IMG/VR virus record: IMGVR_UViG_3300044825_000311 | Location: 1 to 59,558 of that record | Strand: one strand, 5' to 3' | Source: a virus | Taxonomy: Duplodnaviria > Caudoviricetes | Length of the DNA stretch: 59,558 nt | Part shown: positions 1 through 59,558 of the stretch, piece by piece | How the letters are laid out: each line of letters starts with the position of its first letter | Numbering within the stretch: position 1 is the first letter of the stretch | Translations under genes and position numbers: made by a program | Notes under the pieces: generated by a model | Told to the model about the DNA's origin: nothing | The model's input: the letters and a program-made list of their open reading frames with translations, nothing else | Database searches by the model: none

Positions 1-127
1 CGCCTGCGCAGACTACCCCCGGTGTGCAAGCCCCGCCGCCTGCGGCTCCCCCGCCGACCGACCTTGGACTTCCCAATGTCGCGGCGACTGATCTTATCCC
101 CCGCACCTCGGCGGCAGATTACGCTGG
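1..127. repeat. 127-bp terminal direct repeat (copy 1), circular-assembly overlap
   Basis: 1-127 is identical to 59432-59558; the length matches a common assembler k-mer; the reading frame continues across the join. Confidence 0.95.
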
Positions 128-959
128 TCTGAACGATGGTACTGGATCGCTGGCTACTGCCATCGCGCGTACCCGCCCCGGCGAAGTTCCGAAGACCCCG
201 GACTTGGGAATGTATCTGTTTGAACCGGCGATGATCACGAACGACCGGCGGCTGCTTGCCATGCAGCAGGATGAAATCCAGCGGCAGCTTCAGATCGCCA
301 GCATGACCCGTGACTTCACGAGCATGGCAAACCTGCGCAATCAGGCGGTTCAGAACCAGCTTGCCAGTAACCTCCTTGGTGCAATGGAAGTCATTGCTAC
401 GATGCAGCAGGGAGACGACGAGACGTTTGCCCGCACGCTGTCCGGTCTCACCCAAGGCAGGCAGCGTCTGCAGCCGCGCTCCGATGGCTCGTTCAATATC
501 TACTACGACAACGAGTTGGTCGGTGAAGGTGTTTCGCGCAACCAGATCATTGCTTCGCTGCGGATGCAGTACGATAAGCGATATCAGGAGCTTGCGGCAG
601 CACAAGCCAAGGCGTCCGCTGAACGCGAAACCAAGATGCTTGAGAGCGAACTCAAGACTAACGAAGCAGTTCTGACCGAGGAAGCCAAGGCGCTTCGTGA
701 GCGTGCAACCAAGGCAGCAGAAGCCCAGCTTCGCGCTGATCCGCGTTACCGCGAATATAATGTTACGACTGTGCCCATGCCCGATGGAAGCACGGCATTG
801 TCAATGACGCCAAAGGCTGGACAAGGTACGCCGATCATTTATCAGCTTGAGCCAGATTTGGACATACGTGGACAACCAGTAGTGGACGCGAATAACGCAC
901 CTAAGCTAGTCTGGAAACAGAAGTCGATCTCTGGTACAAGCGCCGTACCGGTGCAGTGA
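1..959 (+). CDS. C-terminal part of the 800-aa internal virion protein that starts at 57988 (wraps the contig join)
   Basis: ORF 24..959 is in frame with ATG 57988 after removing the 127-bp overlap (1444+959=2403 nt). Confidence 0.85.
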   Translation, partial: PAQTTPGVQAPPPAAPPPTDLGLPNVAATDLIPRTSAADYAGLNDGTGSLATAIARTRPGEVPKTPDLGMYLFEPAMITNDRRLLAMQQDEIQRQLQIASMTRDFTSMANLRNQAVQNQLASNLLGAMEVIATMQQGDDETFARTLSGLTQGRQRLQPRSDGSFNIYYDNELVGEGVSRNQIIASLRMQYDKRYQELAAAQAKASAERETKMLESELKTNEAVLTEEAKALRERATKAAEAQLRADPRYREYNVTTVPMPDGSTALSMTPKAGQGTPIIYQLEPDLDIRGQPVVDANNAPKLVWKQKSISGTSAVPVQ

Positions 960-968
960 GGATACAAC

Positions 969-3900
969 ATGGCTGGACTGAACGATCCGCTCTCGCAGCT
1001 TGACTATGGTGAGCAGTTCTTGCGCGGTGGACCCAGCGTGACACAGGTATCGGGGATTGCCGGTCTGGCATCTCCCGAGCGTCTGAACATCGCCCGCTCG
1101 ACGCAGAACTCGCTGGACCGTCTTGACCAACTCGGGTCAATGGACTTCGGTGCGCCGCCGCCCCCGCCAGAAGAAGTCGCCAAGCGCCCCGTTCTGGCCA
1201 TTAGCCGTTCTACCGGTAAAGTCTGGGCGAACGGCAAACTGTTCACGCTTGATGACGCGCAGGGTGCCGTCGAAAGTCAGCAGTTCATGGGCGGCGCACC
1301 AGCGCCCGCCCCTCTGGCAGAGGCTTCTGATTGGGAACCGTTGTCTGAAGACGCCTATGCACAACATATTCAGCAGATCAAGAACCCCAGCCTGACGACG
1401 CTTGCGTCAAAGAACTTCGGTACTGGCTTCGACAATATGCAGATGCTGTTAGGCTACGGCCTCCAGTTTCTCGGCGCGGAAGAGACCGGTCAGGGTATTG
1501 TCCGCCAGCAGCTTGAGGATATCCAGCGTAATGCGCCATATCAGCGCAAACTGGAAGATATCCCCGAGCGCGGTGCCGTCGAGTGGTTGGTCGCCAATGT
1601 CGCCCAGCAAGGTCCAAACATCATTGAGAGTATCGTGACTGCGGCCATTGGTGCCGGTGCCGGTGCTGTTGCCGGTGGTGGCGCTAACCCCTTCACGGCT
1701 GTCGGCGGCGCGATGACCTCCTTGGTCGGCAAGCAGACGTTCAAGCAGGCTGTTCTGGCTGCGGCCAAGAAGTATGCAAATGGCGAAGCCCTCGACGCCG
1801 CCGAGCAGAAGTTGCTGAAGGAAGCTGCCGGTATCACACTAGCCGCGACCAAATCGCTGGATGACGACGCAGCGCGTGCGGCGATGGCGGGTATCTCTGC
1901 CACTGGACGCCAGCAAGCCATAACTGGCGGTGCCGTTACATTCTCTGCGGGTCAGAACTACACGACCGCTGTGTCTGATCTGTACGGTGAAAGTGTTGAG
2001 GGCGGTACGCCCGACCGTGGTTTGGCAGCACTTGCTGCTATTCCTTACGCTGCCGCTGAAACGCTTCCCGAATATCTTGCTGCACTGCGGTTCTTCAACG
2101 GTTTCAAGGTGCGGGCGCTCAAGGCCGGTGGTAAGGGCGGTCGTCCCGGTGCGCTTGCTGCTAACGTAGCTCTTGGTGCGGGTGCTGGCGCAGCCGTCGA
2201 AGGTAGCACCGAAGCATTCCAAGAGACGCTGGGTCTTGGCATGAATGCCGAGATTGATGTCAACAGCCCGGAGGGCGTGTCGCGCTTGCTCAACGCCTTT
2301 GCTGCCGGTGCGGCCATTGGCGGTCTGGTCGGCGGCGCATCCAACATGAACTCTGGTAGGGCCACGGACCTCCTGTCCGGTGGCACCAAAGCTGCTGAAC
2401 AGAACGGCACAACACTTACGTCTGGACCTGCTGCTCCCACCCGCGCCCAGCCTCAAGGTGAACTGTTCCCCGGCGCGAACTTGGGCACGCCGCCCGCGCA
2501 GGTTCCGACTGGACCCATGGCTCCCCCGTCTCCTGACATGGGCGGTGCGCAGGGCGATCTGTTCATGACGCAACCCCCTACGGCTGGGATGCCGCAAGGT
2601 GAGTTGTTCCTTCGCGGTGCACTTGGTCGCCCGCCCGCACAGGTCCCGACCGGCCCGATGCAACCCGCTGCCGCGCCTGATTTGCTTGCACAAGGCGATC
2701 TCTTTGCGCCGCCGCGCCAGACAATGCTGGCGCTGCCGCCGTCTTCTACGATTTATGTTCCGCCCACCGGTCAGCAGCAACTTCTTTCGCGGGCTAGGTA
2801 CGCGCCGCCGACCGAGCGCAGGCCGCAGGGAGAGATGTTTACCAGTGCTGAGATGGGCAAAGGACAAGCCCCCGCCAGAGTTCCGACTGGACCGTTGGCC
2901 CCTCCGTCCACCGACATGGGTGGCGAACAGGGCGCTCTTCAGCCCCGGCGTGAGTTTCCGCCTGATTATGGTGTTTCGACCCCTGCGGCAGCTACCCAGT
3001 TGGCCGAAAATCTCAACCCGCTTCGTCGTCAGATGGAACTTGCGCAGGCGCAACAGCAGAGGAGTGCCCAGACACCCACGGCTGCCGAAGTAGACTATAA
3101 CGCTGCGCTGGCGGAACAGCCACTGGTACTGGACACTGAAGGTGCGTCTACTGGTAAGAATAAACTACAGGATGACGGTCGTCGCCGCATCATCGCCGGG
3201 TTCAACACCCTGACCAAGCCGCAGCAGGACGCCATCCTCGTCGAGTTTAATAACGACGAGACGCAGCTTCTTGATTATGTGCGGCGCGAAAAGCCGCCCG
3301 TGGTACGTAAGCAGTTTGCCGCGCTGGCCAGTGTGGAGCCGAGTGCGTTTGAAGTTAAGACACCGAAGCCTGCTGAACCGCAGGCTGCAGCCCAGCCCAT
3401 TGTAGAGGAGACACCTAATGCCCCTGAAGGCGGGAAAGTCGAACAAGGTGATAAGCTCAAACGTACGCAAAATCGTACGGGAGTGGGAGGGCGACGGGTC
3501 AATAGGAACCTCAAGGCCAAAGAGCAAGAAGCAGGCGGTGAGGCAGGCGGTGGCAATCGCCTTAAGCAAGGCAAGGCCGCGCAAGAAGAAGTAACGCCAA
3601 GCCCAAAAGGGGAAGGGGTCGCGGCTCCCTCGTCAAAAAAGACCGCCGCTGAGACCGTCCGCGAGGAAGCTACCAAGTTGCGCACGCTGATGCGCAACGG
3701 CGAAGACTTGCCGTCTCCCGAGACGGACCTTGATGATGTTTACTTTGCTGTTGCGCAGGTTATGAACGCTGATGATAGGCGGCTTCCTGCGGCGCTAGAT
3801 GGACTTTTGTCTTGGGCTATGGACTCCGGTATCGATAAAGACGCCAAGGACGCAGCACGCGCATATATCAACGCTTACGTCGAGGATGAGGATATTGCCG

Positions 3901-6900
3901 CTGCCAAGGCACGGCGCAAAGCCAAGCAGGAAGTCGCGAAGGAAGCCCGCAAGGCTGAGAAGAAGGCGCTTAAGACCATGGAAGCAGAGCGGAAGAAAGG
4001 CCGCAACATGCTCTCCGAGTTTGACAGTGTGGAGAATGCTGTCGATGAGAACGGTCGCCCGCTAAAGCCCATCGATAAAATCCAGTTCAAGACTATTGTA
4101 GATACGTTTAGGCGTGGGCTGGCCAAGGCCCCGCAGATTTTTATCTACAAGAACCAAGCTGACCTTCGCGCCAAGAACCCGAGCCTGTATCGCCGCGCTG
4201 CGGAAGCGCGTCCGCAGGGTGATTTCGATACTGCCCGCGCTGCCGGTTACGCCTTCGGTGATGACCAAGTCATCATCTTTTCGGATCGTATTGCTACGCC
4301 CAAGATGCTGCGCTTTGTGCTGGCGCACGAAGCCATCGGTCACTTCGGTATGCGTTCGTTGCTGCCCACAAAGCAGTTCAACGCACTCATGGATTATATC
4401 TATGAGAACAGTCCGTTGGCCCGGTCCGTGGTGGACTCCGAGGTAGAATACAGCGGCATGGATCGCCGCGAAGCTGTCGAAGAGTACCTTGCTAATTACG
4501 CATCCAAGCTCGACACCAGCATTGTCACCCGTATCTGGAACGCGCTCAAGACGGCGCTGAACAAGCTGGGTATCAAGTTTGAAGACGACCTGACCCGCTA
4601 CCTCGTGAGCCATGCGCGGCGCTACACGCGCGAAGGTTCTAGCCTGTTCGAGCCGAGCAAGTTTGCACTTAAGATGCTGAACGTAGAGTCCAGCATGAAT
4701 GGTTCTGGGCGCTTCAACATCCCGTCGATCCTGCCCGAGCAGCGCGAACTGTCCTTCAAGCTCGACATGGCAGGAGGGATGCCGTCCAACATCACTGACG
4801 CTTGGGGTGATCTCAAGTCCGCTGGTGTTAACACGGCACAAGCCTTTGATAAGTTTGTCCGCACAGTCTTCCGCTTGGCAAACTATGATGCGCTGCGCAA
4901 CCATGGTGCCGCTGCGTATGAGACACTGATCAACGCGGTCAGGACCAATGTCGCTGCATTGCGCAACCAGTACAACGAAGACCTCGCTGATATCATGGGG
5001 CTGAACGAAGAAAGCCGTAACGCTTTCTCTTACTCTATGTATATTGGTCGTAGCATTGCGCATCAGCGGATGAAGTTTGATGCGGCAACCCGCAGCCTGC
5101 CGCTTGTTAAACTTGTGAACGGCGAAGTTGTCACCGACGACGACAACCTTGAGAAGTTCCTCAAGCTGGGTACAGTATCCAAGAAGGAACTGAACGAAGG
5201 CGTTACCGTCAAAGTGCCGATGCCGACCACCATAGTCGGCACCTACAAGGAAGACGAAGTGGTAATCAAGGGTGTGCGTGCCCGTCTGGGCCGCGACCTG
5301 ACCGATGCCGAGTACGACAACTACCTTAAGGGCCGTCGCAAGATGGCCGAGATTGAGATTGATCTGCTCAAGGCGCGGTACGAAAACTACTTCGCTACGG
5401 AAAAGGTATCTCTCTCTGGTATCAGGAAAATCCTTTCCGATGAAACGCTGACCGACGATGACTTGGGCCTCGCCAAGAACGCGGTCAATCACGCCAAGGC
5501 ACTGGTTGCTAAAAACATTGAGTACGATGCGCAGGGTCTACCGACCATCACCACCGATGGTCTGACAGAGGCTAACAAGTTCCTTGCCAAGTTCAATGAA
5601 GCCCTGATCAAGAACGAGAAGGAATACACCGACGCACTAAAGGACGAAGTGCGGGCGTTCTACGACAACAAGGCGCAGGCTGATGCGGCGATCCGTGCCA
5701 TCGAAAAGTTCCGTGAGCGGCGGCGCAAGATTGGTCCCGAGCTTGGTCCCGATGTGGTGTTTGCCGTGCAGAACCGCCTGAAAGAAATCGTGCTGGCCGA
5801 TCAAGCGTTTGAGACGGCGCAGTCGCACGCACGACGCACCATCGCGCAGGGTTACATTCCGGTATTCCGTGAGGGCGGCTGGCAAACCCGCGTCGAAGGA
5901 CAGGTCAATGGCAAGCCCGTAACGCTGCACCCAGAGCATCAGAACAAGCTGATCCTGCGTCTTGAGAATGACCGCGCCAGCAGTGAGCGCGGGGCCAAAG
6001 CACTCAATGCAGCACTCAAGGACGTGGAAGTCGAAGCTCTGGTGTTGCAAAGCGATGGCACCTACAAGACCCAGAAGGTTACGCTGTTTGCCCGTGCGTC
6101 CAAGACAGTGGATGACGTGGCAGCGGACCCGTCACTGGACATCGACAACTTCCTGCATGGCTTGAGGATGTTTGGTTTAGCGACCAACCCGAAGGCTGTT
6201 GAGAAGGTGATCGTTACGCTAACCACCCCCGGTAGCGCACTGCGCAAGGCGCTGCGCTTTGACGACACTCCCGGTTATGACATGACGGCTGGCATTACTG
6301 CCATGTCGAGGCACATCGTTACGCGGGCTTCGCTTATCGCCAAGACCCGCTACCAGCCCGCCATGCACGAACTCCTCGACCGCAACAGCGACCGTGGCAA
6401 GCTGTGGTTCGGTGATGCTGAAGCGGTGATGGTTGCCAAGGAGAAACTTGATGCTGCAACCAACGATACTGACCGCGCGTTTTACCGCAACGAACTGATC
6501 ACCAATCTCTACAAGTACCGGACGACTAACCCCGGCGCTAAGGATTGGGACGGAAGCCGCGCGACATTCCCCGGCAGACCGGAAGGGGCGGAACTCGGAA
6601 ACGTATTCTACAACAACGCCATCCGCACCCAGCAGTGGTTGGATGGTTCGGAGAACATCGCAGAGAGTACGTTTGAGGGTAAGCGCATCCCGGCTGCGCT
6701 CAAGGCTGTCACCAGCGTGGCGTTCCTCGGCGGCTCCATGGCGCAGTTCGCGCAGAACATGATCTCTCCGATCACCAACGTCATCCCCTATCTGGCTAGT
6801 AAGAACGGCAAGACCGGATTTGGCGGTGGCTTCGGTGCTGTAGCAGCAAGCCTTGAATATAGCCGCGCCTTCAAGGACGTGGTGGGTGTCAAGGGTCTGA

Positions 6901-8372
6901 AGCTGTTCAGCACATCGACGGATGCGAATGGCAAGTTCAGCATCCGTGCGGGCGATCCGATCAACGATGCACAATACTACTTTGATATCGCTAAGAAGTT
7001 TGAGGTAGCCCGCGCCAACAAAGATACAGCCAAGGAAGCTGCGCTGCAGGCTGAGTACAACCTCACCTATTACGAAGCGCGGAATATCGGGCGTGAAATC
7101 CGTGAAGGTAAGCTGATCCCGGCACAGGCCAATGCGGTACTGGAGACATCGCGCGGTCTGTATTCGGGCGGCAAGCTGGGCCGCGCATGGATGAAGTTTG
7201 TTGACACCTACATGGTTCCGTTCAATGTTTCGGAACAGTCAGCCCGTCGCGCCACATTCCTCGCCGCTTTCCGTCTGGAATTTAATAGGCTCAAGCAGGC
7301 GGGTGTAGACGAGGATAAGGCCAGCGAGATGGCCCGTGCGTTTGGTGTGCAAACGGTTGATCTCACACTTGGTGAATACTCCACCACCAACCGTCCGCCC
7401 GCATGGCGCGAAGGTCCTGCGTCACTGCTGTTTATGTATAAGACATATCCGATCACCGTGGCGCTGCTCATGCGGAACCTGTCCTACGGCGGAAAGATCG
7501 GGATGCTGACCGGGCTGATGTTCCTGTCGGGTATGTCGGGCCTGCCATTTGCCGAAGACATTGAAGACCTCATGGACACGCTGGCGCAGAAATTCGGTCT
7601 GGACATTGGGCAGGGACCTGCGTTGCGTAAGTTCCTCACTGAACAACTGGACGCAGCGTTCCCCGGTATCGCGCCGTTTGTGATCAAGGGCGTAGCTAAC
7701 CAGTTCGCTCCTATCGATGTTGCGGCCAAGACGGGTATCGGTAACATCATTCCCGGCACTGGCTTCCTCCTAGCTGGGTCTGACCCGTCGCACGAACTGG
7801 CAGAAGTCGCTGGTCCGATCTTCGGCATGGGCTTTAATATGACGAAGTTTACCTATGATCTTATCCGCGCTCCGGTATCGGAAACAACTACGGTCGTTGA
7901 TGCGCTCCGCAATTCGCCAGTGTCGCTGGCGCGGTCTGTGGGCGATGTGGCAATGTACCTCCAGAGCGGAGCCATCGTAGACAAGCGCGGATATGTTGTG
8001 GCACCGGAAGTAAATGCTGCGACCGTGCTGACCCGCCTACTTGGTTTCTATCCGGTCGCCGCTGCCGAGCAATATGAGTTCATCAAGTACGCACGCCGCG
8101 CAGCCGACTACCAGCGTCAGGTATCTGTGGCGTATCGTGACGCATGGATCAAAGCTATGGTGTCGGGCGACCGTCAGCAAGCAGCAAGGATCGTGCAGGC
8201 GGTCAACGAATGGAACGCCGCCAACCCTGACGCCAAGCTCAACAACTGGCTGAAGAACTCGCAGCGTGCGCTTAAAGAAGCGCAACGTCCTGCTGGCGAA
8301 CGGTTCTTGAAGTCAACGCCTCTGGCCTCGCGCGGCGATCTGCAGCGGTTCCAAGACGCCATGATAGAGTAG
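969..8372 (+). CDS. Large polyvalent / DNA-ejection protein (2467 aa) with zincin-like metallopeptidase motif
   Basis: Last gene of the structural arm; Gly/Ala-rich hydrophobic N-region, Pro-rich disordered linker, HEAIGH...EEYLA motif, large helical C-terminal region typical of podophage ejection proteins. Confidence 0.75.
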   Translation: MAGLNDPLSQLDYGEQFLRGGPSVTQVSGIAGLASPERLNIARSTQNSLDRLDQLGSMDFGAPPPPPEEVAKRPVLAISRSTGKVWANGKLFTLDDAQGAVESQQFMGGAPAPAPLAEASDWEPLSEDAYAQHIQQIKNPSLTTLASKNFGTGFDNMQMLLGYGLQFLGAEETGQGIVRQQLEDIQRNAPYQRKLEDIPERGAVEWLVANVAQQGPNIIESIVTAAIGAGAGAVAGGGANPFTAVGGAMTSLVGKQTFKQAVLAAAKKYANGEALDAAEQKLLKEAAGITLAATKSLDDDAARAAMAGISATGRQQAITGGAVTFSAGQNYTTAVSDLYGESVEGGTPDRGLAALAAIPYAAAETLPEYLAALRFFNGFKVRALKAGGKGGRPGALAANVALGAGAGAAVEGSTEAFQETLGLGMNAEIDVNSPEGVSRLLNAFAAGAAIGGLVGGASNMNSGRATDLLSGGTKAAEQNGTTLTSGPAAPTRAQPQGELFPGANLGTPPAQVPTGPMAPPSPDMGGAQGDLFMTQPPTAGMPQGELFLRGALGRPPAQVPTGPMQPAAAPDLLAQGDLFAPPRQTMLALPPSSTIYVPPTGQQQLLSRARYAPPTERRPQGEMFTSAEMGKGQAPARVPTGPLAPPSTDMGGEQGALQPRREFPPDYGVSTPAAATQLAENLNPLRRQMELAQAQQQRSAQTPTAAEVDYNAALAEQPLVLDTEGASTGKNKLQDDGRRRIIAGFNTLTKPQQDAILVEFNNDETQLLDYVRREKPPVVRKQFAALASVEPSAFEVKTPKPAEPQAAAQPIVEETPNAPEGGKVEQGDKLKRTQNRTGVGGRRVNRNLKAKEQEAGGEAGGGNRLKQGKAAQEEVTPSPKGEGVAAPSSKKTAAETVREEATKLRTLMRNGEDLPSPETDLDDVYFAVAQVMNADDRRLPAALDGLLSWAMDSGIDKDAKDAARAYINAYVEDEDIAAAKARRKAKQEVAKEARKAEKKALKTMEAERKKGRNMLSEFDSVENAVDENGRPLKPIDKIQFKTIVDTFRRGLAKAPQIFIYKNQADLRAKNPSLYRRAAEARPQGDFDTARAAGYAFGDDQVIIFSDRIATPKMLRFVLAHEAIGHFGMRSLLPTKQFNALMDYIYENSPLARSVVDSEVEYSGMDRREAVEEYLANYASKLDTSIVTRIWNALKTALNKLGIKFEDDLTRYLVSHARRYTREGSSLFEPSKFALKMLNVESSMNGSGRFNIPSILPEQRELSFKLDMAGGMPSNITDAWGDLKSAGVNTAQAFDKFVRTVFRLANYDALRNHGAAAYETLINAVRTNVAALRNQYNEDLADIMGLNEESRNAFSYSMYIGRSIAHQRMKFDAATRSLPLVKLVNGEVVTDDDNLEKFLKLGTVSKKELNEGVTVKVPMPTTIVGTYKEDEVVIKGVRARLGRDLTDAEYDNYLKGRRKMAEIEIDLLKARYENYFATEKVSLSGIRKILSDETLTDDDLGLAKNAVNHAKALVAKNIEYDAQGLPTITTDGLTEANKFLAKFNEALIKNEKEYTDALKDEVRAFYDNKAQADAAIRAIEKFRERRRKIGPELGPDVVFAVQNRLKEIVLADQAFETAQSHARRTIAQGYIPVFREGGWQTRVEGQVNGKPVTLHPEHQNKLILRLENDRASSERGAKALNAALKDVEVEALVLQSDGTYKTQKVTLFARASKTVDDVAADPSLDIDNFLHGLRMFGLATNPKAVEKVIVTLTTPGSALRKALRFDDTPGYDMTAGITAMSRHIVTRASLIAKTRYQPAMHELLDRNSDRGKLWFGDAEAVMVAKEKLDAATNDTDRAFYRNELITNLYKYRTTNPGAKDWDGSRATFPGRPEGAELGNVFYNNAIRTQQWLDGSENIAESTFEGKRIPAALKAVTSVAFLGGSMAQFAQNMISPITNVIPYLASKNGKTGFGGGFGAVAASLEYSRAFKDVVGVKGLKLFSTSTDANGKFSIRAGDPINDAQYYFDIAKKFEVARANKDTAKEAALQAEYNLTYYEARNIGREIREGKLIPAQANAVLETSRGLYSGGKLGRAWMKFVDTYMVPFNVSEQSARRATFLAAFRLEFNRLKQAGVDEDKASEMARAFGVQTVDLTLGEYSTTNRPPAWREGPASLLFMYKTYPITVALLMRNLSYGGKIGMLTGLMFLSGMSGLPFAEDIEDLMDTLAQKFGLDIGQGPALRKFLTEQLDAAFPGIAPFVIKGVANQFAPIDVAAKTGIGNIIPGTGFLLAGSDPSHELAEVAGPIFGMGFNMTKFTYDLIRAPVSETTTVVDALRNSPVSLARSVGDVAMYLQSGAIVDKRGYVVAPEVNAATVLTRLLGFYPVAAAEQYEFIKYARRAADYQRQVSVAYRDAWIKAMVSGDRQQAARIVQAVNEWNAANPDAKLNNWLKNSQRALKEAQRPAGERFLKSTPLASRGDLQRFQDAMIE

Positions 8373-8485
8373 TGGCCCGTATCGTGGAACCCTACGGCAT
8401 CGCGCTTCTCAAAGGATGGAAAAAGAAGCCTTAGCTGGTACTGTTATTGCGCCGACCTGTACCTGCGGCGGGTAGCCCCAATGAC

Positions 8486-8899
8486 TTAACGGGCTACCAT
8501 GTTTGCGTATTTCGCTGCGCGTTTGGATACGCGATGGCCGTAAGCTACACTGATGCCTTGGTTGTGGCAAGCCGCAGCCCGCCACTTGCTCTTGGTCTTG
8601 TGCCAACAGATAGCTAAGTGCTTCATACCGGCGTCAGTCTGTGTCGCACATGACGCTGCGCGTATGTTCTTGTACCCAAGGGATCGGGCTGTAGACGGAA
8701 GAACCTGTAGCGGTCCACGTTCACCAGCGGCACCGACACGACCACACCGGATGCCGCTCTCTACCTTGGCTACGCGCAGCGCAAACTCAACTGGTACACC
8801 GTGACGCTTGGCAGAACTGATAACCAAAGGCTTGGCGTCTGCATAAACTGTAGCTGCACTAAACGTAATCGCCAGTGCTGCAACGATCAGTTTCTTCAT
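8486..8899 (-). CDS. Lytic transglycosylase (SLT-like) with N-terminal signal peptide
   Basis: MKKLIVAALAITFSAATVYA signal; catalytic VESG and GPLQV motifs; AAACHNQG; GGAGA RBS. Confidence 0.8.
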   Translation of the reverse strand: MKKLIVAALAITFSAATVYADAKPLVISSAKRHGVPVEFALRVAKVESGIRCGRVGAAGERGPLQVLPSTARSLGYKNIRAASCATQTDAGMKHLAICWHKTKSKWRAAACHNQGISVAYGHRVSKRAAKYANMVAR

Positions 8900-8909
8900 G
8901 CACGTTCTC

Positions 8910-11774
8910 CTATGTTATGGCCTGAAGCTGGTTCAAGGTCATGTTATCAACTGCGTCATCCACGTCATCAAGGATACCACGTAGCCTGTCGTGGTTTAGG
9001 TTGACGCCAAGAACGTATATCTGACCGGGCTTGACCGGGCAATCTTTGCCGATTGAGAACTTCTCTGACTTGGGAGTGGCGTTTACCCCGCATATCGTGA
9101 ACGTCTTGACGATCTCATTGTAGTCTCCGTGATTAGTATTGACCCATTGCTTGAAGTGTTTCCTGTCGATCATCATCGTACCGCTGGTGAACGGGGCACT
9201 GGGTGTCTTGCGATATGCGTCGATGCGGACACGAATGCCGTTGCGCGGAATGCGACTGTGATCAACCATGGGTCTGTTCGATCCGACCGTGTGCATAACG
9301 GTCACTGTGTCACCGGCAGCATCGTTAAGATACGCAGCCAGCATATCGAAGGCGTCCATCTTGTTGGACTTGACCGTCTCGCGCAGCGTACCAAGTTCGT
9401 TAAGGATATGACTGGTGCAGAGTTCGTAGTCGTACTGGATAAGGTTTAACTTCTTGGCAAGTTCATTACCAAGATCGGCCATAATGATAGCGTTCTCCCA
9501 GAAGCGTTCCTGCCCGGTGAACTTCGCATTGTACTTCTTGAAGAACCGCACCCGATGATCTTCGATCATTGCGCGGATACCATCTTCGCCAAGTTCAACA
9601 AGATGCTTAAGCAGTACCTCGCCAGCGACACCGTGGTTGTTGGACAGAAAGTCAAAAATCTTTTTGCCCGCCGTGGAGCTATCGCTGAACATAGGTACGG
9701 GATGCATGTTGATTTCCAGAAGGCGGGCAAGCTGCGCGTCTGTATCCATACCGGAGGACATCATCTTGGAGCCAAGTGATCGGTTGGATGAGGTCACGCA
9801 CGGAAGCCCCCACGTCTTGGCGTCCCGCTCTTCGGAGTTCTTGTTGAGCCTAGCCTTGTCCTTGCCCTGCGTAACCCAATAACAGAAGTCACCGACTTCC
9901 TTGTCGGGCATCATGGTGGCTTCATCGATGGTGATGGGTAGGTTGTTATAGAAACCGAAGCGGGAGAACACGGCGTTCTGCGTGTACTTGGCAGCGAAGT
10001 GCAGCTTGTCCGGTACGCCGTAGATCGACTGCATCCACAACTGGGCGATGGACTTGCCGCTACCTGTCGGACCACAGAGGCTGATGACCACGCCGCGAAG
10101 GCCACTGAACTGATACAGCGGGGATGAGAACGCCACACCCAAAGCGAAGCCGTGAACTGGGAGCCTACCTTTCTGAATGAGCGATGTGAACGTAGACCAC
10201 TTCGACACATCACCCTTTACGTCAAACAACTTGTCGCCTAGCTTCTGTGACGTGGCAGCGAGGTTGATGTTCTCAACCACTGCGGACCCACTGTCGTCGC
10301 GCCGGATGATGCGGTCGCCAATGAGGAACGAGGTATTGTCTTCCTTCCACCCCATGGTGGAGTACAGGTTCGTTACCGCTTTGATCTTGCGGAGTTCATC
10401 CATGTATGCGCGTAGCATGTTCTGAAAACTCGCTGTCTGTAATTTGCTTGCGAGGACGATACCTTGGTCTGCGATGGCTGTTGGAAACTCGCGATTGTCC
10501 TGTGCCAGATATGCCTGCCGGAACCTGAGTTCCTTCCACCCAACATGCGGACGGTTCCAGTGGTAGCGCACCACCTCGTAGCCCAGCGTCTCGTCATAGC
10601 CGTACCCAACAGGGTAGATATCGAACTTGCACACGTCGATATCGGTGCCATCGGTAACTTGCTTGATGCCATCCGCCGTGCGCTTGTATGGCTTAGGGAT
10701 AGGGATTTGAAACGCCAGTTGGTCCGGTGCGGATTGTTCGACCGCCACCTCTTCGCGCTGTAAGCCCAGTCTTGCTGGCGATCCGATCCGTTCGTGGAAG
10801 CGACACTTCTTACAAACATCGGGGCGTTCACTGTCGAACTTGGCACAGGTCGTGGGTCCAGTGGCTGCTCTCTTCCAGTGATCCAGCTTGCGGATCGTCT
10901 CGTCTTCGTTAAAGTTAGGGTGGTCCTTAGACCACGCAATGGCTGTGTCCTCTGGGTTGGCGCAGAACGCTGCGATACCCAGCAGCGCGTACCATGTCGG
11001 TTCGCTTACATCCTTCTGGTTGTTGGCCGCCCAGTTAACTTGGGCGCACTTGGATAGGATCACATCAGGGTTGGCCGGGGGATAGTCCTGCTTTACAGCA
11101 AGTTTATCTATCAGTGTAGTTCTGCTGTTTGAAGTAGTCAAACTCTGCACACGAGCCGGGGCACCACCGAATGTACCAAGGCACTGCCGCATTATCTCGA
11201 CGGTTGTTGGCTCTGCGGGTATGACAATCTTAACTTCTTCGCCACCCTTGTGGTTGATCGTACCGATAGGACGAAGCACTCGGGCACTGTCGGCTGGCAC
11301 AGCCGGATCGATCTTGAACCCATGCTTGCGACACGCAGCCTTTAGGTTCTCGGCTACGGGCTTCCACTCAGATGGTTCTAGTTCGCGGTCCACCACCCAA
11401 TAGACATGCCACCCATTACCGGACGAAACGACCATGGGCTTCGGCAGCCCGGTGGCCTTTACGAATTGTCCAAGTGCTACCAGCCCGTCCTTCTTTGTCG
11501 GGTATGACTTCTCCGGTTCCTTATTGATATCAATGTCAAGACAGAACGTCTTTGTCCGAAGTACGTTCTTCTGAAAGCGCCCACCCATTGGGTCAACAAA
11601 CGAAGAGATTGCGTAGTACGCACTAAGCCCAGCGTCACTGGCGGCTGTGGCTCTGTTGGTAAGGTCTTCGATTGTCGGAACAAGACGCTGAACGGGTACA
11701 GTCCCATTGAGATGGAACGATGCGTACCAACCTTCGGACGGCAGGATATGCCGCAAAAATTCCAGCGTGTTCAT
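8910..11774 (-). CDS. DNA primase/helicase with DUF927 and P-loop domain
   Basis: N-terminal CLDID...SSGNGWHVYW...RVLRP primase motifs, CxxC cluster, Walker A GPTGSGKS, ITIDE; RBS GGAGA before ATG 11774. Confidence 0.85.
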   Translation of the reverse strand: MNTLEFLRHILPSEGWYASFHLNGTVPVQRLVPTIEDLTNRATAASDAGLSAYYAISSFVDPMGGRFQKNVLRTKTFCLDIDINKEPEKSYPTKKDGLVALGQFVKATGLPKPMVVSSGNGWHVYWVVDRELEPSEWKPVAENLKAACRKHGFKIDPAVPADSARVLRPIGTINHKGGEEVKIVIPAEPTTVEIMRQCLGTFGGAPARVQSLTTSNSRTTLIDKLAVKQDYPPANPDVILSKCAQVNWAANNQKDVSEPTWYALLGIAAFCANPEDTAIAWSKDHPNFNEDETIRKLDHWKRAATGPTTCAKFDSERPDVCKKCRFHERIGSPARLGLQREEVAVEQSAPDQLAFQIPIPKPYKRTADGIKQVTDGTDIDVCKFDIYPVGYGYDETLGYEVVRYHWNRPHVGWKELRFRQAYLAQDNREFPTAIADQGIVLASKLQTASFQNMLRAYMDELRKIKAVTNLYSTMGWKEDNTSFLIGDRIIRRDDSGSAVVENINLAATSQKLGDKLFDVKGDVSKWSTFTSLIQKGRLPVHGFALGVAFSSPLYQFSGLRGVVISLCGPTGSGKSIAQLWMQSIYGVPDKLHFAAKYTQNAVFSRFGFYNNLPITIDEATMMPDKEVGDFCYWVTQGKDKARLNKNSEERDAKTWGLPCVTSSNRSLGSKMMSSGMDTDAQLARLLEINMHPVPMFSDSSTAGKKIFDFLSNNHGVAGEVLLKHLVELGEDGIRAMIEDHRVRFFKKYNAKFTGQERFWENAIIMADLGNELAKKLNLIQYDYELCTSHILNELGTLRETVKSNKMDAFDMLAAYLNDAAGDTVTVMHTVGSNRPMVDHSRIPRNGIRVRIDAYRKTPSAPFTSGTMMIDRKHFKQWVNTNHGDYNEIVKTFTICGVNATPKSEKFSIGKDCPVKPGQIYVLGVNLNHDRLRGILDDVDDAVDNMTLNQLQAIT

Positions 11775-11799
11775 ATTGTCTCCTACCATATAGAGAAGG

Positions 11800-11819
11800 A
11801 CGGGGGCCGCAGCCCCCGT
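11800..11819. terminator. GC-rich hairpin, possible weak terminator between HTH gene and primase
   Basis: ACGGGGGC-cgca-GCCCCCGT stem-loop; only short T-rich flanks. Confidence 0.4.
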
Positions 11820-11839
11820 GGATTTTCGATGCTACCAGA

Positions 11840-12115
11840 TCAGTTGATCAGAGCAAGCAGCCGCTCACGCCGCACTGCTGGTCCTTTAGGTATAACCTCT
11901 TCAAACCAGAGGCTGTCCTTCGTAAGGTCAAGTAATACCTTGATGACTTTGCGCGCCCTGAGAGCCTGCGCTGAACGCATATTGCCCCCGCGCACCCACA
12001 AGTAATACGTCATCCGCGAAACAGACATGGCCATGGCCATGTCTGTCGTGCTTAACCCAAGACGCTGACGAAGAATTTCTACCTTGGAGAAATCAATCGT
12101 CTTAGGCGTCGTCAT
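11840..12115 (-). CDS. XRE/Cro-family HTH protein
   Basis: LRQRLGLSTTDMAMAMSVSRMTYYLWVRG pattern. Confidence 0.75.
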   Translation of the reverse strand: MTTPKTIDFSKVEILRQRLGLSTTDMAMAMSVSRMTYYLWVRGGNMRSAQALRARKVIKVLLDLTKDSLWFEEVIPKGPAVRRERLLALIN

Positions 12116-13046
12116 TCGGCGCATCCTGCAGCATTGCAGCGATCTCGTCTTCAAGCGAGGTATCGGCCACGGCTACGGGCTTAGGAGCGGCGGGCTTGGG
12201 GGCGGCAGCCTTGGGAGCTTCAGCCTTGGGTGTACCGAAGCCACGCTTGGGAGCGGGAGCTTCTTCCTCCTGCACAGGATCAGCCTTAGCCTTAACAAGC
12301 ATGGGCTTGGGCGCTTCGATCTTCTGCTGGACGGGTGCGCTCTTAACCTTCTCACCAGTGATCTCGGGGATCGACGGGTCTTCAAGGATAGCATCGACCG
12401 CAGCAACTTCTTCCTCAGTCAACCAGCCGCCAAAGCCAAACGTCAGCTTGGGGAAGGACGCCTTGGTATCGAAGCCGACACGGGTGCGCACCAGTTCGGG
12501 AGCGAAGCCACGGTGGGTCAAGTCCTTCTGGTACTGGCTCAAGTCCTTGAGTGCAGCGGGCGTGATCTGCATCAGATAGATGGGACCACCCGGATCGTCG
12601 GCAGACACAACAGCGATACGCTTGCTATCGCTGCAAGCCTTGAGGTCCTGACCCTGCGGCCCCTTCTTGGAACCCCAAGCGTTGTGCGGACAAGTGGCGC
12701 ACAGGTCGTTCTGCGGTTCGACCACGCTGCTATCCGGGTGCATACCGTCGAGCGAGAAGCAATCCGGTGCAGTCGGTTCAGCGTTCGGGTCCCAAGCCTT
12801 TGCGTAGAACGTCTTGGACAGACGCGGATTGGAACCAACGATCACCACGTCGAGGGTCGTTGAGTTGAGGACAGTTTCGGTATCGCCTTCCTTGATACGG
12901 AAGCGGCCACCCTTGATGGAGATACGCGGCCAGCTTTCACCGCTGGTAATACCACCAGCAAGTTTCTCTGCCAGAGCAGAAGGCTTACCGATGCGGTTGG
13001 CGATGTGCGCCGGAACCTTGGTGTCGAGGGATACGATGTTGCTCAT
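12102..13046 (-). CDS. Putative ssDNA-binding/annealing protein with Cys cluster and acidic tail
   Basis: PDCFSLDG...CATCPHN..GS...KAC motif, acidic C-terminus, position in replication module. Confidence 0.55.
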   Translation of the reverse strand: MSNIVSLDTKVPAHIANRIGKPSALAEKLAGGITSGESWPRISIKGGRFRIKEGDTETVLNSTTLDVVIVGSNPRLSKTFYAKAWDPNAEPTAPDCFSLDGMHPDSSVVEPQNDLCATCPHNAWGSKKGPQGQDLKACSDSKRIAVVSADDPGGPIYLMQITPAALKDLSQYQKDLTHRGFAPELVRTRVGFDTKASFPKLTFGFGGWLTEEEVAAVDAILEDPSIPEITGEKVKSAPVQQKIEAPKPMLVKAKADPVQEEEAPAPKRGFGTPKAEAPKAAAPKPAAPKPVAVADTSLEDEIAAMLQDAPNDDA

Positions 13047-13057
13047 GGTTTCTCCTG

Positions 13058-13345
13058 TTATGAGCGGTTGAAAGGAAGTTCTGTTTGTTCGGTGTCGATG
13101 CCCATCTTATCAAGGGCTTCGCTGTTCACGATCTGCCGCGCCACATCCAGCGGCGTTGCGCAGTATATGCTCGTCTGACCATCATCGCGGTACTGATTGT
13201 TCGATTTGTAGACGATGTAGCCGTTACCGATCTTGTAGACTTGGATGAACGGCGCACCACTGGCTATCGGGTGAGGGACAACCTTAGCAGGGCTAACCTC
13301 GTCATGGACGATCTCCCTCACCCAGTTCTTGATCCACTTGATCAT
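13058..13345 (-). CDS. Hypothetical protein ending in a QTELPF motif
   Basis: ATGA coupling to upstream gene; fills the gap in the operon. Confidence 0.7.
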   Translation of the reverse strand: MIKWIKNWVREIVHDEVSPAKVVPHPIASGAPFIQVYKIGNGYIVYKSNNQYRDDGQTSIYCATPLDVARQIVNSEALDKMGIDTEQTELPFNRS

Positions 13346-13743
13346 GCAGCCTCTACCTTCTTCGTCGGCTTGCGCACGTTGACTTCGATGCGTGTACCGT
13401 AGGTCACGCCGCTGGGTACTGCGTTGTGCGCGTCGATATATCCACGCACAGCGGTCTTGCTCACGCGCTTCTCAAACATATCGAACGCATCGTTCTCCTT
13501 CACGAACTGGAGCATGGCGTCCCAGTTCTCCACGCTGGCGTAATCCACCGTGGTCAGGAAGGCCGTGCCGTGGTTGGTCTTGAAGGACGTGACGCCCTGC
13601 TCGTCGGCCTTGGTCTTGATCCACGCTTCCAGCTTGTCGAGCTTGGCTTCGATCTTGCCCATGGCTTCGTCGGCCTGTGCCTTGATGGCACCCTTCTCGT
13701 TGCGCAGCTTAACGTATAGCGCGACTACATCATCTACTGTCAT
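13342..13743 (-). CDS. Conserved phage replication-module coiled-coil protein
   Basis: Coupled ORF with strong codon bias between helicase and SSB-like gene. Confidence 0.75.
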   Translation of the reverse strand: MTVDDVVALYVKLRNEKGAIKAQADEAMGKIEAKLDKLEAWIKTKADEQGVTSFKTNHGTAFLTTVDYASVENWDAMLQFVKENDAFDMFEKRVSKTAVRGYIDAHNAVPSGVTYGTRIEVNVRKPTKKVEAA

Positions 13744-15290
13744 TTCCCTGTATCCTGTTGAATGAGGTCCAGCAACAAACCTTGGAGCTTCTGCTTGTTC
13801 TGTAACCGGGTATACATTTTATATTCTAAGTCGGTGGCTTCGATGTGAACCACGTTGGCAGCGTGCTTCTTACCGATACGTTCAACACGTCCGTTGGCCT
13901 GAACGTATTGCTCGTTGCTTGTGATGGGTCCGTACCACACGATGGTAGACGCAGCCGTCAGTGTAAGACCATGCGCCATGGTAGCAGGGTGCGCGACAAG
14001 CACCTGCGGATGCGGACTGTTCTGGAAGTTCTGGAATATCTCGTTGCGTTTGTTGCTGCTCACCTCTCCATTAACGACACCTACTGTCCAATGCTTCGAT
14101 AGCTCACGCTCAAGCATGTTGAGCGTACCTGTTAGCGGCACGAATACGATGACCTTACCACCAGCTTCTTCGATGATCTCCTTCACCGCATTGATGCGCG
14201 GCGAACAGTCGAGTTCGATATGCTGGCCGTCTTCACCATAGGCTACACCACAAGATATCTGGATCAGCTTCTGCATCTTGATGGCTTCGTTGACCGCAGT
14301 GATCGCACCCTCTTCCGCTTCAGTCGTAAGGTGCTTGACCATCTTCTGGTAATGCTTGCTCTGCTCCGGTGTAAGTTCGACCTCGCGCGTCTGGAACACG
14401 GTGTCTGGAAGATCAAAGCATTCATCGCGCGTGTAGCGGATCGCCGGATGCAGAACATGCTTGACGATCTCGACGCTCTCAGGCCGTGGCACCCATGTGT
14501 ACTGCCGTATCTTGTACATAACTTGTTCACGGAAGGCGGTATATGTTTTGGGAATGAACGGACTATCGACAAGTCGCGCCAGCGCCCAAGCATCAGACGG
14601 TTCGTTAGGTGTGGGCGTGCCAGTCATCAGCCATAGGCGGGTGTCAGGGTTACGCGCCATCCAGTTACGCAGTTCCTTGAAGCGCCTCGTGCCGGGGTTA
14701 CGCAGCACAGCAGCTTCGTCCACGATAATAAGGTCGAACATACCGTGGCATTCATCTGCGATGATCCCAAACCCGTCATGGTTGACGATGTAGAAGTCAA
14801 CGTCCGTCTTGAGCAGCTTGCGCCTACGCTCGGCAGAGCCGTGGAGAACCACCGACTTGCGCCCAACAAAGTTGGAGAACACGGCGTCATCCCACACGCG
14901 CTTGAGTGTAGACAGCGGAGACATGATGAGCGTCTTCCGCACTGCACCCACCGACATGAGGTAGTCCGCAGCCCATAGTGCGCTCACCGTCTTACCCGTG
15001 CCGATGTCGTTAAGCACCAGTGCCTTTTTATGCAGCGTCAGGAACGCAGCCGTTTGCTTCTGGTGTTCATACGGTTTGAACCTACCTTCCCACTCATAGA
15101 AGTGGAGGATGGGTGACGGCACGTCGAACCCAAGAGACTGCAACGTGACGGCTTCTTCTAGCCGCAGCGGAACGACAACCGCTTCGCTACCCTTGATGTT
15201 CACTTGTTTCGCAGAAGGGAGAGCTTCAAGTACCCGGTACGGGTTACTCAGTTTGAGGAGCAACGCCCTCGCATTGGGAAGCACCAGCAT
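13740..15290 (-). CDS. SNF2-like superfamily II helicase
   Basis: DIGTGKT, IIVDEA, MTGTP, HGLTLTAA and QANGRVERIG motifs. Confidence 0.9.
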   Translation of the reverse strand: MLVLPNARALLLKLSNPYRVLEALPSAKQVNIKGSEAVVVPLRLEEAVTLQSLGFDVPSPILHFYEWEGRFKPYEHQKQTAAFLTLHKKALVLNDIGTGKTVSALWAADYLMSVGAVRKTLIMSPLSTLKRVWDDAVFSNFVGRKSVVLHGSAERRRKLLKTDVDFYIVNHDGFGIIADECHGMFDLIIVDEAAVLRNPGTRRFKELRNWMARNPDTRLWLMTGTPTPNEPSDAWALARLVDSPFIPKTYTAFREQVMYKIRQYTWVPRPESVEIVKHVLHPAIRYTRDECFDLPDTVFQTREVELTPEQSKHYQKMVKHLTTEAEEGAITAVNEAIKMQKLIQISCGVAYGEDGQHIELDCSPRINAVKEIIEEAGGKVIVFVPLTGTLNMLERELSKHWTVGVVNGEVSSNKRNEIFQNFQNSPHPQVLVAHPATMAHGLTLTAASTIVWYGPITSNEQYVQANGRVERIGKKHAANVVHIEATDLEYKMYTRLQNKQKLQGLLLDLIQQDTGK

Positions 15291-15570
15291 CGATATAATC
15301 TTTCAACAGTTTCAATGTTTCATCGTCAAACACTAGGAAGCACTTACCACCAGCGGCTTCGATCTGTGCCATGCACTTGCGCTGCAGTGCGGTAGGCTTC
15401 TTGGTCCTGTCGGCTTTGACTTCGATGCCAACGAATTGGCCTCGTACAATCGCCACTCTGTCAGGAATACCAGCACGTCCATAAGGTCCAGCTTGTGGGC
15501 TGTAGAACCAAATCTTGTGCTGATGAAGAAGCCTATCGACCTTTGCTTTGACCTTGCCTTCTGGTGTCAT
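15244..15570 (-). CDS. VRR-NUC domain nuclease
   Basis: PEGKVK...GIPD...FVGIEVKA...PTALQ...GG motifs. Confidence 0.85.
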   Translation of the reverse strand: MTPEGKVKAKVDRLLHQHKIWFYSPQAGPYGRAGIPDRVAIVRGQFVGIEVKADRTKKPTALQRKCMAQIEAAGGKCFLVFDDETLKLLKDYIDAGASQCEGVAPQTE

Positions 15571-15571
15571 C

Positions 15572-15600
15572 AATGTATGTCCGCTTTACAACTATGTCAA
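15572..15600 (-). promoter_or_regulatory. sigma70-like promoter
   Basis: Minus strand TTGACA (15600-15595), 17 bp, TACATT (15577-15572). Confidence 0.55.
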
Positions 15601-15602
15601 GC

Positions 15603-16256
15603 TCACTGAGCGAAGTCGCACAGGTGTCTGGCAGGACAGAACCTGCACAGTCCGCTCGGACGCGCAGGCCAAACCTCTGTTTCCAAAGACTTTTCTATGC
15701 GATTAATCTGTGCAAGGAGTTTCGTCCACAGCTCTGCGGCATCCTGCCGCAGGTATTCCTCACGGTCCATCGCCTTGTCCTTGAGCCAGACAAATCCAAC
15801 GGACACGCGCTCGACTTCGGGATAGTGCGAGAAGATTTGCAATGCGTAGAGTTCAAGCTGGTCGAAGTCAGGCTTGCGCTTGCCCGTCTTCCAGTCGAGG
15901 ACTGCCGCTCTCTTGGTGTCAATAACCAGCACGTCGATCTTGGTACGCAGCCAAGCATCCTTGTCGAACCAGCCCGTGGGTTTAAGCTCTGCGTTTAGCG
16001 TAAGCTCCTGCTCAACCAGCAACTCTCCCTTCATTCCCTTGAGGATAGCAGACACAAGCCCTTCATACTGCGCAGCCTCTTGCGGAAGATCGGTGTTCGT
16101 CTTGAGGCGGTCTTCAAGAAACTTATGGATACGCTCTCCGTAGTGTGTCGCCTCGTTACCCGGATCGGACACGGCCTTTCGCACCCGCTGGTGGTAGTAC
16201 CGCAGCGGGCAGTTCATATACATCTTGATGGATGAGAACGAATGAGTAAGGCTCAC
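15603..16256 (-). CDS. PD-(D/E)XK exonuclease (RecB/Cas4-like fold)
   Basis: SFSSI...CP, G..IH, KID...DWKTGK, QLELYA, C-terminal CRFCP...C. Confidence 0.85.
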   Translation of the reverse strand: MSLTHSFSSIKMYMNCPLRYYHQRVRKAVSDPGNEATHYGERIHKFLEDRLKTNTDLPQEAAQYEGLVSAILKGMKGELLVEQELTLNAELKPTGWFDKDAWLRTKIDVLVIDTKRAAVLDWKTGKRKPDFDQLELYALQIFSHYPEVERVSVGFVWLKDKAMDREEYLRQDAAELWTKLLAQINRIEKSLETEVWPARPSGLCRFCPARHLCDFAQ

Positions 16257-16702
16257 TGATGAAGCTCCAGCAGACGAGACACATGGACGCCCGCTTCGTT
16301 AAACATCTGCATGGCAACCTCGAACTCTTCCATGGGCATAGACGTTGACCCGTTGTCCACGATCACCGTGGTGATGCCCGCTTGGATGAGGGTTCTCGCA
16401 CACCTACTGCATGGCATATGCGTAACGAAAGCAGTGCCATTCTTGAGGGGCATACCGACACGGGCTGCTTGAGCCACCGCGTTCTCTTCTGCATGACTGG
16501 TCCATAGATATTTGGCAGGACGCTCCATGCGCTCAGGTTTATCTTCGACGCCGCGCGGCAGGCCGTTATAACCAGTGGCTACGACAACCTTATCCTCGCT
16601 AACGACGATGCAGCCGACCTGTGTGTTGGGGTCTTTGGATTTGCTGGCGATGAGGTGCGCCATCTCAAGGAAGTGGTTGGTCCAAGACTTGGTCACTATC
16701 AA
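16253..16702 (-). CDS. dCMP deaminase
   Basis: SKDPNTQVG, TGYNG, HAEENA and PCSRC zinc motifs. Confidence 0.9.
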   Translation of the reverse strand: MIVTKSWTNHFLEMAHLIASKSKDPNTQVGCIVVSEDKVVVATGYNGLPRGVEDKPERMERPAKYLWTSHAEENAVAQAARVGMPLKNGTAFVTHMPCSRCARTLIQAGITTVIVDNGSTSMPMEEFEVAMQMFNEAGVHVSRLLELHQ

Positions 16703-16986
16703 TCCTTTGCTTTATCATACGCTTCGATGATGACGGTCCGCACAAAGACGGCGGGGGGAGTACCTTGCAGTTCAGCGTTCTTCATAACCCACGCCAAGAC
16801 GCTATCGGGCAGAGCCGGGGATACGTTGTGGTTCCAAGACAGAACACGTTTAAGCGTGAGCGATACGTTGGACTTAGTACACCCAAGCTGTGCGGCAATT
16901 TCGGTGACAGTCTTCTTCTCCACCTCGTAGAGGCGGACAATTTCATCGCGCAAGGACTGGCGTTTCAAGATGTTGTTTCCTTCCAT
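16699..16986 (-). CDS. HTH DNA-binding protein
   Basis: KTVTEIAAQLGCTKSNVS helix-turn-helix. Confidence 0.7.
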   Translation of the reverse strand: MEGNNILKRQSLRDEIVRLYEVEKKTVTEIAAQLGCTKSNVSLTLKRVLSWNHNVSPALPDSVLAWVMKNAELQGTPPAVFVRTVIIEAYDKAKD

Positions 16987-17147
16987 ACTTCCATGGCCTG
17001 TGCTGCGGACGTGTGAAATCCAGCAAGCGATAATGTATTAGCAGCAGTGAGTATCGCCGCTCTCAGCTTGACCACATCCGCCTCCGATTTGCGTAGGCTT
17101 TGGCTGAGTGTACGGTTGACGATCTCCAAGTCAGGTGGCTCTCTCAC
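16965..17147 (-). CDS. Small hypothetical protein (60 aa)
   Basis: GTG start overlapping the polA stop (GTGA). Confidence 0.55.
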   Translation of the reverse strand: MREPPDLEIVNRTLSQSLRKSEADVVKLRAAILTAANTLSLAGFHTSAAQAMEVWKETTS

Positions 17148-19027
17148 TTCGCATCCCCGTAGTTGTATCCAATATCTGCTTCGCAAGCGACCGGGAGATC
17201 GGGTGCCCACTTCGGCGGCGCGGACATGCACTCCATGATAAACGCCTTGGCTTCTTCAGCCTCGGCCTCATCGACGCAGCACACGACCTCGTCGTGTACT
17301 TGTAAGACAATCTTATACCGCTTCGCAATGTTAACCACCTGCGAAGTCACAACTATGCGGGCCAGTGCTTGGACTATGTTTTCCGTAACCTTGCCGCCGT
17401 AGATGCGCACCCATGGAAGGTCTTCTGCACTCTCGCCCGTCAGCTTGGCGACCGCTGCCTTACGATATGTCCTGCCGTCAGCGATATAACGCAGATTGCC
17501 ATCGCTGCCCTCGTTGAGTAGCGGGTACTGGATCGATAGCCTGTTGGGTAGGATGATCGCGTTGTTCTTATAGGGAAGCAACGACTTCATTGGGATGACT
17601 TCACCATCTCGCCCCAGCAGAAGGTCACGCAGCACGGAACTGCAACGGTGCCAGAACTGGGCGATGCGGTGGTTCTTGGAGCGATAAATCTGTACGATGT
17701 TGCGGGCTTCGTGAGGTTCGATGTTAACCTTGATGCCGCCCTGCCCGATAGCCAGCGCACCACGGAACTTGTCTGGACCCATGCCATAGCCAAGGCCAAG
17801 GATACAGGTCTTACCTACAAACCGTTCTACCTTGTCGGACTTCGTGACCTTGCGACCATAGACCTCACTGGCGAACTCGGAGTAAACGTCACGCCCCTCA
17901 CGAAATGCTTGGAGCAGATCGTTCTGCTCCGACACCCATGCCACCATACGCGCTTCAATCTGTGAGCTATCGCAAGCGATAAGAACTTTACCCTTGGGTG
18001 CGCAGAGGGATTTGCGCAGGGTTCCGCCACGAGGGAGGTTCTGAAGGTTCATCTTGTCGCCACCGCTGAAGCGTCCGGTGTGAGCGCCGTAATAGTTCAG
18101 CATGATGGGCAGCGCACCACGCTGCGACACACCGATAAGGGATTGGGTACGAGACTGTTCGATGGTGGACTTGACGCCCAGCCGTGCAGCCACGGCGGCT
18201 TGGACTTGCGGGTTATGATGGTCAAGCAAGTCAGTGAACGCCTTGTCCGACTTGCTGAAAGCGTATGCTTCCCTGCCTGTGGTCGGGCTTATCTTGGTAG
18301 GCGGATCAATACCAAGGCCAGAGAGAAAGTTTGCGAACTTGTCGTTGCTCATCAGAACAGACTTGGCTTCGTCTTCGGTACAGCCTAGCCCAAGTTCTGC
18401 GACTAGGTCAGACTTCTTATTGATAACCTCATGGAGGTGCTGCTCCAACATCGGGCGATTAAGTTCGATGGTCGGCTCCGTGAACATGCGCATGGTGATA
18501 TCGATCACCCGGAGTTCGTCAGCCGTGAAGCGTCCCTTCATCTTGTTGAATAGCTTATAGGTAAGGTCCACATCGTTCACGCAATAGGATGCGTAGCGTG
18601 CCATCTCGTCTTGGCTGAAGTCACTGCGGCGTTTGCCCAGTGCATGGATCACCTCGTCACCCTTGGCACCAAGTCCGTAGTGCGCGGTCAATGCCTTGAG
18701 GCTACCTCCTACGGATACGTTATGCAGAGGACGCGCCATTGACAGTGTATCCAACCACAGCTTCGGCTTGATCCCAAAGTGCCACGACAGAATGGCACCG
18801 TCGAAGACAGTGTTATGGCAGAGGATCGCCTTGTCCTTATAGGACAGAGACTTAAGGAACCGACCGGGGTTCTCGCCGCTGTACCAGTCAGTCGGATGGT
18901 CGTTCACCTTGACGCCGACACCGATCACCTCGAACCGGGGATCGCGCACATATGCTTCGGTTGTCATCTTGGACAGGGAATACTCCCTGTCGTAGTATGT
19001 TTCAAAGTCAATGGTTACGATATCCAT
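17144..19027 (-). CDS. polA: Family A DNA polymerase with 3'-5' exonuclease
   Basis: Exo I DFET; HTGRFSG; motif A DSSQIEAR; motif B RFVGKTCILGLGYG; motif C VHDE. Confidence 0.93.
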   Translation of the reverse strand: MDIVTIDFETYYDREYSLSKMTTEAYVRDPRFEVIGVGVKVNDHPTDWYSGENPGRFLKSLSYKDKAILCHNTVFDGAILSWHFGIKPKLWLDTLSMARPLHNVSVGGSLKALTAHYGLGAKGDEVIHALGKRRSDFSQDEMARYASYCVNDVDLTYKLFNKMKGRFTADELRVIDITMRMFTEPTIELNRPMLEQHLHEVINKKSDLVAELGLGCTEDEAKSVLMSNDKFANFLSGLGIDPPTKISPTTGREAYAFSKSDKAFTDLLDHHNPQVQAAVAARLGVKSTIEQSRTQSLIGVSQRGALPIMLNYYGAHTGRFSGGDKMNLQNLPRGGTLRKSLCAPKGKVLIACDSSQIEARMVAWVSEQNDLLQAFREGRDVYSEFASEVYGRKVTKSDKVERFVGKTCILGLGYGMGPDKFRGALAIGQGGIKVNIEPHEARNIVQIYRSKNHRIAQFWHRCSSVLRDLLLGRDGEVIPMKSLLPYKNNAIILPNRLSIQYPLLNEGSDGNLRYIADGRTYRKAAVAKLTGESAEDLPWVRIYGGKVTENIVQALARIVVTSQVVNIAKRYKIVLQVHDEVVCCVDEAEAEEAKAFIMECMSAPPKWAPDLPVACEADIGYNYGDAK

Positions 19028-19227
19028 TACCGCATCTTCCTTTTGATATCGGCCAGCACGAACTGCGGCCAGTGTGATTTGCTACGCGGAGACACCGACA
19101 CTATGATCTTGGCTACCCGCCCAGTGGTGTCGGCCACGGTCGCCTTGATATGACGGCCTGTGTCAGCGTCAAGCAGAATGTACCCGGCGTCCTCCACTAC
19201 TTTCTTCAAACTTCTATGCGTCACCAT
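19027..19227 (-). CDS. Small basic protein, possibly HicA-like fold
   Basis: 66 aa with helix-GY-strand-GRHIK pattern. Confidence 0.45.
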   Translation of the reverse strand: MVTHRSLKKVVEDAGYILLDADTGRHIKATVADTTGRVAKIIVSVSPRSKSHWPQFVLADIKRKMR

Positions 19228-19468
19228 CGCGCTTCCACCTCACGACAAACTCACCACCCAATACGTTTATTACAGCCTCAATGTCCGCCAGCTTGGGGGA
19301 GTTCTGCCCCCGCCGCCACTTGCGCATCGTGCTTGAACATACGCCAGACCGCAGCGCCACATCCTCTTGGCTGGCACGTTGCCTATTCATCTGCTCCCAT
19401 ATCCAGCGCACCGCTGGATGGATCGCCATGTCCTTGGCTGGTTCCTTACACCGCTGATAGTTCCTCAT
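19214..19468 (-). CDS. XRE-family HTH protein
   Basis: SQEDVALRSGVCSSTMRKWRRGQNSPKLADIEAVINVLG. Confidence 0.8.
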   Translation of the reverse strand: MRNYQRCKEPAKDMAIHPAVRWIWEQMNRQRASQEDVALRSGVCSSTMRKWRRGQNSPKLADIEAVINVLGGEFVVRWKRDGDA

Positions 19469-19560
19469 TCGTCTGCATCTCCTCCAACTTTGAATGACGA
19501 AAAACAAAAGACAACGATTACAGTAAACACACAGAGCGCAAGTCCATACTCAAGCGTCAT
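19465..19560 (-). CDS. Small membrane peptide (31 aa)
   Basis: MTLEYGLALCVFTVIVVFCFSSFKVGGDADE; GGAGA RBS; stop overlaps next ATG; translated by hand. Confidence 0.55.
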   Translation of the reverse strand: MTLEYGLALCVFTVIVVFCFSSFKVGGDADE

Positions 19561-19741
19561 CGGTTTTCTCCTGCGGAAGGGGGAGGATGAGGGTTCCGCA
19601 GCGCACCGCGTCAAGGTTAACCCCCGGCCACGCATTGATGGCGGCGGCGAGGCATTCCTTTGTGGACAATGTTGATGTTACCGCCCACGCTTTTTGAAAC
19701 GCCTCAAAGACCTCATCCGGTATCTGTTCAGCCTTCAGCAT
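19550..19741 (-). CDS. Hypothetical protein, paralog of 19728-19976
   Basis: Shares IP.E..EA...A..AWPG...G..ILPL. Confidence 0.65.
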   Translation of the reverse strand: MLKAEQIPDEVFEAFQKAWAVTSTLSTKECLAAAINAWPGVNLDAVRCGTLILPLPQEKTDDA

Positions 19742-19976
19742 TGGTGTTCTCCATAAACAGGGGGAGGATGATGCGGCCATGACTGGCATCCCATGAGTAG
19801 TTCTTAACTATCCCCGGCCACGCGGCGATCCCTGCGCGGAGAGCGGCGGTGGCGTGCGCCTTCCAGTAAATACAGCCGCACTCGTCAGGCATACATTTGC
19901 AGGGGCCGTTTTCCGTTTCGCAAATAGCCCTCGCAGCCGCCTCCAGCGCCTCGGGCGGGATAGTGATGTCAGTCAT
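19728..19976 (-). CDS. Hypothetical protein with Cys cluster, paralog of 19550-19741
   Basis: IPPEALEAAARA...AWPG...GRIILPL. Confidence 0.65.
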   Translation of the reverse strand: MTDITIPPEALEAAARAICETENGPCKCMPDECGCIYWKAHATAALRAGIAAWPGIVKNYSWDASHGRIILPLFMENTNAEG

Positions 19977-20074
19977 GAAACCCTCGTCACAATGAAAGCA
20001 AAGAACAGCCCGAAGCCACCCATTCCAGCGACAAACCCGATGGCGAGGCTGGTGAGGTCAATTGTCAACGTCAT
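19973..20074 (-). CDS. Small membrane peptide (33 aa)
   Basis: MTLTIDLTSLAIGFVAGMGGFGLFFAFIVTRVS; ATGA overlaps at both ends; translated by hand. Confidence 0.55.
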   Translation of the reverse strand: MTLTIDLTSLAIGFVAGMGGFGLFFAFIVTRVS

Positions 20075-20511
20075 GCTTCCTCCTTCCCCGGCGCGGGCTG
20101 GCCGTCGAGGGCGGCGCGGGCGGCCTTAAGCTCCCGCACGGACACCTCGCACTTTATGATGACCATATCCGGCCACTTGCTGAAATCGTCTCCGTCATCG
20201 GCCTTGATGCCTGCAAACGGCTTCAGCGCCGCCCGCAGTCGCTCGTTCTCGTCCTCCAACTTCTGCACCATCGTGCAATACCGGTTCTTCGCCGCATCGA
20301 AACCAGTCATGTAGTTAAACTCCGCTTCTTCTTTCAGCCGCTCGTTGTCGGCGCGGAGGGCGGTGATCTCGTCAGAAAACTCAACAGCTAAACCATACAG
20401 ACCATGAAGATGGACGTATGTCTCAGAACCTTTGTAGGTATCCCTGTCGCACCAAGACATGATCTCATCGTTGTCATCGAACGCATTAAGTTTATCTTTT
20501 GCATCGCTCAT
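20071..20511 (-). CDS. Hypothetical coiled-coil protein
   Basis: Repeated NERL heptads; coupled ORF. Confidence 0.65.
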   Translation of the reverse strand: MSDAKDKLNAFDDNDEIMSWCDRDTYKGSETYVHLHGLYGLAVEFSDEITALRADNERLKEEAEFNYMTGFDAAKNRYCTMVQKLEDENERLRAALKPFAGIKADDGDDFSKWPDMVIIKCEVSVRELKAARAALDGQPAPGKEEA

Positions 20512-20810
20512 GGACGATCATCCTTTCCTATTACACGTTTCTCGTAAGCAAGCAGGAACAACAGGCAGCACCCGGCATGAGCCAAGTGGCTAAGGCCAGT
20601 CTCAGGGTCGGCTTCTTCGCGCCGCCACCACGCCCACATATGTCTCATCAAGGCAGCGAACGGGCGATGCCACGACATGCCCTGCTCCCAGTTCCTATCG
20701 CCATACTTGGTTGCGCCAAACTGCAAGACCTTGACGATCTCTTCGACCGCATCGGGTGGCAGCAGGTGCCACGGCAACTTGGCTTCATCGAACTTCTTGC
20801 CTTCACTCAT
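20508..20810 (-). CDS. dATP/dGTP diphosphohydrolase domain protein (DUF5664-like)
   Basis: KFDEAK..WHLLP...FGATKYG..NW..G...AALMRH..AW...DPETGLSHLAHA. Confidence 0.85.
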   Translation of the reverse strand: MSEGKKFDEAKLPWHLLPPDAVEEIVKVLQFGATKYGDRNWEQGMSWHRPFAALMRHMWAWWRREEADPETGLSHLAHAGCCLLFLLAYEKRVIGKDDRP

Positions 20811-21196
20811 GTCTTATATTTCCCCGTACGGATAAGGTGATCGACCTCTTCGATATGTTTCTTCATCACATCGGTGATCAGATCGAACGTCTCGACGGCG
20901 CTCATGATGGTAGTATGATGCTTGTTAAGGTAACGCGCAAGCGTTGGATACGAAACATCAAGGCGGTTATGATACATCACCCAGCAGAAGTGCTGCCTTG
21001 CAATAACTAAGTTGTTGGTACGACTGTTCGATTTCATCTCGTCCGTGGTCAGACAATAGTACGAACGTACTGCATGGAAGCATTTGTTCATGGAGTAGAT
21101 GGCGCGGTTCTCCCGCGCCAGCTTGTCGATCTCGTTGAAAACATCTGGATAGTTATGCCGCAGAAAGTCAGCGCGAATGTACTTGAGTTGGGTCAT
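20807..21196 (-). CDS. Protein with DnaA C-terminal (domain IV-like) HTH
   Basis: SRTNNLVIARQ...SYPTLARYLNKHHTTIMSAV resembles the DnaA R...ARQ...DHTTV motif. Confidence 0.75.
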   Translation of the reverse strand: MTQLKYIRADFLRHNYPDVFNEIDKLARENRAIYSMNKCFHAVRSYYCLTTDEMKSNSRTNNLVIARQHFCWVMYHNRLDVSYPTLARYLNKHHTTIMSAVETFDLITDVMKKHIEEVDHLIRTGKYKT

Positions 21197-21876
21197 TCCT
21201 CGAACACCCCGAACTCCTTGCGCAGCGGGTTGCGCCACCTGTTGATAAGGTTGTCGTACTCACGCATCAGGTCTTTGTAATTCTTGTCTCTGCCCATCAC
21301 GGCATAGGTCAAGAAGTTAATCAGTTGGTCCGGGTACTCACCGTTACGCATCCAGTAAGCGAACTCTTTGCAAGTAAAATACGTCACTCCATTGCTGTCA
21401 CCACGAAGCCCCAGCTTGAAGCGAACGGCCAGACCCTTGCGATGATCCTTCAAAGTCTTGAGCCATACCTTACGTGCATCCTTGTCTACCCGCAGGTGCA
21501 TGTCAGGCAGGGGGTTCTCACACGCGGTGCTACGTAGATTAAATTTAATACCGCCATAGTATTCCGGCAGCGCAGTAAACCCACGGCCAATGCGATACCG
21601 ACCGTGTGATATGCGGATCAGCCCCAGTGGTAAAACTTTATGTAAGTTAAGCACAAGCGCGAAGGAACAAGTGTCGTAGAGTTCTTCCGACGACATGACG
21701 AAAGTGATCATGTCATCCGGCGTGATGTTCGCCAGTCTGTGATCGTTGATCATCAGTCGAAAGCTATCGTCAGAGTTCTTGAACAGGCGAAGACCGCAGC
21801 GATGCAACGGCTTACCTTCAGAGGGAGAACGAGCGCGGCTGAATGCCTTGACACAATGGGCGTAGGATGAAAGCAT
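21193..21876 (-). CDS. Hypothetical protein
   Basis: 227-aa ORF with AAGGA RBS, coupled to next gene. Confidence 0.75.
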   Translation of the reverse strand: MLSSYAHCVKAFSRARSPSEGKPLHRCGLRLFKNSDDSFRLMINDHRLANITPDDMITFVMSSEELYDTCSFALVLNLHKVLPLGLIRISHGRYRIGRGFTALPEYYGGIKFNLRSTACENPLPDMHLRVDKDARKVWLKTLKDHRKGLAVRFKLGLRGDSNGVTYFTCKEFAYWMRNGEYPDQLINFLTYAVMGRDKNYKDLMREYDNLINRWRNPLRKEFGVFEE

Positions 21877-21889
21877 GATATGTTTATCC

Positions 21890-22516
21890 TTATTGGTTGA
21901 GCATCTTGTCGATGGCTACACGGGTTGCCAGTTCTTTCAGCGCCGGGTCCAGTTCCATCGTGACGGAAGACAGACGGTGCTGCGGCACGGATACCTTGGA
22001 CTTAACTTCTTTGGGCAAGAACTCCACGAGTGGAGGGAAATCCTTGATGGCAGGAGGCAGGGACTTGTGCCACTTGAGGACACCCCTCACCGCTGCTTGG
22101 GCGGCATCGCGCTGGGCATGAAGAGTATCCTTCTGTTCTTGCCAAGCTAACAGCGCGTCAACGATATGCTCAGTGCGGATCGTGCGGTTGAGGATTACAC
22201 GGTCGTGGTAATCATCCTTCTGCATGTGTTCATTGGAGGGCATACCGTAAGACCCAAGCTGTGGCGAGGATAGCTTCAGCTTGATGTATACTGGTTTATC
22301 TACGATCTTCCGCAGTTCGATCTCGTAACGCCTGCAAAAGAAGCACTCAGGCAGAAGCGCCATGGCTTCACGATGCGGCTCGTACATCAGGTTATAAAGC
22401 TCATCGCCTACATCAGGCTTCTGCTTCTCGATCTGCTCAACGAACTTATGATAAAGGTCTTGAATGTTATTGGTAACTGCTGCACGTAGCTTGTCTGTAA
22501 TCCGAACTGTGGTCAT
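21890..22516 (-). CDS. Hypothetical protein, possibly Nmad5-like
   Basis: N-terminal VRITDKLR..V helix and C-terminal SL..AIKDFPPLVEFLP; resemblance only. Confidence 0.45.
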   Translation of the reverse strand: MTTVRITDKLRAAVTNNIQDLYHKFVEQIEKQKPDVGDELYNLMYEPHREAMALLPECFFCRRYEIELRKIVDKPVYIKLKLSSPQLGSYGMPSNEHMQKDDYHDRVILNRTIRTEHIVDALLAWQEQKDTLHAQRDAAQAAVRGVLKWHKSLPPAIKDFPPLVEFLPKEVKSKVSVPQHRLSSVTMELDPALKELATRVAIDKMLNQ

Positions 22517-22570
22517 TGGTCTTTCCCTTGGTTGAGTTACCCCCTGCCACAATGACAGGGGGCTTAGGCA

Positions 22571-23677
22571 TTACATCTTTACGACTTCGCCCCACGGTGC
22601 CTTGTAGGAATAGTTGCTGACCCACAGAACAGGGTAATCAGGGGCGGGACCAAAGTCATCGCAGCACAGATCGGTCAGCACCACGGTGGCAACGGGGTTG
22701 ATATCCTGCTCTTCAAGCGCCTTGAAGATGGGCGAGAAGGCGGTGCCGCCAGTGCCGGGAGACACGAGCTTGCCGATGGTATCGTCGGGGAGATAAGTTT
22801 CCTGCTTGCATACCTCGTGGTGGAAGTACACGACATGCAGTTTCTCAGGCGCACCGTCACCGTGGATAGCCCGGAGTTCAGTGGCGAACTCGGCCAGCGT
22901 CTTGTCATCAATGGACCCGGAACAATCCAGTGCCACGGCGATCTCGCCAAGGCGCTCACCGCTACGGGTCGGGAGATAGATACCCTGTGCCAAGAAGCGA
23001 CGATTGGGTCGAGCGAAAGAACGCTGGTCGGTCTTGGCCTTGGTGATGAAGCGACGAAGAACATCACGCCAGTCAACCTTGGGCTGGAGTGCATCACCGA
23101 TAAGGCGCTGGAGATTGGCCGACAACTTGCCAGCCATCTTTGCAGCCTGTGCAGCCTGAGCGATCATAACCTTCTGCTCGGCCATGTCCTGTGCCTGTTC
23201 AGCAGGAGAACCATCAGCCTCTTGCACGTCATCGCCAGTACCGCCGATGGGACCATCGCCATGAGTGTCGGGGAGCAGCTTATAGATACCGTCCGTGGTG
23301 CCACCGCCAGCGTCATACAAAGCCTTGTTAAGCATACCGCCGGGGATGAACTTGCCGATCTTCTCGTCGGTCAGAAGCTGGTTGATGACGTAATCACCAG
23401 CCATGTTCCACTTCTTGGGGTTGCGACCGTTGAGGCGGTACATATGCTCGAACATGGGATGGAATACCTCGTGTGCTACGAGGAACTTAAGCTGCTCATC
23501 GTCAAGGTCTTCGATGAAGGACGGGTTGAACTTGACCCACTTGCCATTGGTGCAAGCGGTCGGAATGCTGGGGTCCAGTGACATGGGCATGTTAAGAGCA
23601 AGCGTACCGATGAAGGGCTGCTCAAGGATCAAGGCAGTTCGCGCCTTGGCAAGTCTACGATTGAGGTCCATAGCCAT
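22571..23677 (-). CDS. Metallopeptidase-vWA protein (DUF2201-like)
   Basis: TACTNG, HEVFH zincin motif, WN.A.D..IN, MIDAS DCSGS, GGTAF, LTD. Confidence 0.88.
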   Translation of the reverse strand: MAMDLNRRLAKARTALILEQPFIGTLALNMPMSLDPSIPTACTNGKWVKFNPSFIEDLDDEQLKFLVAHEVFHPMFEHMYRLNGRNPKKWNMAGDYVINQLLTDEKIGKFIPGGMLNKALYDAGGGTTDGIYKLLPDTHGDGPIGGTGDDVQEADGSPAEQAQDMAEQKVMIAQAAQAAKMAGKLSANLQRLIGDALQPKVDWRDVLRRFITKAKTDQRSFARPNRRFLAQGIYLPTRSGERLGEIAVALDCSGSIDDKTLAEFATELRAIHGDGAPEKLHVVYFHHEVCKQETYLPDDTIGKLVSPGTGGTAFSPIFKALEEQDINPVATVVLTDLCCDDFGPAPDYPVLWVSNYSYKAPWGEVVKM

Positions 23678-23714
23678 AGTATGTTTTCCTTTGTCGGGGT
23701 TGGTCGGGAACCGG

Positions 23715-23760
23715 AAGATCGCACGACAGTTGTGACGCTGCCATGCGACACGTTGTCGCG
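23715..23760 (-). promoter_or_regulatory. Palindrome-associated promoter element 1 (upstream of vWA gene)
   Basis: Minus strand cGCGACAacgTGTCGCA, TGGCAG, 17 bp, tgcGATCTT. Confidence 0.6.
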
Positions 23761-23782
23761 GTCAATGCCCTGCACTGACGGG

Positions 23783-24034
23783 CTAATGCTCGTAGTATTC
23801 TTCAACAGATACAATCTGTTGCGTATCGAAGTAGTCTTCGATGAGTTCCAGCATGTCCTTAAGGACTTCTTCCGGCTCATAATGCCCGCCGGGAACCTGC
23901 CCAATGAGGTTAGCCACAAGCGCCACAGCCTTGGAGAAGGCAATGATAACCTCCCCCTCAGTGTGGTCGCCCTTGGGTACGGCCAGAAGCTCTTGCACCA
24001 GCTTGTTGATACGCTCTTGGTCTATCTTGCTCAT
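23783..24034 (-). CDS. Acidic hypothetical protein (83 aa)
   Basis: AAAGGA RBS, ATGA coupling. Confidence 0.7.
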   Translation of the reverse strand: MSKIDQERINKLVQELLAVPKGDHTEGEVIIAFSKAVALVANLIGQVPGGHYEPEEVLKDMLELIEDYFDTQQIVSVEEYYEH

Positions 24035-24279
24035 GGTAATCCTTTCATAACAGCGTAATCATAGAAGCGTTTGAAGTCTTGGTAGTACACAGACTGTATA
24101 TTATCCGACAAGTCTGTGTACTTATTGGTTTTTCTTTTTCTTTTTTCACCGTGCTTATAGAGAGGTAGGGTGAACTCTATACCATACAGCATCTTTACTG
24201 TAGCCGCTAAGGTTAGCACCCTATCGCGTCCGGGGTAGTGCGAGGGGGCCAGACGGACCCCCTCCCATGGTGCCATCAC
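24031..24279 (-). CDS. Hypothetical protein, AT-rich (82 aa)
   Basis: Start overlaps upstream stop; GGAGGA RBS. Confidence 0.6.
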   Translation of the reverse strand: MMAPWEGVRLAPSHYPGRDRVLTLAATVKMLYGIEFTLPLYKHGEKRKRKTNKYTDLSDNIQSVYYQDFKRFYDYAVMKGLP

Positions 24280-25136
24280 AGTCCTCCCATGAACACAGCC
24301 ATCTTATCCATGATGGCCTTGGCCTCATCGATCTTCTTTGTGCGGAACGTATCGTCTCCAAGCACCGCCTCTTTGTTGAGGCTGGCCAGCTTGGCCTCGA
24401 CCTCACGGCGCATGGCTTCGAGGTTGGGGTCATCGTTAAAGTTAAGGCGCGGCAGCAACTCGCACAGTTCCACGAGGTGTTCGATGCTGCTCTCATGAAA
24501 GCGGGACTTGGGATCGCTTACCTTAACCATCTTTTCGGTAAGGTGCTGGACCCGATCATACAGCCGCTGCCAAACGTCTTTCATTGCGGAAGCACTGGCT
24601 TGCTGAACACGTTCTTCTACGTCACGCTGTATCCGTGACAGTTCAGCGTCACCGATGCTTACACGAAAGTCGTTCGACGGAACGGGGAACACGGCCATGT
24701 CCATCTTGAACTTGGCTGCAATGTCCTTCTCGTGAGGGTAATCCTCTTCACGGTACAGCGAACCAAGGAACCGTTTGGCGTCAGCCTTGAGCAACGAATA
24801 GTTGCTGGTGAATAGGTTCACCAACGTCTCCCACTCGGACTTCTCCTTACGAAACTCATTGATGAAGTTGAGGTAATTGGAGGTGGGCAGCATCTGGGTG
24901 CCTTCGATGCCCCACGGCAACGTGTTCTCGTAATACTTGGTGCGAATATATCCTGCCTTCTGGTGGACGTTGGAGAGGTAGTCGTTAAGGGGCAGGAGCG
25001 ACTTGTTGTAGCGGCCAACGGAGGCGTTGACGCCATGGGTATTGGCCACCTCAAGGGTAGCCTTCTTGTCGTACTTTCGTGCCGTCCACTGGGAGATGTT
25101 AAGCTGGACGAGCAGAGCGCGGTCGGAAAGCTGCAT
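24276..25136 (-). CDS. Helical phage protein, DUF3150-like
   Basis: ISQW.ARK.D...YNKSLL...LPW...Y...P....KF pattern; lies between the AAA and vWA genes. Confidence 0.6.
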   Translation of the reverse strand: MQLSDRALLVQLNISQWTARKYDKKATLEVANTHGVNASVGRYNKSLLPLNDYLSNVHQKAGYIRTKYYENTLPWGIEGTQMLPTSNYLNFINEFRKEKSEWETLVNLFTSNYSLLKADAKRFLGSLYREEDYPHEKDIAAKFKMDMAVFPVPSNDFRVSIGDAELSRIQRDVEERVQQASASAMKDVWQRLYDRVQHLTEKMVKVSDPKSRFHESSIEHLVELCELLPRLNFNDDPNLEAMRREVEAKLASLNKEAVLGDDTFRTKKIDEAKAIMDKMAVFMGGL

Positions 25137-25153
25137 GGTATATATCCTTTGTT

Positions 25154-25209
25154 AGCCTCATCAGTGCCAGCATCACTGGCAGACGGGGGATTTCTCCCCC
25201 GTTTCGGCT
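25154..25209 (-). ncRNA. Type II hammerhead ribozyme HH1
   Basis: Minus strand AGCC-GAAA-C-GGGGGA-gaaa-UCCCCC-GUC/-UGCCAG-ugaug-CUGGCA-CUGAUGA-GGCU; all core nucleotides and three stems present. Confidence 0.93.
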
Positions 25210-25301
25210 TAGTGCATCAAAAGCACATGGGCGATAAATCCTGCCTGTGTAAGCAGGACACCCACTGCAAGCAAAAACAGCCAAAATGTCCAGCCTGTCA
25301 A
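25209..25301 (-). CDS. Small membrane peptide (30 aa)
   Basis: TTG start overlapping the AAA stop; MTGWTFWLFLLAVGVLLTQAGFIAHVLLMH; stop abuts HH1. Confidence 0.45.
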   Translation of the reverse strand: MTGWTFWLFLLAVGVLLTQAGFIAHVLLMH

Positions 25302-26296
25302 AACATCACGTCATGGTGCTTGATGACCCAGTTACCAAACGCTGCCGTATTGTGCAGCGCCTTGTCGCGGCGCAGCGCAAGGCTAACCGTAAGGACTGAG
25401 AACTCAGCGGGCATACGCTCCACGTACTGGCAAACACGTTCAAAGTTGGAAGTGCTGGCACGTTGTGCCAGTGAACCAGCAAGAGCGTACAGCGTAGCGG
25501 GATCGGTCGGAACGTCAGCCGACTGGGGGTTAAGCAGGATGGCGTCAGGGTTGGGCAGCTTGCGGAAGATACGCAAGAACCCAGTGAACTCAGAGGCCGG
25601 ACCCTCACCGACCGCACCCTTGAACGTCTCGAACTCAGCCTCCTTGGGCACTACGTCAATGGCAGGGGAAACACGTTCGCACCAGCCACGAGGTGTCGGG
25701 TTCTTGTCACGCTGGGCATCGAACTCGTGCAGCAGACCGGACTTGAAGCGGATGAAAGCGATAACCTCCGGGCGGATGTTGTTATCCATAGCCCACTTGG
25801 TCCAGTCATCGATGTGGGTTTCAAGCTCGAACTCGAACTCACGGTCGCTGAGATGGGACAGAACACGATTGGCACCAGCACGATCCTGCTGACGATTGCC
25901 AGTGGACAGGATGAACCAGTTATCAGCCATCGCTACACCGTGAAGCTCACGTTCCTGTACGAGATTAGCCAGTGCCTTCTGGAGATCGTTGTTAGCCTGA
26001 TTACGATCATCGAAGCACAGCACACCGGGCTGACCGTTGTCGTACTTGGACCCCTTGGCAGGGAACCAATCGGGCAGCTTGTAGTACAGCATGGGCTTGT
26101 CGATCATGGGAACACCCAAGTCTTCCACCGGGATGGTCGGGAGATGACGCTGGATGTACTGATAACCCAAGTCCTTGGCGACCTGTTTGATGATGGAGGT
26201 CTTGCCCCCACCCGGAGGGCCAACGATAACAGCCGATGACTTGACACCAGCCTGAAGCAGCGAAGAGATGGTATCCTTGAGAAGAGAAGCACGCAT
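25298..26296 (-). CDS. MoxR-like AAA+ ATPase
   Basis: Walker A GPPGGGKT, Walker B VLCFDD, TGNR, TPRGW; AAAGGA RBS before ATG 26296. Confidence 0.88.
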   Translation of the reverse strand: MRASLLKDTISSLLQAGVKSSAVIVGPPGGGKTSIIKQVAKDLGYQYIQRHLPTIPVEDLGVPMIDKPMLYYKLPDWFPAKGSKYDNGQPGVLCFDDRNQANNDLQKALANLVQERELHGVAMADNWFILSTGNRQQDRAGANRVLSHLSDREFEFELETHIDDWTKWAMDNNIRPEVIAFIRFKSGLLHEFDAQRDKNPTPRGWCERVSPAIDVVPKEAEFETFKGAVGEGPASEFTGFLRIFRKLPNPDAILLNPQSADVPTDPATLYALAGSLAQRASTSNFERVCQYVERMPAEFSVLTVSLALRRDKALHNTAAFGNWVIKHHDVMF

Positions 26297-26343
26297 TGGT
26301 TTATATATCCTTTGTTTGTTGTAGTGGGTTGGTCGAGGTCGGA

Positions 26344-26389
26344 AGTGTCGCACCATCCTCCGTGTCGGTCGATGCGACACGCTGTCGCA
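26344..26389 (-). promoter_or_regulatory. Palindrome-associated promoter element 2 (upstream of AAA gene)
   Basis: Minus strand TGCGACAgcgTGTCGCA, TCGACC, 17 bp, tgcGACACT. Confidence 0.6.
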
Positions 26390-26435
26390 GGGCAGGCTTG
26401 CCCTTGCTTTGTTTCAGCGAAGCTGCATGTTTTGC

Positions 26436-26675
26436 TTACGTTATCTGCTTTGCCAAAACTGGGTGCTTGGCACTGGGCATGAGCAAGCGTTTCTTATAGC
26501 CACGGCCTACGTTAAGGGCACGGTAGTAGGCTACAGCCTGATGGATGTTACCAGTGAAGCTCCACTTGGTGCGGTAAGCACTGCGGTTCTTACCTATCTG
26601 CACAAGGAACTCGGTCGTGTTGGTATAGACCAACGACTTGCCGTCGAGCGTGACAGTCTTGACTTCGATGGTCAT
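26436..26675 (-). CDS. Early hypothetical protein (79 aa)
   Basis: GGAGG RBS, TAATG coupling. Confidence 0.75.
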   Translation of the reverse strand: MTIEVKTVTLDGKSLVYTNTTEFLVQIGKNRSAYRTKWSFTGNIHQAVAYYRALNVGRGYKKRLLMPSAKHPVLAKQIT

Positions 26676-26899
26676 TACTCAGCCTCCCTGACTTCGGACA
26701 CAAACCCATTCTCGTCAATGTGCAGTATCGTTATGGCATAGGCGTCATCGACCACCACGTAACCACCGTCATGGTGAATACATTTGGCCTTGTTGAAATC
26801 GTTGTCGAGGACAGTGGTCGCGCGTTCGGTCCAGCCGCCCTTGTAGGCAGCCCTTACAAGGGTGTTGAAGTCCTTGGTAGGAACAATCTTAACGTCCAT
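26675..26899 (-). CDS. Early hypothetical protein (74 aa)
   Basis: GGAGG RBS, tiled operon. Confidence 0.75.
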   Translation of the reverse strand: MDVKIVPTKDFNTLVRAAYKGGWTERATTVLDNDFNKAKCIHHDGGYVVVDDAYAITILHIDENGFVSEVREAE

Positions 26900-26900
26900 C

Positions 26901-27089
26901 TTAACCCTCCATAGCTACAGCGTGAACGACAAGGTCCGTGCCCGGACCGATAACCTTGATAAGCTCATGGCCCCCAGCGTTTTCCCTTTGGGCATAGCGT
27001 TTGGCCCACGACACAGCGGCGTTGTGTCGCGTGAACTCTTCAAGCAGAGTTGGTTTATGGCCGGGGTTAACCCCGTATACCTTAAACAT
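26901..27089 (-). CDS. Early hypothetical protein (62 aa)
   Basis: AAAGGA RBS. Confidence 0.7.
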   Translation of the reverse strand: MFKVYGVNPGHKPTLLEEFTRHNAAVSWAKRYAQRENAGGHELIKVIGPGTDLVVHAVAMEG

Positions 27090-27166
27090 ATGTATCCTTT
27101 CGTATTGGGCGGGCTTGCCCCCACTGCACAGCCACTGGGGCTGTGCAGGAAGAGTTTCCCTTAAAC

Positions 27167-27430
27167 TTATGCAAAGAACGTAAACTCAGCGACCTCGCTT
27201 GCGAGGACGCCATAGGTAGCAGCGTCATGCCAACGCATAAACTGGGTATCCTCGGACACATCGACGCAGTGGCAGGACCCATAAGTCCTGACCATGTCAT
27301 CTACAAATGCGTTAAGGGCAGCGCAGTCCTCGTCATCCATGCCGCTCTCATCGCCATTGATGAGGGCGCAAGCCCAGTGGCTGGGCAGCATAAGGGTATA
27401 GGTCTTGGTCTTGCGGTGAGCCTTAGCCAT
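27167..27430 (-). CDS. Early acidic hypothetical protein (87 aa)
   Basis: GGAGA RBS; LPSHWACALINGDESG. Confidence 0.75.
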   Translation of the reverse strand: MAKAHRKTKTYTLMLPSHWACALINGDESGMDDEDCAALNAFVDDMVRTYGSCHCVDVSEDTQFMRWHDAATYGVLASEVAEFTFFA

Positions 27431-27617
27431 GGAATATCTCCCTGCAAATCTTGTTAAAACCATAGTCAGACATAAGGGCCAGTGCCTCATCGCTGGGCAG
27501 CTTGCCGCGATTGCACGTCCGGGTTACCCCGGACGCTCTCTGTGTGATGAATACCGTATGGTTGCCGACATAACGCAACCGCCAGCATTCGCTGTCGATG
27601 CTCAACCAATTAGCCAT
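27423..27617 (-). CDS. Early hypothetical protein (64 aa)
   Basis: GAGGAGAACACCAATG start context. Confidence 0.7.
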   Translation of the reverse strand: MANWLSIDSECWRLRYVGNHTVFITQRASGVTRTCNRGKLPSDEALALMSDYGFNKICREIFHG

Positions 27618-27978
27618 TGGTGTTCTCCTCGGTTGCGTTAAGCCTATCGTTAATAAGGCTGGTATAGCCCAGCCGATCCAAGAGCTTGATCTGCTCAAGG
27701 GTCAAGAGAACGGTTTCGCAATGCGGATGGGTAAACGACCTGTGTTTGGACGTTGTCGGACCATACTTTTCCTTGTTCTCGAACCACGTATTGACCTTGG
27801 GAACATAGACGAACAACGGCCAATGGGGTCCGTAGCTATAGACGCAGTAACGGGCGAGGCTACCATCAGGGGTATCCTGCCACTCAGCGTAAAGCTGGCC
27901 ATTGGAGTTCTTGAACGGGGTTCGAGCCTTGACATAGGGACGAGCAGTACGTCCATTAATTCGCTTAGGCTTAGTCAT
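27610..27978 (-). CDS. Early hypothetical protein (122 aa) directly downstream of HH2
   Basis: AAAGGA RBS before ATG 27978; YCVYSYGPHWPL...TTSKH. Confidence 0.75.
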   Translation of the reverse strand: MTKPKRINGRTARPYVKARTPFKNSNGQLYAEWQDTPDGSLARYCVYSYGPHWPLFVYVPKVNTWFENKEKYGPTTSKHRSFTHPHCETVLLTLEQIKLLDRLGYTSLINDRLNATEENTNG

Positions 27979-27993
27979 AATATATCCTTTGTT

Positions 27994-28045
27994 GGCCTCA
28001 TCAGTGCCAGCGTCACTGGCAGACCGCCTCACGGCGGTTTCGGCC
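27994..28045 (-). ncRNA. Type II hammerhead ribozyme HH2
   Basis: Minus strand GGCC-GAAA-C-CGCC-guga-GGCG-GUC/-UGCCAG-ugacg-CUGGCA-CUGAUGA-GGCC. Confidence 0.93.
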
Positions 28046-28051
28046 TTAAGG

Positions 28052-28264
28052 TTACGAGTGGACGTAACCATCCTGCTCAATGGCAAGCCACATGCCGCAC
28101 CAGTGAACGACTACAGCGCCATCCATACCAAACGTGGGCTGTACGGTTCGACGGAACTGGCGGTAGCTTATGCCTTTGGCCTTAAGGTCGCCGTGGGCAT
28201 ACTTGCGGAGCAGGGCGATACGCTGTTTGCGATTTAGCTTAACGTAAGTTTTAGCACTAACCAT
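28052..28264 (-). CDS. Early hypothetical protein (70 aa)
   Basis: AAGGAGAACACCAATG start; ends WCGMWLAIEQDGYVHS. Confidence 0.75.
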   Translation of the reverse strand: MVSAKTYVKLNRKQRIALLRKYAHGDLKAKGISYRQFRRTVQPTFGMDGAVVVHWCGMWLAIEQDGYVHS

Positions 28265-28463
28265 TGGTGTTCTCCTTGGGCATAAGGTGCAGTTGGGCGG
28301 TGGCGACGGCATCACCAAAATCATCGGTGTAATAGTCGCAGAGGTGGAGGTATTCCTCCTTGAGATGGAACTGTACGATGTATTCCTTGTAGTCGCGGTT
28401 ATATCGAACCACGGCCTTACGACCATTGGGGTTAGAGCCTTGGTAGACAATGTGACTAGCCAT
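28257..28463 (-). CDS. Early hypothetical protein (68 aa)
   Basis: AAGGA RBS, tiled operon. Confidence 0.7.
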   Translation of the reverse strand: MASHIVYQGSNPNGRKAVVRYNRDYKEYIVQFHLKEEYLHLCDYYTDDFGDAVATAQLHLMPKENTNG

Positions 28464-28465
28464 GA

Positions 28466-28708
28466 TCAGTTCATTCCTTCTGTGTAGGTTACAAACAGTA
28501 CAGTGTTGGACTTGTAAGGTGTAAACTTAAGCATATCGCCACAGTCCTCGGTCCGACCACGGACACCGGACAAACCCATAAGGGCTTTAGCTTTACGTAT
28601 AATGGCAAGGTTTGTGCCTGTGGCATTGTCAAACTCAGCACGCTTTACCCAAGAGTAGTTCGCTTCGCCACCAAAGGTATCTGTATATTCGACTGTAAAC
28701 TTAGACAT
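28466..28708 (-). CDS. Early hypothetical protein (80 aa)
   Basis: GGAGA RBS; TDTFGGEANYSWV motif. Confidence 0.75.
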   Translation of the reverse strand: MSKFTVEYTDTFGGEANYSWVKRAEFDNATGTNLAIIRKAKALMGLSGVRGRTEDCGDMLKFTPYKSNTVLFVTYTEGMN

Positions 28709-28743
28709 GTATATCTCCATCGGTCGGGCATCGACCTGGGCCA

Positions 28744-28789
28744 AGCGTCCCACATAGGGCGCGGCTTGTACATGCGACACGTTGTCGCA
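28744..28789 (-). promoter_or_regulatory. Palindrome-associated promoter element 3 (head of early operon)
   Basis: Minus strand TGCGACAacgTGTCGCA, TGTACA, 17 bp, tggGACGCT. Confidence 0.6.
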
Positions 28790-28794
28790 TCCTT

Positions 28795-29300
28795 AAGTTA
28801 TACATAGGTATCTGTAGATGGGTCGGAAGACAGGCAAACTATCTGTTATACACGGATAGGCTAAGTGCCTGATTTCATTGGTTCTTTTTGCAACTATCTG
28901 AACTATCTGTGTTTTTGAAGGTAATGAGCTACTACATTGATGAAGGCTGTTAATGTTAATTGAATTCTAGTCGAAAAAGGTTTGTGGCATATATATTTTT
29001 AACGGATAAACTATATATATAGGATACCAAAAAAATCTAGATCGGGCTAAGTCCTTGGTTTCATTGGAGAATCCGGAAACTATACGTAAAGTATTCCCCT
29101 TTTGTTCATGTATAAATCGAAACAGATAGTTCGGAAAGCGCAGATATTTCACCGCTAAGTCATTGATATCACAGCATATTCGCCGTTTTGTATAATTGTA
29201 AATGTATAATTAACCTTAACACTGTATACTTATACATAAGCTATAAGGCTTACAGTTGTATAATAAGGCTACGAGCTATAGGCCCCCGACGTATGGCCTA
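28795..29300. other. AT-rich non-coding region with iterated motifs and IHF-like sites; candidate origin or genome-end region
   Basis: AACTATCTG x4, TTATACA x7, YAAnnnnTTGATW-like x3. Confidence 0.5.
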
Positions 29301-29345
29301 CTACACACCCCCAAACGCAACCGCGCAGCGAACGTAGACGCAGAC

Positions 29346-29378
29346 AAAAAGAAACCCCGGTCCTTTCGGAGCCGGGGC
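29346..29378 (-). terminator. Rho-independent terminator
   Basis: Minus strand GCCCCGG-ctccgaaagga-CCGGGGT followed by TTCTTTTT. Confidence 0.8.
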
Positions 29379-29383
29379 TGTGG

Positions 29384-29461
29384 TTAGTCGTTGAAGTGGA
29401 ACACCCAGAGGTATCCGATGCAGATGAAGACGAGGTAGAAGCCGAGTGTGAGGAGGGTCAT
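29384..29461 (-). CDS. Small membrane peptide (25 aa)
   Basis: MTLLTLGFYLVFICIGYLWVFHFND; AGGAGG RBS; ATGA coupling; translated by hand. Confidence 0.6.
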   Translation of the reverse strand: MTLLTLGFYLVFICIGYLWVFHFND

Positions 29462-29616
29462 GCGACCCTCCTTCCATAGTAAGCCCAGCAGCGCGGATAC
29501 TCGGACCAGTGTGCGTTATGCTTTTCAACCTCACGTCTTGCGTTTTCTTCGGTGGTGTAAGCAACTTGCTTGCGCTGATCACCGCGCAGATAAACGACAG
29601 TCCACGGTTTTTTCAT
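29458..29616 (-). CDS. Small early protein (52 aa)
   Basis: AAAGGA RBS; MKKPWTVVYLRGDQRK...; translated by hand. Confidence 0.65.
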   Translation of the reverse strand: MKKPWTVVYLRGDQRKQVAYTTEENARREVEKHNAHWSEYPRCWAYYGRRVA

Positions 29617-29675
29617 AGGTAGTTTCCTTTGGTTTGAGGGGAGTTGGGAGGGACCGGGGTCCCTCCCTGTTGGTG

Positions 29676-29981
29676 TTACTTGTCCCTGCTACGGAAGGCT
29701 TCTTCCGAGATCAACTTGCCCTTGTTGGCCTTGACGAAGGCGTCAACCTTGTCCCGCATCGCGGAGACCTTTTCCCACTGCCACACGTAGAAGTGGAGGT
29801 TGACGCTTCCCTTGCCAGACGGGACCGAGACGTTGATCCCACCCTTGGCCGAGACCGAGATCGCGGCCTGCGGAGCCGAAGCCTTGAGAGCCTCGTTCTC
29901 AGCCTTTAGGCTGAGGATAAGCTGCATAAGCTGCTCGTTCGAGGGAGCTTCGGCCTTCGCGTTGTTCTTGGACATATTCAT
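29676..29981 (-). CDS. First early gene product, coiled-coil plus small beta domain
   Basis: Strong codon bias; directly follows the consensus promoter. Confidence 0.75.
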   Translation of the reverse strand: MNMSKNNAKAEAPSNEQLMQLILSLKAENEALKASAPQAAISVSAKGGINVSVPSGKGSVNLHFYVWQWEKVSAMRDKVDAFVKANKGKLISEEAFRSRDK

Positions 29982-30052
29982 CGCTTTCAATCAGCAGGGC
30001 CTAGGAGCCGAGGCCCTTTGGCGGCACCGAAGTTGTTCGCTTCAGTGACTTC

Positions 30053-30081
30053 AATATGGCATAAGCGGCTCGGATTGTCAA
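30053..30081 (-). promoter_or_regulatory. Strong sigma70-type leftward early promoter
   Basis: TTGACA (30081-30076), 17 bp, tgcCATATT (30058-30053). Confidence 0.75.
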
Positions 30082-30235
30082 ATTGGCCTTCAATCCCTAG
30101 GGATTAGCTACCAGGCAACAGGCCCAGCATTGCGCACCGAGTGGCGCGGCGGACCACCCTCGGGGAGGGGAGGGGGCCACATGGATTGGAAAATTCTAGC
30201 CGCCCCCCAAATGTACCCAACCTCTCAAAGCAAGA

Positions 30236-30295
30236 CCCCCAAAACCAAAGTTAACATCAACAAAAAATTATACAGCCCCCAAAACCAAAGTTAAC
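30236..30295 (+). repeat. Two exact 20-bp direct repeats, 40-bp period
   Basis: CCCCCAAAACCAAAGTTAAC at 30236 and 30276. Confidence 0.9.
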
Positions 30296-30311
30296 CTTAA
30301 CATATTCCACC

Positions 30312-30340
30312 TTGACACCCCGCGCCGCCCAGCTTACCCT
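30312..30340 (+). promoter_or_regulatory. sigma70-type rightward promoter, predicted leaderless terS transcript
   Basis: TTGACA, 17 bp, TACCCT, 6 nt, ATG 30347; no Shine-Dalgarno. Confidence 0.65.
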
Positions 30341-30346
30341 GCGTTC

Positions 30347-30826
30347 ATGTTCACACCCGTCGAATACACCAAGTGGTCAGACAGGTTATGCTTCGACATT
30401 GCCCTGCGACTGGAGGGTAGCGGAGAAGACCTGCCGGAAATTCTCAGTCGTCACAGGATCACCCCACTGGAACTCAGCGAGTTTTCCAAGGACCCGGTCT
30501 TCGACAAGAAGGTCAGGCATTACAGGGATGAAATCCGCGACAAGGGCATCACGTTCAGGCTCAAGGCCCGCGCACAGGCCGAAGAACTCCTCACCACCTC
30601 GTGGACACTGATCCATAACCTTGACGTAAGCGCGGCAGTGAAGGCCGACCTGATCAAGTCCACCATCAAGTGGGCGGGGCTGGAGACCAAGGGCGACGTT
30701 GCGGAAGGCAACGCTGGTGGCGTATCGATCACGATCAACCTTGGTGGTGAACAGCAGACGATGCGACTCGTACCCAACGAGGAACAAGCCGAAGAGATCG
30801 ATGGATACGCTGACGAGTCTGTTTGA
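30347..30826 (+). CDS. terS: Putative terminase small subunit
   Basis: 159-aa helical protein upstream of terL with C-terminal ITINLG strand. Confidence 0.65.
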   Translation: MFTPVEYTKWSDRLCFDIALRLEGSGEDLPEILSRHRITPLELSEFSKDPVFDKKVRHYRDEIRDKGITFRLKARAQAEELLTTSWTLIHNLDVSAAVKADLIKSTIKWAGLETKGDVAEGNAGGVSITINLGGEQQTMRLVPNEEQAEEIDGYADESV

Positions 30827-30983
30827 CGACCGTGGATGTGCGGTCTTTACATCGGCAAATGCGGCTGTTGCTGTCGAGGATAGCCTGCGCGACCGGGGAT
30901 TATCCTTCAAGACATACATCGTTAAGACCCGAAAGCGCGGTCTGGAATACAGGATACAACTGTTAAATGGGACTGGATATTAA
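30801..30983 (+). CDS. Small hypothetical protein (about 60 aa)
   Basis: Fills the gap between terS and terL. Confidence 0.55.
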   Translation: MDTLTSLFDDRGCAVFTSANAAVAVEDSLRDRGLSFKTYIVKTRKRGLEYRIQLLNGTGY

Positions 30984-32355
30984 CTACACGCCGCCGCCGA
31001 CCGGCAAATTGTTCATGGAGGACGACTCCAAGATGCGGGTCCTGATGGGACCAGTCGGTTCAGGCAAGTCCGTGACGTGCAGCTTTGAAATTGTGCGCCG
31101 TGCAAGCCTGCAACTGCCCAATAAACAGGGTATTCGCAAGACACGAGCGGCTGTAGTGCGCGAAACAGCCCGTCAGTTGCAGGATACGACCATCAAAACC
31201 TTCCTTGATTGGTTCCCGCCGGGGGTTTGCGGCGAGTATATGCGCACGACGAAGACGTATTTCTTCAAAGTTGGCGATGTCGAGTGCGAAATCATGTTCC
31301 GTGCGCTTGATGACGCCGACGATGTGGCGAATTTGAACTCGTTGGAGCTTACTTTTGCGTGGTTTAACGAGTGCCGGGACATACATCCTGACATTGTGGA
31401 CGCCATGTCGAAGCGTATTGGCCGTTTTCCGTCAAAAAAGGACGGCGGACCGACGTGGCACGGCATGTGGGGCGACACAAACCCGCCAACCATGGATACA
31501 TGGTGGTATTATCAGATGGAAGGGCTTGATCCGAAGGACGGGGTGTCGGCAAATGAGAACGGATGGGCGGTATTCAAGCAGCCGTCAGGGCGTTCGCCCT
31601 ATGCGGAGAACGTCGAGAACCTGCCAGAGGGGTATTATGACACCCAAGGCCGGTCGGAGGAGTACATCCGGGTCTATATCGACGGAGATTACGGACTTTC
31701 TTCGGCGGGTATGCCGGTCTACAAGTATTTCCGCCCTGATTATCACATGGCCCCTCAGCGCCTTCATCATATTACCAATGGTTCTCGCCCTGTGGTGGTC
31801 GGCATGGACTTGGGCCTTACGCCAGCAGCGGTTATAGGCCAGCAAGACCCACGTGGACGCGCGTTGGTGCTTGCGGAAGCGGTCAGTTTCGACATGGGTG
31901 TGCAGCGGTTCATCCGGCACATCCTCAAACCGCTGTTGTACGAGCAGTTTCCCGGCGCTCCGGTGCTTATTGTAACCGATCCGGCGGGTATTCAGCGGGC
32001 GCAGACCGATGAGCGCAGTGCCGTTGATATTATCAAAGCAGAGGGGTTCAAGGTCATTCCGGCGCGGACAAACGCCATATCGGCGCGTATCAACGCGGTG
32101 GATGACTACCTCATGCGGCAGGTTGACGGCGATCCTGCGTTTCTCGTGGACCCACGATGCACTCAGTTGAAGGCTGCGATGATGGGTGGCTACCGGTACA
32201 AGCCCAAGGGCGACAGTGACATCGACAAGAACAAGCACAGCCACGTCGCTGAAGCCCTGCAGTACCTGATGCTTCACATCGCCACGGCGGGTGAAGGGAT
32301 GTACGTTGCCCTGCGCAGAAATGTGAAGCCGATTTCCGCTACAGGATGGACTTGA
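30967..32355 (+). CDS. terL: Terminase large subunit
   Basis: GPVGSGKS Walker A, AWFNE Walker B, DTNPP motif C, GMDLGLTPA nuclease motif, SHVAEALQY. Confidence 0.93.
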   Translation: MGLDINYTPPPTGKLFMEDDSKMRVLMGPVGSGKSVTCSFEIVRRASLQLPNKQGIRKTRAAVVRETARQLQDTTIKTFLDWFPPGVCGEYMRTTKTYFFKVGDVECEIMFRALDDADDVANLNSLELTFAWFNECRDIHPDIVDAMSKRIGRFPSKKDGGPTWHGMWGDTNPPTMDTWWYYQMEGLDPKDGVSANENGWAVFKQPSGRSPYAENVENLPEGYYDTQGRSEEYIRVYIDGDYGLSSAGMPVYKYFRPDYHMAPQRLHHITNGSRPVVVGMDLGLTPAAVIGQQDPRGRALVLAEAVSFDMGVQRFIRHILKPLLYEQFPGAPVLIVTDPAGIQRAQTDERSAVDIIKAEGFKVIPARTNAISARINAVDDYLMRQVDGDPAFLVDPRCTQLKAAMMGGYRYKPKGDSDIDKNKHSHVAEALQYLMLHIATAGEGMYVALRRNVKPISATGWT

Positions 32356-32386
32356 CCTTCTGCTGGAACCGTAGGATAGTCGGTTT

Positions 32387-32469
32387 GTACGGGGCAGGAA
32401 CCCACCTGATTGCCTCGTATACCACACTCCCCAACTTAAACCTCGGTGCTGCCGCACCGGGGTTTTTCT
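32387..32469 (+). ncRNA. Candidate small RNA (own promoter, hairpin, C-rich linker, terminator)
   Basis: TTGACC-17-GATAGT at 32352-32380; hairpin 32387-32420; ACCACACUCCCCAAC; terminator 32438-32469. Confidence 0.4.
32438..32469 (+). terminator. Rho-independent terminator after terL
   Basis: CCTCGGTGC-tgcc-GCACCGGGG followed by TTTTTCT. Confidence 0.8.
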
Positions 32470-32470
32470 G

Positions 32471-32499
32471 TTGCCATTAGGTTGTTGATCGTATACCTT
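32471..32499 (+). promoter_or_regulatory. sigma70-like late-arm promoter
   Basis: TTGCCA, 17 bp, TACCTT. Confidence 0.5.
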
Positions 32500-32522
32500 G
32501 CGGCAAACCTAGGGGTCCCTCC

Positions 32523-32846
32523 ATGTCGTTTTCCGCTATTGGCCTTACGGTCACTGTCACTGCAGCCGTAACGGTGCCGACTTCGGCGCAGGCTGTCTCC
32601 ACCGCCCCCACCACACGTCCCGCCCGCGCTTACCGCGTTGCCAATTTCGGCTCTGAGCTTGTGCTTCTGGGCGTCGGTGTTGATGACACGGCTGCCAAGG
32701 CGGCTGCGGCGTCGGTTGCCGCTGGTGCCATCCCGCTCCTGCCGAACACGGTGTCGATCCTTGGCTTCCCTGCCGGGTCGTACTTCACCGGTAAGACGGC
32801 GGCGAACACGTCGGTTCTGTATGTCACGCCGGGTGAAGAGACGTGA
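32523..32846 (+). CDS. Small beta-rich putative virion protein
   Basis: 107 aa, Ala/Thr/Val-rich, ends LYVTPGE. Confidence 0.7.
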   Translation: MSFSAIGLTVTVTAAVTVPTSAQAVSTAPTTRPARAYRVANFGSELVLLGVGVDDTAAKAAAASVAAGAIPLLPNTVSILGFPAGSYFTGKTAANTSVLYVTPGEET

Positions 32847-32998
32847 AGAAGCCGGTTTGGGAAAAACCCCGGCCCAAGGGCCTCGGTAAGCCAAAGAAGT
32901 TGAGCGCAACGCAAAAGGCGAAGGCCAAAGCCGCAGCCAAGGCGGGCGGCAGGAAGTACCCTAACCTTGTAGACAACATGAGAGCGAGCAAAGCCTGA
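32843..32998 (+). CDS. Small Lys-rich protein (51 aa)
   Basis: MKKPVWEKPRPKGLGKPKKLS...YPNLVDNMRA; GTGA coupling; translated by hand. Confidence 0.7.
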   Translation: MKKPVWEKPRPKGLGKPKKLSATQKAKAKAAAKAGGRKYPNLVDNMRASKA

Positions 32999-33099
32999 TG
33001 GCCAAGAAACCGATGCCGAAGTTCACCCCCTGCTCCAAGTGCCCGAACCCGGCCAAGTGCAAGGCCATGGGCCGCTGCATGGCGAAGGGCAAGAAGTAA
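32998..33099 (+). CDS. Tiny basic four-Cys peptide (33 aa)
   Basis: MAKKPMPKFTPCSKCPNPAKCKAMGRCMAKGKK; TGATG and TAATG couplings. Confidence 0.65.
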   Translation: MAKKPMPKFTPCSKCPNPAKCKAMGRCMAKGKK

Positions 33100-33776
33100 T
33101 GGCCGACAAGGTCACGCGGATACCAAACCGCAGCCCGAAAGCCTCCACCACGATGGTGTCCAGAGGGGCTGTGAGAGGGGTTTATCCTACGCCGCAAGCG
33201 TTTTCCCTGTACCGGCTGCCCTCTCAGGGGGTGCCCGCCAACAAGAACGTCTCCCGGTTTGACCGGGAGCAGGCCATCCGGGCGAAATCTCCCACCAAGC
33301 AGGTCATAAATTCTGGCAAATATGCCTACGGACCGAAGCCCGCCGCTAAGCCCTCCATGGGGACTAAGGTTGCCGGTGCTCTCGGCAGCGTAGCGCGCGG
33401 AGCCATGCGGTTTGCTGGACCCGCCGGGGCACTTGTTGGTATGACCAAACCTGCCGGTGTCGGCTCTGACAAGCCGCGCGGACCGCTGATGAAGGGCAAC
33501 TCTCCCGGCGTGGGGCGGGGTCCGAGCAGCAAGCTGGATGCGCCGGTTCGCTCCGGTGCCTCGTCTGCGTCAAAGTCCTATATGGGTCCTACTGGTGGGT
33601 TTAAGTCTGGTGCTTCGTCTGCATCGAAGAGCAAGGCTGGCCCCAGCGGCGGGATGATGGGCGGGTCCGGCTCCGGGGGGTCGGCGCGGACTGCAGCGTC
33701 CAAGTCCACGACCGGTGCCCGTGGTCCCACGGGGCCGCAAGGGCAGGCGCGCTCCTCTCCGACGGGGCGTAAGTAA
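33099..33776 (+). CDS. Basic low-complexity Gly/Ser/Lys protein (225 aa)
   Basis: Start at TAATG overlap; very few acidic residues. Confidence 0.7.
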   Translation: MADKVTRIPNRSPKASTTMVSRGAVRGVYPTPQAFSLYRLPSQGVPANKNVSRFDREQAIRAKSPTKQVINSGKYAYGPKPAAKPSMGTKVAGALGSVARGAMRFAGPAGALVGMTKPAGVGSDKPRGPLMKGNSPGVGRGPSSKLDAPVRSGASSASKSYMGPTGGFKSGASSASKSKAGPSGGMMGGSGSGGSARTAASKSTTGARGPTGPQGQARSSPTGRK

Positions 33777-34030
33777 TGGCCAAGACCCCCGCGTGGCAGC
33801 GCAAGGAGGGCAAGAACCCCAAGGGCGGTCTCAACGCCAAGGGGCGTGCCGCCTATAATGCCGCCAATCCCGGCAAGCCGGGGCTGAAGGCTCCGCAGCC
33901 GGAAGGCGGACCGCGCCGGGATAGCTTCTGTGCCCGCATGAAGGGCATGAAGAAAAAGCTGACGAGCGCCAAGACGGCGAACGACCCTAACTCCCGTATC
34001 AACAAGTCGCTCCGCGCGTGGAACTGCTAA
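33776..34030 (+). CDS. Small basic phage protein (DUF6321-like)
   Basis: K...GGL..KG...R.SFCARM.G...DPNSR....L..W.C. Confidence 0.7.
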   Translation: MAKTPAWQRKEGKNPKGGLNAKGRAAYNAANPGKPGLKAPQPEGGPRRDSFCARMKGMKKKLTSAKTANDPNSRINKSLRAWNC

Positions 34031-36343
34031 ATGGCTGTACTGCTGGCAAACAATGTAGCTTCGACGATTGCTGCCAACCTCACGATTGGCGCGACGAGCC
34101 TCAATGTTGCCACTGGTACGGGGGCCAGATTTCCTAGCCCGACAGCACCTGACTACTTCTACGCAACGATTATCTCATCCGTTGGTGAAGTTGAAGTCGT
34201 CAAGGTCGTGGCGCGGGTTAATGATGTTCTTACCATCACCCGTGCGCAGGACAGCACGACAGCCAAAGCGTTTTCTGCAGGGTCTCGCGTCGAAGTAAGG
34301 GTCAACGCCAAGAGCGTTCTCGATGCAGTCGATGATGGGGTGGCTGATGCTGTAGCTACCATGACGGCTGTTACTAACGCACTGGATACCCGTCTCGACG
34401 CCGCAGAAGCCAGCATCATTTCTCTCGACGGCAGGCTTGATACGGCGGAAGCGAACATTGTTTCTCTTGATGGGCGACTTGATGTAGCTGAACCCGAGAT
34501 CGATGCGCTGCAAGCATTCGATGCTGCATTGGCTACATCAACCGGTTCGTCGTCTGTTGGCTTTTTGCAGTCGGGCACGAGCGCCGTCACACGCACTGTG
34601 CAGTCCAAGTTGCGTGATCGCATAAGTGTATTTGATTTTATGACGACTGCGCAGATTGCGGATGTCCAAGCGAGGACCGCGCTCGTCAATGTGGCTACAC
34701 CACTACAGGCAGCTATCGACGCGGCCTGCGCCGCACAGGCCCAATTGTTCTGGCCCAGAGGCGTCTATTACATTACCACCGCGCTAATCGCCAAGTCCAA
34801 GACGAACTGGTTGGGTGAAGGTGGAACCTATTCGGTAGTTAAAGGTAATAGTATAATTGGCACGTTGATCAGCGATGACGACTCCAACATGGAAGATGTC
34901 ATCATTGATAGTATGGGGTTTGACTTTAACGGATTTAACACGACGGATTTTGCCACGGCGCTGTCGTTTAATGCCACCTCGCACACCCGATTTCGCATCG
35001 TCAACAATCGCATTTTTGATAGCAACTACCCCGGTGATGGGGCAGTCAAGCAGCGTCAAGGTATTTTTCTCGGCAATCTTAATACCGATATTTGGGTGTT
35101 AAATAACGATCTATCCGCTGGTGCCCGCATCAAAGTAGGTCGCGGTGGACGTAATGTTTTTATTCGTTCCAACAAACTGAACTTCATTAACGACAACGGC
35201 ATTACAATGGCAATGCGCGGCACCGCCGCTCTGCCGGAAGGTAATGTTACCGAAAACGTCCACATCGAAGATAACATCATTATTAACCCGGCTGTTACCG
35301 GTATTTTTATCGGTGCGGACGGCGAGGATAAAACCGATCCGGCGATGTACGTGAAGAATGTTATTGTCGCACGTAACATCATCTATATGAATACGCCGTA
35401 TACCGGACAGGAAGGGACGTTTAATACCACTCCACGAGGGTTTGCCATTACTGCGCCATCGGGTGGGGTATACGACCTGTCAGTAGTCGATAACACCATT
35501 GTAATGACTGATGTCACGCCAAACTTCGCAAGCGAAGTGATCCGTGTCGGCGCAGCCAATTTACCTGTTGGTACGATGGATCGTGTAACAATCTCGCGCA
35601 ACAAGATATATACCCCGTATAAAAACCAGACCGGTATCTATGTTGGCCCGTTGTACGCTATTAATGACCTTGTAATCTCGGATAACATTATCGATGGGGC
35701 TAACGAGGCCGTTTATCTGCGCACTGCGTCAACACTTAACCGTCCGGTAGTAACCGGAAACATCACTCGTAATAGCGCACGCCCGTTCCGTATCGCTTTT
35801 AATCCTGTAGTTGTTGCAGGTGTTTATGCCCGCAATAGAGATAATGCTCCAACAGCAGCAGCGATTTTCTCCAGTAGCAGTGCTATGGAGTGGCGTATCG
35901 AAAGCAATGAAATCCTTGATAGTGTAGCTGCGGCGCTCGACATTAATGGCGCGGGCACCAAAGATTTCTATATCGTTAACAACGACTTCCGGGGTTCTGC
36001 TACCGGCCCGATCACATTTACCAGTAGCGGTGTACTGTCTGAAAACTCAGCACGTTACGGCAATCTTGGTGATGTAACGCTGACATCCGTTGCTTCTGCA
36101 TCAACTATTACGCTACCGCACGCCCAAGTGGTGTCGATCACCGGCACGACGAACATCAGCACTATTACAGCAACTGGTCGCGCCGGTCAGGTCGTAGTGC
36201 TTAGGTTCGCCAGTGCGCTCACGGTGACTGACGGCACAGGCAATCTTCGCCTCGCGGGGAATTTCACTACTACAGCCAGCGACACATTAACATTGGCTTG
36301 TAACGGAACGGACTGGGAAGAAGTTTCGAGGTCGGTAAACTGA
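34031..36343 (+). CDS. Tail spike with right-handed beta-helix (putative depolymerase)
   Basis: Shared N-terminal module, LDGRLD.AE coiled repeats, RTVQSKLRD.ISVFDF, Asn/Ile-rich beta-helix repeats. Confidence 0.8.
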   Translation: MAVLLANNVASTIAANLTIGATSLNVATGTGARFPSPTAPDYFYATIISSVGEVEVVKVVARVNDVLTITRAQDSTTAKAFSAGSRVEVRVNAKSVLDAVDDGVADAVATMTAVTNALDTRLDAAEASIISLDGRLDTAEANIVSLDGRLDVAEPEIDALQAFDAALATSTGSSSVGFLQSGTSAVTRTVQSKLRDRISVFDFMTTAQIADVQARTALVNVATPLQAAIDAACAAQAQLFWPRGVYYITTALIAKSKTNWLGEGGTYSVVKGNSIIGTLISDDDSNMEDVIIDSMGFDFNGFNTTDFATALSFNATSHTRFRIVNNRIFDSNYPGDGAVKQRQGIFLGNLNTDIWVLNNDLSAGARIKVGRGGRNVFIRSNKLNFINDNGITMAMRGTAALPEGNVTENVHIEDNIIINPAVTGIFIGADGEDKTDPAMYVKNVIVARNIIYMNTPYTGQEGTFNTTPRGFAITAPSGGVYDLSVVDNTIVMTDVTPNFASEVIRVGAANLPVGTMDRVTISRNKIYTPYKNQTGIYVGPLYAINDLVISDNIIDGANEAVYLRTASTLNRPVVTGNITRNSARPFRIAFNPVVVAGVYARNRDNAPTAAAIFSSSSAMEWRIESNEILDSVAAALDINGAGTKDFYIVNNDFRGSATGPITFTSSGVLSENSARYGNLGDVTLTSVASASTITLPHAQVVSITGTTNISTITATGRAGQVVVLRFASALTVTDGTGNLRLAGNFTTTASDTLTLACNGTDWEEVSRSVN

Positions 36344-36344
36344 T

Positions 36345-36803
36345 ATGACAGTTCTTCTCGCAAATAACGTCGTAACGACTTTGTCCGGTGCCCTGACCAC
36401 GGCGGCTACGGACATCGTGGTGGTTGATGGGAGCCGGTTCCCGTCGCCGTCTACCGGAGAATACTTCTACGCTACCCTGATCGCCACCAATGGCGCGGTT
36501 GAGATTGTTAAGGTTGTCACGCGCGTAGGCAGCTCAATGGGTGTTACGCGGGCGCAGGAAGGCACGACTGCGCAGGCGTTTGCCGCAGGTTCTCGTGTTG
36601 AGATGCGCGTCACCGCAGCGGCGATTAGGGACGCCATCGCTGACGCAAAGATTATGGGTACTGCCCCGCCGACAACCGGAGCGTGGACACGCAACACCAT
36701 TGTGTGGAATAGTGAGCCTACAGCGGGCGGTGTTATCGGTTGGGTCTGCGTATCCAGCGGTACGCCCGGTACTTGGAAGTCGTTTGGGACGATTGCAGCA
36801 TGA
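36345..36803 (+). CDS. Short tail appendage protein: shared N-module plus spike-type C-terminal motif
   Basis: MTVLLANNV...AGSRVEMR, then PTTGAW...GWVCV..GTPGTW. Confidence 0.75.
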   Translation: MTVLLANNVVTTLSGALTTAATDIVVVDGSRFPSPSTGEYFYATLIATNGAVEIVKVVTRVGSSMGVTRAQEGTTAQAFAAGSRVEMRVTAAAIRDAIADAKIMGTAPPTTGAWTRNTIVWNSEPTAGGVIGWVCVSSGTPGTWKSFGTIAA

Positions 36804-39457
36804 CGGTTCTTCTCGCCAACAACGTAACGTCTACTCTGGCTTCTGCTATTACGGCAAGTGCAACTAGCCTTGTCGTGTCTAGCAATGCCGACAAGTTTCC
36901 AACCATCACGGCTGGCCAGCACTACTACGTGACGCTTGTATCTACGACGGGTGTGGTCGAGGTCGTAAAGGTTGTGTCGCGCCTCGGCGCGGCGATGGGT
37001 ATTGTGCGTGCGCAGGACGGCACCAACGCTGTTGCCTTTGCTGCCGGGTCGCGTGTCGAGTTGCGTATCAACGCCGCCTCTGTACTTGATGCAGTAGATG
37101 ACGGTGTGGCCGAGATGACGGTCGTGACTAACGCACTCGACGCTCGTCTCGACACGGTCGAGGCCAAGACTGCTATTCTTGATAGCATCACGGCTTCGGC
37201 TGCGGAGATCAACGTCCTTGACGGCGTGACCGCGACTACATCTAGTATTAACGCCGCCTCCGCTAACTATACCCAGATTAGGAGTTCAGCAGCCGCCCTT
37301 CTGGCGGATACGGTGCTTACGTATACTGCTGGGCAGACTAACAGTGTTTCTGCTGGGGATTATATCTGGACGCGGCTTGAGGGTTTTTCCTACCAAGTCG
37401 CATCTTCTGGTGCAACAGATCATCACGTCACCACTGCCGGTGGGGTGAAGCTCTACATGGCCGGTACGAAGTTTTATTTCCGCCAGCTTCTAACCGGTTC
37501 AGAAACAAATCTGCAGCGCGGCACCAAGTTTATTTCTTTTTTGACTGCGATCCACGATGCCAGACGTACTGGTGTCATCGATGGCGGCACCGGACTAACT
37601 CATGCTTTGAGTTTTTCCGCTACTACGCATTTTACGCTGACGCAAAACAACATTCATTTGGAGAGCGATGGCGCAGCTATATCTACTGACAGAATTACTG
37701 GGTTTATAAACGCAGCCCGTTCTCCTACGACTACATTGTCGGCAGATGCAGCGTGGAAAGCCGCGTCTATTTCGGTAGCTTCTATTGGTAGCGCCGTTGT
37801 GGGTGATCTTATTACGCTGACGACAGCTACGTCAGTGGCTAGTACGTATCTAAACTACCACAAAACTGCTGTGTCGGTTATTGAGTCTATTTCTGGCACA
37901 ACGATTACGCTGGCCCACCAGCTACCATTTAATTTTACAGCGGCAGAGACGACGGTAACGGTATATCCGAAGCGGTCAGTGCGTCTTGATAACATTACGA
38001 TTAGTGTGTTAACCCCCGGTCGTTTTGATTTATCATGGCTGCAGAACTGCCAGATCAACAACCTGACGCTTACTGGCTCAGGGGTTAGCACCACAGACCC
38101 ATTGTTTGTGCGGGCGTGTGTTTCTACAACGCTACGCAATGTGAACGTATCAAACTGCCGCTACGGTGTTATTCACACATCGGGTGGGCGTGATATGCTG
38201 ATTGACGGGATTGTCGGTGATAATGTTATTCACCCAGTAGACCCGTCCGTGTGGTCTTACGGCACATACGTTAAAAATTTCTTGTTTACAAACTGTGTCG
38301 GTATTAATGCACACCCAAGTTTTGAGGTGCATTATGATACCGGAGTATCCAGCGGGCATTATGGCATCCGCGCTATTGGCGCTTCTGCACGCAACACAAC
38401 CTTTGTAAACGCGACTGTTGCGGAGAGCTTGTCCTTTGTCGGTGTACTTGCCGGATATGAGTACCTTGCAGAGCAGCAGCGGCACTATGTTGATAATTGC
38501 AAAGCTGAGACCGTGGTACTTTCTTTTAGTGAGGGTAGCTATGGTGAAATCCGCAATACCCGCGCGTACGGCTTTACGAACGACTATCTAGGGTATGGTG
38601 TAGAACGTCTGTATATCCACGACGACTGTGCTTTTGCTGTACCTTTGTATGGTGTAGGTGATAGGCGGTATATAAAAGTTCAGGCTCCTGTTCCAGTTCA
38701 GCAGAACAGCAGCCTTCAATTTTTGAACCCCGGAGCTACAAAGGTCGTAACGGGCATTACGGCGGCTAACCCAGCCGTTGTCACTTCTGTTGCCCACGGG
38801 CTTACTACGGGGAATAGCGTTAAGCTGTCCGGTGTTTCTGGGATGACCCAGATCAACGATCAGTTTTCTGAAATCACCGTTTTGACGGCAGATACGTTTT
38901 CTCTTAACTGGATCAATAGCTCGGCGTATTCAGCGTATACCAGTGGCGGTACGGCCACGGTAGGTACGTCAGCTACATATGTCGATATTTGTGACGCCAG
39001 CAATAACCGCCGCGTAGGTTCTACGCCGTATATGTGGTATATTGCAGACTTTTACCAAGGTCTCAGTACCTCTAGCGTATCAACTGCGCAGCCAAGCCGC
39101 GTAAGACTCAGACTAGCCGATATCACTAGTGCGGATGGCACACGCCTAGACTACGCCTACGGCGAGATCATTGTATCTGTTTCGGGGCGGTTTGACGGTC
39201 ATGTTCGCCGCAGGGTGCCGTTTTGGGTAAGGCCGACTGTTGGAGCAGTGTTCGGAACGTCTACCATTCTTGAACAGATCGGTACGGAAGATATTGTTAT
39301 CGCCAATCTTTCTACGATTAGCCTTGGCTTGACTACGTGTGACTGTATCGAGTTTACATGGTCTCTGACCAATTGGGGTTCACCAACGTGGATCAATCTA
39401 GCGACTGTAGAGGTAAAGATGTATCGTAGGAATACGTCTTCACGGTATGGGGCATGA
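36800..39457 (+). CDS. Second tail spike / receptor-binding protein (885 aa)
   Basis: True start ATG 36800 (MTVLLANNV); beta-helix-like core; [18 protein letters not shown]-like insert. Confidence 0.8.
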
Positions 39458-40533
39458 CAGTTCTTCTCGCAAATAATGTAGCGTCTACGTTGGCAACAAC
39501 GCTGACTTCAACGGCTACAAGTCTGACGGTCGCTTCCGGTACGGGAGACAGGTTCCCTGTTGTCCCTGCTGGGCGTTATTTCTACGCCACGATCATTGCG
39601 CCGACCGGTGTTGTCGAGATTGTCAAGGCTACGGCACGCGCCGGTAACGTCTTAACCATTGTGCGTGCGCAAGAGAATACCGCCGCGCTTGAGTTCCCTG
39701 CCGGATCGCGCATTGAAATTCGCGTGACGGCCAAGTCTATCTGGGATGCGCTAGGTACAGGCGGTGGACCTGAAGGTCCGCCGGGGCCAGAAGGTCCGCA
39801 AGGTCCTGCCGGTCCTACGGGCGCAACAGGTCCTGCCGGTCCTGCCGGTCCTACGGGCGCAACAGGTGCAACAGGTGCAACGGGCGCAACGGGTCCTGCC
39901 GGTCCAGCGGGTCCTGCCGGTCCAACGGGTCCAGAAGGCCCACAAGGTCCTGCCGGTCCTACGGGCGCAACAGGTGCAACGGGTCCTGCCGGTCCAGAAG
40001 GCCCCGCTGGTCCTACGGGTGCAACAGGTGCAACGGGCGCAACGGGTCCTGCCGGTCCTACAGGACCAGCCGGACCTACAGGTCCAGAAGGTCCTGCCGG
40101 TCCTACGGGCGCAACTGGTGCAACAGGTCCGCAAGGTCCAGAAGGTCCGCAAGGTCCAGAAGGTCCGATTGCAGCGGTTACTGCTTCGATTGAGTTCGTC
40201 GTTGATGGCGGGGGTGCCGCTATTACTACCGGCGTAAAGGGAGATTTGCAGATACCGTTTTCCTGTACGATAAATGAGGTAACGCTCCTAGCAGATCAAA
40301 CAGGGTCCATCGTAGTAGACATATGGAAAGATAGCTACGCTAACTTCCCACCGACCGTTGCCGACACTATTACAGCGTCTGCTAAACCTACACTTAGTTC
40401 TGCTACCAAATACCAAGATACAACATTGACCGGTTGGACCACTTCAATTTCTGCCGGGGATATTGTAAGGATAAACGTGGATAGTGCTACAACTGTCCAG
40501 AGGGTGACACTTGCATTGAAGGTAACGCGCTGA
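39454..40533 (+). CDS. Collagen-like tail fibre with shared N-module
   Basis: Long uninterrupted Gly-X-Y tract ([12 protein letters not shown]) at about 39765-40168. Confidence 0.85.
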
Positions 40534-40775
40534 TGGCTTGGACTGCAGTTATTACGGCGGTTATGGAGAACCCCGTTCCAAACGACACCCGCAATGTTGT
40601 CGTTTGCTACAGCGATGGGACGCGGGAGATTAACCGGACCTACAACATTCACCCAGAAAACTTCCCCACGGTGACTGCCACGGTGTCTTTCATTAAGGAT
40701 CAGGTTGATCGGCTTAACGCTTTTGAGGCTGAAGTTGTTAACCTTGAAGCTCTTGTTGGGACGGAGATTATCTAA
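40533..40775 (+). CDS. Hypothetical protein (80 aa)
   Basis: Coupled ORF. Confidence 0.7.
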   Translation: MAWTAVITAVMENPVPNDTRNVVVCYSDGTREINRTYNIHPENFPTVTATVSFIKDQVDRLNAFEAEVVNLEALVGTEII

Positions 40776-43276
40776 TGGCGATGCTTATCAGCCGCGCAAC
40801 GGGGAACTTTACATCCTCGTCCACATGGGGCGTGGCTGATAGCGCAACGGGTTCGCAACTTACCAACCCGACTGCCATGACGGCGACGACGGCGTCCTAC
40901 GTATACTCTTCCACGTTCACCGGGACCAACACAAAAGTCTGCGATGGCGTTGTTCTATTCGTGCGCCGCGTAAACACACTTGGAACTTTCACGGTTGCGT
41001 TGTCAGATGATAACGGCGTGACCGCGACAAGGTCCGTGACTGTCGATGCCGCTGATCTTCCGGCCTCGGAGAGTTGGGTATTCTTTAAGTTCGCCAGCAC
41101 TCTTACGCTTGATGGCGGTACAGATTACAGGGTAGGTGTTGTCTCAAGCTCGGCTGGCAGCGTCAATGTCTGTAGAGACGCAACGGCAGGAAATTGGGGA
41201 AGGCTTATTTCCACAACCGATACAGCCGCCCCTGCGGCTGGCGACACGATGCTTGTCGTCGGGGAGTGGACTGGTTCTGGTGCAAGCACGGCTTATGCCG
41301 TGACAATGGACAACACCGCCACAACTGACTTCGGAACCAGTGCCACCAGCGGAACTCCTGCTCAGACAAACCCCGGTACGTTCAGCGGTATTCAGATCGG
41401 CCAGAATGGCACACTGTCGTGGGGCACTGCAGCAACCACGAATTACTATCTCAAGCTATCCGGCAACCTTGTCGTGTGGAGCGGCGGCACCTACAACATG
41501 GGAACCGTTGCGACACCGTGTCCGCGCGATAGTACCATGTACCTTCAGCTAGATTGCGCTGTAAACGGCGACTTCGGTCTCGTTGTTATGAACTTGGGCG
41601 TGTGCAACATCCAAGGTCAGTCACGCACCTCTGGAAAGAATATCACGTTCTGCCGCCTGACGGCAAACGCCGCAGCTAATGCGACCTCGTTAACGGTAGA
41701 TACCGACACTGGGTGGTTGGACAATGATCAGATCGCAGTAACGTCAACGACCCGCACTATAACTCAGTCGGAAGCTGGGTTTCTGAACGGTGCCGCTGGG
41801 GCGTCAACGCTGACGGTTGATGGTTTTGCTGGCACAGCGGGGGGCGTTCAGTTTGCACATGATGGCACTGCGCCGTTCCAAGCTGAAGTAATGTTGCTTA
41901 CTCGTAACGTACGCATCAGTGGAGCGTCTGCCTCTCTGAACGCCTACGTCCTTCTCAACTTTGTCCCGACCTGTGACTTTGATTGGGCCGAATTTTTCTG
42001 GATAGGGACAGGCACTGCGCCAAGGCGCGGCATTGAATACGGAAATAGCGGACCCACAAGCGGCGACGTAAACATCCAGTATTGCAGCATCAGAAATAGC
42101 GGTCGGTGCTTCTTTATTCTTGGGGGCGGCGGTGGCGCTTGCGTGTTCTCCAACAACACATGCTGGAACTCAACGCACGGCGTAAACTTTGCAGCGGCCA
42201 GTGGTTTGTTTACCTGTAACAACAATGTTGTGTCGCTTGTCACGACTGATCCCTGTATTACCGCCGCAAGAAACGGGACATTCGAGAACAACATTGTTTC
42301 GTCCAGCGCGTCATCCGGGTTTCTGTTTTCTGGTGCAGGGGGGCAGGGAGCGCCCACATCCTTTATTGGTAACGAAGTGCATTCGTGTACGGGTGGCGGA
42401 TTTAACATGGGCTTCTCAAGAAACTCGTCCGTATCGTGCGATGATCTGTATGCGTGGCGTTGCGGTAGCTCTGGCATAACCGCACCCGCTGCATTCGCTG
42501 ATTTGACAGTAACAAACTCCACGATCACTGGCTGTGTATTTGGATTGGCTTTTGGAAACCCCTCAAACGGGGCACAAGTTGTCATGAATAATGTGGGCAT
42601 GTCCACAGAGGCTTCCTATGCCATGACCAATGGCATAACATACGCAACCACTGCCGGGTCCGAGAGTTCCGGTCTCAGCGTTTCTCTTACCAACTGCACA
42701 ATAAACTCTTCAACCGCTGACATATCCGTGGGGCAGGGCCGCAATTGTTTTATCGCGCTGCAAAATTGTCTTCTGTCTGGTCCATCTGAGGTTGCAAACC
42801 AATCCAGCCTACTAACTACAAGTAATATCAAGTCTTCCAAACACGATCAAACGGAGGGGGCTTTCCGTTCTTGGTTTGGGACAGGACGCATTGATCGCGA
42901 CACGACCATATTCAATAACGCTGCGCCATCTGAGCGGCTGACGCCGATTAGCTCTACCCTTAAATTTCAGTCTGCCCCTCGCTTGGTCGCCGTTGACGAC
43001 GGGACTACGGTAACGGTCAATGTTTACGTTCGTAAATCAGTTGTTGGCGACGGTGCTGCTTACAATGGCGGCGAGCCTCGTCTGATCGTGAAGGCAAATC
43101 CTGCGTGCGGTATTGCGACAGATACCGTTCTTGACACTATGACCGCATCTGCCGGATCGTGGGAACAACTCACCGGGACAACTGCCACGGTGGATGCTGA
43201 CGGGGCGCTTGAGTTTGTTGTTGACTGCAACGGGACGACTGGCTGGATCAACGTGGATGACTGGAGCGTTAGCTAA
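40775..43276 (+). CDS. Large beta-rich virion protein with parallel beta-helix repeats
   Basis: 833 aa, G/T/S/N-rich; EVMLLTRNVRI motif (G8-associated type) followed by PbH-like repeats. Confidence 0.65.
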   Translation: MAMLISRATGNFTSSSTWGVADSATGSQLTNPTAMTATTASYVYSSTFTGTNTKVCDGVVLFVRRVNTLGTFTVALSDDNGVTATRSVTVDAADLPASESWVFFKFASTLTLDGGTDYRVGVVSSSAGSVNVCRDATAGNWGRLISTTDTAAPAAGDTMLVVGEWTGSGASTAYAVTMDNTATTDFGTSATSGTPAQTNPGTFSGIQIGQNGTLSWGTAATTNYYLKLSGNLVVWSGGTYNMGTVATPCPRDSTMYLQLDCAVNGDFGLVVMNLGVCNIQGQSRTSGKNITFCRLTANAAANATSLTVDTDTGWLDNDQIAVTSTTRTITQSEAGFLNGAAGASTLTVDGFAGTAGGVQFAHDGTAPFQAEVMLLTRNVRISGASASLNAYVLLNFVPTCDFDWAEFFWIGTGTAPRRGIEYGNSGPTSGDVNIQYCSIRNSGRCFFILGGGGGACVFSNNTCWNSTHGVNFAAASGLFTCNNNVVSLVTTDPCITAARNGTFENNIVSSSASSGFLFSGAGGQGAPTSFIGNEVHSCTGGGFNMGFSRNSSVSCDDLYAWRCGSSGITAPAAFADLTVTNSTITGCVFGLAFGNPSNGAQVVMNNVGMSTEASYAMTNGITYATTAGSESSGLSVSLTNCTINSSTADISVGQGRNCFIALQNCLLSGPSEVANQSSLLTTSNIKSSKHDQTEGAFRSWFGTGRIDRDTTIFNNAAPSERLTPISSTLKFQSAPRLVAVDDGTTVTVNVYVRKSVVGDGAAYNGGEPRLIVKANPACGIATDTVLDTMTASAGSWEQLTGTTATVDADGALEFVVDCNGTTGWINVDDWSVS

Positions 43277-43464
43277 TGGCAACCCCTAGTGTAGACGGTG
43301 CTAGATACTGGGTAAACGGCTTACCTGTAGATGGGTTACAGCAAGCTACTAAAGATGCCGGTGCGACGAAGTATTGGGTGAACGGCCTACCGATGGATTT
43401 TCTAGCGTCCTATGCAGCACCGGCTGCTAATACTAAAAGGACATTTGGGATTATTATCCAGTAA
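43276..43464 (+). CDS. Small protein with duplicated YWVNGLP.D motif
   Basis: GARYWVNGLPVD / GATKYWVNGLPMD. Confidence 0.65.
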   Translation: MATPSVDGARYWVNGLPVDGLQQATKDAGATKYWVNGLPMDFLASYAAPAANTKRTFGIIIQ

Positions 43465-43483
43465 CAAAGCGGTACGAAAGCAG

Positions 43484-43741
43484 ATGGCGGCGGTGAATAT
43501 CTTGGAAGCGGATACTATTAAAGTTCTCAACATGCTTATGCAGTGGATCATTGCGCCAGTGGCTGCGTTTGTTTGGTTTCTGTATCAGAAGCAGCAGAAC
43601 CACTCGACAGCCATCGCTGTTCTTCAAGCAGAAACAGCCACTGCCCGCATGGCTCATGATCGGGAGATTAAGGAAATCCGTGAGACTAGCCGCGCTATCA
43701 TGGCCAAGTTGGACAGTATCGAAGAGGCACTGCGCAAATGA
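43484..43741 (+). CDS. Single-TM coiled-coil protein, putative holin/antiholin
   Basis: WIIAPVAAFVWFLY TM plus coiled coil, overlapping the endolysin start. Confidence 0.55.
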   Translation: MAAVNILEADTIKVLNMLMQWIIAPVAAFVWFLYQKQQNHSTAIAVLQAETATARMAHDREIKEIRETSRAIMAKLDSIEEALRK

Positions 43742-44127
43742 TCTTGAACACTGTATCTGAGAAGCGCCTGCGCGGTGTCCATCCCGATTTGGTGCGTGTC
43801 GTGCGCCGCTGTGCTACTGATTGGGCTGACCCCGAAACCGGGTTTATCGTCACGCAAGGACTGCGCACCTTAGAAGAACAGAAGCTGCTCAAGGCCAAGG
43901 GTGCATCCCGCACCCTGCGTTCTCGCCATTTGACTGGTCATGCTGTCGATCTGGCTGTATCTGTTCAGGGGCAAATTCGCTGGGACTGGCCGCTGTACGC
44001 CAAACTGGCTAAGGCTATGAAGGCTGCCGCAAAGGTAGAAAAAGTGCCGCTCGAATGGGGCGGCGACTGGACTTCATTCAAAGACGGTCCACATTTTCAA
44101 CTGCCGTGGTCTAAGTACCCGGTATAA
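43738..44127 (+). CDS. Endolysin, peptidase M15 family (L-Ala-D-Glu peptidase-like)
   Basis: GVHPDL, GLRT..EQ, SRHLTGHAVD, WGGDW..FKDGPHFQL. Confidence 0.9.
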   Translation: MILNTVSEKRLRGVHPDLVRVVRRCATDWADPETGFIVTQGLRTLEEQKLLKAKGASRTLRSRHLTGHAVDLAVSVQGQIRWDWPLYAKLAKAMKAAAKVEKVPLEWGGDWTSFKDGPHFQLPWSKYPV

Positions 44128-44140
44128 CTAGGAGGTCGCC

Positions 44141-44311
44141 ATGACCAAAGACGCAGTGTTGGGTATTGTTCGTCACGTTCTTACGTTTGCTGGCGGTTAT
44201 ATTGCCGCTAAGGGTATTGCAGATCAGGCGCTTGTTAACGAAGCCGTTGGTGCTGCTGTAACCCTTATTGGCGTTGTCTGGTCGATTGCACAGAAGCGGG
44301 CAGTTGCGTGA
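44141..44311 (+). CDS. Putative holin (56 aa, two hydrophobic segments)
   Basis: GGAGG RBS; MTKDAVLGIVRHVLTFAGGY...VGAAVTLIGVVWSI; translated by hand. Confidence 0.7.
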   Translation: MTKDAVLGIVRHVLTFAGGYIAAKGIADQALVNEAVGAAVTLIGVVWSIAQKRAVA

Positions 44312-44553
44312 CTTGGTTTGAGATAGCTGCGACGGTTGTGCTGCTGGTAGGGCTTGGAGCAGGAGCCTTTCTCGTAGCACAACGTCCTGCTTTCTGGATG
44401 GGGCTTGGCTCCCATTTATTGACAGCTATGTGGCCAACCATCGTAAAGTATGTTACCAAGCGTAATTCGCCGGAAGTTGAAGCCAAGATGCACGAATGTA
44501 TTCGACGTGGCGGCACTTGGGACAACTTCCGCAAGAAATGTAGGGACAAGTAG
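44308..44553 (+). CDS. Membrane protein of lysis cassette
   Basis: N-terminal TM and basic C-terminus. Confidence 0.6.
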   Translation: MTWFEIAATVVLLVGLGAGAFLVAQRPAFWMGLGSHLLTAMWPTIVKYVTKRNSPEVEAKMHECIRRGGTWDNFRKKCRDK

Positions 44554-46605
44554 ATGGCTGGACTGACACTCCTCCGCGTAGTTAGCGGTGACGAACTTGT
44601 GAAGCAGGAACGTGCCCGTGTTGATGCTGAACTTCAGGCGCGGCAGAACAACCCCGTCATCCTAGGACTTGCAGCCCATTTGCGTACCTGTTGGGACGCA
44701 GCCCGTATGGCGAAGAACCCTATCAACGACCTGATGTTGAAGGCTCTGCGCCAGCGCAATGGTGAGTACGAACCGGACAAGCTCGACGCGATCAGGTCGC
44801 AGGGCGGCTCCGAAGTCTACATGATGATTACTGAGATTAAGTGTCGTGCAGCAGAAAGCTGGCTGCGTGACATTCTCATGGATAACGGCTCTCCTCCGTG
44901 GGATATCCAGCCAACTCCTGAGCCTGATCTATCCCCCGTTCAGATGGAAGAACTCAAGCAGGCGTTTGCCGAGCAGACCCTGCTCACTATTCAGCAGACG
45001 GGTCAGGCTCCGACCCGGCAGGATTTGCTGGAACTTAAAGAGATCGTGTCACAGCAGTTCCGCTTTAAGGTCCTTCAAGCGGCGCAGAACCGCGTAGATA
45101 AGATGAAGGTCAGGATTGATGACCAGCTTGCGCAAGGTGGGTGGTCCGACGCCTTCAATGAGTTCATCACCGATTTGGTGACGTTCCCCTGCGCATTCCT
45201 CAAGGGGCCTATCGTCCGTCGCCAGAGGTACTTGAAGTGGACGCAGAGTCCAGATGGCAAGATGCAGGTTGAACCCGGTGAGCGTATCGCTCCTGAGTTC
45301 GAGCGTGTTAGCCCGTTTGACATTTACCCCGAGCCGGGGATTACGCGCCTGAACGATGGGTATCTTTTTGAGCGCCACGAGCTTTCGCGGCAGGCACTCG
45401 CTGATCTTATCGGCGTACCCGGTTACGACGAGCAGGCTATCCGTAAGGCGCTGGAACTTGGACCTTCATCTACGTGGATCAATGACCCTGATGAGGATAT
45501 GCGCGACGAGGAAGAGCGCAAGTATTATACCGAGATGCGTCCGACTGATGTGTTTGATGCGCTTGAGTTCTGGGGCAAAGTGTCCGGTGCCATGCTCCGT
45601 GAATGGGGTATGACAGAAGCCGAAGTCCCTGACGAGGCCAAGGAGTATGATGCCAACGTATGGCTGGTCGGAAACATGGTTATCAAAGCCGTGTTGAACT
45701 ACGACCCGCTGGGCGAGAAGCCTTACGCCAAGACTTCGTTTATCAAAACGCCCGGTTCTTTCTGGGGCCGCGCCATCCCCGAAATCATCGAAGACCTACA
45801 GAACGTATGTAACGCTGCCGCTCGTGCGCTCGTTAACAACATGGGTATTGCATCTGGTCCGCAGGTTGAGATCAACCTTGAGCGTATCCCGCCGAATGAA
45901 GAGATTACCCAGATGCACCCGTGGAAAATCTGGCAGGTGCTTAATGACCCGCTAGGTTCGTCTGCCCCGGCAGTGCGGTTTAACCAGCCGAACGATAACT
46001 CCTCCACCTTGATGGCAGTCTATGAGCGGTTCAGCCGTTTGGCTGACGACCATTCGGGTATCCCATCCTACATCTATGGCGACACCGATGTGCAGGGTGC
46101 CGGACGTACTGCGTCCGGTCTATCGATGTTGATGGGATCGGCGGGCAAGAGCATCCGTCAGGTTGTCATGCACATTGACCATGACATCGTGAAACCGGTT
46201 ATTCAGCGCCAGTTTGTTTATAACATGCGGTATGACGACGACGAGAGCATCAAGGGTGATGCGCAGATCGTACCCCGTGGTGCTGTTAATCTTGCGGTTA
46301 AGGAGACCACGAACGTCAGGCGCGTTGAGTTCCTTAACGCCACCGCCAACGAGATCGACATGGGTATCATTGGTCCGAATGGTCGTGCTGCTATCCTGCG
46401 CGAGATCGCCAAGGGGCTGCAGATGCCGGTTGATGAAGTTGTTCCGTCGCGGGAAACGCTTGCGTTCAAGCAGAAAGCCGTTGAGCAGCAGGCCGCCATG
46501 CAGATGTCGCAGCAGGGTAGTATGCCCGGAGCGCAGAACATGGACGTTGGCGGCACCCCCGCTGGCGGGACTAATCTCGTAGCTAACCAGCAGACCGGCA
46601 GATGA
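44554..46605 (+). CDS. Portal protein
   Basis: 683 aa; VSPFDIYP, SFWG.AIP, RTASGLSML motifs; upstream of scaffold and capsid. Confidence 0.85.
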   Translation: MAGLTLLRVVSGDELVKQERARVDAELQARQNNPVILGLAAHLRTCWDAARMAKNPINDLMLKALRQRNGEYEPDKLDAIRSQGGSEVYMMITEIKCRAAESWLRDILMDNGSPPWDIQPTPEPDLSPVQMEELKQAFAEQTLLTIQQTGQAPTRQDLLELKEIVSQQFRFKVLQAAQNRVDKMKVRIDDQLAQGGWSDAFNEFITDLVTFPCAFLKGPIVRRQRYLKWTQSPDGKMQVEPGERIAPEFERVSPFDIYPEPGITRLNDGYLFERHELSRQALADLIGVPGYDEQAIRKALELGPSSTWINDPDEDMRDEEERKYYTEMRPTDVFDALEFWGKVSGAMLREWGMTEAEVPDEAKEYDANVWLVGNMVIKAVLNYDPLGEKPYAKTSFIKTPGSFWGRAIPEIIEDLQNVCNAAARALVNNMGIASGPQVEINLERIPPNEEITQMHPWKIWQVLNDPLGSSAPAVRFNQPNDNSSTLMAVYERFSRLADDHSGIPSYIYGDTDVQGAGRTASGLSMLMGSAGKSIRQVVMHIDHDIVKPVIQRQFVYNMRYDDDESIKGDAQIVPRGAVNLAVKETTNVRRVEFLNATANEIDMGIIGPNGRAAILREIAKGLQMPVDEVVPSRETLAFKQKAVEQQAAMQMSQQGSMPGAQNMDVGGTPAGGTNLVANQQTGR

Positions 46606-46829
46606 TCCGCCCAGAACCAGAATTAGTTCAGCTACTCGCTCGTGTCGCTACACACTACCCAGATGTAGTGAAGTGGATGAACGATTGGCGACAGCACGAA
46701 CTTGAGCAGCTACCCAATGTGTCGGCAACCAGCGTGTCGCTTGCACAGGGTAGATGCCAAGTATTGACAGAACTCTGTAAACTTGTTAACCAATCTCGTG
46801 ATTTAGCTGCACAATCGAATAAACGATAG
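46602..46829 (+). CDS. Small portal-adjacent protein
   Basis: AQGR motif typical of genes between portal and scaffold. Confidence 0.65.
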   Translation: MIRPEPELVQLLARVATHYPDVVKWMNDWRQHELEQLPNVSATSVSLAQGRCQVLTELCKLVNQSRDLAAQSNKR

Positions 46830-46868
46830 CAGAGAACACTAGCACGCACACCGAGAGGAGCGTTTGTA

Positions 46869-47861
46869 ATGGCCCTACCCGAGCAGTTAAGAAAGCAGTC
46901 TGAGGCTATCTCCAAGTTCTACGAGACCCCTCCCGCCGACGAAGCAGCCGCATCGGCTGACACTTCGGGCGATGAGTTGCCCCCGAACGAAGAAGCCAAC
47001 AGTGCCGTCGTCTCTGCACCTGAAGCCGCGCCTAACGAGCAAGGGCGACCGGCTACCACCAATGAAACTGCTGAACAGCGTTATCGCACCCTTCAGGGTA
47101 TGTATAATGCTGACACGTCTCGCCTTCGCGCGGACAAGCAGGAACTTACTTCGCGGGTTGAGCAGCTTGAAAAGCTGCTTTCTTCGCTATCTTCGGCCCC
47201 TGCACAGCCAGCGCAGGTCCAGTCTAAGCATGTTACGGACAAAGACATTGAGGAGTATGGCGACTCTATTGACGTTATGCGGCGCGTAACGAAGGAAGAG
47301 ACGGCGTACTACCAGCAGAAGATTGCTGCATTGGAAGGCACTATTCGTGATCTCCATGCCAGCGTCGTTCCGCGTGTCGAGCAAGTCGCACAGCGACAGG
47401 CAGTGTCTGCCGAACAGGGCTTCTGGTCTGATCTGACAGCAGCCGTACCGAACTGGCGGGACATCAACCAGAACGCCGACTTCCATTCTTGGCTTCTTGA
47501 GGTCGATCCTCTGACTGGCATGAACCGGCAGAGCCATCTTGAGAACGCTCAGAGGTCGCTTGACGTTCGTCGCGTTGCTGCGTTCTTCACGACGTGGCAG
47601 GGGAACAGCGGCCACCGCATTGCTCAAGAACCTCGGGACGCTGCAAAGTCTCAGCTAGAGAAGCAGGTTTCTCCCGGTCGTGGCCGTACAGCGGCTGCAC
47701 CCGTGGATAACCAGACCAAGACGTACTCGACCAAGGACATTTCCAAGTTCTTTGACGATGTACGTAAGGGTGCTTACAAAGGCCGTGAGACCGAGCGCGA
47801 CCGTATCGAACGCGATATCTTCGCCGCACAGCGCGAAAATCGCATTGTCGCAACTGGTTAA
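46869..47861 (+). CDS. Capsid scaffolding protein
   Basis: Acidic N-terminus, YRTLQGMY coiled coil, C-terminal AQRENRI; precedes capsid. Confidence 0.75.
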   Translation: MALPEQLRKQSEAISKFYETPPADEAAASADTSGDELPPNEEANSAVVSAPEAAPNEQGRPATTNETAEQRYRTLQGMYNADTSRLRADKQELTSRVEQLEKLLSSLSSAPAQPAQVQSKHVTDKDIEEYGDSIDVMRRVTKEETAYYQQKIAALEGTIRDLHASVVPRVEQVAQRQAVSAEQGFWSDLTAAVPNWRDINQNADFHSWLLEVDPLTGMNRQSHLENAQRSLDVRRVAAFFTTWQGNSGHRIAQEPRDAAKSQLEKQVSPGRGRTAAAPVDNQTKTYSTKDISKFFDDVRKGAYKGRETERDRIERDIFAAQRENRIVATG

Positions 47862-47874
47862 ACGGAGCCTTTAG

Positions 47875-48798
47875 ATGGCATTTCCTGTCGCACCCGGTCG
47901 CCCGAATTACTCGGGTAACTTCATCCCCGAAATCTGGTCGGGGAAGCTGATTGAGAACTTCTACGACGCCACTGTTCTCGCAGCTATTTCCAATACTGAC
48001 TACGAAGGCGAGATCAAGGGTCAGGGAGATACGGTCAATATCCGTACCACCCCGAACATCACGATCCGCGACTACGTGAAGGGTCAGAACCTTGTCGTGG
48101 AAAACCCCGACAAGCCGAAGCTCCAGCTTCTTATCGACAAGGGCGAATACTTCGCTTGCGTCGAGGACGATATCGATAAGGTCCAGTCTGACATCAAGCT
48201 CATGGACGAGTGGTCCAAGGACGCTTCTGAGCAGATGAAGATCAAGATCGACCAGCGCGTTCTGACCGACATCCTGCCCGACGTTGCCGCTATCAACAAG
48301 GGTACGGCTGCTGGCCGCATCTCTGGTGCGTTCAACCTCGGCTCTTCCGTCTCCCCGCTCACCGTCTCCAAGGACGGCGCGGGCGGCACGACCCCGGTCA
48401 CTGATCTGATCGTTGACATGGGCACCGTGCTTGACGAAGCCAACTGCCCCGAGAGCGGTCGCTTCCTTGTGATCCCGGCCCGTATGGCTGGCCTCATCAA
48501 GAAGTCCGAACTCAAGGACGCTTCGCTGACCGGTGACAGCCAGTCGGTGATGCGCAACGGGCGTCTCGGCATGATCGACCGTTTCACGATCTATGTCAGC
48601 CACAACCTCAACGTCTCCTCGGGTAAGTTCAGCATCATCGCTGGCACGAAGATGGGCCTCACCTTCGCATCGCAGATGACGGAGATGGAGACCATCCGCT
48701 CGGAAACGACCTTTGGCGACATCATCCGTGGTCTTCAGGTTTACGGCTACAAGGTCGTTAAGCCGGAAGCTCTCACGACCGCCGTCGTCCAGTTCTAA
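47875..48798 (+). CDS. Major capsid protein
   Basis: FIPEIWS...YEGEI...GDTVNI; C-terminal RGLQVYGYKVVKPEAL; strongest codon bias. Confidence 0.9.
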   Translation: MAFPVAPGRPNYSGNFIPEIWSGKLIENFYDATVLAAISNTDYEGEIKGQGDTVNIRTTPNITIRDYVKGQNLVVENPDKPKLQLLIDKGEYFACVEDDIDKVQSDIKLMDEWSKDASEQMKIKIDQRVLTDILPDVAAINKGTAAGRISGAFNLGSSVSPLTVSKDGAGGTTPVTDLIVDMGTVLDEANCPESGRFLVIPARMAGLIKKSELKDASLTGDSQSVMRNGRLGMIDRFTIYVSHNLNVSSGKFSIIAGTKMGLTFASQMTEMETIRSETTFGDIIRGLQVYGYKVVKPEALTTAVVQF

Positions 48799-48811
48799 GG
48801 AGACCTGATCC

Positions 48812-49282
48812 ATGGTTGCCTATACCGATAGCCTCGGCATCAATAAGGGTTCCATTGCCCTTGCTGCCTCGTACACCAATCACTTCTCGGTGATGGACTA
48901 CGTCATCGACTTTGCCAAGATCGCCGCTGCGCGTTCTGCTGCCGGTGCTGCTGCACTGGCAGCTACCGACACGCTGGTCCTCGCTACCCTCCCGAAGGGT
49001 ACGATGATCGTCGGCGGTATGGTGAAGCTGCTCAAGGCTGAAGGTGCCGCTGGCACCATCGACCTCGGCATCACCGGCTCGCTGACGCTGTTCGCCAACG
49101 ACTTCGACTGCAACACCACGGTGAACACCATCGTCGGAGCCACCACGGCCTCGGCGCTCACGGCGGACACCAATGTGGTGATGACGGTCAACACCAACGC
49201 CATCGACGTCAGCCGCGTGCTGCTGTCCATTGTCGTGGTGGATGTCATGGCCAACCCCGGTTCGATCCCCAACGTAACGTAA
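48812..49282 (+). CDS. Putative capsid decoration/cement protein
   Basis: AAGGAG RBS directly after capsid, high codon bias. Confidence 0.6.
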   Translation: MVAYTDSLGINKGSIALAASYTNHFSVMDYVIDFAKIAAARSAAGAAALAATDTLVLATLPKGTMIVGGMVKLLKAEGAAGTIDLGITGSLTLFANDFDCNTTVNTIVGATTASALTADTNVVMTVNTNAIDVSRVLLSIVVVDVMANPGSIPNVT

Positions 49283-49286
49283 TGGC

Positions 49287-49309
49287 GGGGGCGTAAGCCC
49301 CCTCCTTTC
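49287..49309 (+). terminator. Hairpin/weak terminator
   Basis: GGGGGC-gtaa-GCCCCC then tcctttc. Confidence 0.55.
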
Positions 49310-49323
49310 ATAGGAGAGAACTC

Positions 49324-49701
49324 ATGGGTGTTTATACCGGTATTGCTCAGGATAACGTAAACATTACCAGTGGTAATGCCGTTCTCCAGAGCGTACGTGT
49401 TACGAACAATGCCCCGCCTGCAATCAAGACGGCTTCGTTTACGCTTGGCGCGAACGAGAATTTCGTGATTGTAAACGGTGCTGCCGCCAACGTGACTGTT
49501 ACGCTTCCGGCTGCTTCGTCTGCTCCGGGTCGTGTTGTCACGATCAAGAACTTGTCGGCCTCTTACACGGTGATCTCGGCATCGTCCAACGTGAAGCCGA
49601 TTGGCTCCGACACCGCAGGCACGGCGATCCTCGCCGCTTCCGCTGGTGCTTGGGCCACGCTGGTGAGCGACGGAACGAACTGGGTCATTATGGCCTCGTA
49701 A
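49324..49701 (+). CDS. Small virion fibre-like protein
   Basis: TVTLPAA...GR..TIKN...SDGTNW motif. Confidence 0.7.
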   Translation: MGVYTGIAQDNVNITSGNAVLQSVRVTNNAPPAIKTASFTLGANENFVIVNGAAANVTVTLPAASSAPGRVVTIKNLSASYTVISASSNVKPIGSDTAGTAILAASAGAWATLVSDGTNWVIMAS

Positions 49702-49702
49702 T

Positions 49703-49729
49703 GGTGGGGGCTTCGGCCCCCATCTTTCT
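49703..49729 (+). terminator. Terminator hairpin
   Basis: GGTGGGGGC-ttcg-GCCCCCATC then tttct. Confidence 0.65.
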
Positions 49730-49744
49730 ATTAAAGGGGTTCCA

Positions 49745-50833
49745 ATGCCGACGTTTCTGACCGGCTCTAAGATACGCGATACGTACAGCCAGCTTTTGCA
49801 TATCGATGGCGGCGTCGCATCTACTGAAAAGACAGTTTATACAGCAGCCGGTGCGGCTACGGCAGTCAAGCTCGGCACGCTGTCGATGTCCGTTGGCAAC
49901 GTCAGGCTGACGGGCAACACTATCGCTGCCATTGACGGGTCAGCGGGCTTCACGATTACAGCCCCGACGATCACTACCCCCACGATTTCGGCTCCCACGA
50001 TTGTCGGTGGTACGATTACCGGTATTGCTGACCTCGCTGTTACAGACGGCGGTACTGGCGCGTCTACTGCTGCTGCGGCGCGTATCAATCTTGGCATCAA
50101 TATCGGCACGGATATTCAGGCGTATGATCCTACGCTTCAATCCCTGTCTGCACTGGGTACGGCGGCAGATCGTTACGCTTACACGACTGGTGTGGACACT
50201 TGGGCTGAAGGTACGATCACTACCGCTGGCCGTGCGTTACTCGATGATGCTGATGCGGCGGCGCAACGTACGACGCTTGGCCTCGGAACTATCGCTACGC
50301 AGGCGGCGGACAACGTGGCCATCACGGGCGGCACCGTCTCCTTTGGTGTATTGTCTGGTCGGGCTTTTGGTTCTTTCTCCGACATCACCGATCAGACCGG
50401 CAGCACGACGACGCCGACTGCCGTGAAGTTTGGAACCAACGAGATCACCGGTAGCGGTATCTCTATTGCGCTTGACGGGTCTAGCAACCCCACTCGCATT
50501 ACGTTTGCTGCAGCCGGTACGTATATGGTTGCGCCCAACCTGCAGTTTGCTAATTCTGATGGGGCAGACCACGATGTCACTATCTGGCTTCGCAAAAATG
50601 GTACGGATATCGCCCGGTCTGCAACCAGAATAACAGTGCCAAAGACTGGTGACGGCGGTAATGCGTTCTTCCAAGTTGTGTTCTACGACACGGTAACGGC
50701 TGGGCAGTACATCGAAGTTATGTGGCTTCCTGAAAACATAGCTGTTACTATAGACCACACGGCGGCTGTTACGGGTCCGCCAGCAGTGCCTGCCATCCCG
50801 TCTGCCATTGTGGTGGCTGAACGGATCGCGTAA
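49745..50833 (+). CDS. Tail/head fibre protein
   Basis: DGGTGAST..AAR.NLG, GRALLDDADAAAQRTTLGLG repeats, C-terminal beta domain. Confidence 0.75.
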   Translation: MPTFLTGSKIRDTYSQLLHIDGGVASTEKTVYTAAGAATAVKLGTLSMSVGNVRLTGNTIAAIDGSAGFTITAPTITTPTISAPTIVGGTITGIADLAVTDGGTGASTAAAARINLGINIGTDIQAYDPTLQSLSALGTAADRYAYTTGVDTWAEGTITTAGRALLDDADAAAQRTTLGLGTIATQAADNVAITGGTVSFGVLSGRAFGSFSDITDQTGSTTTPTAVKFGTNEITGSGISIALDGSSNPTRITFAAAGTYMVAPNLQFANSDGADHDVTIWLRKNGTDIARSATRITVPKTGDGGNAFFQVVFYDTVTAGQYIEVMWLPENIAVTIDHTAAVTGPPAVPAIPSAIVVAERIA

Positions 50834-50856
50834 CATAGCCAACATAGGAAGTGATC

Positions 50857-51495
50857 ATGGCGAAAGATAACGACAAAGATAAAAACAAGACACCGGGCCT
50901 CAAGGGTGGCAGGGGTGTATTTGGTACACCCGGTGTTGGTTATGGCGGTGTAATGAAGCGCGAAAAGCCGCCGGGTCTTAAGGGCGGTAAGGGCGTGTTT
51001 GGCACACCCGGTGTCGGTTACGGCGGCAAACTTACCAGCAACGGTCCGACTTCGCTGGCCGGTGGCCTCGGGATGCAGGGTTATGGCAATGCGGCAACGG
51101 GTGCTAATCTGCACACCCCGCGTAATGCAACCATGGCGACCCGCAACTACCAGTACGGCGAAGTCATGGGTAAACCCCCAGCGCCGAAGCCTACGGCGAA
51201 GCCCACGCGTAAGCCGACCGAGATTACCATTCCGGGCGGTGGTTTGAAGTCGGCCAAGGTTACTCCTGCCAGCAGCAAGTCAAAGCCCATGGCGACTAAT
51301 AGGTTTACTGGTAGCACTCTCGGTTTCACCTCTGGTAAGACCACCGGTTCTACCGTCACCAAGTCCGGTGTCGCCGGTAAGTCTACTGCCGCTTCGCGTG
51401 CTGCGACGCGGGCATATGATAAAGGCGGTGTGGCTGGACCCACTAAGAACGCCGCTGGCAAGAACGCCTCCAGCATGACGGGTAAGCGCAAGTAA
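50857..51495 (+). CDS. Basic low-complexity protein with duplicated PGLKGG.GVFGTPGVGYGG
   Basis: K/G/T-rich with an internal 19-aa repeat. Confidence 0.7.
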   Translation: MAKDNDKDKNKTPGLKGGRGVFGTPGVGYGGVMKREKPPGLKGGKGVFGTPGVGYGGKLTSNGPTSLAGGLGMQGYGNAATGANLHTPRNATMATRNYQYGEVMGKPPAPKPTAKPTRKPTEITIPGGGLKSAKVTPASSKSKPMATNRFTGSTLGFTSGKTTGSTVTKSGVAGKSTAASRAATRAYDKGGVAGPTKNAAGKNASSMTGKRK

Positions 51496-51770
51496 TGAAA
51501 CTCTGGCTGAAGCACGTAGAGGACGGGAGTGTCTATGATTGGCACCCCCTCCTCGCCAAGCACCCGAAGCTGGTCGAAGTGACTGACGAGGAGTTGTTCC
51601 CCGAGAAGTACGCGCCGCCGCATATCGTAGCGAAGATGGAAGAGCGTAAAGCCAGTAAGGTGGATTATCTTCCGTCGTTCGATGACATCGTTATCGATGA
51701 GCCGCCCGCTCCGACTAACGAAGAATTGAATGCCGAAGTTACTGTCCGCACGAGGAAGCGTAACAAGTGA
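51495..51770 (+). CDS. Hypothetical protein (91 aa)
   Basis: Coupled ORF. Confidence 0.7.
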   Translation: MKLWLKHVEDGSVYDWHPLLAKHPKLVEVTDEELFPEKYAPPHIVAKMEERKASKVDYLPSFDDIVIDEPPAPTNEELNAEVTVRTRKRNK

Positions 51771-52432
51771 CCCCATCTGATATCATAGTCGAGTGTCGTC
51801 GCCTGCTGAACGACACGCTCACTCCGTATCGCTACAGCGATGCGATGCTACTCGGCTATGTTAATCAGGTTTTGAAGCGGACGGCAGTCCTACGCCCTGA
51901 CCTCTTCGGAGTTCTAGGAGATATATCTGTTACAGCCGATACGGCGGTCCAATCACTACCCGCAACGGCGCACCGGCTGATCGACATCTTTCAGGTTAAG
52001 AACGGTGACGCTGTTACTGAAGTAGACCGGGAGACCATGGCCCGCAACCACCCCTCGTGGATGTCGGAAGCTGCTGGTACTCCGGTCAACTTCATGCGCC
52101 ATGTACGCAACCCGACCAAGTTTTTCCTGTATCCGCCCCCAGTGGCCGGTACTATTCTGGTTGCTGAATATGCCGTATCGCCAGTGGATTACACACTCAA
52201 TCAGGATATTACCTCCCCGCCGCCGTCTTTCTTCGGCGCACTGGTTGACGGCGTGCTGTTCCTCGCTTCGTCGGTTGATGATGAGCATGTCAATTCTGGT
52301 CGCGCTAAAGTGTTCCTCGACAGCTTCACGCAGCAGTTGGGCGTGTCGTTGCAGAACCGTGCCCTTAATGATACGAAGCAGGCGGGCCTGACGGCGTCTC
52401 CTCCGGTCGCCCAACTCGGTGAGGTGTACTGA
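51767..52432 (+). CDS. Tail adaptor protein (head-tail joining)
   Basis: II..CR.LLND....YSD..LL.YVN...RPD; FFLYPPP. Confidence 0.7.
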   Translation: MTPSDIIVECRRLLNDTLTPYRYSDAMLLGYVNQVLKRTAVLRPDLFGVLGDISVTADTAVQSLPATAHRLIDIFQVKNGDAVTEVDRETMARNHPSWMSEAAGTPVNFMRHVRNPTKFFLYPPPVAGTILVAEYAVSPVDYTLNQDITSPPPSFFGALVDGVLFLASSVDDEHVNSGRAKVFLDSFTQQLGVSLQNRALNDTKQAGLTASPPVAQLGEVY

Positions 52433-53202
52433 TGTCCACCCGGCTGTTTTCCTCGCTGCTTCCTAAAGTCCTTCCCAGCGTTCCCGGCGCTCCGCAGCCA
52501 TTGGTTATCCAGTACATTCGGGACACAGCAATCCGTGTCTGCGAAACTTCCTTGGCATGGCGGCATGTCGAAGACCCGTTTGTTCTTCAGCCGGGGTCAT
52601 ACATTAACCTGTTCAATAAGCCTGCCGACACGGACGTTCATGTTATCTTCCGGGCTACGTCCAATGGGCGTTTGCTCCAGCGTGTTGTTCTGGAAGACGC
52701 CATTGATATGTTCCCCGAGTGGGCCGAGCAGTATAACGGCTTGACGCCGGAAGAGGTTTGGGCAGCGACTTCACCGGATGGGTTTAACGACGACCCGTAC
52801 AACGAAGTGCAGTTCAATGGCGGGGAACCCGCGCCACTCCCAGAAACAGCATACACTGGCGGGTCTGATCCGCGCGTGATCACGCAGCTTACTGCTGACC
52901 GCTACGTCGTCCTCCCCATGCCCGGTGGCGATCAGACCTATACGATCCGTATGTTCTATGCGCTCAAGCCGTCCCGTACAGCGGCTGGTATGGATGAAAA
53001 TGTCCTTAATGACCTTGAGGATGTCATCGTTCATGGGGCGCTACAGCAGCTTCTTGTGATGCCCAAGGTCGTATGGAACGATAACACGCTGGCAGCTTAT
53101 CATGCCAAGCAGTTCCTGTTCCGCCAAGCGGAGCGCAGGGCGCGTGCTAATCTCGGCAACGCTCGTGGCAGTTTAACCGCTCGTGGTGGTGGGTTCACGT
53201 AA
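52432..53202 (+). CDS. Second tail adaptor-like protein
   Basis: VPGAP.PL....IR..AI..CE....W; LKPSR; I.HGAL..L..MP...W. Confidence 0.65.
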   Translation: MSTRLFSSLLPKVLPSVPGAPQPLVIQYIRDTAIRVCETSLAWRHVEDPFVLQPGSYINLFNKPADTDVHVIFRATSNGRLLQRVVLEDAIDMFPEWAEQYNGLTPEEVWAATSPDGFNDDPYNEVQFNGGEPAPLPETAYTGGSDPRVITQLTADRYVVLPMPGGDQTYTIRMFYALKPSRTAAGMDENVLNDLEDVIVHGALQQLLVMPKVVWNDNTLAAYHAKQFLFRQAERRARANLGNARGSLTARGGGFT

Positions 53203-55841
53203 TGGTCGCTATCAAGATCACCAAGTTCGTCGGGACTGCTCCACGCAATAGCCCGGAGCTTCTTAGCGAAACATCCGCACAGGTTGCTCGTAATAGCAAG
53301 CTATACTCTGGCGATCTTATCCCATATCCGCAGCCTTTGGCAGTAGCCAATAGCAACCGTACTGGTACGGTGCGTACCATTTACGGCTTGCGTACCGGTA
53401 CGGATACCTCTCTCAAGTGGTTGTCGTTTACCAGCAAGGTCGATATTGCTACCCCGGCTACGGAAGAACTTGACGAGCGCCGATTTTATTTTACCGGTAG
53501 CGGGACTCCTAAAGTCAGCACCTATGATCTGGCAGTAGGTACAAGCGCAACTGGACCTTATCCGGTCGGGTCGTATGACCTTGGGTTGCCGCTTCCGACG
53601 ACGAAACCGACTATCACGGTCCAACCGTTTACTAAATCGACGGTTATCAGCTACGAGCGCGACAACGCTAATATGGTGACGCTAAAGACCGTCACGCCGC
53701 ACGGGTTGAAGACCGGTGCCGTTGTTTCTATTAGTGGATTTTCCTATCGCGTCGGTACGTATAGTAGGTCCGGTACGACGATAACCGTGACGATCACCAA
53801 CCACGGGCTGTCCACGGGAGCCAGCATCTTTTTGGAGGTGTCGTCCGGTGCTGCCACGACGAATACCTATATCGTAACTGTTGTTAACGCGAACACGTTC
53901 ACCTGTACTGACACAGCGTCCGGCTCGACCAGCGGTAATATAAAGTGGGACATTCGCGATCTTAACACGATTGCCAGTGCGTCAGTGGTTGATAGCACTA
54001 CGATCACTTATTTCGCTTATGGTCCTGCGGTCGCCACCACGACGGTCATGCGGAGCGGTACGTATACCCAGTCCGCTAGTGCCACTGCAACTATCACGCT
54101 GAGTAGCCACCAGCTAACAACGGGTGATCTGGTTTACCTCGCGTTTACGTCTGGCACGGCAACGTCTGGCGCGTACAGTGTAACTGTAACCGGAACAAAT
54201 ACATTTACTGTTATATTGCCGGTTTCCGCAACGACTAGCGGTAACGTAAACGTGTACCTTGTTGTTGGCACAGTTGACCTCGGAGATCAGGTACAGGGGC
54301 GTTCCTACCTCTATACTTGGTACACTCCGTGGCGCGAAGAAAGCATCGGTTCTGATCCGACTGACCCGGTGTTCATGCGCGAAGGTCAGACTGCCTCAGT
54401 TACTGCCCTGCCGACTGCCGCACCTTCCGGTAACTACAATATCAAGGGCATACGTCTTTACCGTACCCTAGCCACTACATCGGGTAGCGCGTTCTTTCTG
54501 TTGAAGACCCTGTGGTTCCCTGCAGCTATTGCGCAGGTATCGCGGACTAGCAACGTGTCACGCATCACGATGCCAGACTACCACAATCTGATTGTCGGTG
54601 ATCGCATCAAGTTGGTCTGTACGTCTGATGCCTCGTTCAATGCTACTGGCGTTACGGTCACTAGGGTTGTGAACAACAAGACGTTCGAGTTTGCGCAGGT
54701 TGGGGCGACGACGGCAACCACAACTGCAGTGGGTACGCTCTATTACGACGTGTCAGAGAAAAAGACGGATGCAGCACGCTATTGGGGCGATGCTGGTGTG
54801 TATACGTTTACTGACGACTTTAACTATCTCAGCCTTTTGACAATCCTGCGGTCTACAGAATACGAGCCGCCGCCTGCAACGATGCAGGGGTTGACCGCGT
54901 TGCACAACGAGATGTTGGCAGGGTTCGTGGGTAACGATCTATATTTCTGCGAGCCGGGACAGTACCACGCATGGCCTAGCCAGTATCGCAAATCGTTTGA
55001 ATTTGATATCGTAGCACTTGCATCTATCGGCGGCGTTCTGCTGGTTCTTACCAAGGGCTACCCATACGTGGTTGAAGGTAGTTATCCGGCTACGATGATC
55101 CCGCAGAAACTTGCGGTGATGTATCCATGCGTGAGTGCGGCGTCTGTTGTCGCCACCAGCTTCGGTGTCGTCTGGGCTACCCATGATGGTCTCGCGGTAT
55201 ATGGTAACGGCGCACAGCTACTAACCAAGGTCGTGCATTCAAGCGACACATGGAACGCTGATGTTAACCCGGAAGAGATTGTCGGTGCCGTCTTCAAGGA
55301 GAACTACATCGGTTCGACTGCCACGGCGGCGTTAACGCTTGAGGCGATAGAAGGCGAAGGCGGAACCGCGCTGTCCTTCGTAGACTTGGATTTCCAGTAC
55401 ACCGCATCGTGGTACGATAACGAAACCAATGCCTTGTATACGGCAGTTGGGACTGCCGGTGACATATATCGTTGGGATACTCCCAGCACCCAGAACATGA
55501 CCCTTCGGTGGAAGTCCAAGGTCTTTATCACCGATGCCCCCATGAACCTTGGCGCTGCGCGGGTTGTTGCTGACTACAGCCCCATTGGCGAAAGCCCTAT
55601 CTGGGAGGAAACCGACTACAATTGGGAGGCTGCGGATTTCCGTTGGGAAGAAGGTGGACCGCTGGTGTTTAACCTGTATATCAACAAGCAGCTTATATTC
55701 AGCACGAACCGGTTTAACAGCAGCATCTTCCGCCTTCCGGCAGGCTACAAAAGCGACACGTTCGAGGTTGAGATTTATAGCGACGTACGCGTTAGGGCCA
55801 TACACATCGCAGAAACCCCGACAGGATTGGGTGTAGTCTAA
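53202..55841 (+). CDS. Tail nozzle/stabilization protein with inserted beta repeats
   Basis: F.G.APR..P.LL N-terminus, FCEP...HAWP, WKSKVF; four HGL.TG-type inserts. Confidence 0.7.
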   Translation: MVAIKITKFVGTAPRNSPELLSETSAQVARNSKLYSGDLIPYPQPLAVANSNRTGTVRTIYGLRTGTDTSLKWLSFTSKVDIATPATEELDERRFYFTGSGTPKVSTYDLAVGTSATGPYPVGSYDLGLPLPTTKPTITVQPFTKSTVISYERDNANMVTLKTVTPHGLKTGAVVSISGFSYRVGTYSRSGTTITVTITNHGLSTGASIFLEVSSGAATTNTYIVTVVNANTFTCTDTASGSTSGNIKWDIRDLNTIASASVVDSTTITYFAYGPAVATTTVMRSGTYTQSASATATITLSSHQLTTGDLVYLAFTSGTATSGAYSVTVTGTNTFTVILPVSATTSGNVNVYLVVGTVDLGDQVQGRSYLYTWYTPWREESIGSDPTDPVFMREGQTASVTALPTAAPSGNYNIKGIRLYRTLATTSGSAFFLLKTLWFPAAIAQVSRTSNVSRITMPDYHNLIVGDRIKLVCTSDASFNATGVTVTRVVNNKTFEFAQVGATTATTTAVGTLYYDVSEKKTDAARYWGDAGVYTFTDDFNYLSLLTILRSTEYEPPPATMQGLTALHNEMLAGFVGNDLYFCEPGQYHAWPSQYRKSFEFDIVALASIGGVLLVLTKGYPYVVEGSYPATMIPQKLAVMYPCVSAASVVATSFGVVWATHDGLAVYGNGAQLLTKVVHSSDTWNADVNPEEIVGAVFKENYIGSTATAALTLEAIEGEGGTALSFVDLDFQYTASWYDNETNALYTAVGTAGDIYRWDTPSTQNMTLRWKSKVFITDAPMNLGAARVVADYSPIGESPIWEETDYNWEAADFRWEEGGPLVFNLYINKQLIFSTNRFNSSIFRLPAGYKSDTFEVEIYSDVRVRAIHIAETPTGLGVV

Positions 55842-56194
55842 TGGCACGCTTCTCCGGTATACCCGCAGTTCCAGTTGAAAACCTTGATCCGCAGACAACG
55901 CGTGTACTCTCCGCGCTCAAGGAGAATGTGGAGCTTCTTACCAACCAGCGCGGCGAGGCTGACGGAGCAAGCGTTGCCTTGACCGCCGGAAGCGTTACTG
56001 TAAACACAGTATCCGGTAGCTATCAGGGTCTTACTGCTCGTGCTGTAGGTACTGATGCCGGTGGCGGTGTCGGTGTTCCGCTACTATCCGACTACGTGAA
56101 GTTGTTGCAGGACGTACAGACGCTGGCATATGATGTTGCCACATTGCGTACAGCTTTTAATAACCTCATTATTCAGTTGAGGACCGACATATGA
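55841..56194 (+). CDS. Small tail protein
   Basis: Coupled ORF, C-terminal coiled coil. Confidence 0.65.
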   Translation: MARFSGIPAVPVENLDPQTTRVLSALKENVELLTNQRGEADGASVALTAGSVTVNTVSGSYQGLTARAVGTDAGGGVGVPLLSDYVKLLQDVQTLAYDVATLRTAFNNLIIQLRTDI

Positions 56195-56934
56195 ACAATA
56201 ACGTACCGCCAGCCCTGACCGGCCTGCTCAATATGAGTACCATTATGACTCCGGCAGACACGTTGCGGAGCAGTTCCGTTACTGGCGGGTCGCTTCCGTC
56301 GTACCAAGCCGGTGGCATGATTGGTCCCGGCGGCGAACCTGTCCGCCCTAATATCCCCGGTATGCCCGGTCTCGCCGGTCCTACTACTGGAGCAGGCGGA
56401 CTTGGTCCGCAGCAGATGGAGATGGAGGCCCGCCGCTTTGTCCAGCAGAACCCCCAGCAGGTCGCTGAAATCCGCGAAGCCGTCGAAGAGGCACTTGCGG
56501 ACGGGGATATCACCATGGATCAAGTCCAAATCCTTACCAATATGGCGAAAGTGGCTCTCCAAAACCCGGAGATGTATGAACCCCTGAAGCGGAACATCGT
56601 CGCTCGTGGTATTCTTGAGGACGACGAACTGCCGCCTACGTTCGATCAGGGCACGCTGTTCATCCTGTTGCTTATCGGTCAGATTGTGCAGGCACCGGCT
56701 GCACAGCCGGGTATGTCACCGACCGCTGGTGGCGAGCAGATGATGGCTCCCGAGCAGCCAATGCCCGCAATGAAGAACGGCGGACCGCTGCCGCATAAGA
56801 GCAACAACGGCGACGGGTCTATTCCTATCCGTGCGCATGAGGGCGAGTACGTTATTCCTGCCAAGGTCGTGCGTGCCAAGGGTACAGAGTTCTTTGACAA
56901 GCTCTTGCAGGGCTATGCAGAAGATGAAGATTAA
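56191..56934 (+). CDS. Internal virion protein
   Basis: C-terminal AHEGEYVIPAKVV...GTEFFDKL motif. Confidence 0.65.
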   Translation: MNNNVPPALTGLLNMSTIMTPADTLRSSSVTGGSLPSYQAGGMIGPGGEPVRPNIPGMPGLAGPTTGAGGLGPQQMEMEARRFVQQNPQQVAEIREAVEEALADGDITMDQVQILTNMAKVALQNPEMYEPLKRNIVARGILEDDELPPTFDQGTLFILLLIGQIVQAPAAQPGMSPTAGGEQMMAPEQPMPAMKNGGPLPHKSNNGDGSIPIRAHEGEYVIPAKVVRAKGTEFFDKLLQGYAEDED

Positions 56935-56948
56935 GGTAGGGTAACGAC

Positions 56949-57974
56949 ATGGGCCTCTGGAAATCAATCAAGAACGCCGCCAAAAGTGTCGGCAAGTTCG
57001 TCAAGAAGAACTGGAAGGCTATCGTCGGCATAACGGCTGCGGTCGTCATTCCGTTCGCGGCTCCCGCTATTGCCGGTGCAATTGGTGGCAGTGCGTTCCT
57101 CGCCAGTACGGCAGTTGGCGGATTTCTTAAAAGCGCAGCCGGTGCAGCACTAGTGGGTGCCGGTCTCGGTGCCGGATCGGCTGCATTGACTGGCGGAAAT
57201 CCGCTTCTCGGCGCTGCTCTTGGCGGCATCGGTGCTTATGGCGTGGCTTCGGCTGGCGGTCTGTCCGGTATGTTTGGCGGTATTGGTGGTGGCGCGGCAG
57301 GCGCACCAGCCGCAGCTACTCCAGCCCTTGGTGCTGGCGGTGCAGTTACTGGTGGTCAGGGTATCGTTGCTCTTGGCGGTACTGGTGCCGCCACCGCTGC
57401 TAGTAGTGGTATTGGTAGTGCCATCACCGGAACCATTGGCAGTCTCGCAACCAAACTAGCTACTAACCCGCAGGCCATCGGCGCACTTAGCCAGCTTGCC
57501 ATGACCATGTTCAACAAAGACATGGGCGAACTGACCAAGGAAGAACGGGCGCAGCTTGAAGAAGCTGCGAAGCAGGCCGGAACCGACCGGGCGCTGTTCG
57601 AGCAGAAGGTCATGGAAGCCCGCAAGGTCATTAACATGGGCACGCCCAACCCTGAGCAAGCGTATGCTAATGCACGCTTCAATGTTGAGAACCAGATGGC
57701 CGACGTTCGTCGTGGTATGCCTGCTGGGCTACAAGAGTCCGCAGAGCGCAAAGCCGCTATCGCTGGCGCTCAGTCTGGTGCTTTTAACGTCGCTGCGGAT
57801 TACGGGGCTGCAGCCCAGACGCGACAGGCTGGCCTTAACATGATGCCGCAACAGGCTCCCACCGGGTACAATCAGCTTGCCATGGACACGTATGCCAGTG
57901 TGGAAGCGCGGCGACAGAAACTTGCAGAGCAGCAGAGCAAGGCGGTCGGTCAACTCTTCGGCGCTCTGGCCTAA
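56949..57974 (+). CDS. Ejection/pilot-like protein
   Basis: Amphipathic N-terminus, long Gly/Ala hydrophobic stretch, Gln/Ala coiled C-terminus. Confidence 0.65.
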   Translation: MGLWKSIKNAAKSVGKFVKKNWKAIVGITAAVVIPFAAPAIAGAIGGSAFLASTAVGGFLKSAAGAALVGAGLGAGSAALTGGNPLLGAALGGIGAYGVASAGGLSGMFGGIGGGAAGAPAAATPALGAGGAVTGGQGIVALGGTGAATAASSGIGSAITGTIGSLATKLATNPQAIGALSQLAMTMFNKDMGELTKEERAQLEEAAKQAGTDRALFEQKVMEARKVINMGTPNPEQAYANARFNVENQMADVRRGMPAGLQESAERKAAIAGAQSGAFNVAADYGAAAQTRQAGLNMMPQQAPTGYNQLAMDTYASVEARRQKLAEQQSKAVGQLFGALA

Positions 57975-57987
57975 TTAGGAGACTTCG

Positions 57988-59558
57988 ATGGCGATCACGG
58001 CGCGGAGCGGGCAGGGTTATCTTACGGGTGGTGTTAGCGATACTACCCCCGACTGGCTTGGGTCTTACAACGAAGGCTATACGGCTGCGCAGACGCAGCA
58101 GGAGAACGCCCTTCGCCAGCAGGAAGCCAAGCAGCGCATGGCAGAAAGCGCCGCCGCCGAACAGCGGCGCGTGACTGAGTTTGCTAACACGCAGGCTGAT
58201 CGCGAAGCCGCATTGAAAGCTGCCCAGTTGGGGCTTCAGATGCCGTCTGACATTCCGTTCGACGCTATTCAAGGGCCGGGACTTATGGACCCGTATCAGG
58301 TGCCGGTGGCTCCTGAACCGCGTGCGCCTTCGGAAAAGTATGCTGATGAACTGGCAGGTCCCGCTGTCTCGCCCGCAGCACAGGCCAATCTTGAACCCCT
58401 GCTCCCTGAGTTCTCCCAGCTTGAAACAGAAGCTGGTGTACCAGCAGGTTATCTTCGGAACATCTCTATCCTTGAAAGCTCCGGCGGACTTAACGTCGGA
58501 AACAGCAAGGGCAAGTATGTCGGTATGTTTCAGATCGGCCCGGAGGTTGCCAAGGACTTCGGCATCACACCGGAACAGGCCAAGGACCCCCGCGTAGCCG
58601 CCCGCGTGGCGGTACAACTTGCTGCGCGTAACGCGCGGTATCTGCGTACGTCTCTTGGTCGTGAACCAGCGGCATGGGAACTGTACCTTGCTCATCAGCA
58701 GGGTGCCCGTGGCGCGGCTGCACTACTTAAGACACCTGAAGGTCGCGCTATTGATGTGATGACCTCGGTATATGGCGGCGACAAAGCACTGGCGTACCGC
58801 GTTATTGTAGGCAACGGCGGCGATCCCAACATGACCGCTGGGCAGTTCGCCCAGATGTGGGGCCAGAAGTATAGCGGTCAGCCCGTTACAATACCCCCCT
58901 TTGGTATTACAGAAACTGCTCCTGCCCCCAACGAGTTTCCTAACTACGTCCGTCCAGCAGGTGTCTCCGATTTTTCGGCTGACTTTGGCGCTGCTAGTTC
59001 CGAAGCTGATAAGAATTTTGCCATCGGTTCGATTGTAAAAAGTCTGACAGACTTTAGCTTTGCTGGCGGACGTACCAATGCGCTTCAGCAAGGGTACGCG
59101 TATCTGTTTGGTGCGCCGGGTGAAGCTGGTAAAATGCAGGAAGCAAACAAGCTCGCGGAAGATGCGCGGTCTTGGTACATGACTTCCGACGTGCAGAAAT
59201 GGCTGCGCGATAACCCACAAGCGTTAACTGCTGCTACAAAAGACCCTATCGCTGCCTACCAGCAATATAAAAACCAAGTTGCATCCGCTGCTACGCCTGC
59301 TGCTACGCCTGCTGCTACGCCTGCTGCTACGCCTGCCGCTACGCCTGCCGCTACGCCTGCCGCTACGCCTGCCGCTACGCCTGCCGCTACGCCTGCCGCT
59401 ACGCCTGCCGCTACGCCCGGTGTGCAGGTTCCGCCTGCGCAGACTACCCCCGGTGTGCAAGCCCCGCCGCCTGCGGCTCCCCCGCCGACCGACCTTGGAC
59501 TTCCCAATGTCGCGGCGACTGATCTTATCCCCCGCACCTCGGCGGCAGATTACGCTGG
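57988..59558 (+). CDS. Internal virion protein with lytic transglycosylase domain (N-terminal part; continues to 959)
   Basis: AGGAG RBS; open to the contig end; ILESSGG...YVGMFQIG...ELYLAHQQG; absent from the ORF track because it lacks a stop in the window. Confidence 0.85.
   Translation, partial: MAITARSGQGYLTGGVSDTTPDWLGSYNEGYTAAQTQQENALRQQEAKQRMAESAAAEQRRVTEFANTQADREAALKAAQLGLQMPSDIPFDAIQGPGLMDPYQVPVAPEPRAPSEKYADELAGPAVSPAAQANLEPLLPEFSQLETEAGVPAGYLRNISILESSGGLNVGNSKGKYVGMFQIGPEVAKDFGITPEQAKDPRVAARVAVQLAARNARYLRTSLGREPAAWELYLAHQQGARGAAALLKTPEGRAIDVMTSVYGGDKALAYRVIVGNGGDPNMTAGQFAQMWGQKYSGQPVTIPPFGITETAPAPNEFPNYVRPAGVSDFSADFGAASSEADKNFAIGSIVKSLTDFSFAGGRTNALQQGYAYLFGAPGEAGKMQEANKLAEDARSWYMTSDVQKWLRDNPQALTAATKDPIAAYQQYKNQVASAATPAATPAATPAATPAATPAATPAATPAATPAATPAATPAATPGVQVPPAQTTPGVQAPPPAAPPPTDLGLPNVAATDLIPRTSAADYA
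59287..59418 (+). repeat. 12-bp tandem repeat x11 encoding (AATP)n
   Basis: GCYGCTACGCCT units, in frame with the 57988 ORF. Confidence 0.92.
59432..59558. repeat. 127-bp terminal direct repeat (copy 2)
   Basis: Identical to 1-127. Confidence 0.95.

Follow-up and report, generated by a model that had tools for sequence, protein, structure and literature searches.

Type II hammerhead ribozymes between genes of a phage replication module, and a predicted role in cutting its transcript

A first-pass annotation of a phage genome had pointed to a 56-nt stretch, here called HH1, in the leader of a gene for a 286-aa protein, and had read it as a type II hammerhead ribozyme with a full core and three stems. 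Two questions are raised by such a reading: whether the element belongs to the hammerhead family, and what a self-cleaving RNA would do at the junction between two genes. The stretch of DNA analyzed (the window) comprises an entire virus record, 59,558 bases long and with direct repeats at its ends, and the DNA runs that contain sequence of this record are freshwater metagenomes. A blastn search of positions 24000-29000 against 50,697 phage records returned no match.

Family membership and fold of the two hammerheads

The core elements are arranged along the HH1 RNA in the order stem II 5' strand, GAAA, stem III hairpin, UC, stem I hairpin, CUGAUGA and stem II 3' strand (Table 1). [quoted passage not shown] The core, the stems and the topology claimed in the annotation were thus all confirmed from the sequence, as were the coordinates of the predicted cut (25182|25181), which would leave the downstream product a leader of 45 nt before the ATG at 25136. 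A second hammerhead, HH2, is located 2,840 nt upstream on the same strand; its core is likewise complete, and its predicted cleavage site is 28022|28021.

A search with the Rfam hammerhead models, as proposed with the annotation, matched HH1 to Hammerhead_II (RF02276) with 38.1 bits at 25147-25209(-) (E = 3.3e-4 for the window) and HH2 to the same family with 38.2 bits at 27987-28045(-). Both scores are above the gathering score of that model (37 bits), by only about 1 bit, and no other Rfam family was matched at E <= 1 across the whole window. A pattern comprising the core plus its spacing had two matches in the window and none in 100 dinucleotide shuffles. In isolation, the 56-nt HH1 has a hammerhead as its minimum free energy (MFE) fold (-28.9 kcal/mol, z = -4.8), and none of 200 shuffles folded as well. 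Isolated HH2 also folds as a hammerhead (z = -3.0), with one of 200 shuffles as good.

Related loci were collected with the 286-aa protein as the query; 80 of the 289 viral loci that it retrieved were kept. A covariance model (R1) was built from 11 hammerheads that had been picked by an exhaustive descriptor in the window and related phages. When the window and the 80 loci were searched with R1, 14 hammerheads were found, two in the window and 12 in seven of the 80 loci; elsewhere in these sequences there were just weak partial matches, on the opposite strand of stem III. Against R1, their own model, HH1 scored 80 bits and HH2 63.8 bits. Among five further records, four of them 97-100% complete, a hammerhead was present only in record G006, as an orthologue of HH2.

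In the 11-sequence alignment, 11 of the 17 base pairs had changed on both sides, and these changes were spread over all three helices. The covariation score was 0.588, compared with 0.05-0.17 when the partners were slid by 1-3 columns, and none of 500 shuffles reached 0.588. Because the descriptor demanded pairing, the 100% pairing in this alignment arises by construction, and the information lies in the compensatory changes and in the slid controls. CUGAUGA, GAAA, the A-U pair and GUC are intact in all 14 copies, and the stems vary by compensation. Natural variation was also seen among sequencing runs, of which 22 were found and four were compared, as contigs only: two were RNA (X17 and X20), one was probably DNA (X16) and one was DNA (X4). 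In the variants of run X16, positions 25195 and 25190, which form the closing A-U pair of stem III, had been lost together. By family assignment, made from sequence and covariation, HH1 is a real type II hammerhead.

Table 1. Coordinates of the two hammerheads, their parts and the flanking genes in the window
Feature	Position	Strand	Basis
HH1, type II hammerhead	25154..25209	minus	sequence; Rfam RF02276; model R1; MFE fold
HH1 stem II	AGCC 25209-25206 paired with GGCU 25157-25154	minus	sequence
HH1 GAAA	25205-25202	minus	sequence
HH1 stem III hairpin, 8 pairs	25202-25183	minus	sequence
HH1 GUC triplet (C17 = 25182)	25184-25182	minus	sequence
HH1 stem I hairpin, 17 nt, 5-nt loop I	25181-25165	minus	sequence
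HH1 CUGAUGA	25164-25158	minus	sequence
HH1 predicted scissile bond, 3' of C17 (25182) and 5' of U1.1 (25181)	25181..25182	minus	GUC position relative to stems III and I; known chemistry of the family
HH1 3' tail: AAC (conserved A at +1 = 25153), SD AAAGGA 25150-25145, AU-rich spacer	25137..25153	minus	sequence
45-nt repeat, 43/45 identical to 27980-28024	25140..25184	minus	repeat family D1
Downstream gene, 286 aa, widespread unnamed family	24276..25136 (ATG 25136-25134)	minus	2301 relatives at E <= 0.001
30-codon hydrophobic frame, TTG to TAA (25211-25209)	25209..25301	minus	translation; TTG overlaps ATPase stop, TAA overlaps first base of HH1
Upstream gene, MoxR/CobS-like AAA ATPase, stop 25300-25298	25298..26380	minus	Pfam AAA_5; phrog_1297 at 1.4e-68
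HH2, type II hammerhead, followed by AAAGGA 27990-27985 and ATG 27978	27994..28045	minus	Rfam; model R1; sequence
Gene after HH2, 122 aa, without family match	27610..27978	minus	orthologues in L007 and record G006 likewise preceded by a hammerhead

Position of the hammerheads between genes

The minus-strand genes of the window span approximately 8.5 to 30.9 kb, and plus-strand structural genes begin at 30,967. The minus-strand module includes a primase/helicase, a helicase, a DNA polymerase, a PD-(D/E)XK nuclease, a dCMP deaminase, a DnaA-like HTH protein, an AAA ATPase and a DUF2201 metallopeptidase/VWA protein. As the replication genes are on the minus strand, HH1 and HH2 are both on the coding strand of the module, and the long run of co-oriented genes makes the polycistronic mRNA assumed in the annotation plausible. 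A scan of 20000-32000 gave promoter-like sites (11, with 9.2 expected) and terminator-like sites (15, with 11.6 expected) at chance level, and the limits of the transcription unit are therefore not set by sequence signals. The contigs from the RNA libraries X17 and X20 have gaps over both ribozymes (25146-25991 and 27825-28247), and contigs cannot show RNA ends. Apart from both modules there is an ORF of 2,467 aa at 969-8372 (+), of which only the C-terminal ~550 residues match phrog_11358 and phrog_21376, with function unassigned.

HH1 is on the coding strand between a stop codon and the SD and ATG of the 286-aa gene, as the annotation had placed it. The identity of the stop codon requires qualification: a TAA does abut the ribozyme, but it closes only a 30-codon frame that opens with TTG, and the stop of the ATPase gene is 89 nt further up. 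The 89-nt stretch with the 30-codon frame is an insert, as in the related locus L007 the TAA of the ATPase gene adjoins the hammerhead directly, and in run X4 a DNA contig passes straight from 25210 to 25300. The frame may encode a small membrane peptide, or may be a mere insert. The label 'DUF3150-like', which had been given to the 286-aa protein, depends on a match to DUF3150 (PF11348) that scores below the threshold (14.9 bits, cut-off 24.9 bits; E = 0.017) and amounts to a weak N-terminal likeness over 28 residues (5-32). There was no precomputed Pfam domain among the 120 relatives listed of the 2301 for this protein, and no match to PHROGs at E <= 0.001.

HH1 and HH2 share the 45-nt repeat listed in Table 1, which contains the GUC, stem I, the core, the stem II 3' strand, the SD and the spacer. 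With 43 of 45 bases identical from the GUC to the SD spacer, the 3' products of the two ribozymes would have nearly the same leader. The strands of stem II are also nearly interchangeable (GGCC/GGCC in HH2 and AGCC/GGCU in HH1). Near HH2 there is a further direct repeat of 22 nt (91% identical; 27611-27632 and 28258-28279), at the 3' ends of two minus-strand ORFs with similar C-terminal tails.

The build was then followed in a wider, arbitrary sample, in which the core pattern with a 17-nt stem I hairpin matched at least 120 viral contig stretches. The descriptor identified at least 179 hammerheads in at least 113 of the matched stretches listed, with up to nine per locus. Among these matches, stem II has exactly four pairs in 152 of 179 hammerheads, and the stem I hairpin is 17 nt long in 161 of 179, a length that was preset for the seed match and not for its neighbors. 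Base conservation was obtained from 147 unique canonical copies among the matches listed, window and relatives included. In this set position -1, just before stem II, is A in 137 copies, and position +1, just after it, is A in 117 and G in 12 (A or G in 129). Loop I is closed by a G-C pair and reads U (138 of 147), N, A (113), N, G (111); the penultimate position of loop 1 is a pyrimidine in 74 of these copies, with U in HH1 and C in HH2. HH1 carries the loop I U (U25175) and an A at both flanking positions (A25153 at +1 and A25210 at -1).

Most type II members have a pseudoknot, taken as at least four pairs, that joins loop I to the 3' tail, a feature that does not strictly define the type. 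Among the matches listed there was no sign of it, the longest complementary run averaging 2.70 compared with 2.74 for shuffled tails. In five hammerhead-bearing records, one of seven Rfam matches was above the cut-off and six were below it, and the hammerhead of L044 was missed by an Rfam search at E <= 0.01. Annotation at the Rfam cut-off would miss most members of this pseudoknot-less build.

Placement relative to genes was tested with 171 unique viral hammerheads among the matches listed, using crude frame-based proxies for genes. The stop of a frame of 80 or more codons was at most 10 nt upstream of 97/171 hammerheads in the sense orientation, compared with 10/171 in antisense and 58/1710 at random. 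A start that opens 60 or more codons was at most 45 nt downstream in 131/171 (sense), 37/171 (antisense) and 563/1710 (random), and the two conditions were found together in 77/171, 2/171 and 19/1710, respectively. The median gap in this set is 2 nt between the stop and the ribozyme and 23 nt between the ribozyme and the start, and the histogram of stop-to-ribozyme gaps peaks between -1 and +4. These observations suggest that, as a general rule, the build is a sense-oriented filler of the intercistronic spacer, and that HH1 and HH2 are typical members.

Individual loci of the wider sample had features of their own. In L084, L091, L106 and other loci, five to nine hammerheads are found within a few kb, with stems II and III that tend to persist and a stem I that varies; L091 has nine copies with one stem III, eight with one stem II, and five stem I sequences. 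In L018, the hammerhead at 3716-3771 is followed 3 nt later by the ATG of a 67-codon ORF (3775-3978), an arrangement also seen in L020 and L021, and the sole SD-like motif of L018 (GAGG) is formed by the last core A and the stem II 3' strand. An SD placed inside the ribozyme in this way would be freed only after cleavage.

Predicted cutting of the transcript and its precedents

The reading that we consider probable is that HH1 and HH2 are self-cleaving type II ribozymes that split a polycistronic mRNA, giving products that are hairpin-ended, separately stable and separately translated. Both would be transcribed within the mRNA of the minus-strand replication module, where each ribozyme would make up the entire spacer from the stop codon of one cistron to the ribosome-binding site of the next. 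Once transcribed, HH1 would fold and then cut after C17 (25182); cleavage is predicted because of family membership and the published type II precedents.

The type II permutation would leave one hairpin at the new end of each cleavage product. The upstream product would retain its stop codon, intact and 27 nt before the cut, and would end in the GC-rich stem III hairpin with a 2',3'-cyclic phosphate. The downstream product would carry a 5'-OH directly on the stem I hairpin, followed by ~28 nt of core and tail and then by the SD and ATG. The annotation had predicted a hairpin-capped 5' end, and in the computed fold the predicted downstream product indeed starts directly on a 7-bp stem I hairpin. 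The two products are connected through the 4-bp stem II only and should therefore separate. Hairpins at 3' ends impede 3' exonucleases, and a 5'-OH on a base-paired 5' end evades the 5'-monophosphate-dependent entry of RNase E, so that the two forms of protection together make separately stable cistrons likely. The outcome would be the conversion of a single long transcript into separately stable, separately translated mRNAs with a standard leader. That both products would be hairpin-ended could also explain why the type II permutation is favored in operons. We infer that HH1 would cleave in vivo, that its product ends would be protected and that expression would be affected.

The annotation had also suggested that cleavage frees the SD. 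For HH1 this was not upheld, as the unpaired probability at -14 to -5 before the ATG is 0.76 in the uncut RNA and 0.75 in the cut RNA. For HH2 this probability shows a modest rise upon cleavage, from 0.67 to 0.81, and in the uncut fold the AAGG of the SD is base-paired with a CCUU that precedes stem II. As a general mechanism, SD release was rejected: over 133 hammerheads the mean rises only from 0.56 to 0.61 in a comparison with no length control, a shorter RNA would give such a rise anyway, and HH1 is unchanged.

Type II hammerheads that flank phage genes, with transcript processing proposed for them, have been in print since 2011, and the locus is no new kind. As described in Perreault 2011 (PMC3088659), clustered prophage hammerheads flank genes and cleave polycistronic constructs of ~2 kb in vitro and in E. 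coli, and the processing of long phage transcripts was already proposed there for type II hammerheads. The present hammerheads resemble the type II ribozymes of that account (PMC3088659) in their core, their circular permutation and their occurrence as multiple copies that flank single genes or short blocks. They are unlike its type II consensus in having a 5-nt loop I, no pseudoknot signal and a tail that carries the SD, whereas the tested type II ribozyme of that paper needed the pseudoknot between loop I and the 3' tail for fast cleavage. Three further type II hammerheads, near phage-like genes, cleave in Desulfovibrio vulgaris cells and during in vitro transcription (cyPhyRNA-seq, PMC8782182); these are likewise beside phage-like genes, but in a bacterial chromosome.

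A tertiary motif of most natural hammerheads is given in Dufour 2009 (PMC2632901) as UNmYN in loop 1 and RNnA in loop 2; two of its elements, a U at the 5' side of loop 1 and the opposition of R and A where loop 2 begins, were found to be essential. The present build is like this motif in that a U starts loop I and an R:A opposition is found at the far end of stem II. It is unlike the motif in that 'loop 2' is open, with the mRNA entering and leaving there, and in that the penultimate Y is conserved in only ~50% of copies. Through these bases, a tertiary contact between loop I and the open stem II may form in the present build.

RiboJ is reportedly an engineered insulator, made from a satellite-RNA hammerhead with an added hairpin. 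HH1 would be comparable to it in that a hammerhead before the RBS removes the upstream RNA and leaves a fixed leader with a 5'-OH. RiboJ is not type II and there is no common descent, and the analogy is one of function only.

The role of self-cleaving ribozymes in bacteria and phages was still called open in a 2019 review (PMC6765202), and a survey of the open-access literature found no functional test of intercistronic phage type II hammerheads beyond Perreault 2011 and that review. The locus makes a clean test case: the phage genome is complete, and each of its two near-twin hammerheads fits exactly between a stop codon and an SD. Close relatives have zero spacer or a plain hairpin at the position of HH1, and natural with-and-without pairs therefore exist.

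Distribution among relatives and competing readings

Three junctions of the operon carry hammerheads, and these differ among phages. The junction before the 115- to 122-aa gene is occupied in the window, L007 and G006. The junction before the 79-aa gene is occupied in L007 only, and in the window the 79-aa gene overlaps its upstream neighbor. Before the 286-aa gene, hammerheads are found in the window, L007, L044, L058 and L064; at this junction the SD and ATG of L008 and L010 come directly after the stop, with zero spacer, and L003, L004 and L006 have a plain GC-rich hairpin instead of a hammerhead. The ATG and the SD-like motif of the 286-aa gene align in all eight sequences compared.

A tree of the 286-aa protein comprised 81 rows, of which three (L024, L038 and L047, each with <120 nt of upstream sequence) were left unscored. 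Of the 78 rows that could be scored, five, from two clearly separate clades, have a hammerhead directly upstream of the gene, and the starred branches of the tree force at least two changes in occupancy. The ribozymes of the two clades differ in all three stems, which fits separate insertions. As most relatives manage without a hammerhead, the element is dispensable for the 286-aa gene.

The main rival to transcript cutting is a selfish or near-neutral intergenic cassette with an attached SD, spread by recombination or copying and kept because it is nearly harmless. Such a cassette would be expected to have a patchy distribution like the one observed, with hammerheads in few of the related loci, three different junctions occupied in different phages, at least two changes at the 286-aa junction and zero spacer there in some relatives. 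Copying is also indicated by the resemblance between copies within a genome, as stem II is common in 69% of 98 within-genome pairs compared with 13% between loci, and stem III in 58% compared with 2%; the near-identical 45-nt repeat of the window, and the multiplicity of up to nine copies per locus among the matches listed, are of the same kind. However, the order of stop, ribozyme and start is very regular and is seen in the sense orientation only, and a neutral insert would not be expected to be so tightly placed. The intact cores and the compensatory changes in the stems argue, in addition, that cleavage competence is under selection. We regard this reading as unlikely, and selfish spread and usefulness are in any case compatible with each other.

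A second possibility is that the element is a switch gated by translation, in which the terminating ribosome would unfold the hammerhead, so that cleavage would reflect, or be timed by, translation of the cistron upstream. The upstream stop overlaps the 5' edge of the ribozyme, including the conserved A that probably makes a tertiary contact. For HH1, the A at -1 and the first stem II base both come from the TAA, and among the matches listed the stop is 0-4 nt from the ribozyme in most cases and A is strongly preferred at -1 (137 of 147). This argument is purely positional, however, and short gaps are expected in any case where genes are packed as tightly as in phages. TAG is also used, accounting for 26 of the 97 adjacent stops among the matches listed, besides TAA and TGA. 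Gating by translation appears quite improbable on this evidence.

The presence of two near-twin copies raises the possibility of a paired reaction, in which the 2,840-nt RNA between HH1 and HH2 is released or circularized, or the outer pieces are joined, by the ribozyme's reverse reaction or by an RtcB-type ligase of the host. The near-identical 3' halves and the near-interchangeable strands of stem II mean that the 5' half of one copy could dock on the 3' half of the other, and stem II is common in 20 of 31 within-genome pairs that differ in stems I and III, compared with 13% between loci. Copying also explains this sharing of stem II, however, and no RNA ligase, kinase or RNA-repair gene was found among the 34 ORFs of the window that were scanned. 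Spliced or circular products of clustered hammerheads were sought in Perreault 2011 (PMC3088659), and none were reported there. Excision or splicing is thus very improbable here; if true, it would be a step of protein-coding RNA excision or splicing in a DNA phage, and in a milder variant the element would be a mobile natural insulator, with cutting gated by ribosomes that terminate on the overlapping stop.

That the hairpins are merely RNase III sites, stabilizers or attenuators, with an incidental likeness to a hammerhead, is barely credible: the plain hairpin of some relatives at the same junction and the Rfam scores that barely exceed the threshold would suit it, but the whole core is kept in 14 of 14 copies with compensating stems, the core pattern is absent from 100 shuffles, and the lengths of stem II (4 bp) and of the stem I hairpin (17 nt) are held constant, a constraint that a simple hairpin would not require.

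The plain hairpins are found in the nearest relatives that lack HH1 (~560-640 in L003, and ~3930-3990 in L004 and L006), and could be either decayed hammerheads or independent stabilizers.

Follow-up and report, generated by a model that had tools for sequence, protein, structure and literature searches.

The window analysed here, a complete virus record of 59,558 bp with direct terminal repeats from an uncultured phage, carries two type II hammerhead ribozymes, HH1 and HH2 (Table 1), which we regard as very probably genuine. They lie between phage genes, a layout known since 2011, and they are under selection at the RNA level. We lean towards the view that both are active in an operon transcript, which they would cut into hairpin-capped messages, uncoupling the downstream gene, and that they do so as accessory elements.

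Table 1. Positions in the window of the two hammerheads, their 3' tails, the repeat that spans them and the adjoining genes
Feature	Position	Strand	Details
Gene 5' of HH2	28052..28450	-	stop TAA 28054-28052, 6 nt ahead of ribozyme
HH2, type II hammerhead ribozyme	27994..28045	-	predicted cleavage after C28022 (28022/28021)
HH2 3' tail with Shine-Dalgarno AAGGA 27989-27985 and ATG 27978-27976 of 122-aa gene	27976..27993	-	read directly
Gene 3' of HH2	27610..27978	-	122 aa; ORF list
AAA ATPase gene 5' of HH1	25298..26380	-	phrog_1297 E 1.4e-68, AAA_5
HH1, type II hammerhead ribozyme	25154..25209	-	predicted cleavage after C25182 (25182/25181)
45-nt direct repeat, partner 27980-28024	25140..25184	-	96% identical, spacing 2840 nt; repeat search
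HH1 3' tail with Shine-Dalgarno AAGGA 25149-25145 and ATG 25136-25134 of 286-aa gene	25134..25153	-	read directly
Gene 3' of HH1	24276..25136	-	286 aa; ORF list

Both copies are intergenic, lie on the coding strand and have a complete catalytic core, consisting of CUGAUGA, GAAA, the A15.1-U16.1 pair and a GUC cleavage site. In HH2, the 5' strand of stem II (GGCC, 28045-28042) is followed by GAAA, and its 3' strand is GGCC at 27997-27994. Stem III reads A-CCGCC, a GUGA loop and GGCGG-U, followed by GUC, while stem I is formed by UGCCAG and CUGGCA around a UGACG loop and leads into CUGAUGA. HH1 has the same stem I, the sole difference in its loop being UGAUG vs. UGACG; its stem III is GGGGGA / GAAA / UCCCCC and its stem II AGCC/GGCU. 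An earlier note on this DNA had described a shared core and stem I, and the direct reading agrees. It likewise bears out the different stem III sequences reported there (CGCC-GUGA-GGCG vs. GGGGGA-GAAA-UCCCCC), which are unrelated, and the compensatory outer pair of stem II, G-C in HH2 and A-U in HH1. The distance of 2.84 kb given for the second copy is exactly 2840 nt between the predicted cleavage sites. The pairs adjoining the core (10.1-11.1, 1.1-2.1 and 15.1-16.1) are G-C, U-A and A-U in both ribozymes; standard pairs at these places were used as a criterion in the work of Perreault et al. (PMC3088659).

In a comparison with all 4227 Rfam families, both copies match RF02276 (Hammerhead_II) over the full model (1-66) with E ~3e-4, HH2 at 27987-28045 with 38.2 bits and HH1 at 25147-25209 with 38.1 bits, which exceeds the gathering score of 37 by a small margin. 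The rest of the window gave no further Rfam match at E<=5, and RF02276 had no matches in 14 control genomes. In minimum free energy folding with 15-20 nt of flank, both ribozymes form the hammerhead three-way junction (z -3.2 and -2.7). A structural descriptor, composed of GAAA, an A-U-closed stem III hairpin, a non-G nucleotide, a stem I hairpin, CUGANGA and stem II, found 208 matches (167 distinct) in 1.93 Mb of loci vs. 0 in mononucleotide shuffles, and 0 of 100 shuffles contained any match to a tail-plus-core pattern. A candidate third hammerhead on the plus strand (12016-12071), matched by a loose regular expression, was rejected, as its stems I and II do not pair by the rules and Rfam lends it no support.

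For the analysis of covariation, the two window copies were aligned with 15 distinct copies from related contigs. Across these 17 copies, 99.3% of 290 cells are standard pairs and 13 of the 19 pairs have changed on both sides; in a control with the pairing partners slid by 1-3 columns, 26-45% were paired. None of 500 shuffles scored as high on four of the five covariation measures, and 43 of 500 did so on “further pair types”. The core columns are invariant except for a U to C change at N7 in one copy. We conclude that the RNA structure is under selection because of the pairing and covariation statistics across the 17 copies; together with the RF02276 scores, these substantiate the argument of the earlier note that structure had been kept while sequence diverged.

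HH1 and HH2 belong to a compact subclass in which stem I has 6 bp and a 5-nt loop resembling U-N-A-N-G, and a 4-bp stem II is adjoined on the 5' side by a conserved A. Of the 167 distinct descriptor copies, 104 combine a stem I hairpin of 17 nt with a stem II of 4 bp; this sample is biased in length, since the pattern prescribes some of the core positions and admits stem I lengths of 15-21 nt, and its copies are non-independent. In loop I, the first position is U in 111/117 copies and the third is A in 81/117, and 146/167 copies have an A directly 5' of stem II. This A remains in 124 of the 144 copies in which the triplet ending there (-7 to -5 from GAAA) is not a stop codon; if the stop codon is shifted by one nucleotide in the 3' direction, it can still be the source of this A. 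A pseudoknot between loop I and the 3' tail is described by Perreault et al. in the majority of their type II examples (PMC3088659); it is common in the type II family without defining it. It is absent from HH1 and HH2, where the longest complementary run is 3 bp, at chance level. Complementarity of at least 4 bp is enriched in the long-loop class (26/32 vs. 19.3 +/- 2.4 in permutations), and in the short-loop class it is at chance (53/135 vs. 50.8 +/- 4.7). The conserved unpaired positions make another tertiary contact in the compact subclass likely. Members of this subclass may already be among the alignments of Perreault et al. Because HH1 and HH2 lack a pseudoknot that is reported to be important for fast cleavage, their rate at cellular Mg2+ is uncertain.

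The arrangement of the two intergenic gaps is the same, each holding a 5' flank, the ribozyme, a Shine-Dalgarno sequence and an ATG in this order; HH2 ends 15 nt ahead of the ATG of the 122-aa gene. This order of stop, ribozyme, Shine-Dalgarno and start is the rule among the 167 distinct viral type II hammerheads. A generic type II pattern matched at least 120 viral contigs. Among the 167, an upstream ORF stops within 12 nt of 140 ribozymes (140/167) vs. 479/3340 random positions, a start opening at least 40 codons follows within 40 nt in 143/167 vs. 1378/3340, and a Shine-Dalgarno-like motif with a start within 40 nt is found in 118/167 vs. 407/3340, with the reservation that proximity of stops and starts is partly expected of any intergenic element in a compact genome. 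For 123/167 ribozymes, the end of the upstream stop falls in the interval from 5 nt inside the 5' end of the ribozyme to 4 nt before it. Hammerheads often occur in clusters, the largest of which have 9 members in ~4 kb. Nine type II hammerheads at intervals of 250-900 nt are packed into ~3-4 kb on the minus strand of contig L109, and nine more on the plus strand of contig L119, so that nearly every small gene is flanked, which exceeds the triple clusters described in the 2011 paper (PMC3088659).

Does the ribosome-binding site travel with the ribozyme? The 14-nt tail AACAAAGGAUAUAU is identical after HH1 and HH2, in line with the claim of the earlier note that the same ribosome-binding segment follows both copies, and it is part of a 45-nt direct repeat that comprises the 3' half of the ribozyme plus the ribosome-binding site and extends 14 nt beyond the ribozyme. 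The duplication of this tract occurs only in the window genome and is lacking in its relatives; copying of the tract between the HH1 and HH2 sites would explain it best. Stem III of HH2 is common to a copy at another junction in L003 (site B, below), and its stem I and loop are common to copies at the junction of HH1 (site C), which suggests exchange among hammerhead copies. The tails of the ribozymes vary from site to site and among relatives, and L008 has no hammerhead ahead of the 286-aa gene while its ribosome-binding segment is nearly as in the window. Because of these two observations, the ribosome-binding site belongs mostly to the downstream gene. Of the portable ribozyme-plus-ribosome-binding module envisaged in the earlier note, the portable ribozyme is retained, as it is found at different junctions, and the general inclusion of the ribosome-binding site is not. 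The notion of a required translation-initiation module has to be given up, as most relatives have these genes without any hammerhead. In the fold of HH2, an upstream CCUU pairs with the AAGG of the Shine-Dalgarno sequence. Masking of this sequence that is relieved by cleavage was rejected as a general feature, since the duplex energy of cognate upstream and downstream segments was -4.86 kcal/mol vs. -4.85 kcal/mol for permuted ones (166 ribozymes). Our literature search returned nothing specific on a link between ribozymes and ribosome-binding sites in phages.

The distribution of the ribozyme was followed in IMG/VR relatives of the 286-aa protein, of which 289 were found and 80 loci kept, and junctions were assigned by mapping the flanking ORFs of the relatives onto the window genes. 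RF02276 at E<=0.01 matched 5 of the first 50 relative records, 2 of them above the cut-off, and the descriptor found hammerheads in L049, L063 and L069 that this search missed. Four junctions are occupied. At site A, before the 122-aa gene, which holds HH2 in the window, the ribozyme is present in 1/31 assessable relatives and, in a pattern scan, also in L004, L005 and L006; the homologues of the 122-aa gene in L003, L004, L005 and L006 are likewise preceded by a hammerhead. Site B, before the 79-aa gene (26436-26675), is empty in the window and occupied in 1/4 relatives and also in L004. Site C, between the ATPase and the 286-aa gene, holds HH1 in the window and a hammerhead in 7/73 relatives and also in L004; those carrying one at this junction include L003/L012, L004, L049, L063 and L069. 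Site D, before the ATPase, is empty in the window and occupied in 3/65 relatives, with no further contigs. In L007, three near-identical cores lie between genes that are dissimilar to every window ORF. Because four junctions are occupied, and each only sporadically among relatives, the ribozyme is, judged from these comparisons, movable, independent of the downstream gene and dispensable, that is, an accessory element that is gained, lost and copied between junctions. The earlier note had proposed related genomes as the place to look for movement of the cassette, and movement of the ribozyme is supported by the four junctions and by the unrelated genes in L007.

Site C shows several alternatives to a ribozyme. 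A gap of at most 15 nt without insert is present in 26/73 relatives, and many of the 21 longer gaps inspected by eye contain a GC-rich hairpin, an A/C-rich spacer and a Shine-Dalgarno sequence. The folded hairpin at this site in L009 (GGGGGAGAC...GUCUCCCCC) resembles stem III of HH1. An extended hairpin of about 95 nt occupies the ATPase/286-aa junction in L041 (5872-6001), L048 (3801-3926) and L059 (1144-1272), and also in L050 and L054; it has z values of -3.6 and -2.9, differs between L041 and L048 at several stem positions, and had no Rfam match in L041 or L059, so that it stands as a structured RNA without assignment. As to other ribozyme classes, six of the approximately 66 assessable loci without hammerhead were searched and gave no Rfam match at E<=1. 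At site A in L006 (417-472), the stem III helix equals that of HH2 and the tetraloop is its reverse complement, UCAC vs. GUGA, as would be expected if the DNA encoding the loop had been inverted. The window itself has an 86-nt spacer (25212-25297) between the ATPase stop and HH1, with a short hairpin CCUGC...GCAGG and then a U-rich run. L003 lacks this spacer, its stop abutting the ribozyme, and the spacer may be a weak terminator or a remnant.

According to the ORF list and family searches, minus-strand genes run from ~28,800 down to 8,900 in the order small unassigned ORFs, AAA ATPase, 286-aa protein, DUF2201 VWA/metallopeptidase protein, DNA polymerase A, helicase and primase. The stretch at 28,800-29,350 is AT-rich and non-coding, contains promoter-like hexamers and is located after a terminator-like hairpin. 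The 122-aa gene and the other small flanking genes had no matches in Pfam, PHROG or NCBIfam. The true start of the gene at 28052..28450 is probably internal, its homologues being 72-79 aa long. A distant homologue of the 286-aa protein in a cyanophage record carries a DUF3150 annotation. Family searches, the one comparison made of the 122-aa and 286-aa gene products, found no family common to both. A megablast of the phage collection gave no match and so no close cultured relative; at the protein level relatives are distant, with identities of 27.5% between the 286-aa protein and cyanophage proteins and of 39.5% between the DNA polymerase and the enzyme of Rhizobium phages.

Further repeats were seen in this part of the genome. 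The minus-strand operon contains three copies of the palindrome GCGACA-NNN-TGTCGC (23745-23759, 26374-26388 and 28774-28788), a number reached by 0/100 shuffles, with conservation limited to a core of about 17 nt. Its copies are at the heads of gene blocks, alternating with HH1 and HH2, and the middle one is preceded by a GC hairpin (26389-26404); the palindrome might serve as an operator, belong to a promoter or form a hairpin in the RNA. Two copies of a 27-nt direct repeat (CCCCCAAAACCAAAGTTAAC...), 40 nt apart, lie at 30236-30302, in the intergenic region from which the early genes (minus strand) and the packaging genes (plus strand) diverge, where the repeat overlaps a promoter-like site.

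We propose that HH1 and HH2 would be transcribed inside the minus-strand early/replication operon, and that the three-way junction would form behind RNA polymerase and cut after GUC with no host enzyme. The upstream piece would carry a 2',3'-cyclic phosphate and terminate in the stem III hairpin, ~25-30 nt past its 5' flank, and the downstream piece would start with a 5'-hydroxyl and the 6-bp stem I hairpin, with the Shine-Dalgarno sequence and ATG ~25 nt further on. As the two halves would be held by the 4-bp stem II alone, they should separate. The polycistronic RNA would in this way become gene- or block-length messages with defined hairpin-capped ends, and the stability and translation of the downstream gene would be uncoupled from the upstream RNA. 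For 5'-end-dependent RNase E, a 5'-OH end makes a poor substrate, and an RNA that ends in a 2',3'-cyclic phosphate does not allow direct polyadenylation. We infer cleavage in vivo, co-transcription and effects on stability and translation from the observed motif, structure, covariation, position and distribution. The alternation with plain hairpins at site C fits a role in shaping message ends. Against a cutting role, most relatives have no ribozyme at the same junctions, so that the benefit would be small or conditional, and against one spanning transcript, the palindrome and hairpin between the two sites (26374-26404) could be a boundary of transcription units.

Related sequence was found by a run search in wastewater and aquatic libraries only at small shares (<=0.11), and the comparison used four of the 10 listed runs in the form of short assembled contigs, which show no RNA ends. 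One contig of run X1, possibly a DNA run, crosses HH2 uncut (27832-28057), and the match of one X7 contig is limited to the conserved core of the hammerhead of another phage. No contig joined 25182 to 28021, although such a joint would not be visible in contigs that come from partial relatives. Contigs from two metatranscriptome runs join 27422 straight to 27610, skipping 187 nt, which suggests related phages without this stretch.

It is possible, and we hold it as a tentative alternative, that the ribozymes are active but selfish or neutral passengers, spread between junctions by recombination or gene conversion, whose intercistronic cuts are tolerated because they do little damage. The sporadic occupancy of each junction (7/73, 1/31, 1/4 and 3/65), the tight insert-free site C junction of many relatives, the 45-nt tract copied between both window sites, the parts that HH2 has in common with the L003 site B copy and with site C copies, and the near-identical cores between unrelated genes in L007 would all be accommodated, and selection at the RNA level could act on the element itself. 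However, pairing and the catalytic core are strictly kept across diverged copies, where a merely tolerated insert would decay, and unpaired positions, namely the U of loop I and the A 5' of stem II, are conserved too. It seems unlikely that cleavage is conditional in such a way that a ribosome ending the upstream gene, at a stop 0-6 nt off, covers stem II and GAAA, and that the RNA is cut when translation lapses or in dependence on Mg2+, which would tune the ratio of neighbouring gene products. The closeness of upstream stops to the 5' end in 123/167 copies would suit this idea, as would the missing pseudoknot, which suggests a slower, tunable ribozyme, and regulated cleavage of phage hammerheads was raised by Perreault et al. 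(PMC3088659). On the other hand, the nearest real upstream stop of HH1 is 86 nt off, so that coupling is not general, nothing resembling a switch or a ligand-binding element is seen, and the pairing that would mask the Shine-Dalgarno sequence is no better than in the permuted controls. The least probable alternative, which we practically dismiss, is a role of the DNA itself, as protein-binding sites or recombination boundaries between gene modules, with an incidental likeness to hammerheads. It would draw on the direct 45-nt repeats 2.84 kb apart and on the mosaic look of copies at different junctions, and it is opposed by compensatory double changes that keep Watson-Crick pairing in all three helices, an RNA signature, by invariant positions that are exactly the catalytic core, and by the location of all copies on the coding strand.

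Could the two cuts together yield a circular message? Double cleavage would free a 2840-nt segment (28021 to 25182) with six ORFs between the cleavage sites, which the host RtcB or a reverse hammerhead reaction might circularise into a translatable RNA. Hammerhead end chemistry suits RtcB, the joined RNA would again contain a hammerhead, with its 5' half from HH1 and its 3' half from HH2, and many arrays have one stem II sequence in common. We nevertheless judge such a circle very improbable. The phage has no RtcB or RNA ligase among its genes, the rebuilt stem II (AGCC vs. GGCC) would have an A-C mismatch at its outer pair, the ends of a 2.8-kb RNA would be held by just 3-4 bp, and co-transcription of both sites is presupposed; moreover, Perreault et al. 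state, as data not shown, that they detected no spliced or circular products at such clusters (PMC3088659). Equally far-fetched is the broader conjecture that arrays with a shared stem II give compatible ends, rejoined by the reverse hammerhead reaction or RtcB into circular or reordered mRNAs, among them a 2840-nt six-gene circle with a chimeric ribozyme, and that they are spread by gene conversion.

The favoured reading, cleavage into hairpin-capped messages, has its closest counterpart in the clusters described by Perreault et al. in 2011 (PMC3088659, RF02276), which share with HH1 and HH2 the core and the circular permutation, stems I and III being closed and stem II open; they too are intergenic, next to single genes or short blocks, with several copies within a few kb and the same proposed role. 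Unlike the majority of the type II examples in that paper, HH1 and HH2 have no pseudoknot between loop I and the 3' tail. Those authors report type II hammerhead clusters flanking phage genes with cleavage in vitro and in vivo, including cleavage of polycistronic constructs of about 2 kb in vitro, and they proposed processing into gene-length mRNAs as well as a circular RNA (PMC3088659). The interpretation in the earlier note largely restates these printed hypotheses. Hammerheads of DNA phages are treated as already described in a further article (PMC13725137). According to Olzog et al. (2021), three type II hammerheads cleave in Desulfovibrio vulgaris in vivo, as detected by cyPhyRNA-seq (PMC8782182). 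These too are near phage-like genes, with two close together as here (PMC8782182). With 29-32 nt and 39 nt, their minimal fragments exceed those of HH1 and HH2 (24-28 nt and 28 nt), and their cleavage was measured in another organism, whereas the window ribozymes are known from sequence.

Other resemblances are functional. The RNase III sites of T7 are an analogy to HH1 and HH2 and do not place them in the same class. In T7, intercistronic RNase III cuts between early genes give gene-length mRNAs ending in hairpins, and a host protein cuts a long imperfect duplex, leaving 5'-phosphate and 3'-OH. HH1 and HH2 have helices of 4-8 bp around a hammerhead core and no long imperfect duplex of the RNase III type; theirs would be self-cutting RNA with predicted 5'-OH and 2',3'-cyclic phosphate ends, unlike the T7 products. 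RiboJ is an engineered insulator derived from a satellite-RNA hammerhead and placed before the ribosome-binding site. As in RiboJ, a hammerhead directly 5' of the ribosome-binding site would remove the upstream RNA and leave a short 5' UTR led by a hairpin; the phage elements are natural and insulation by them is an analogy. Viroids, satellite RNAs and retrozymes form proven circles from short units of non-coding or retroelement RNA. These units likewise arise by two hammerhead cuts that leave 5'-OH and 2',3'-cyclic phosphate, while the window unit would be a 2.8-kb six-gene mRNA segment. The hammerheads of infectious circular RNAs are described as nearly all type III (PMC13725137).

The purpose of bacterial hammerheads is described as still undefined (PMC6765202), and that of phage hammerheads has been a standing question since 2011, which the window and its relatives narrow without settling it. 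The ribozyme is dispensable at every occupied junction, moves independently of the genes and usually comes without a ribosome-binding site of its own, and its place at the ATPase/286-aa junction is, in other relatives, empty or taken by plain GC-rich hairpins or the ~95-nt hairpin. Because it is dispensable, mobile, free of its own ribosome-binding site and alternates with hairpins, the evidence favours a function in shaping mRNA ends over one in the initiation of translation. The compact pseudoknot-free subclass may hold an undescribed tertiary contact, and junctions with and without the ribozyme are natural matched pairs for reporter tests.
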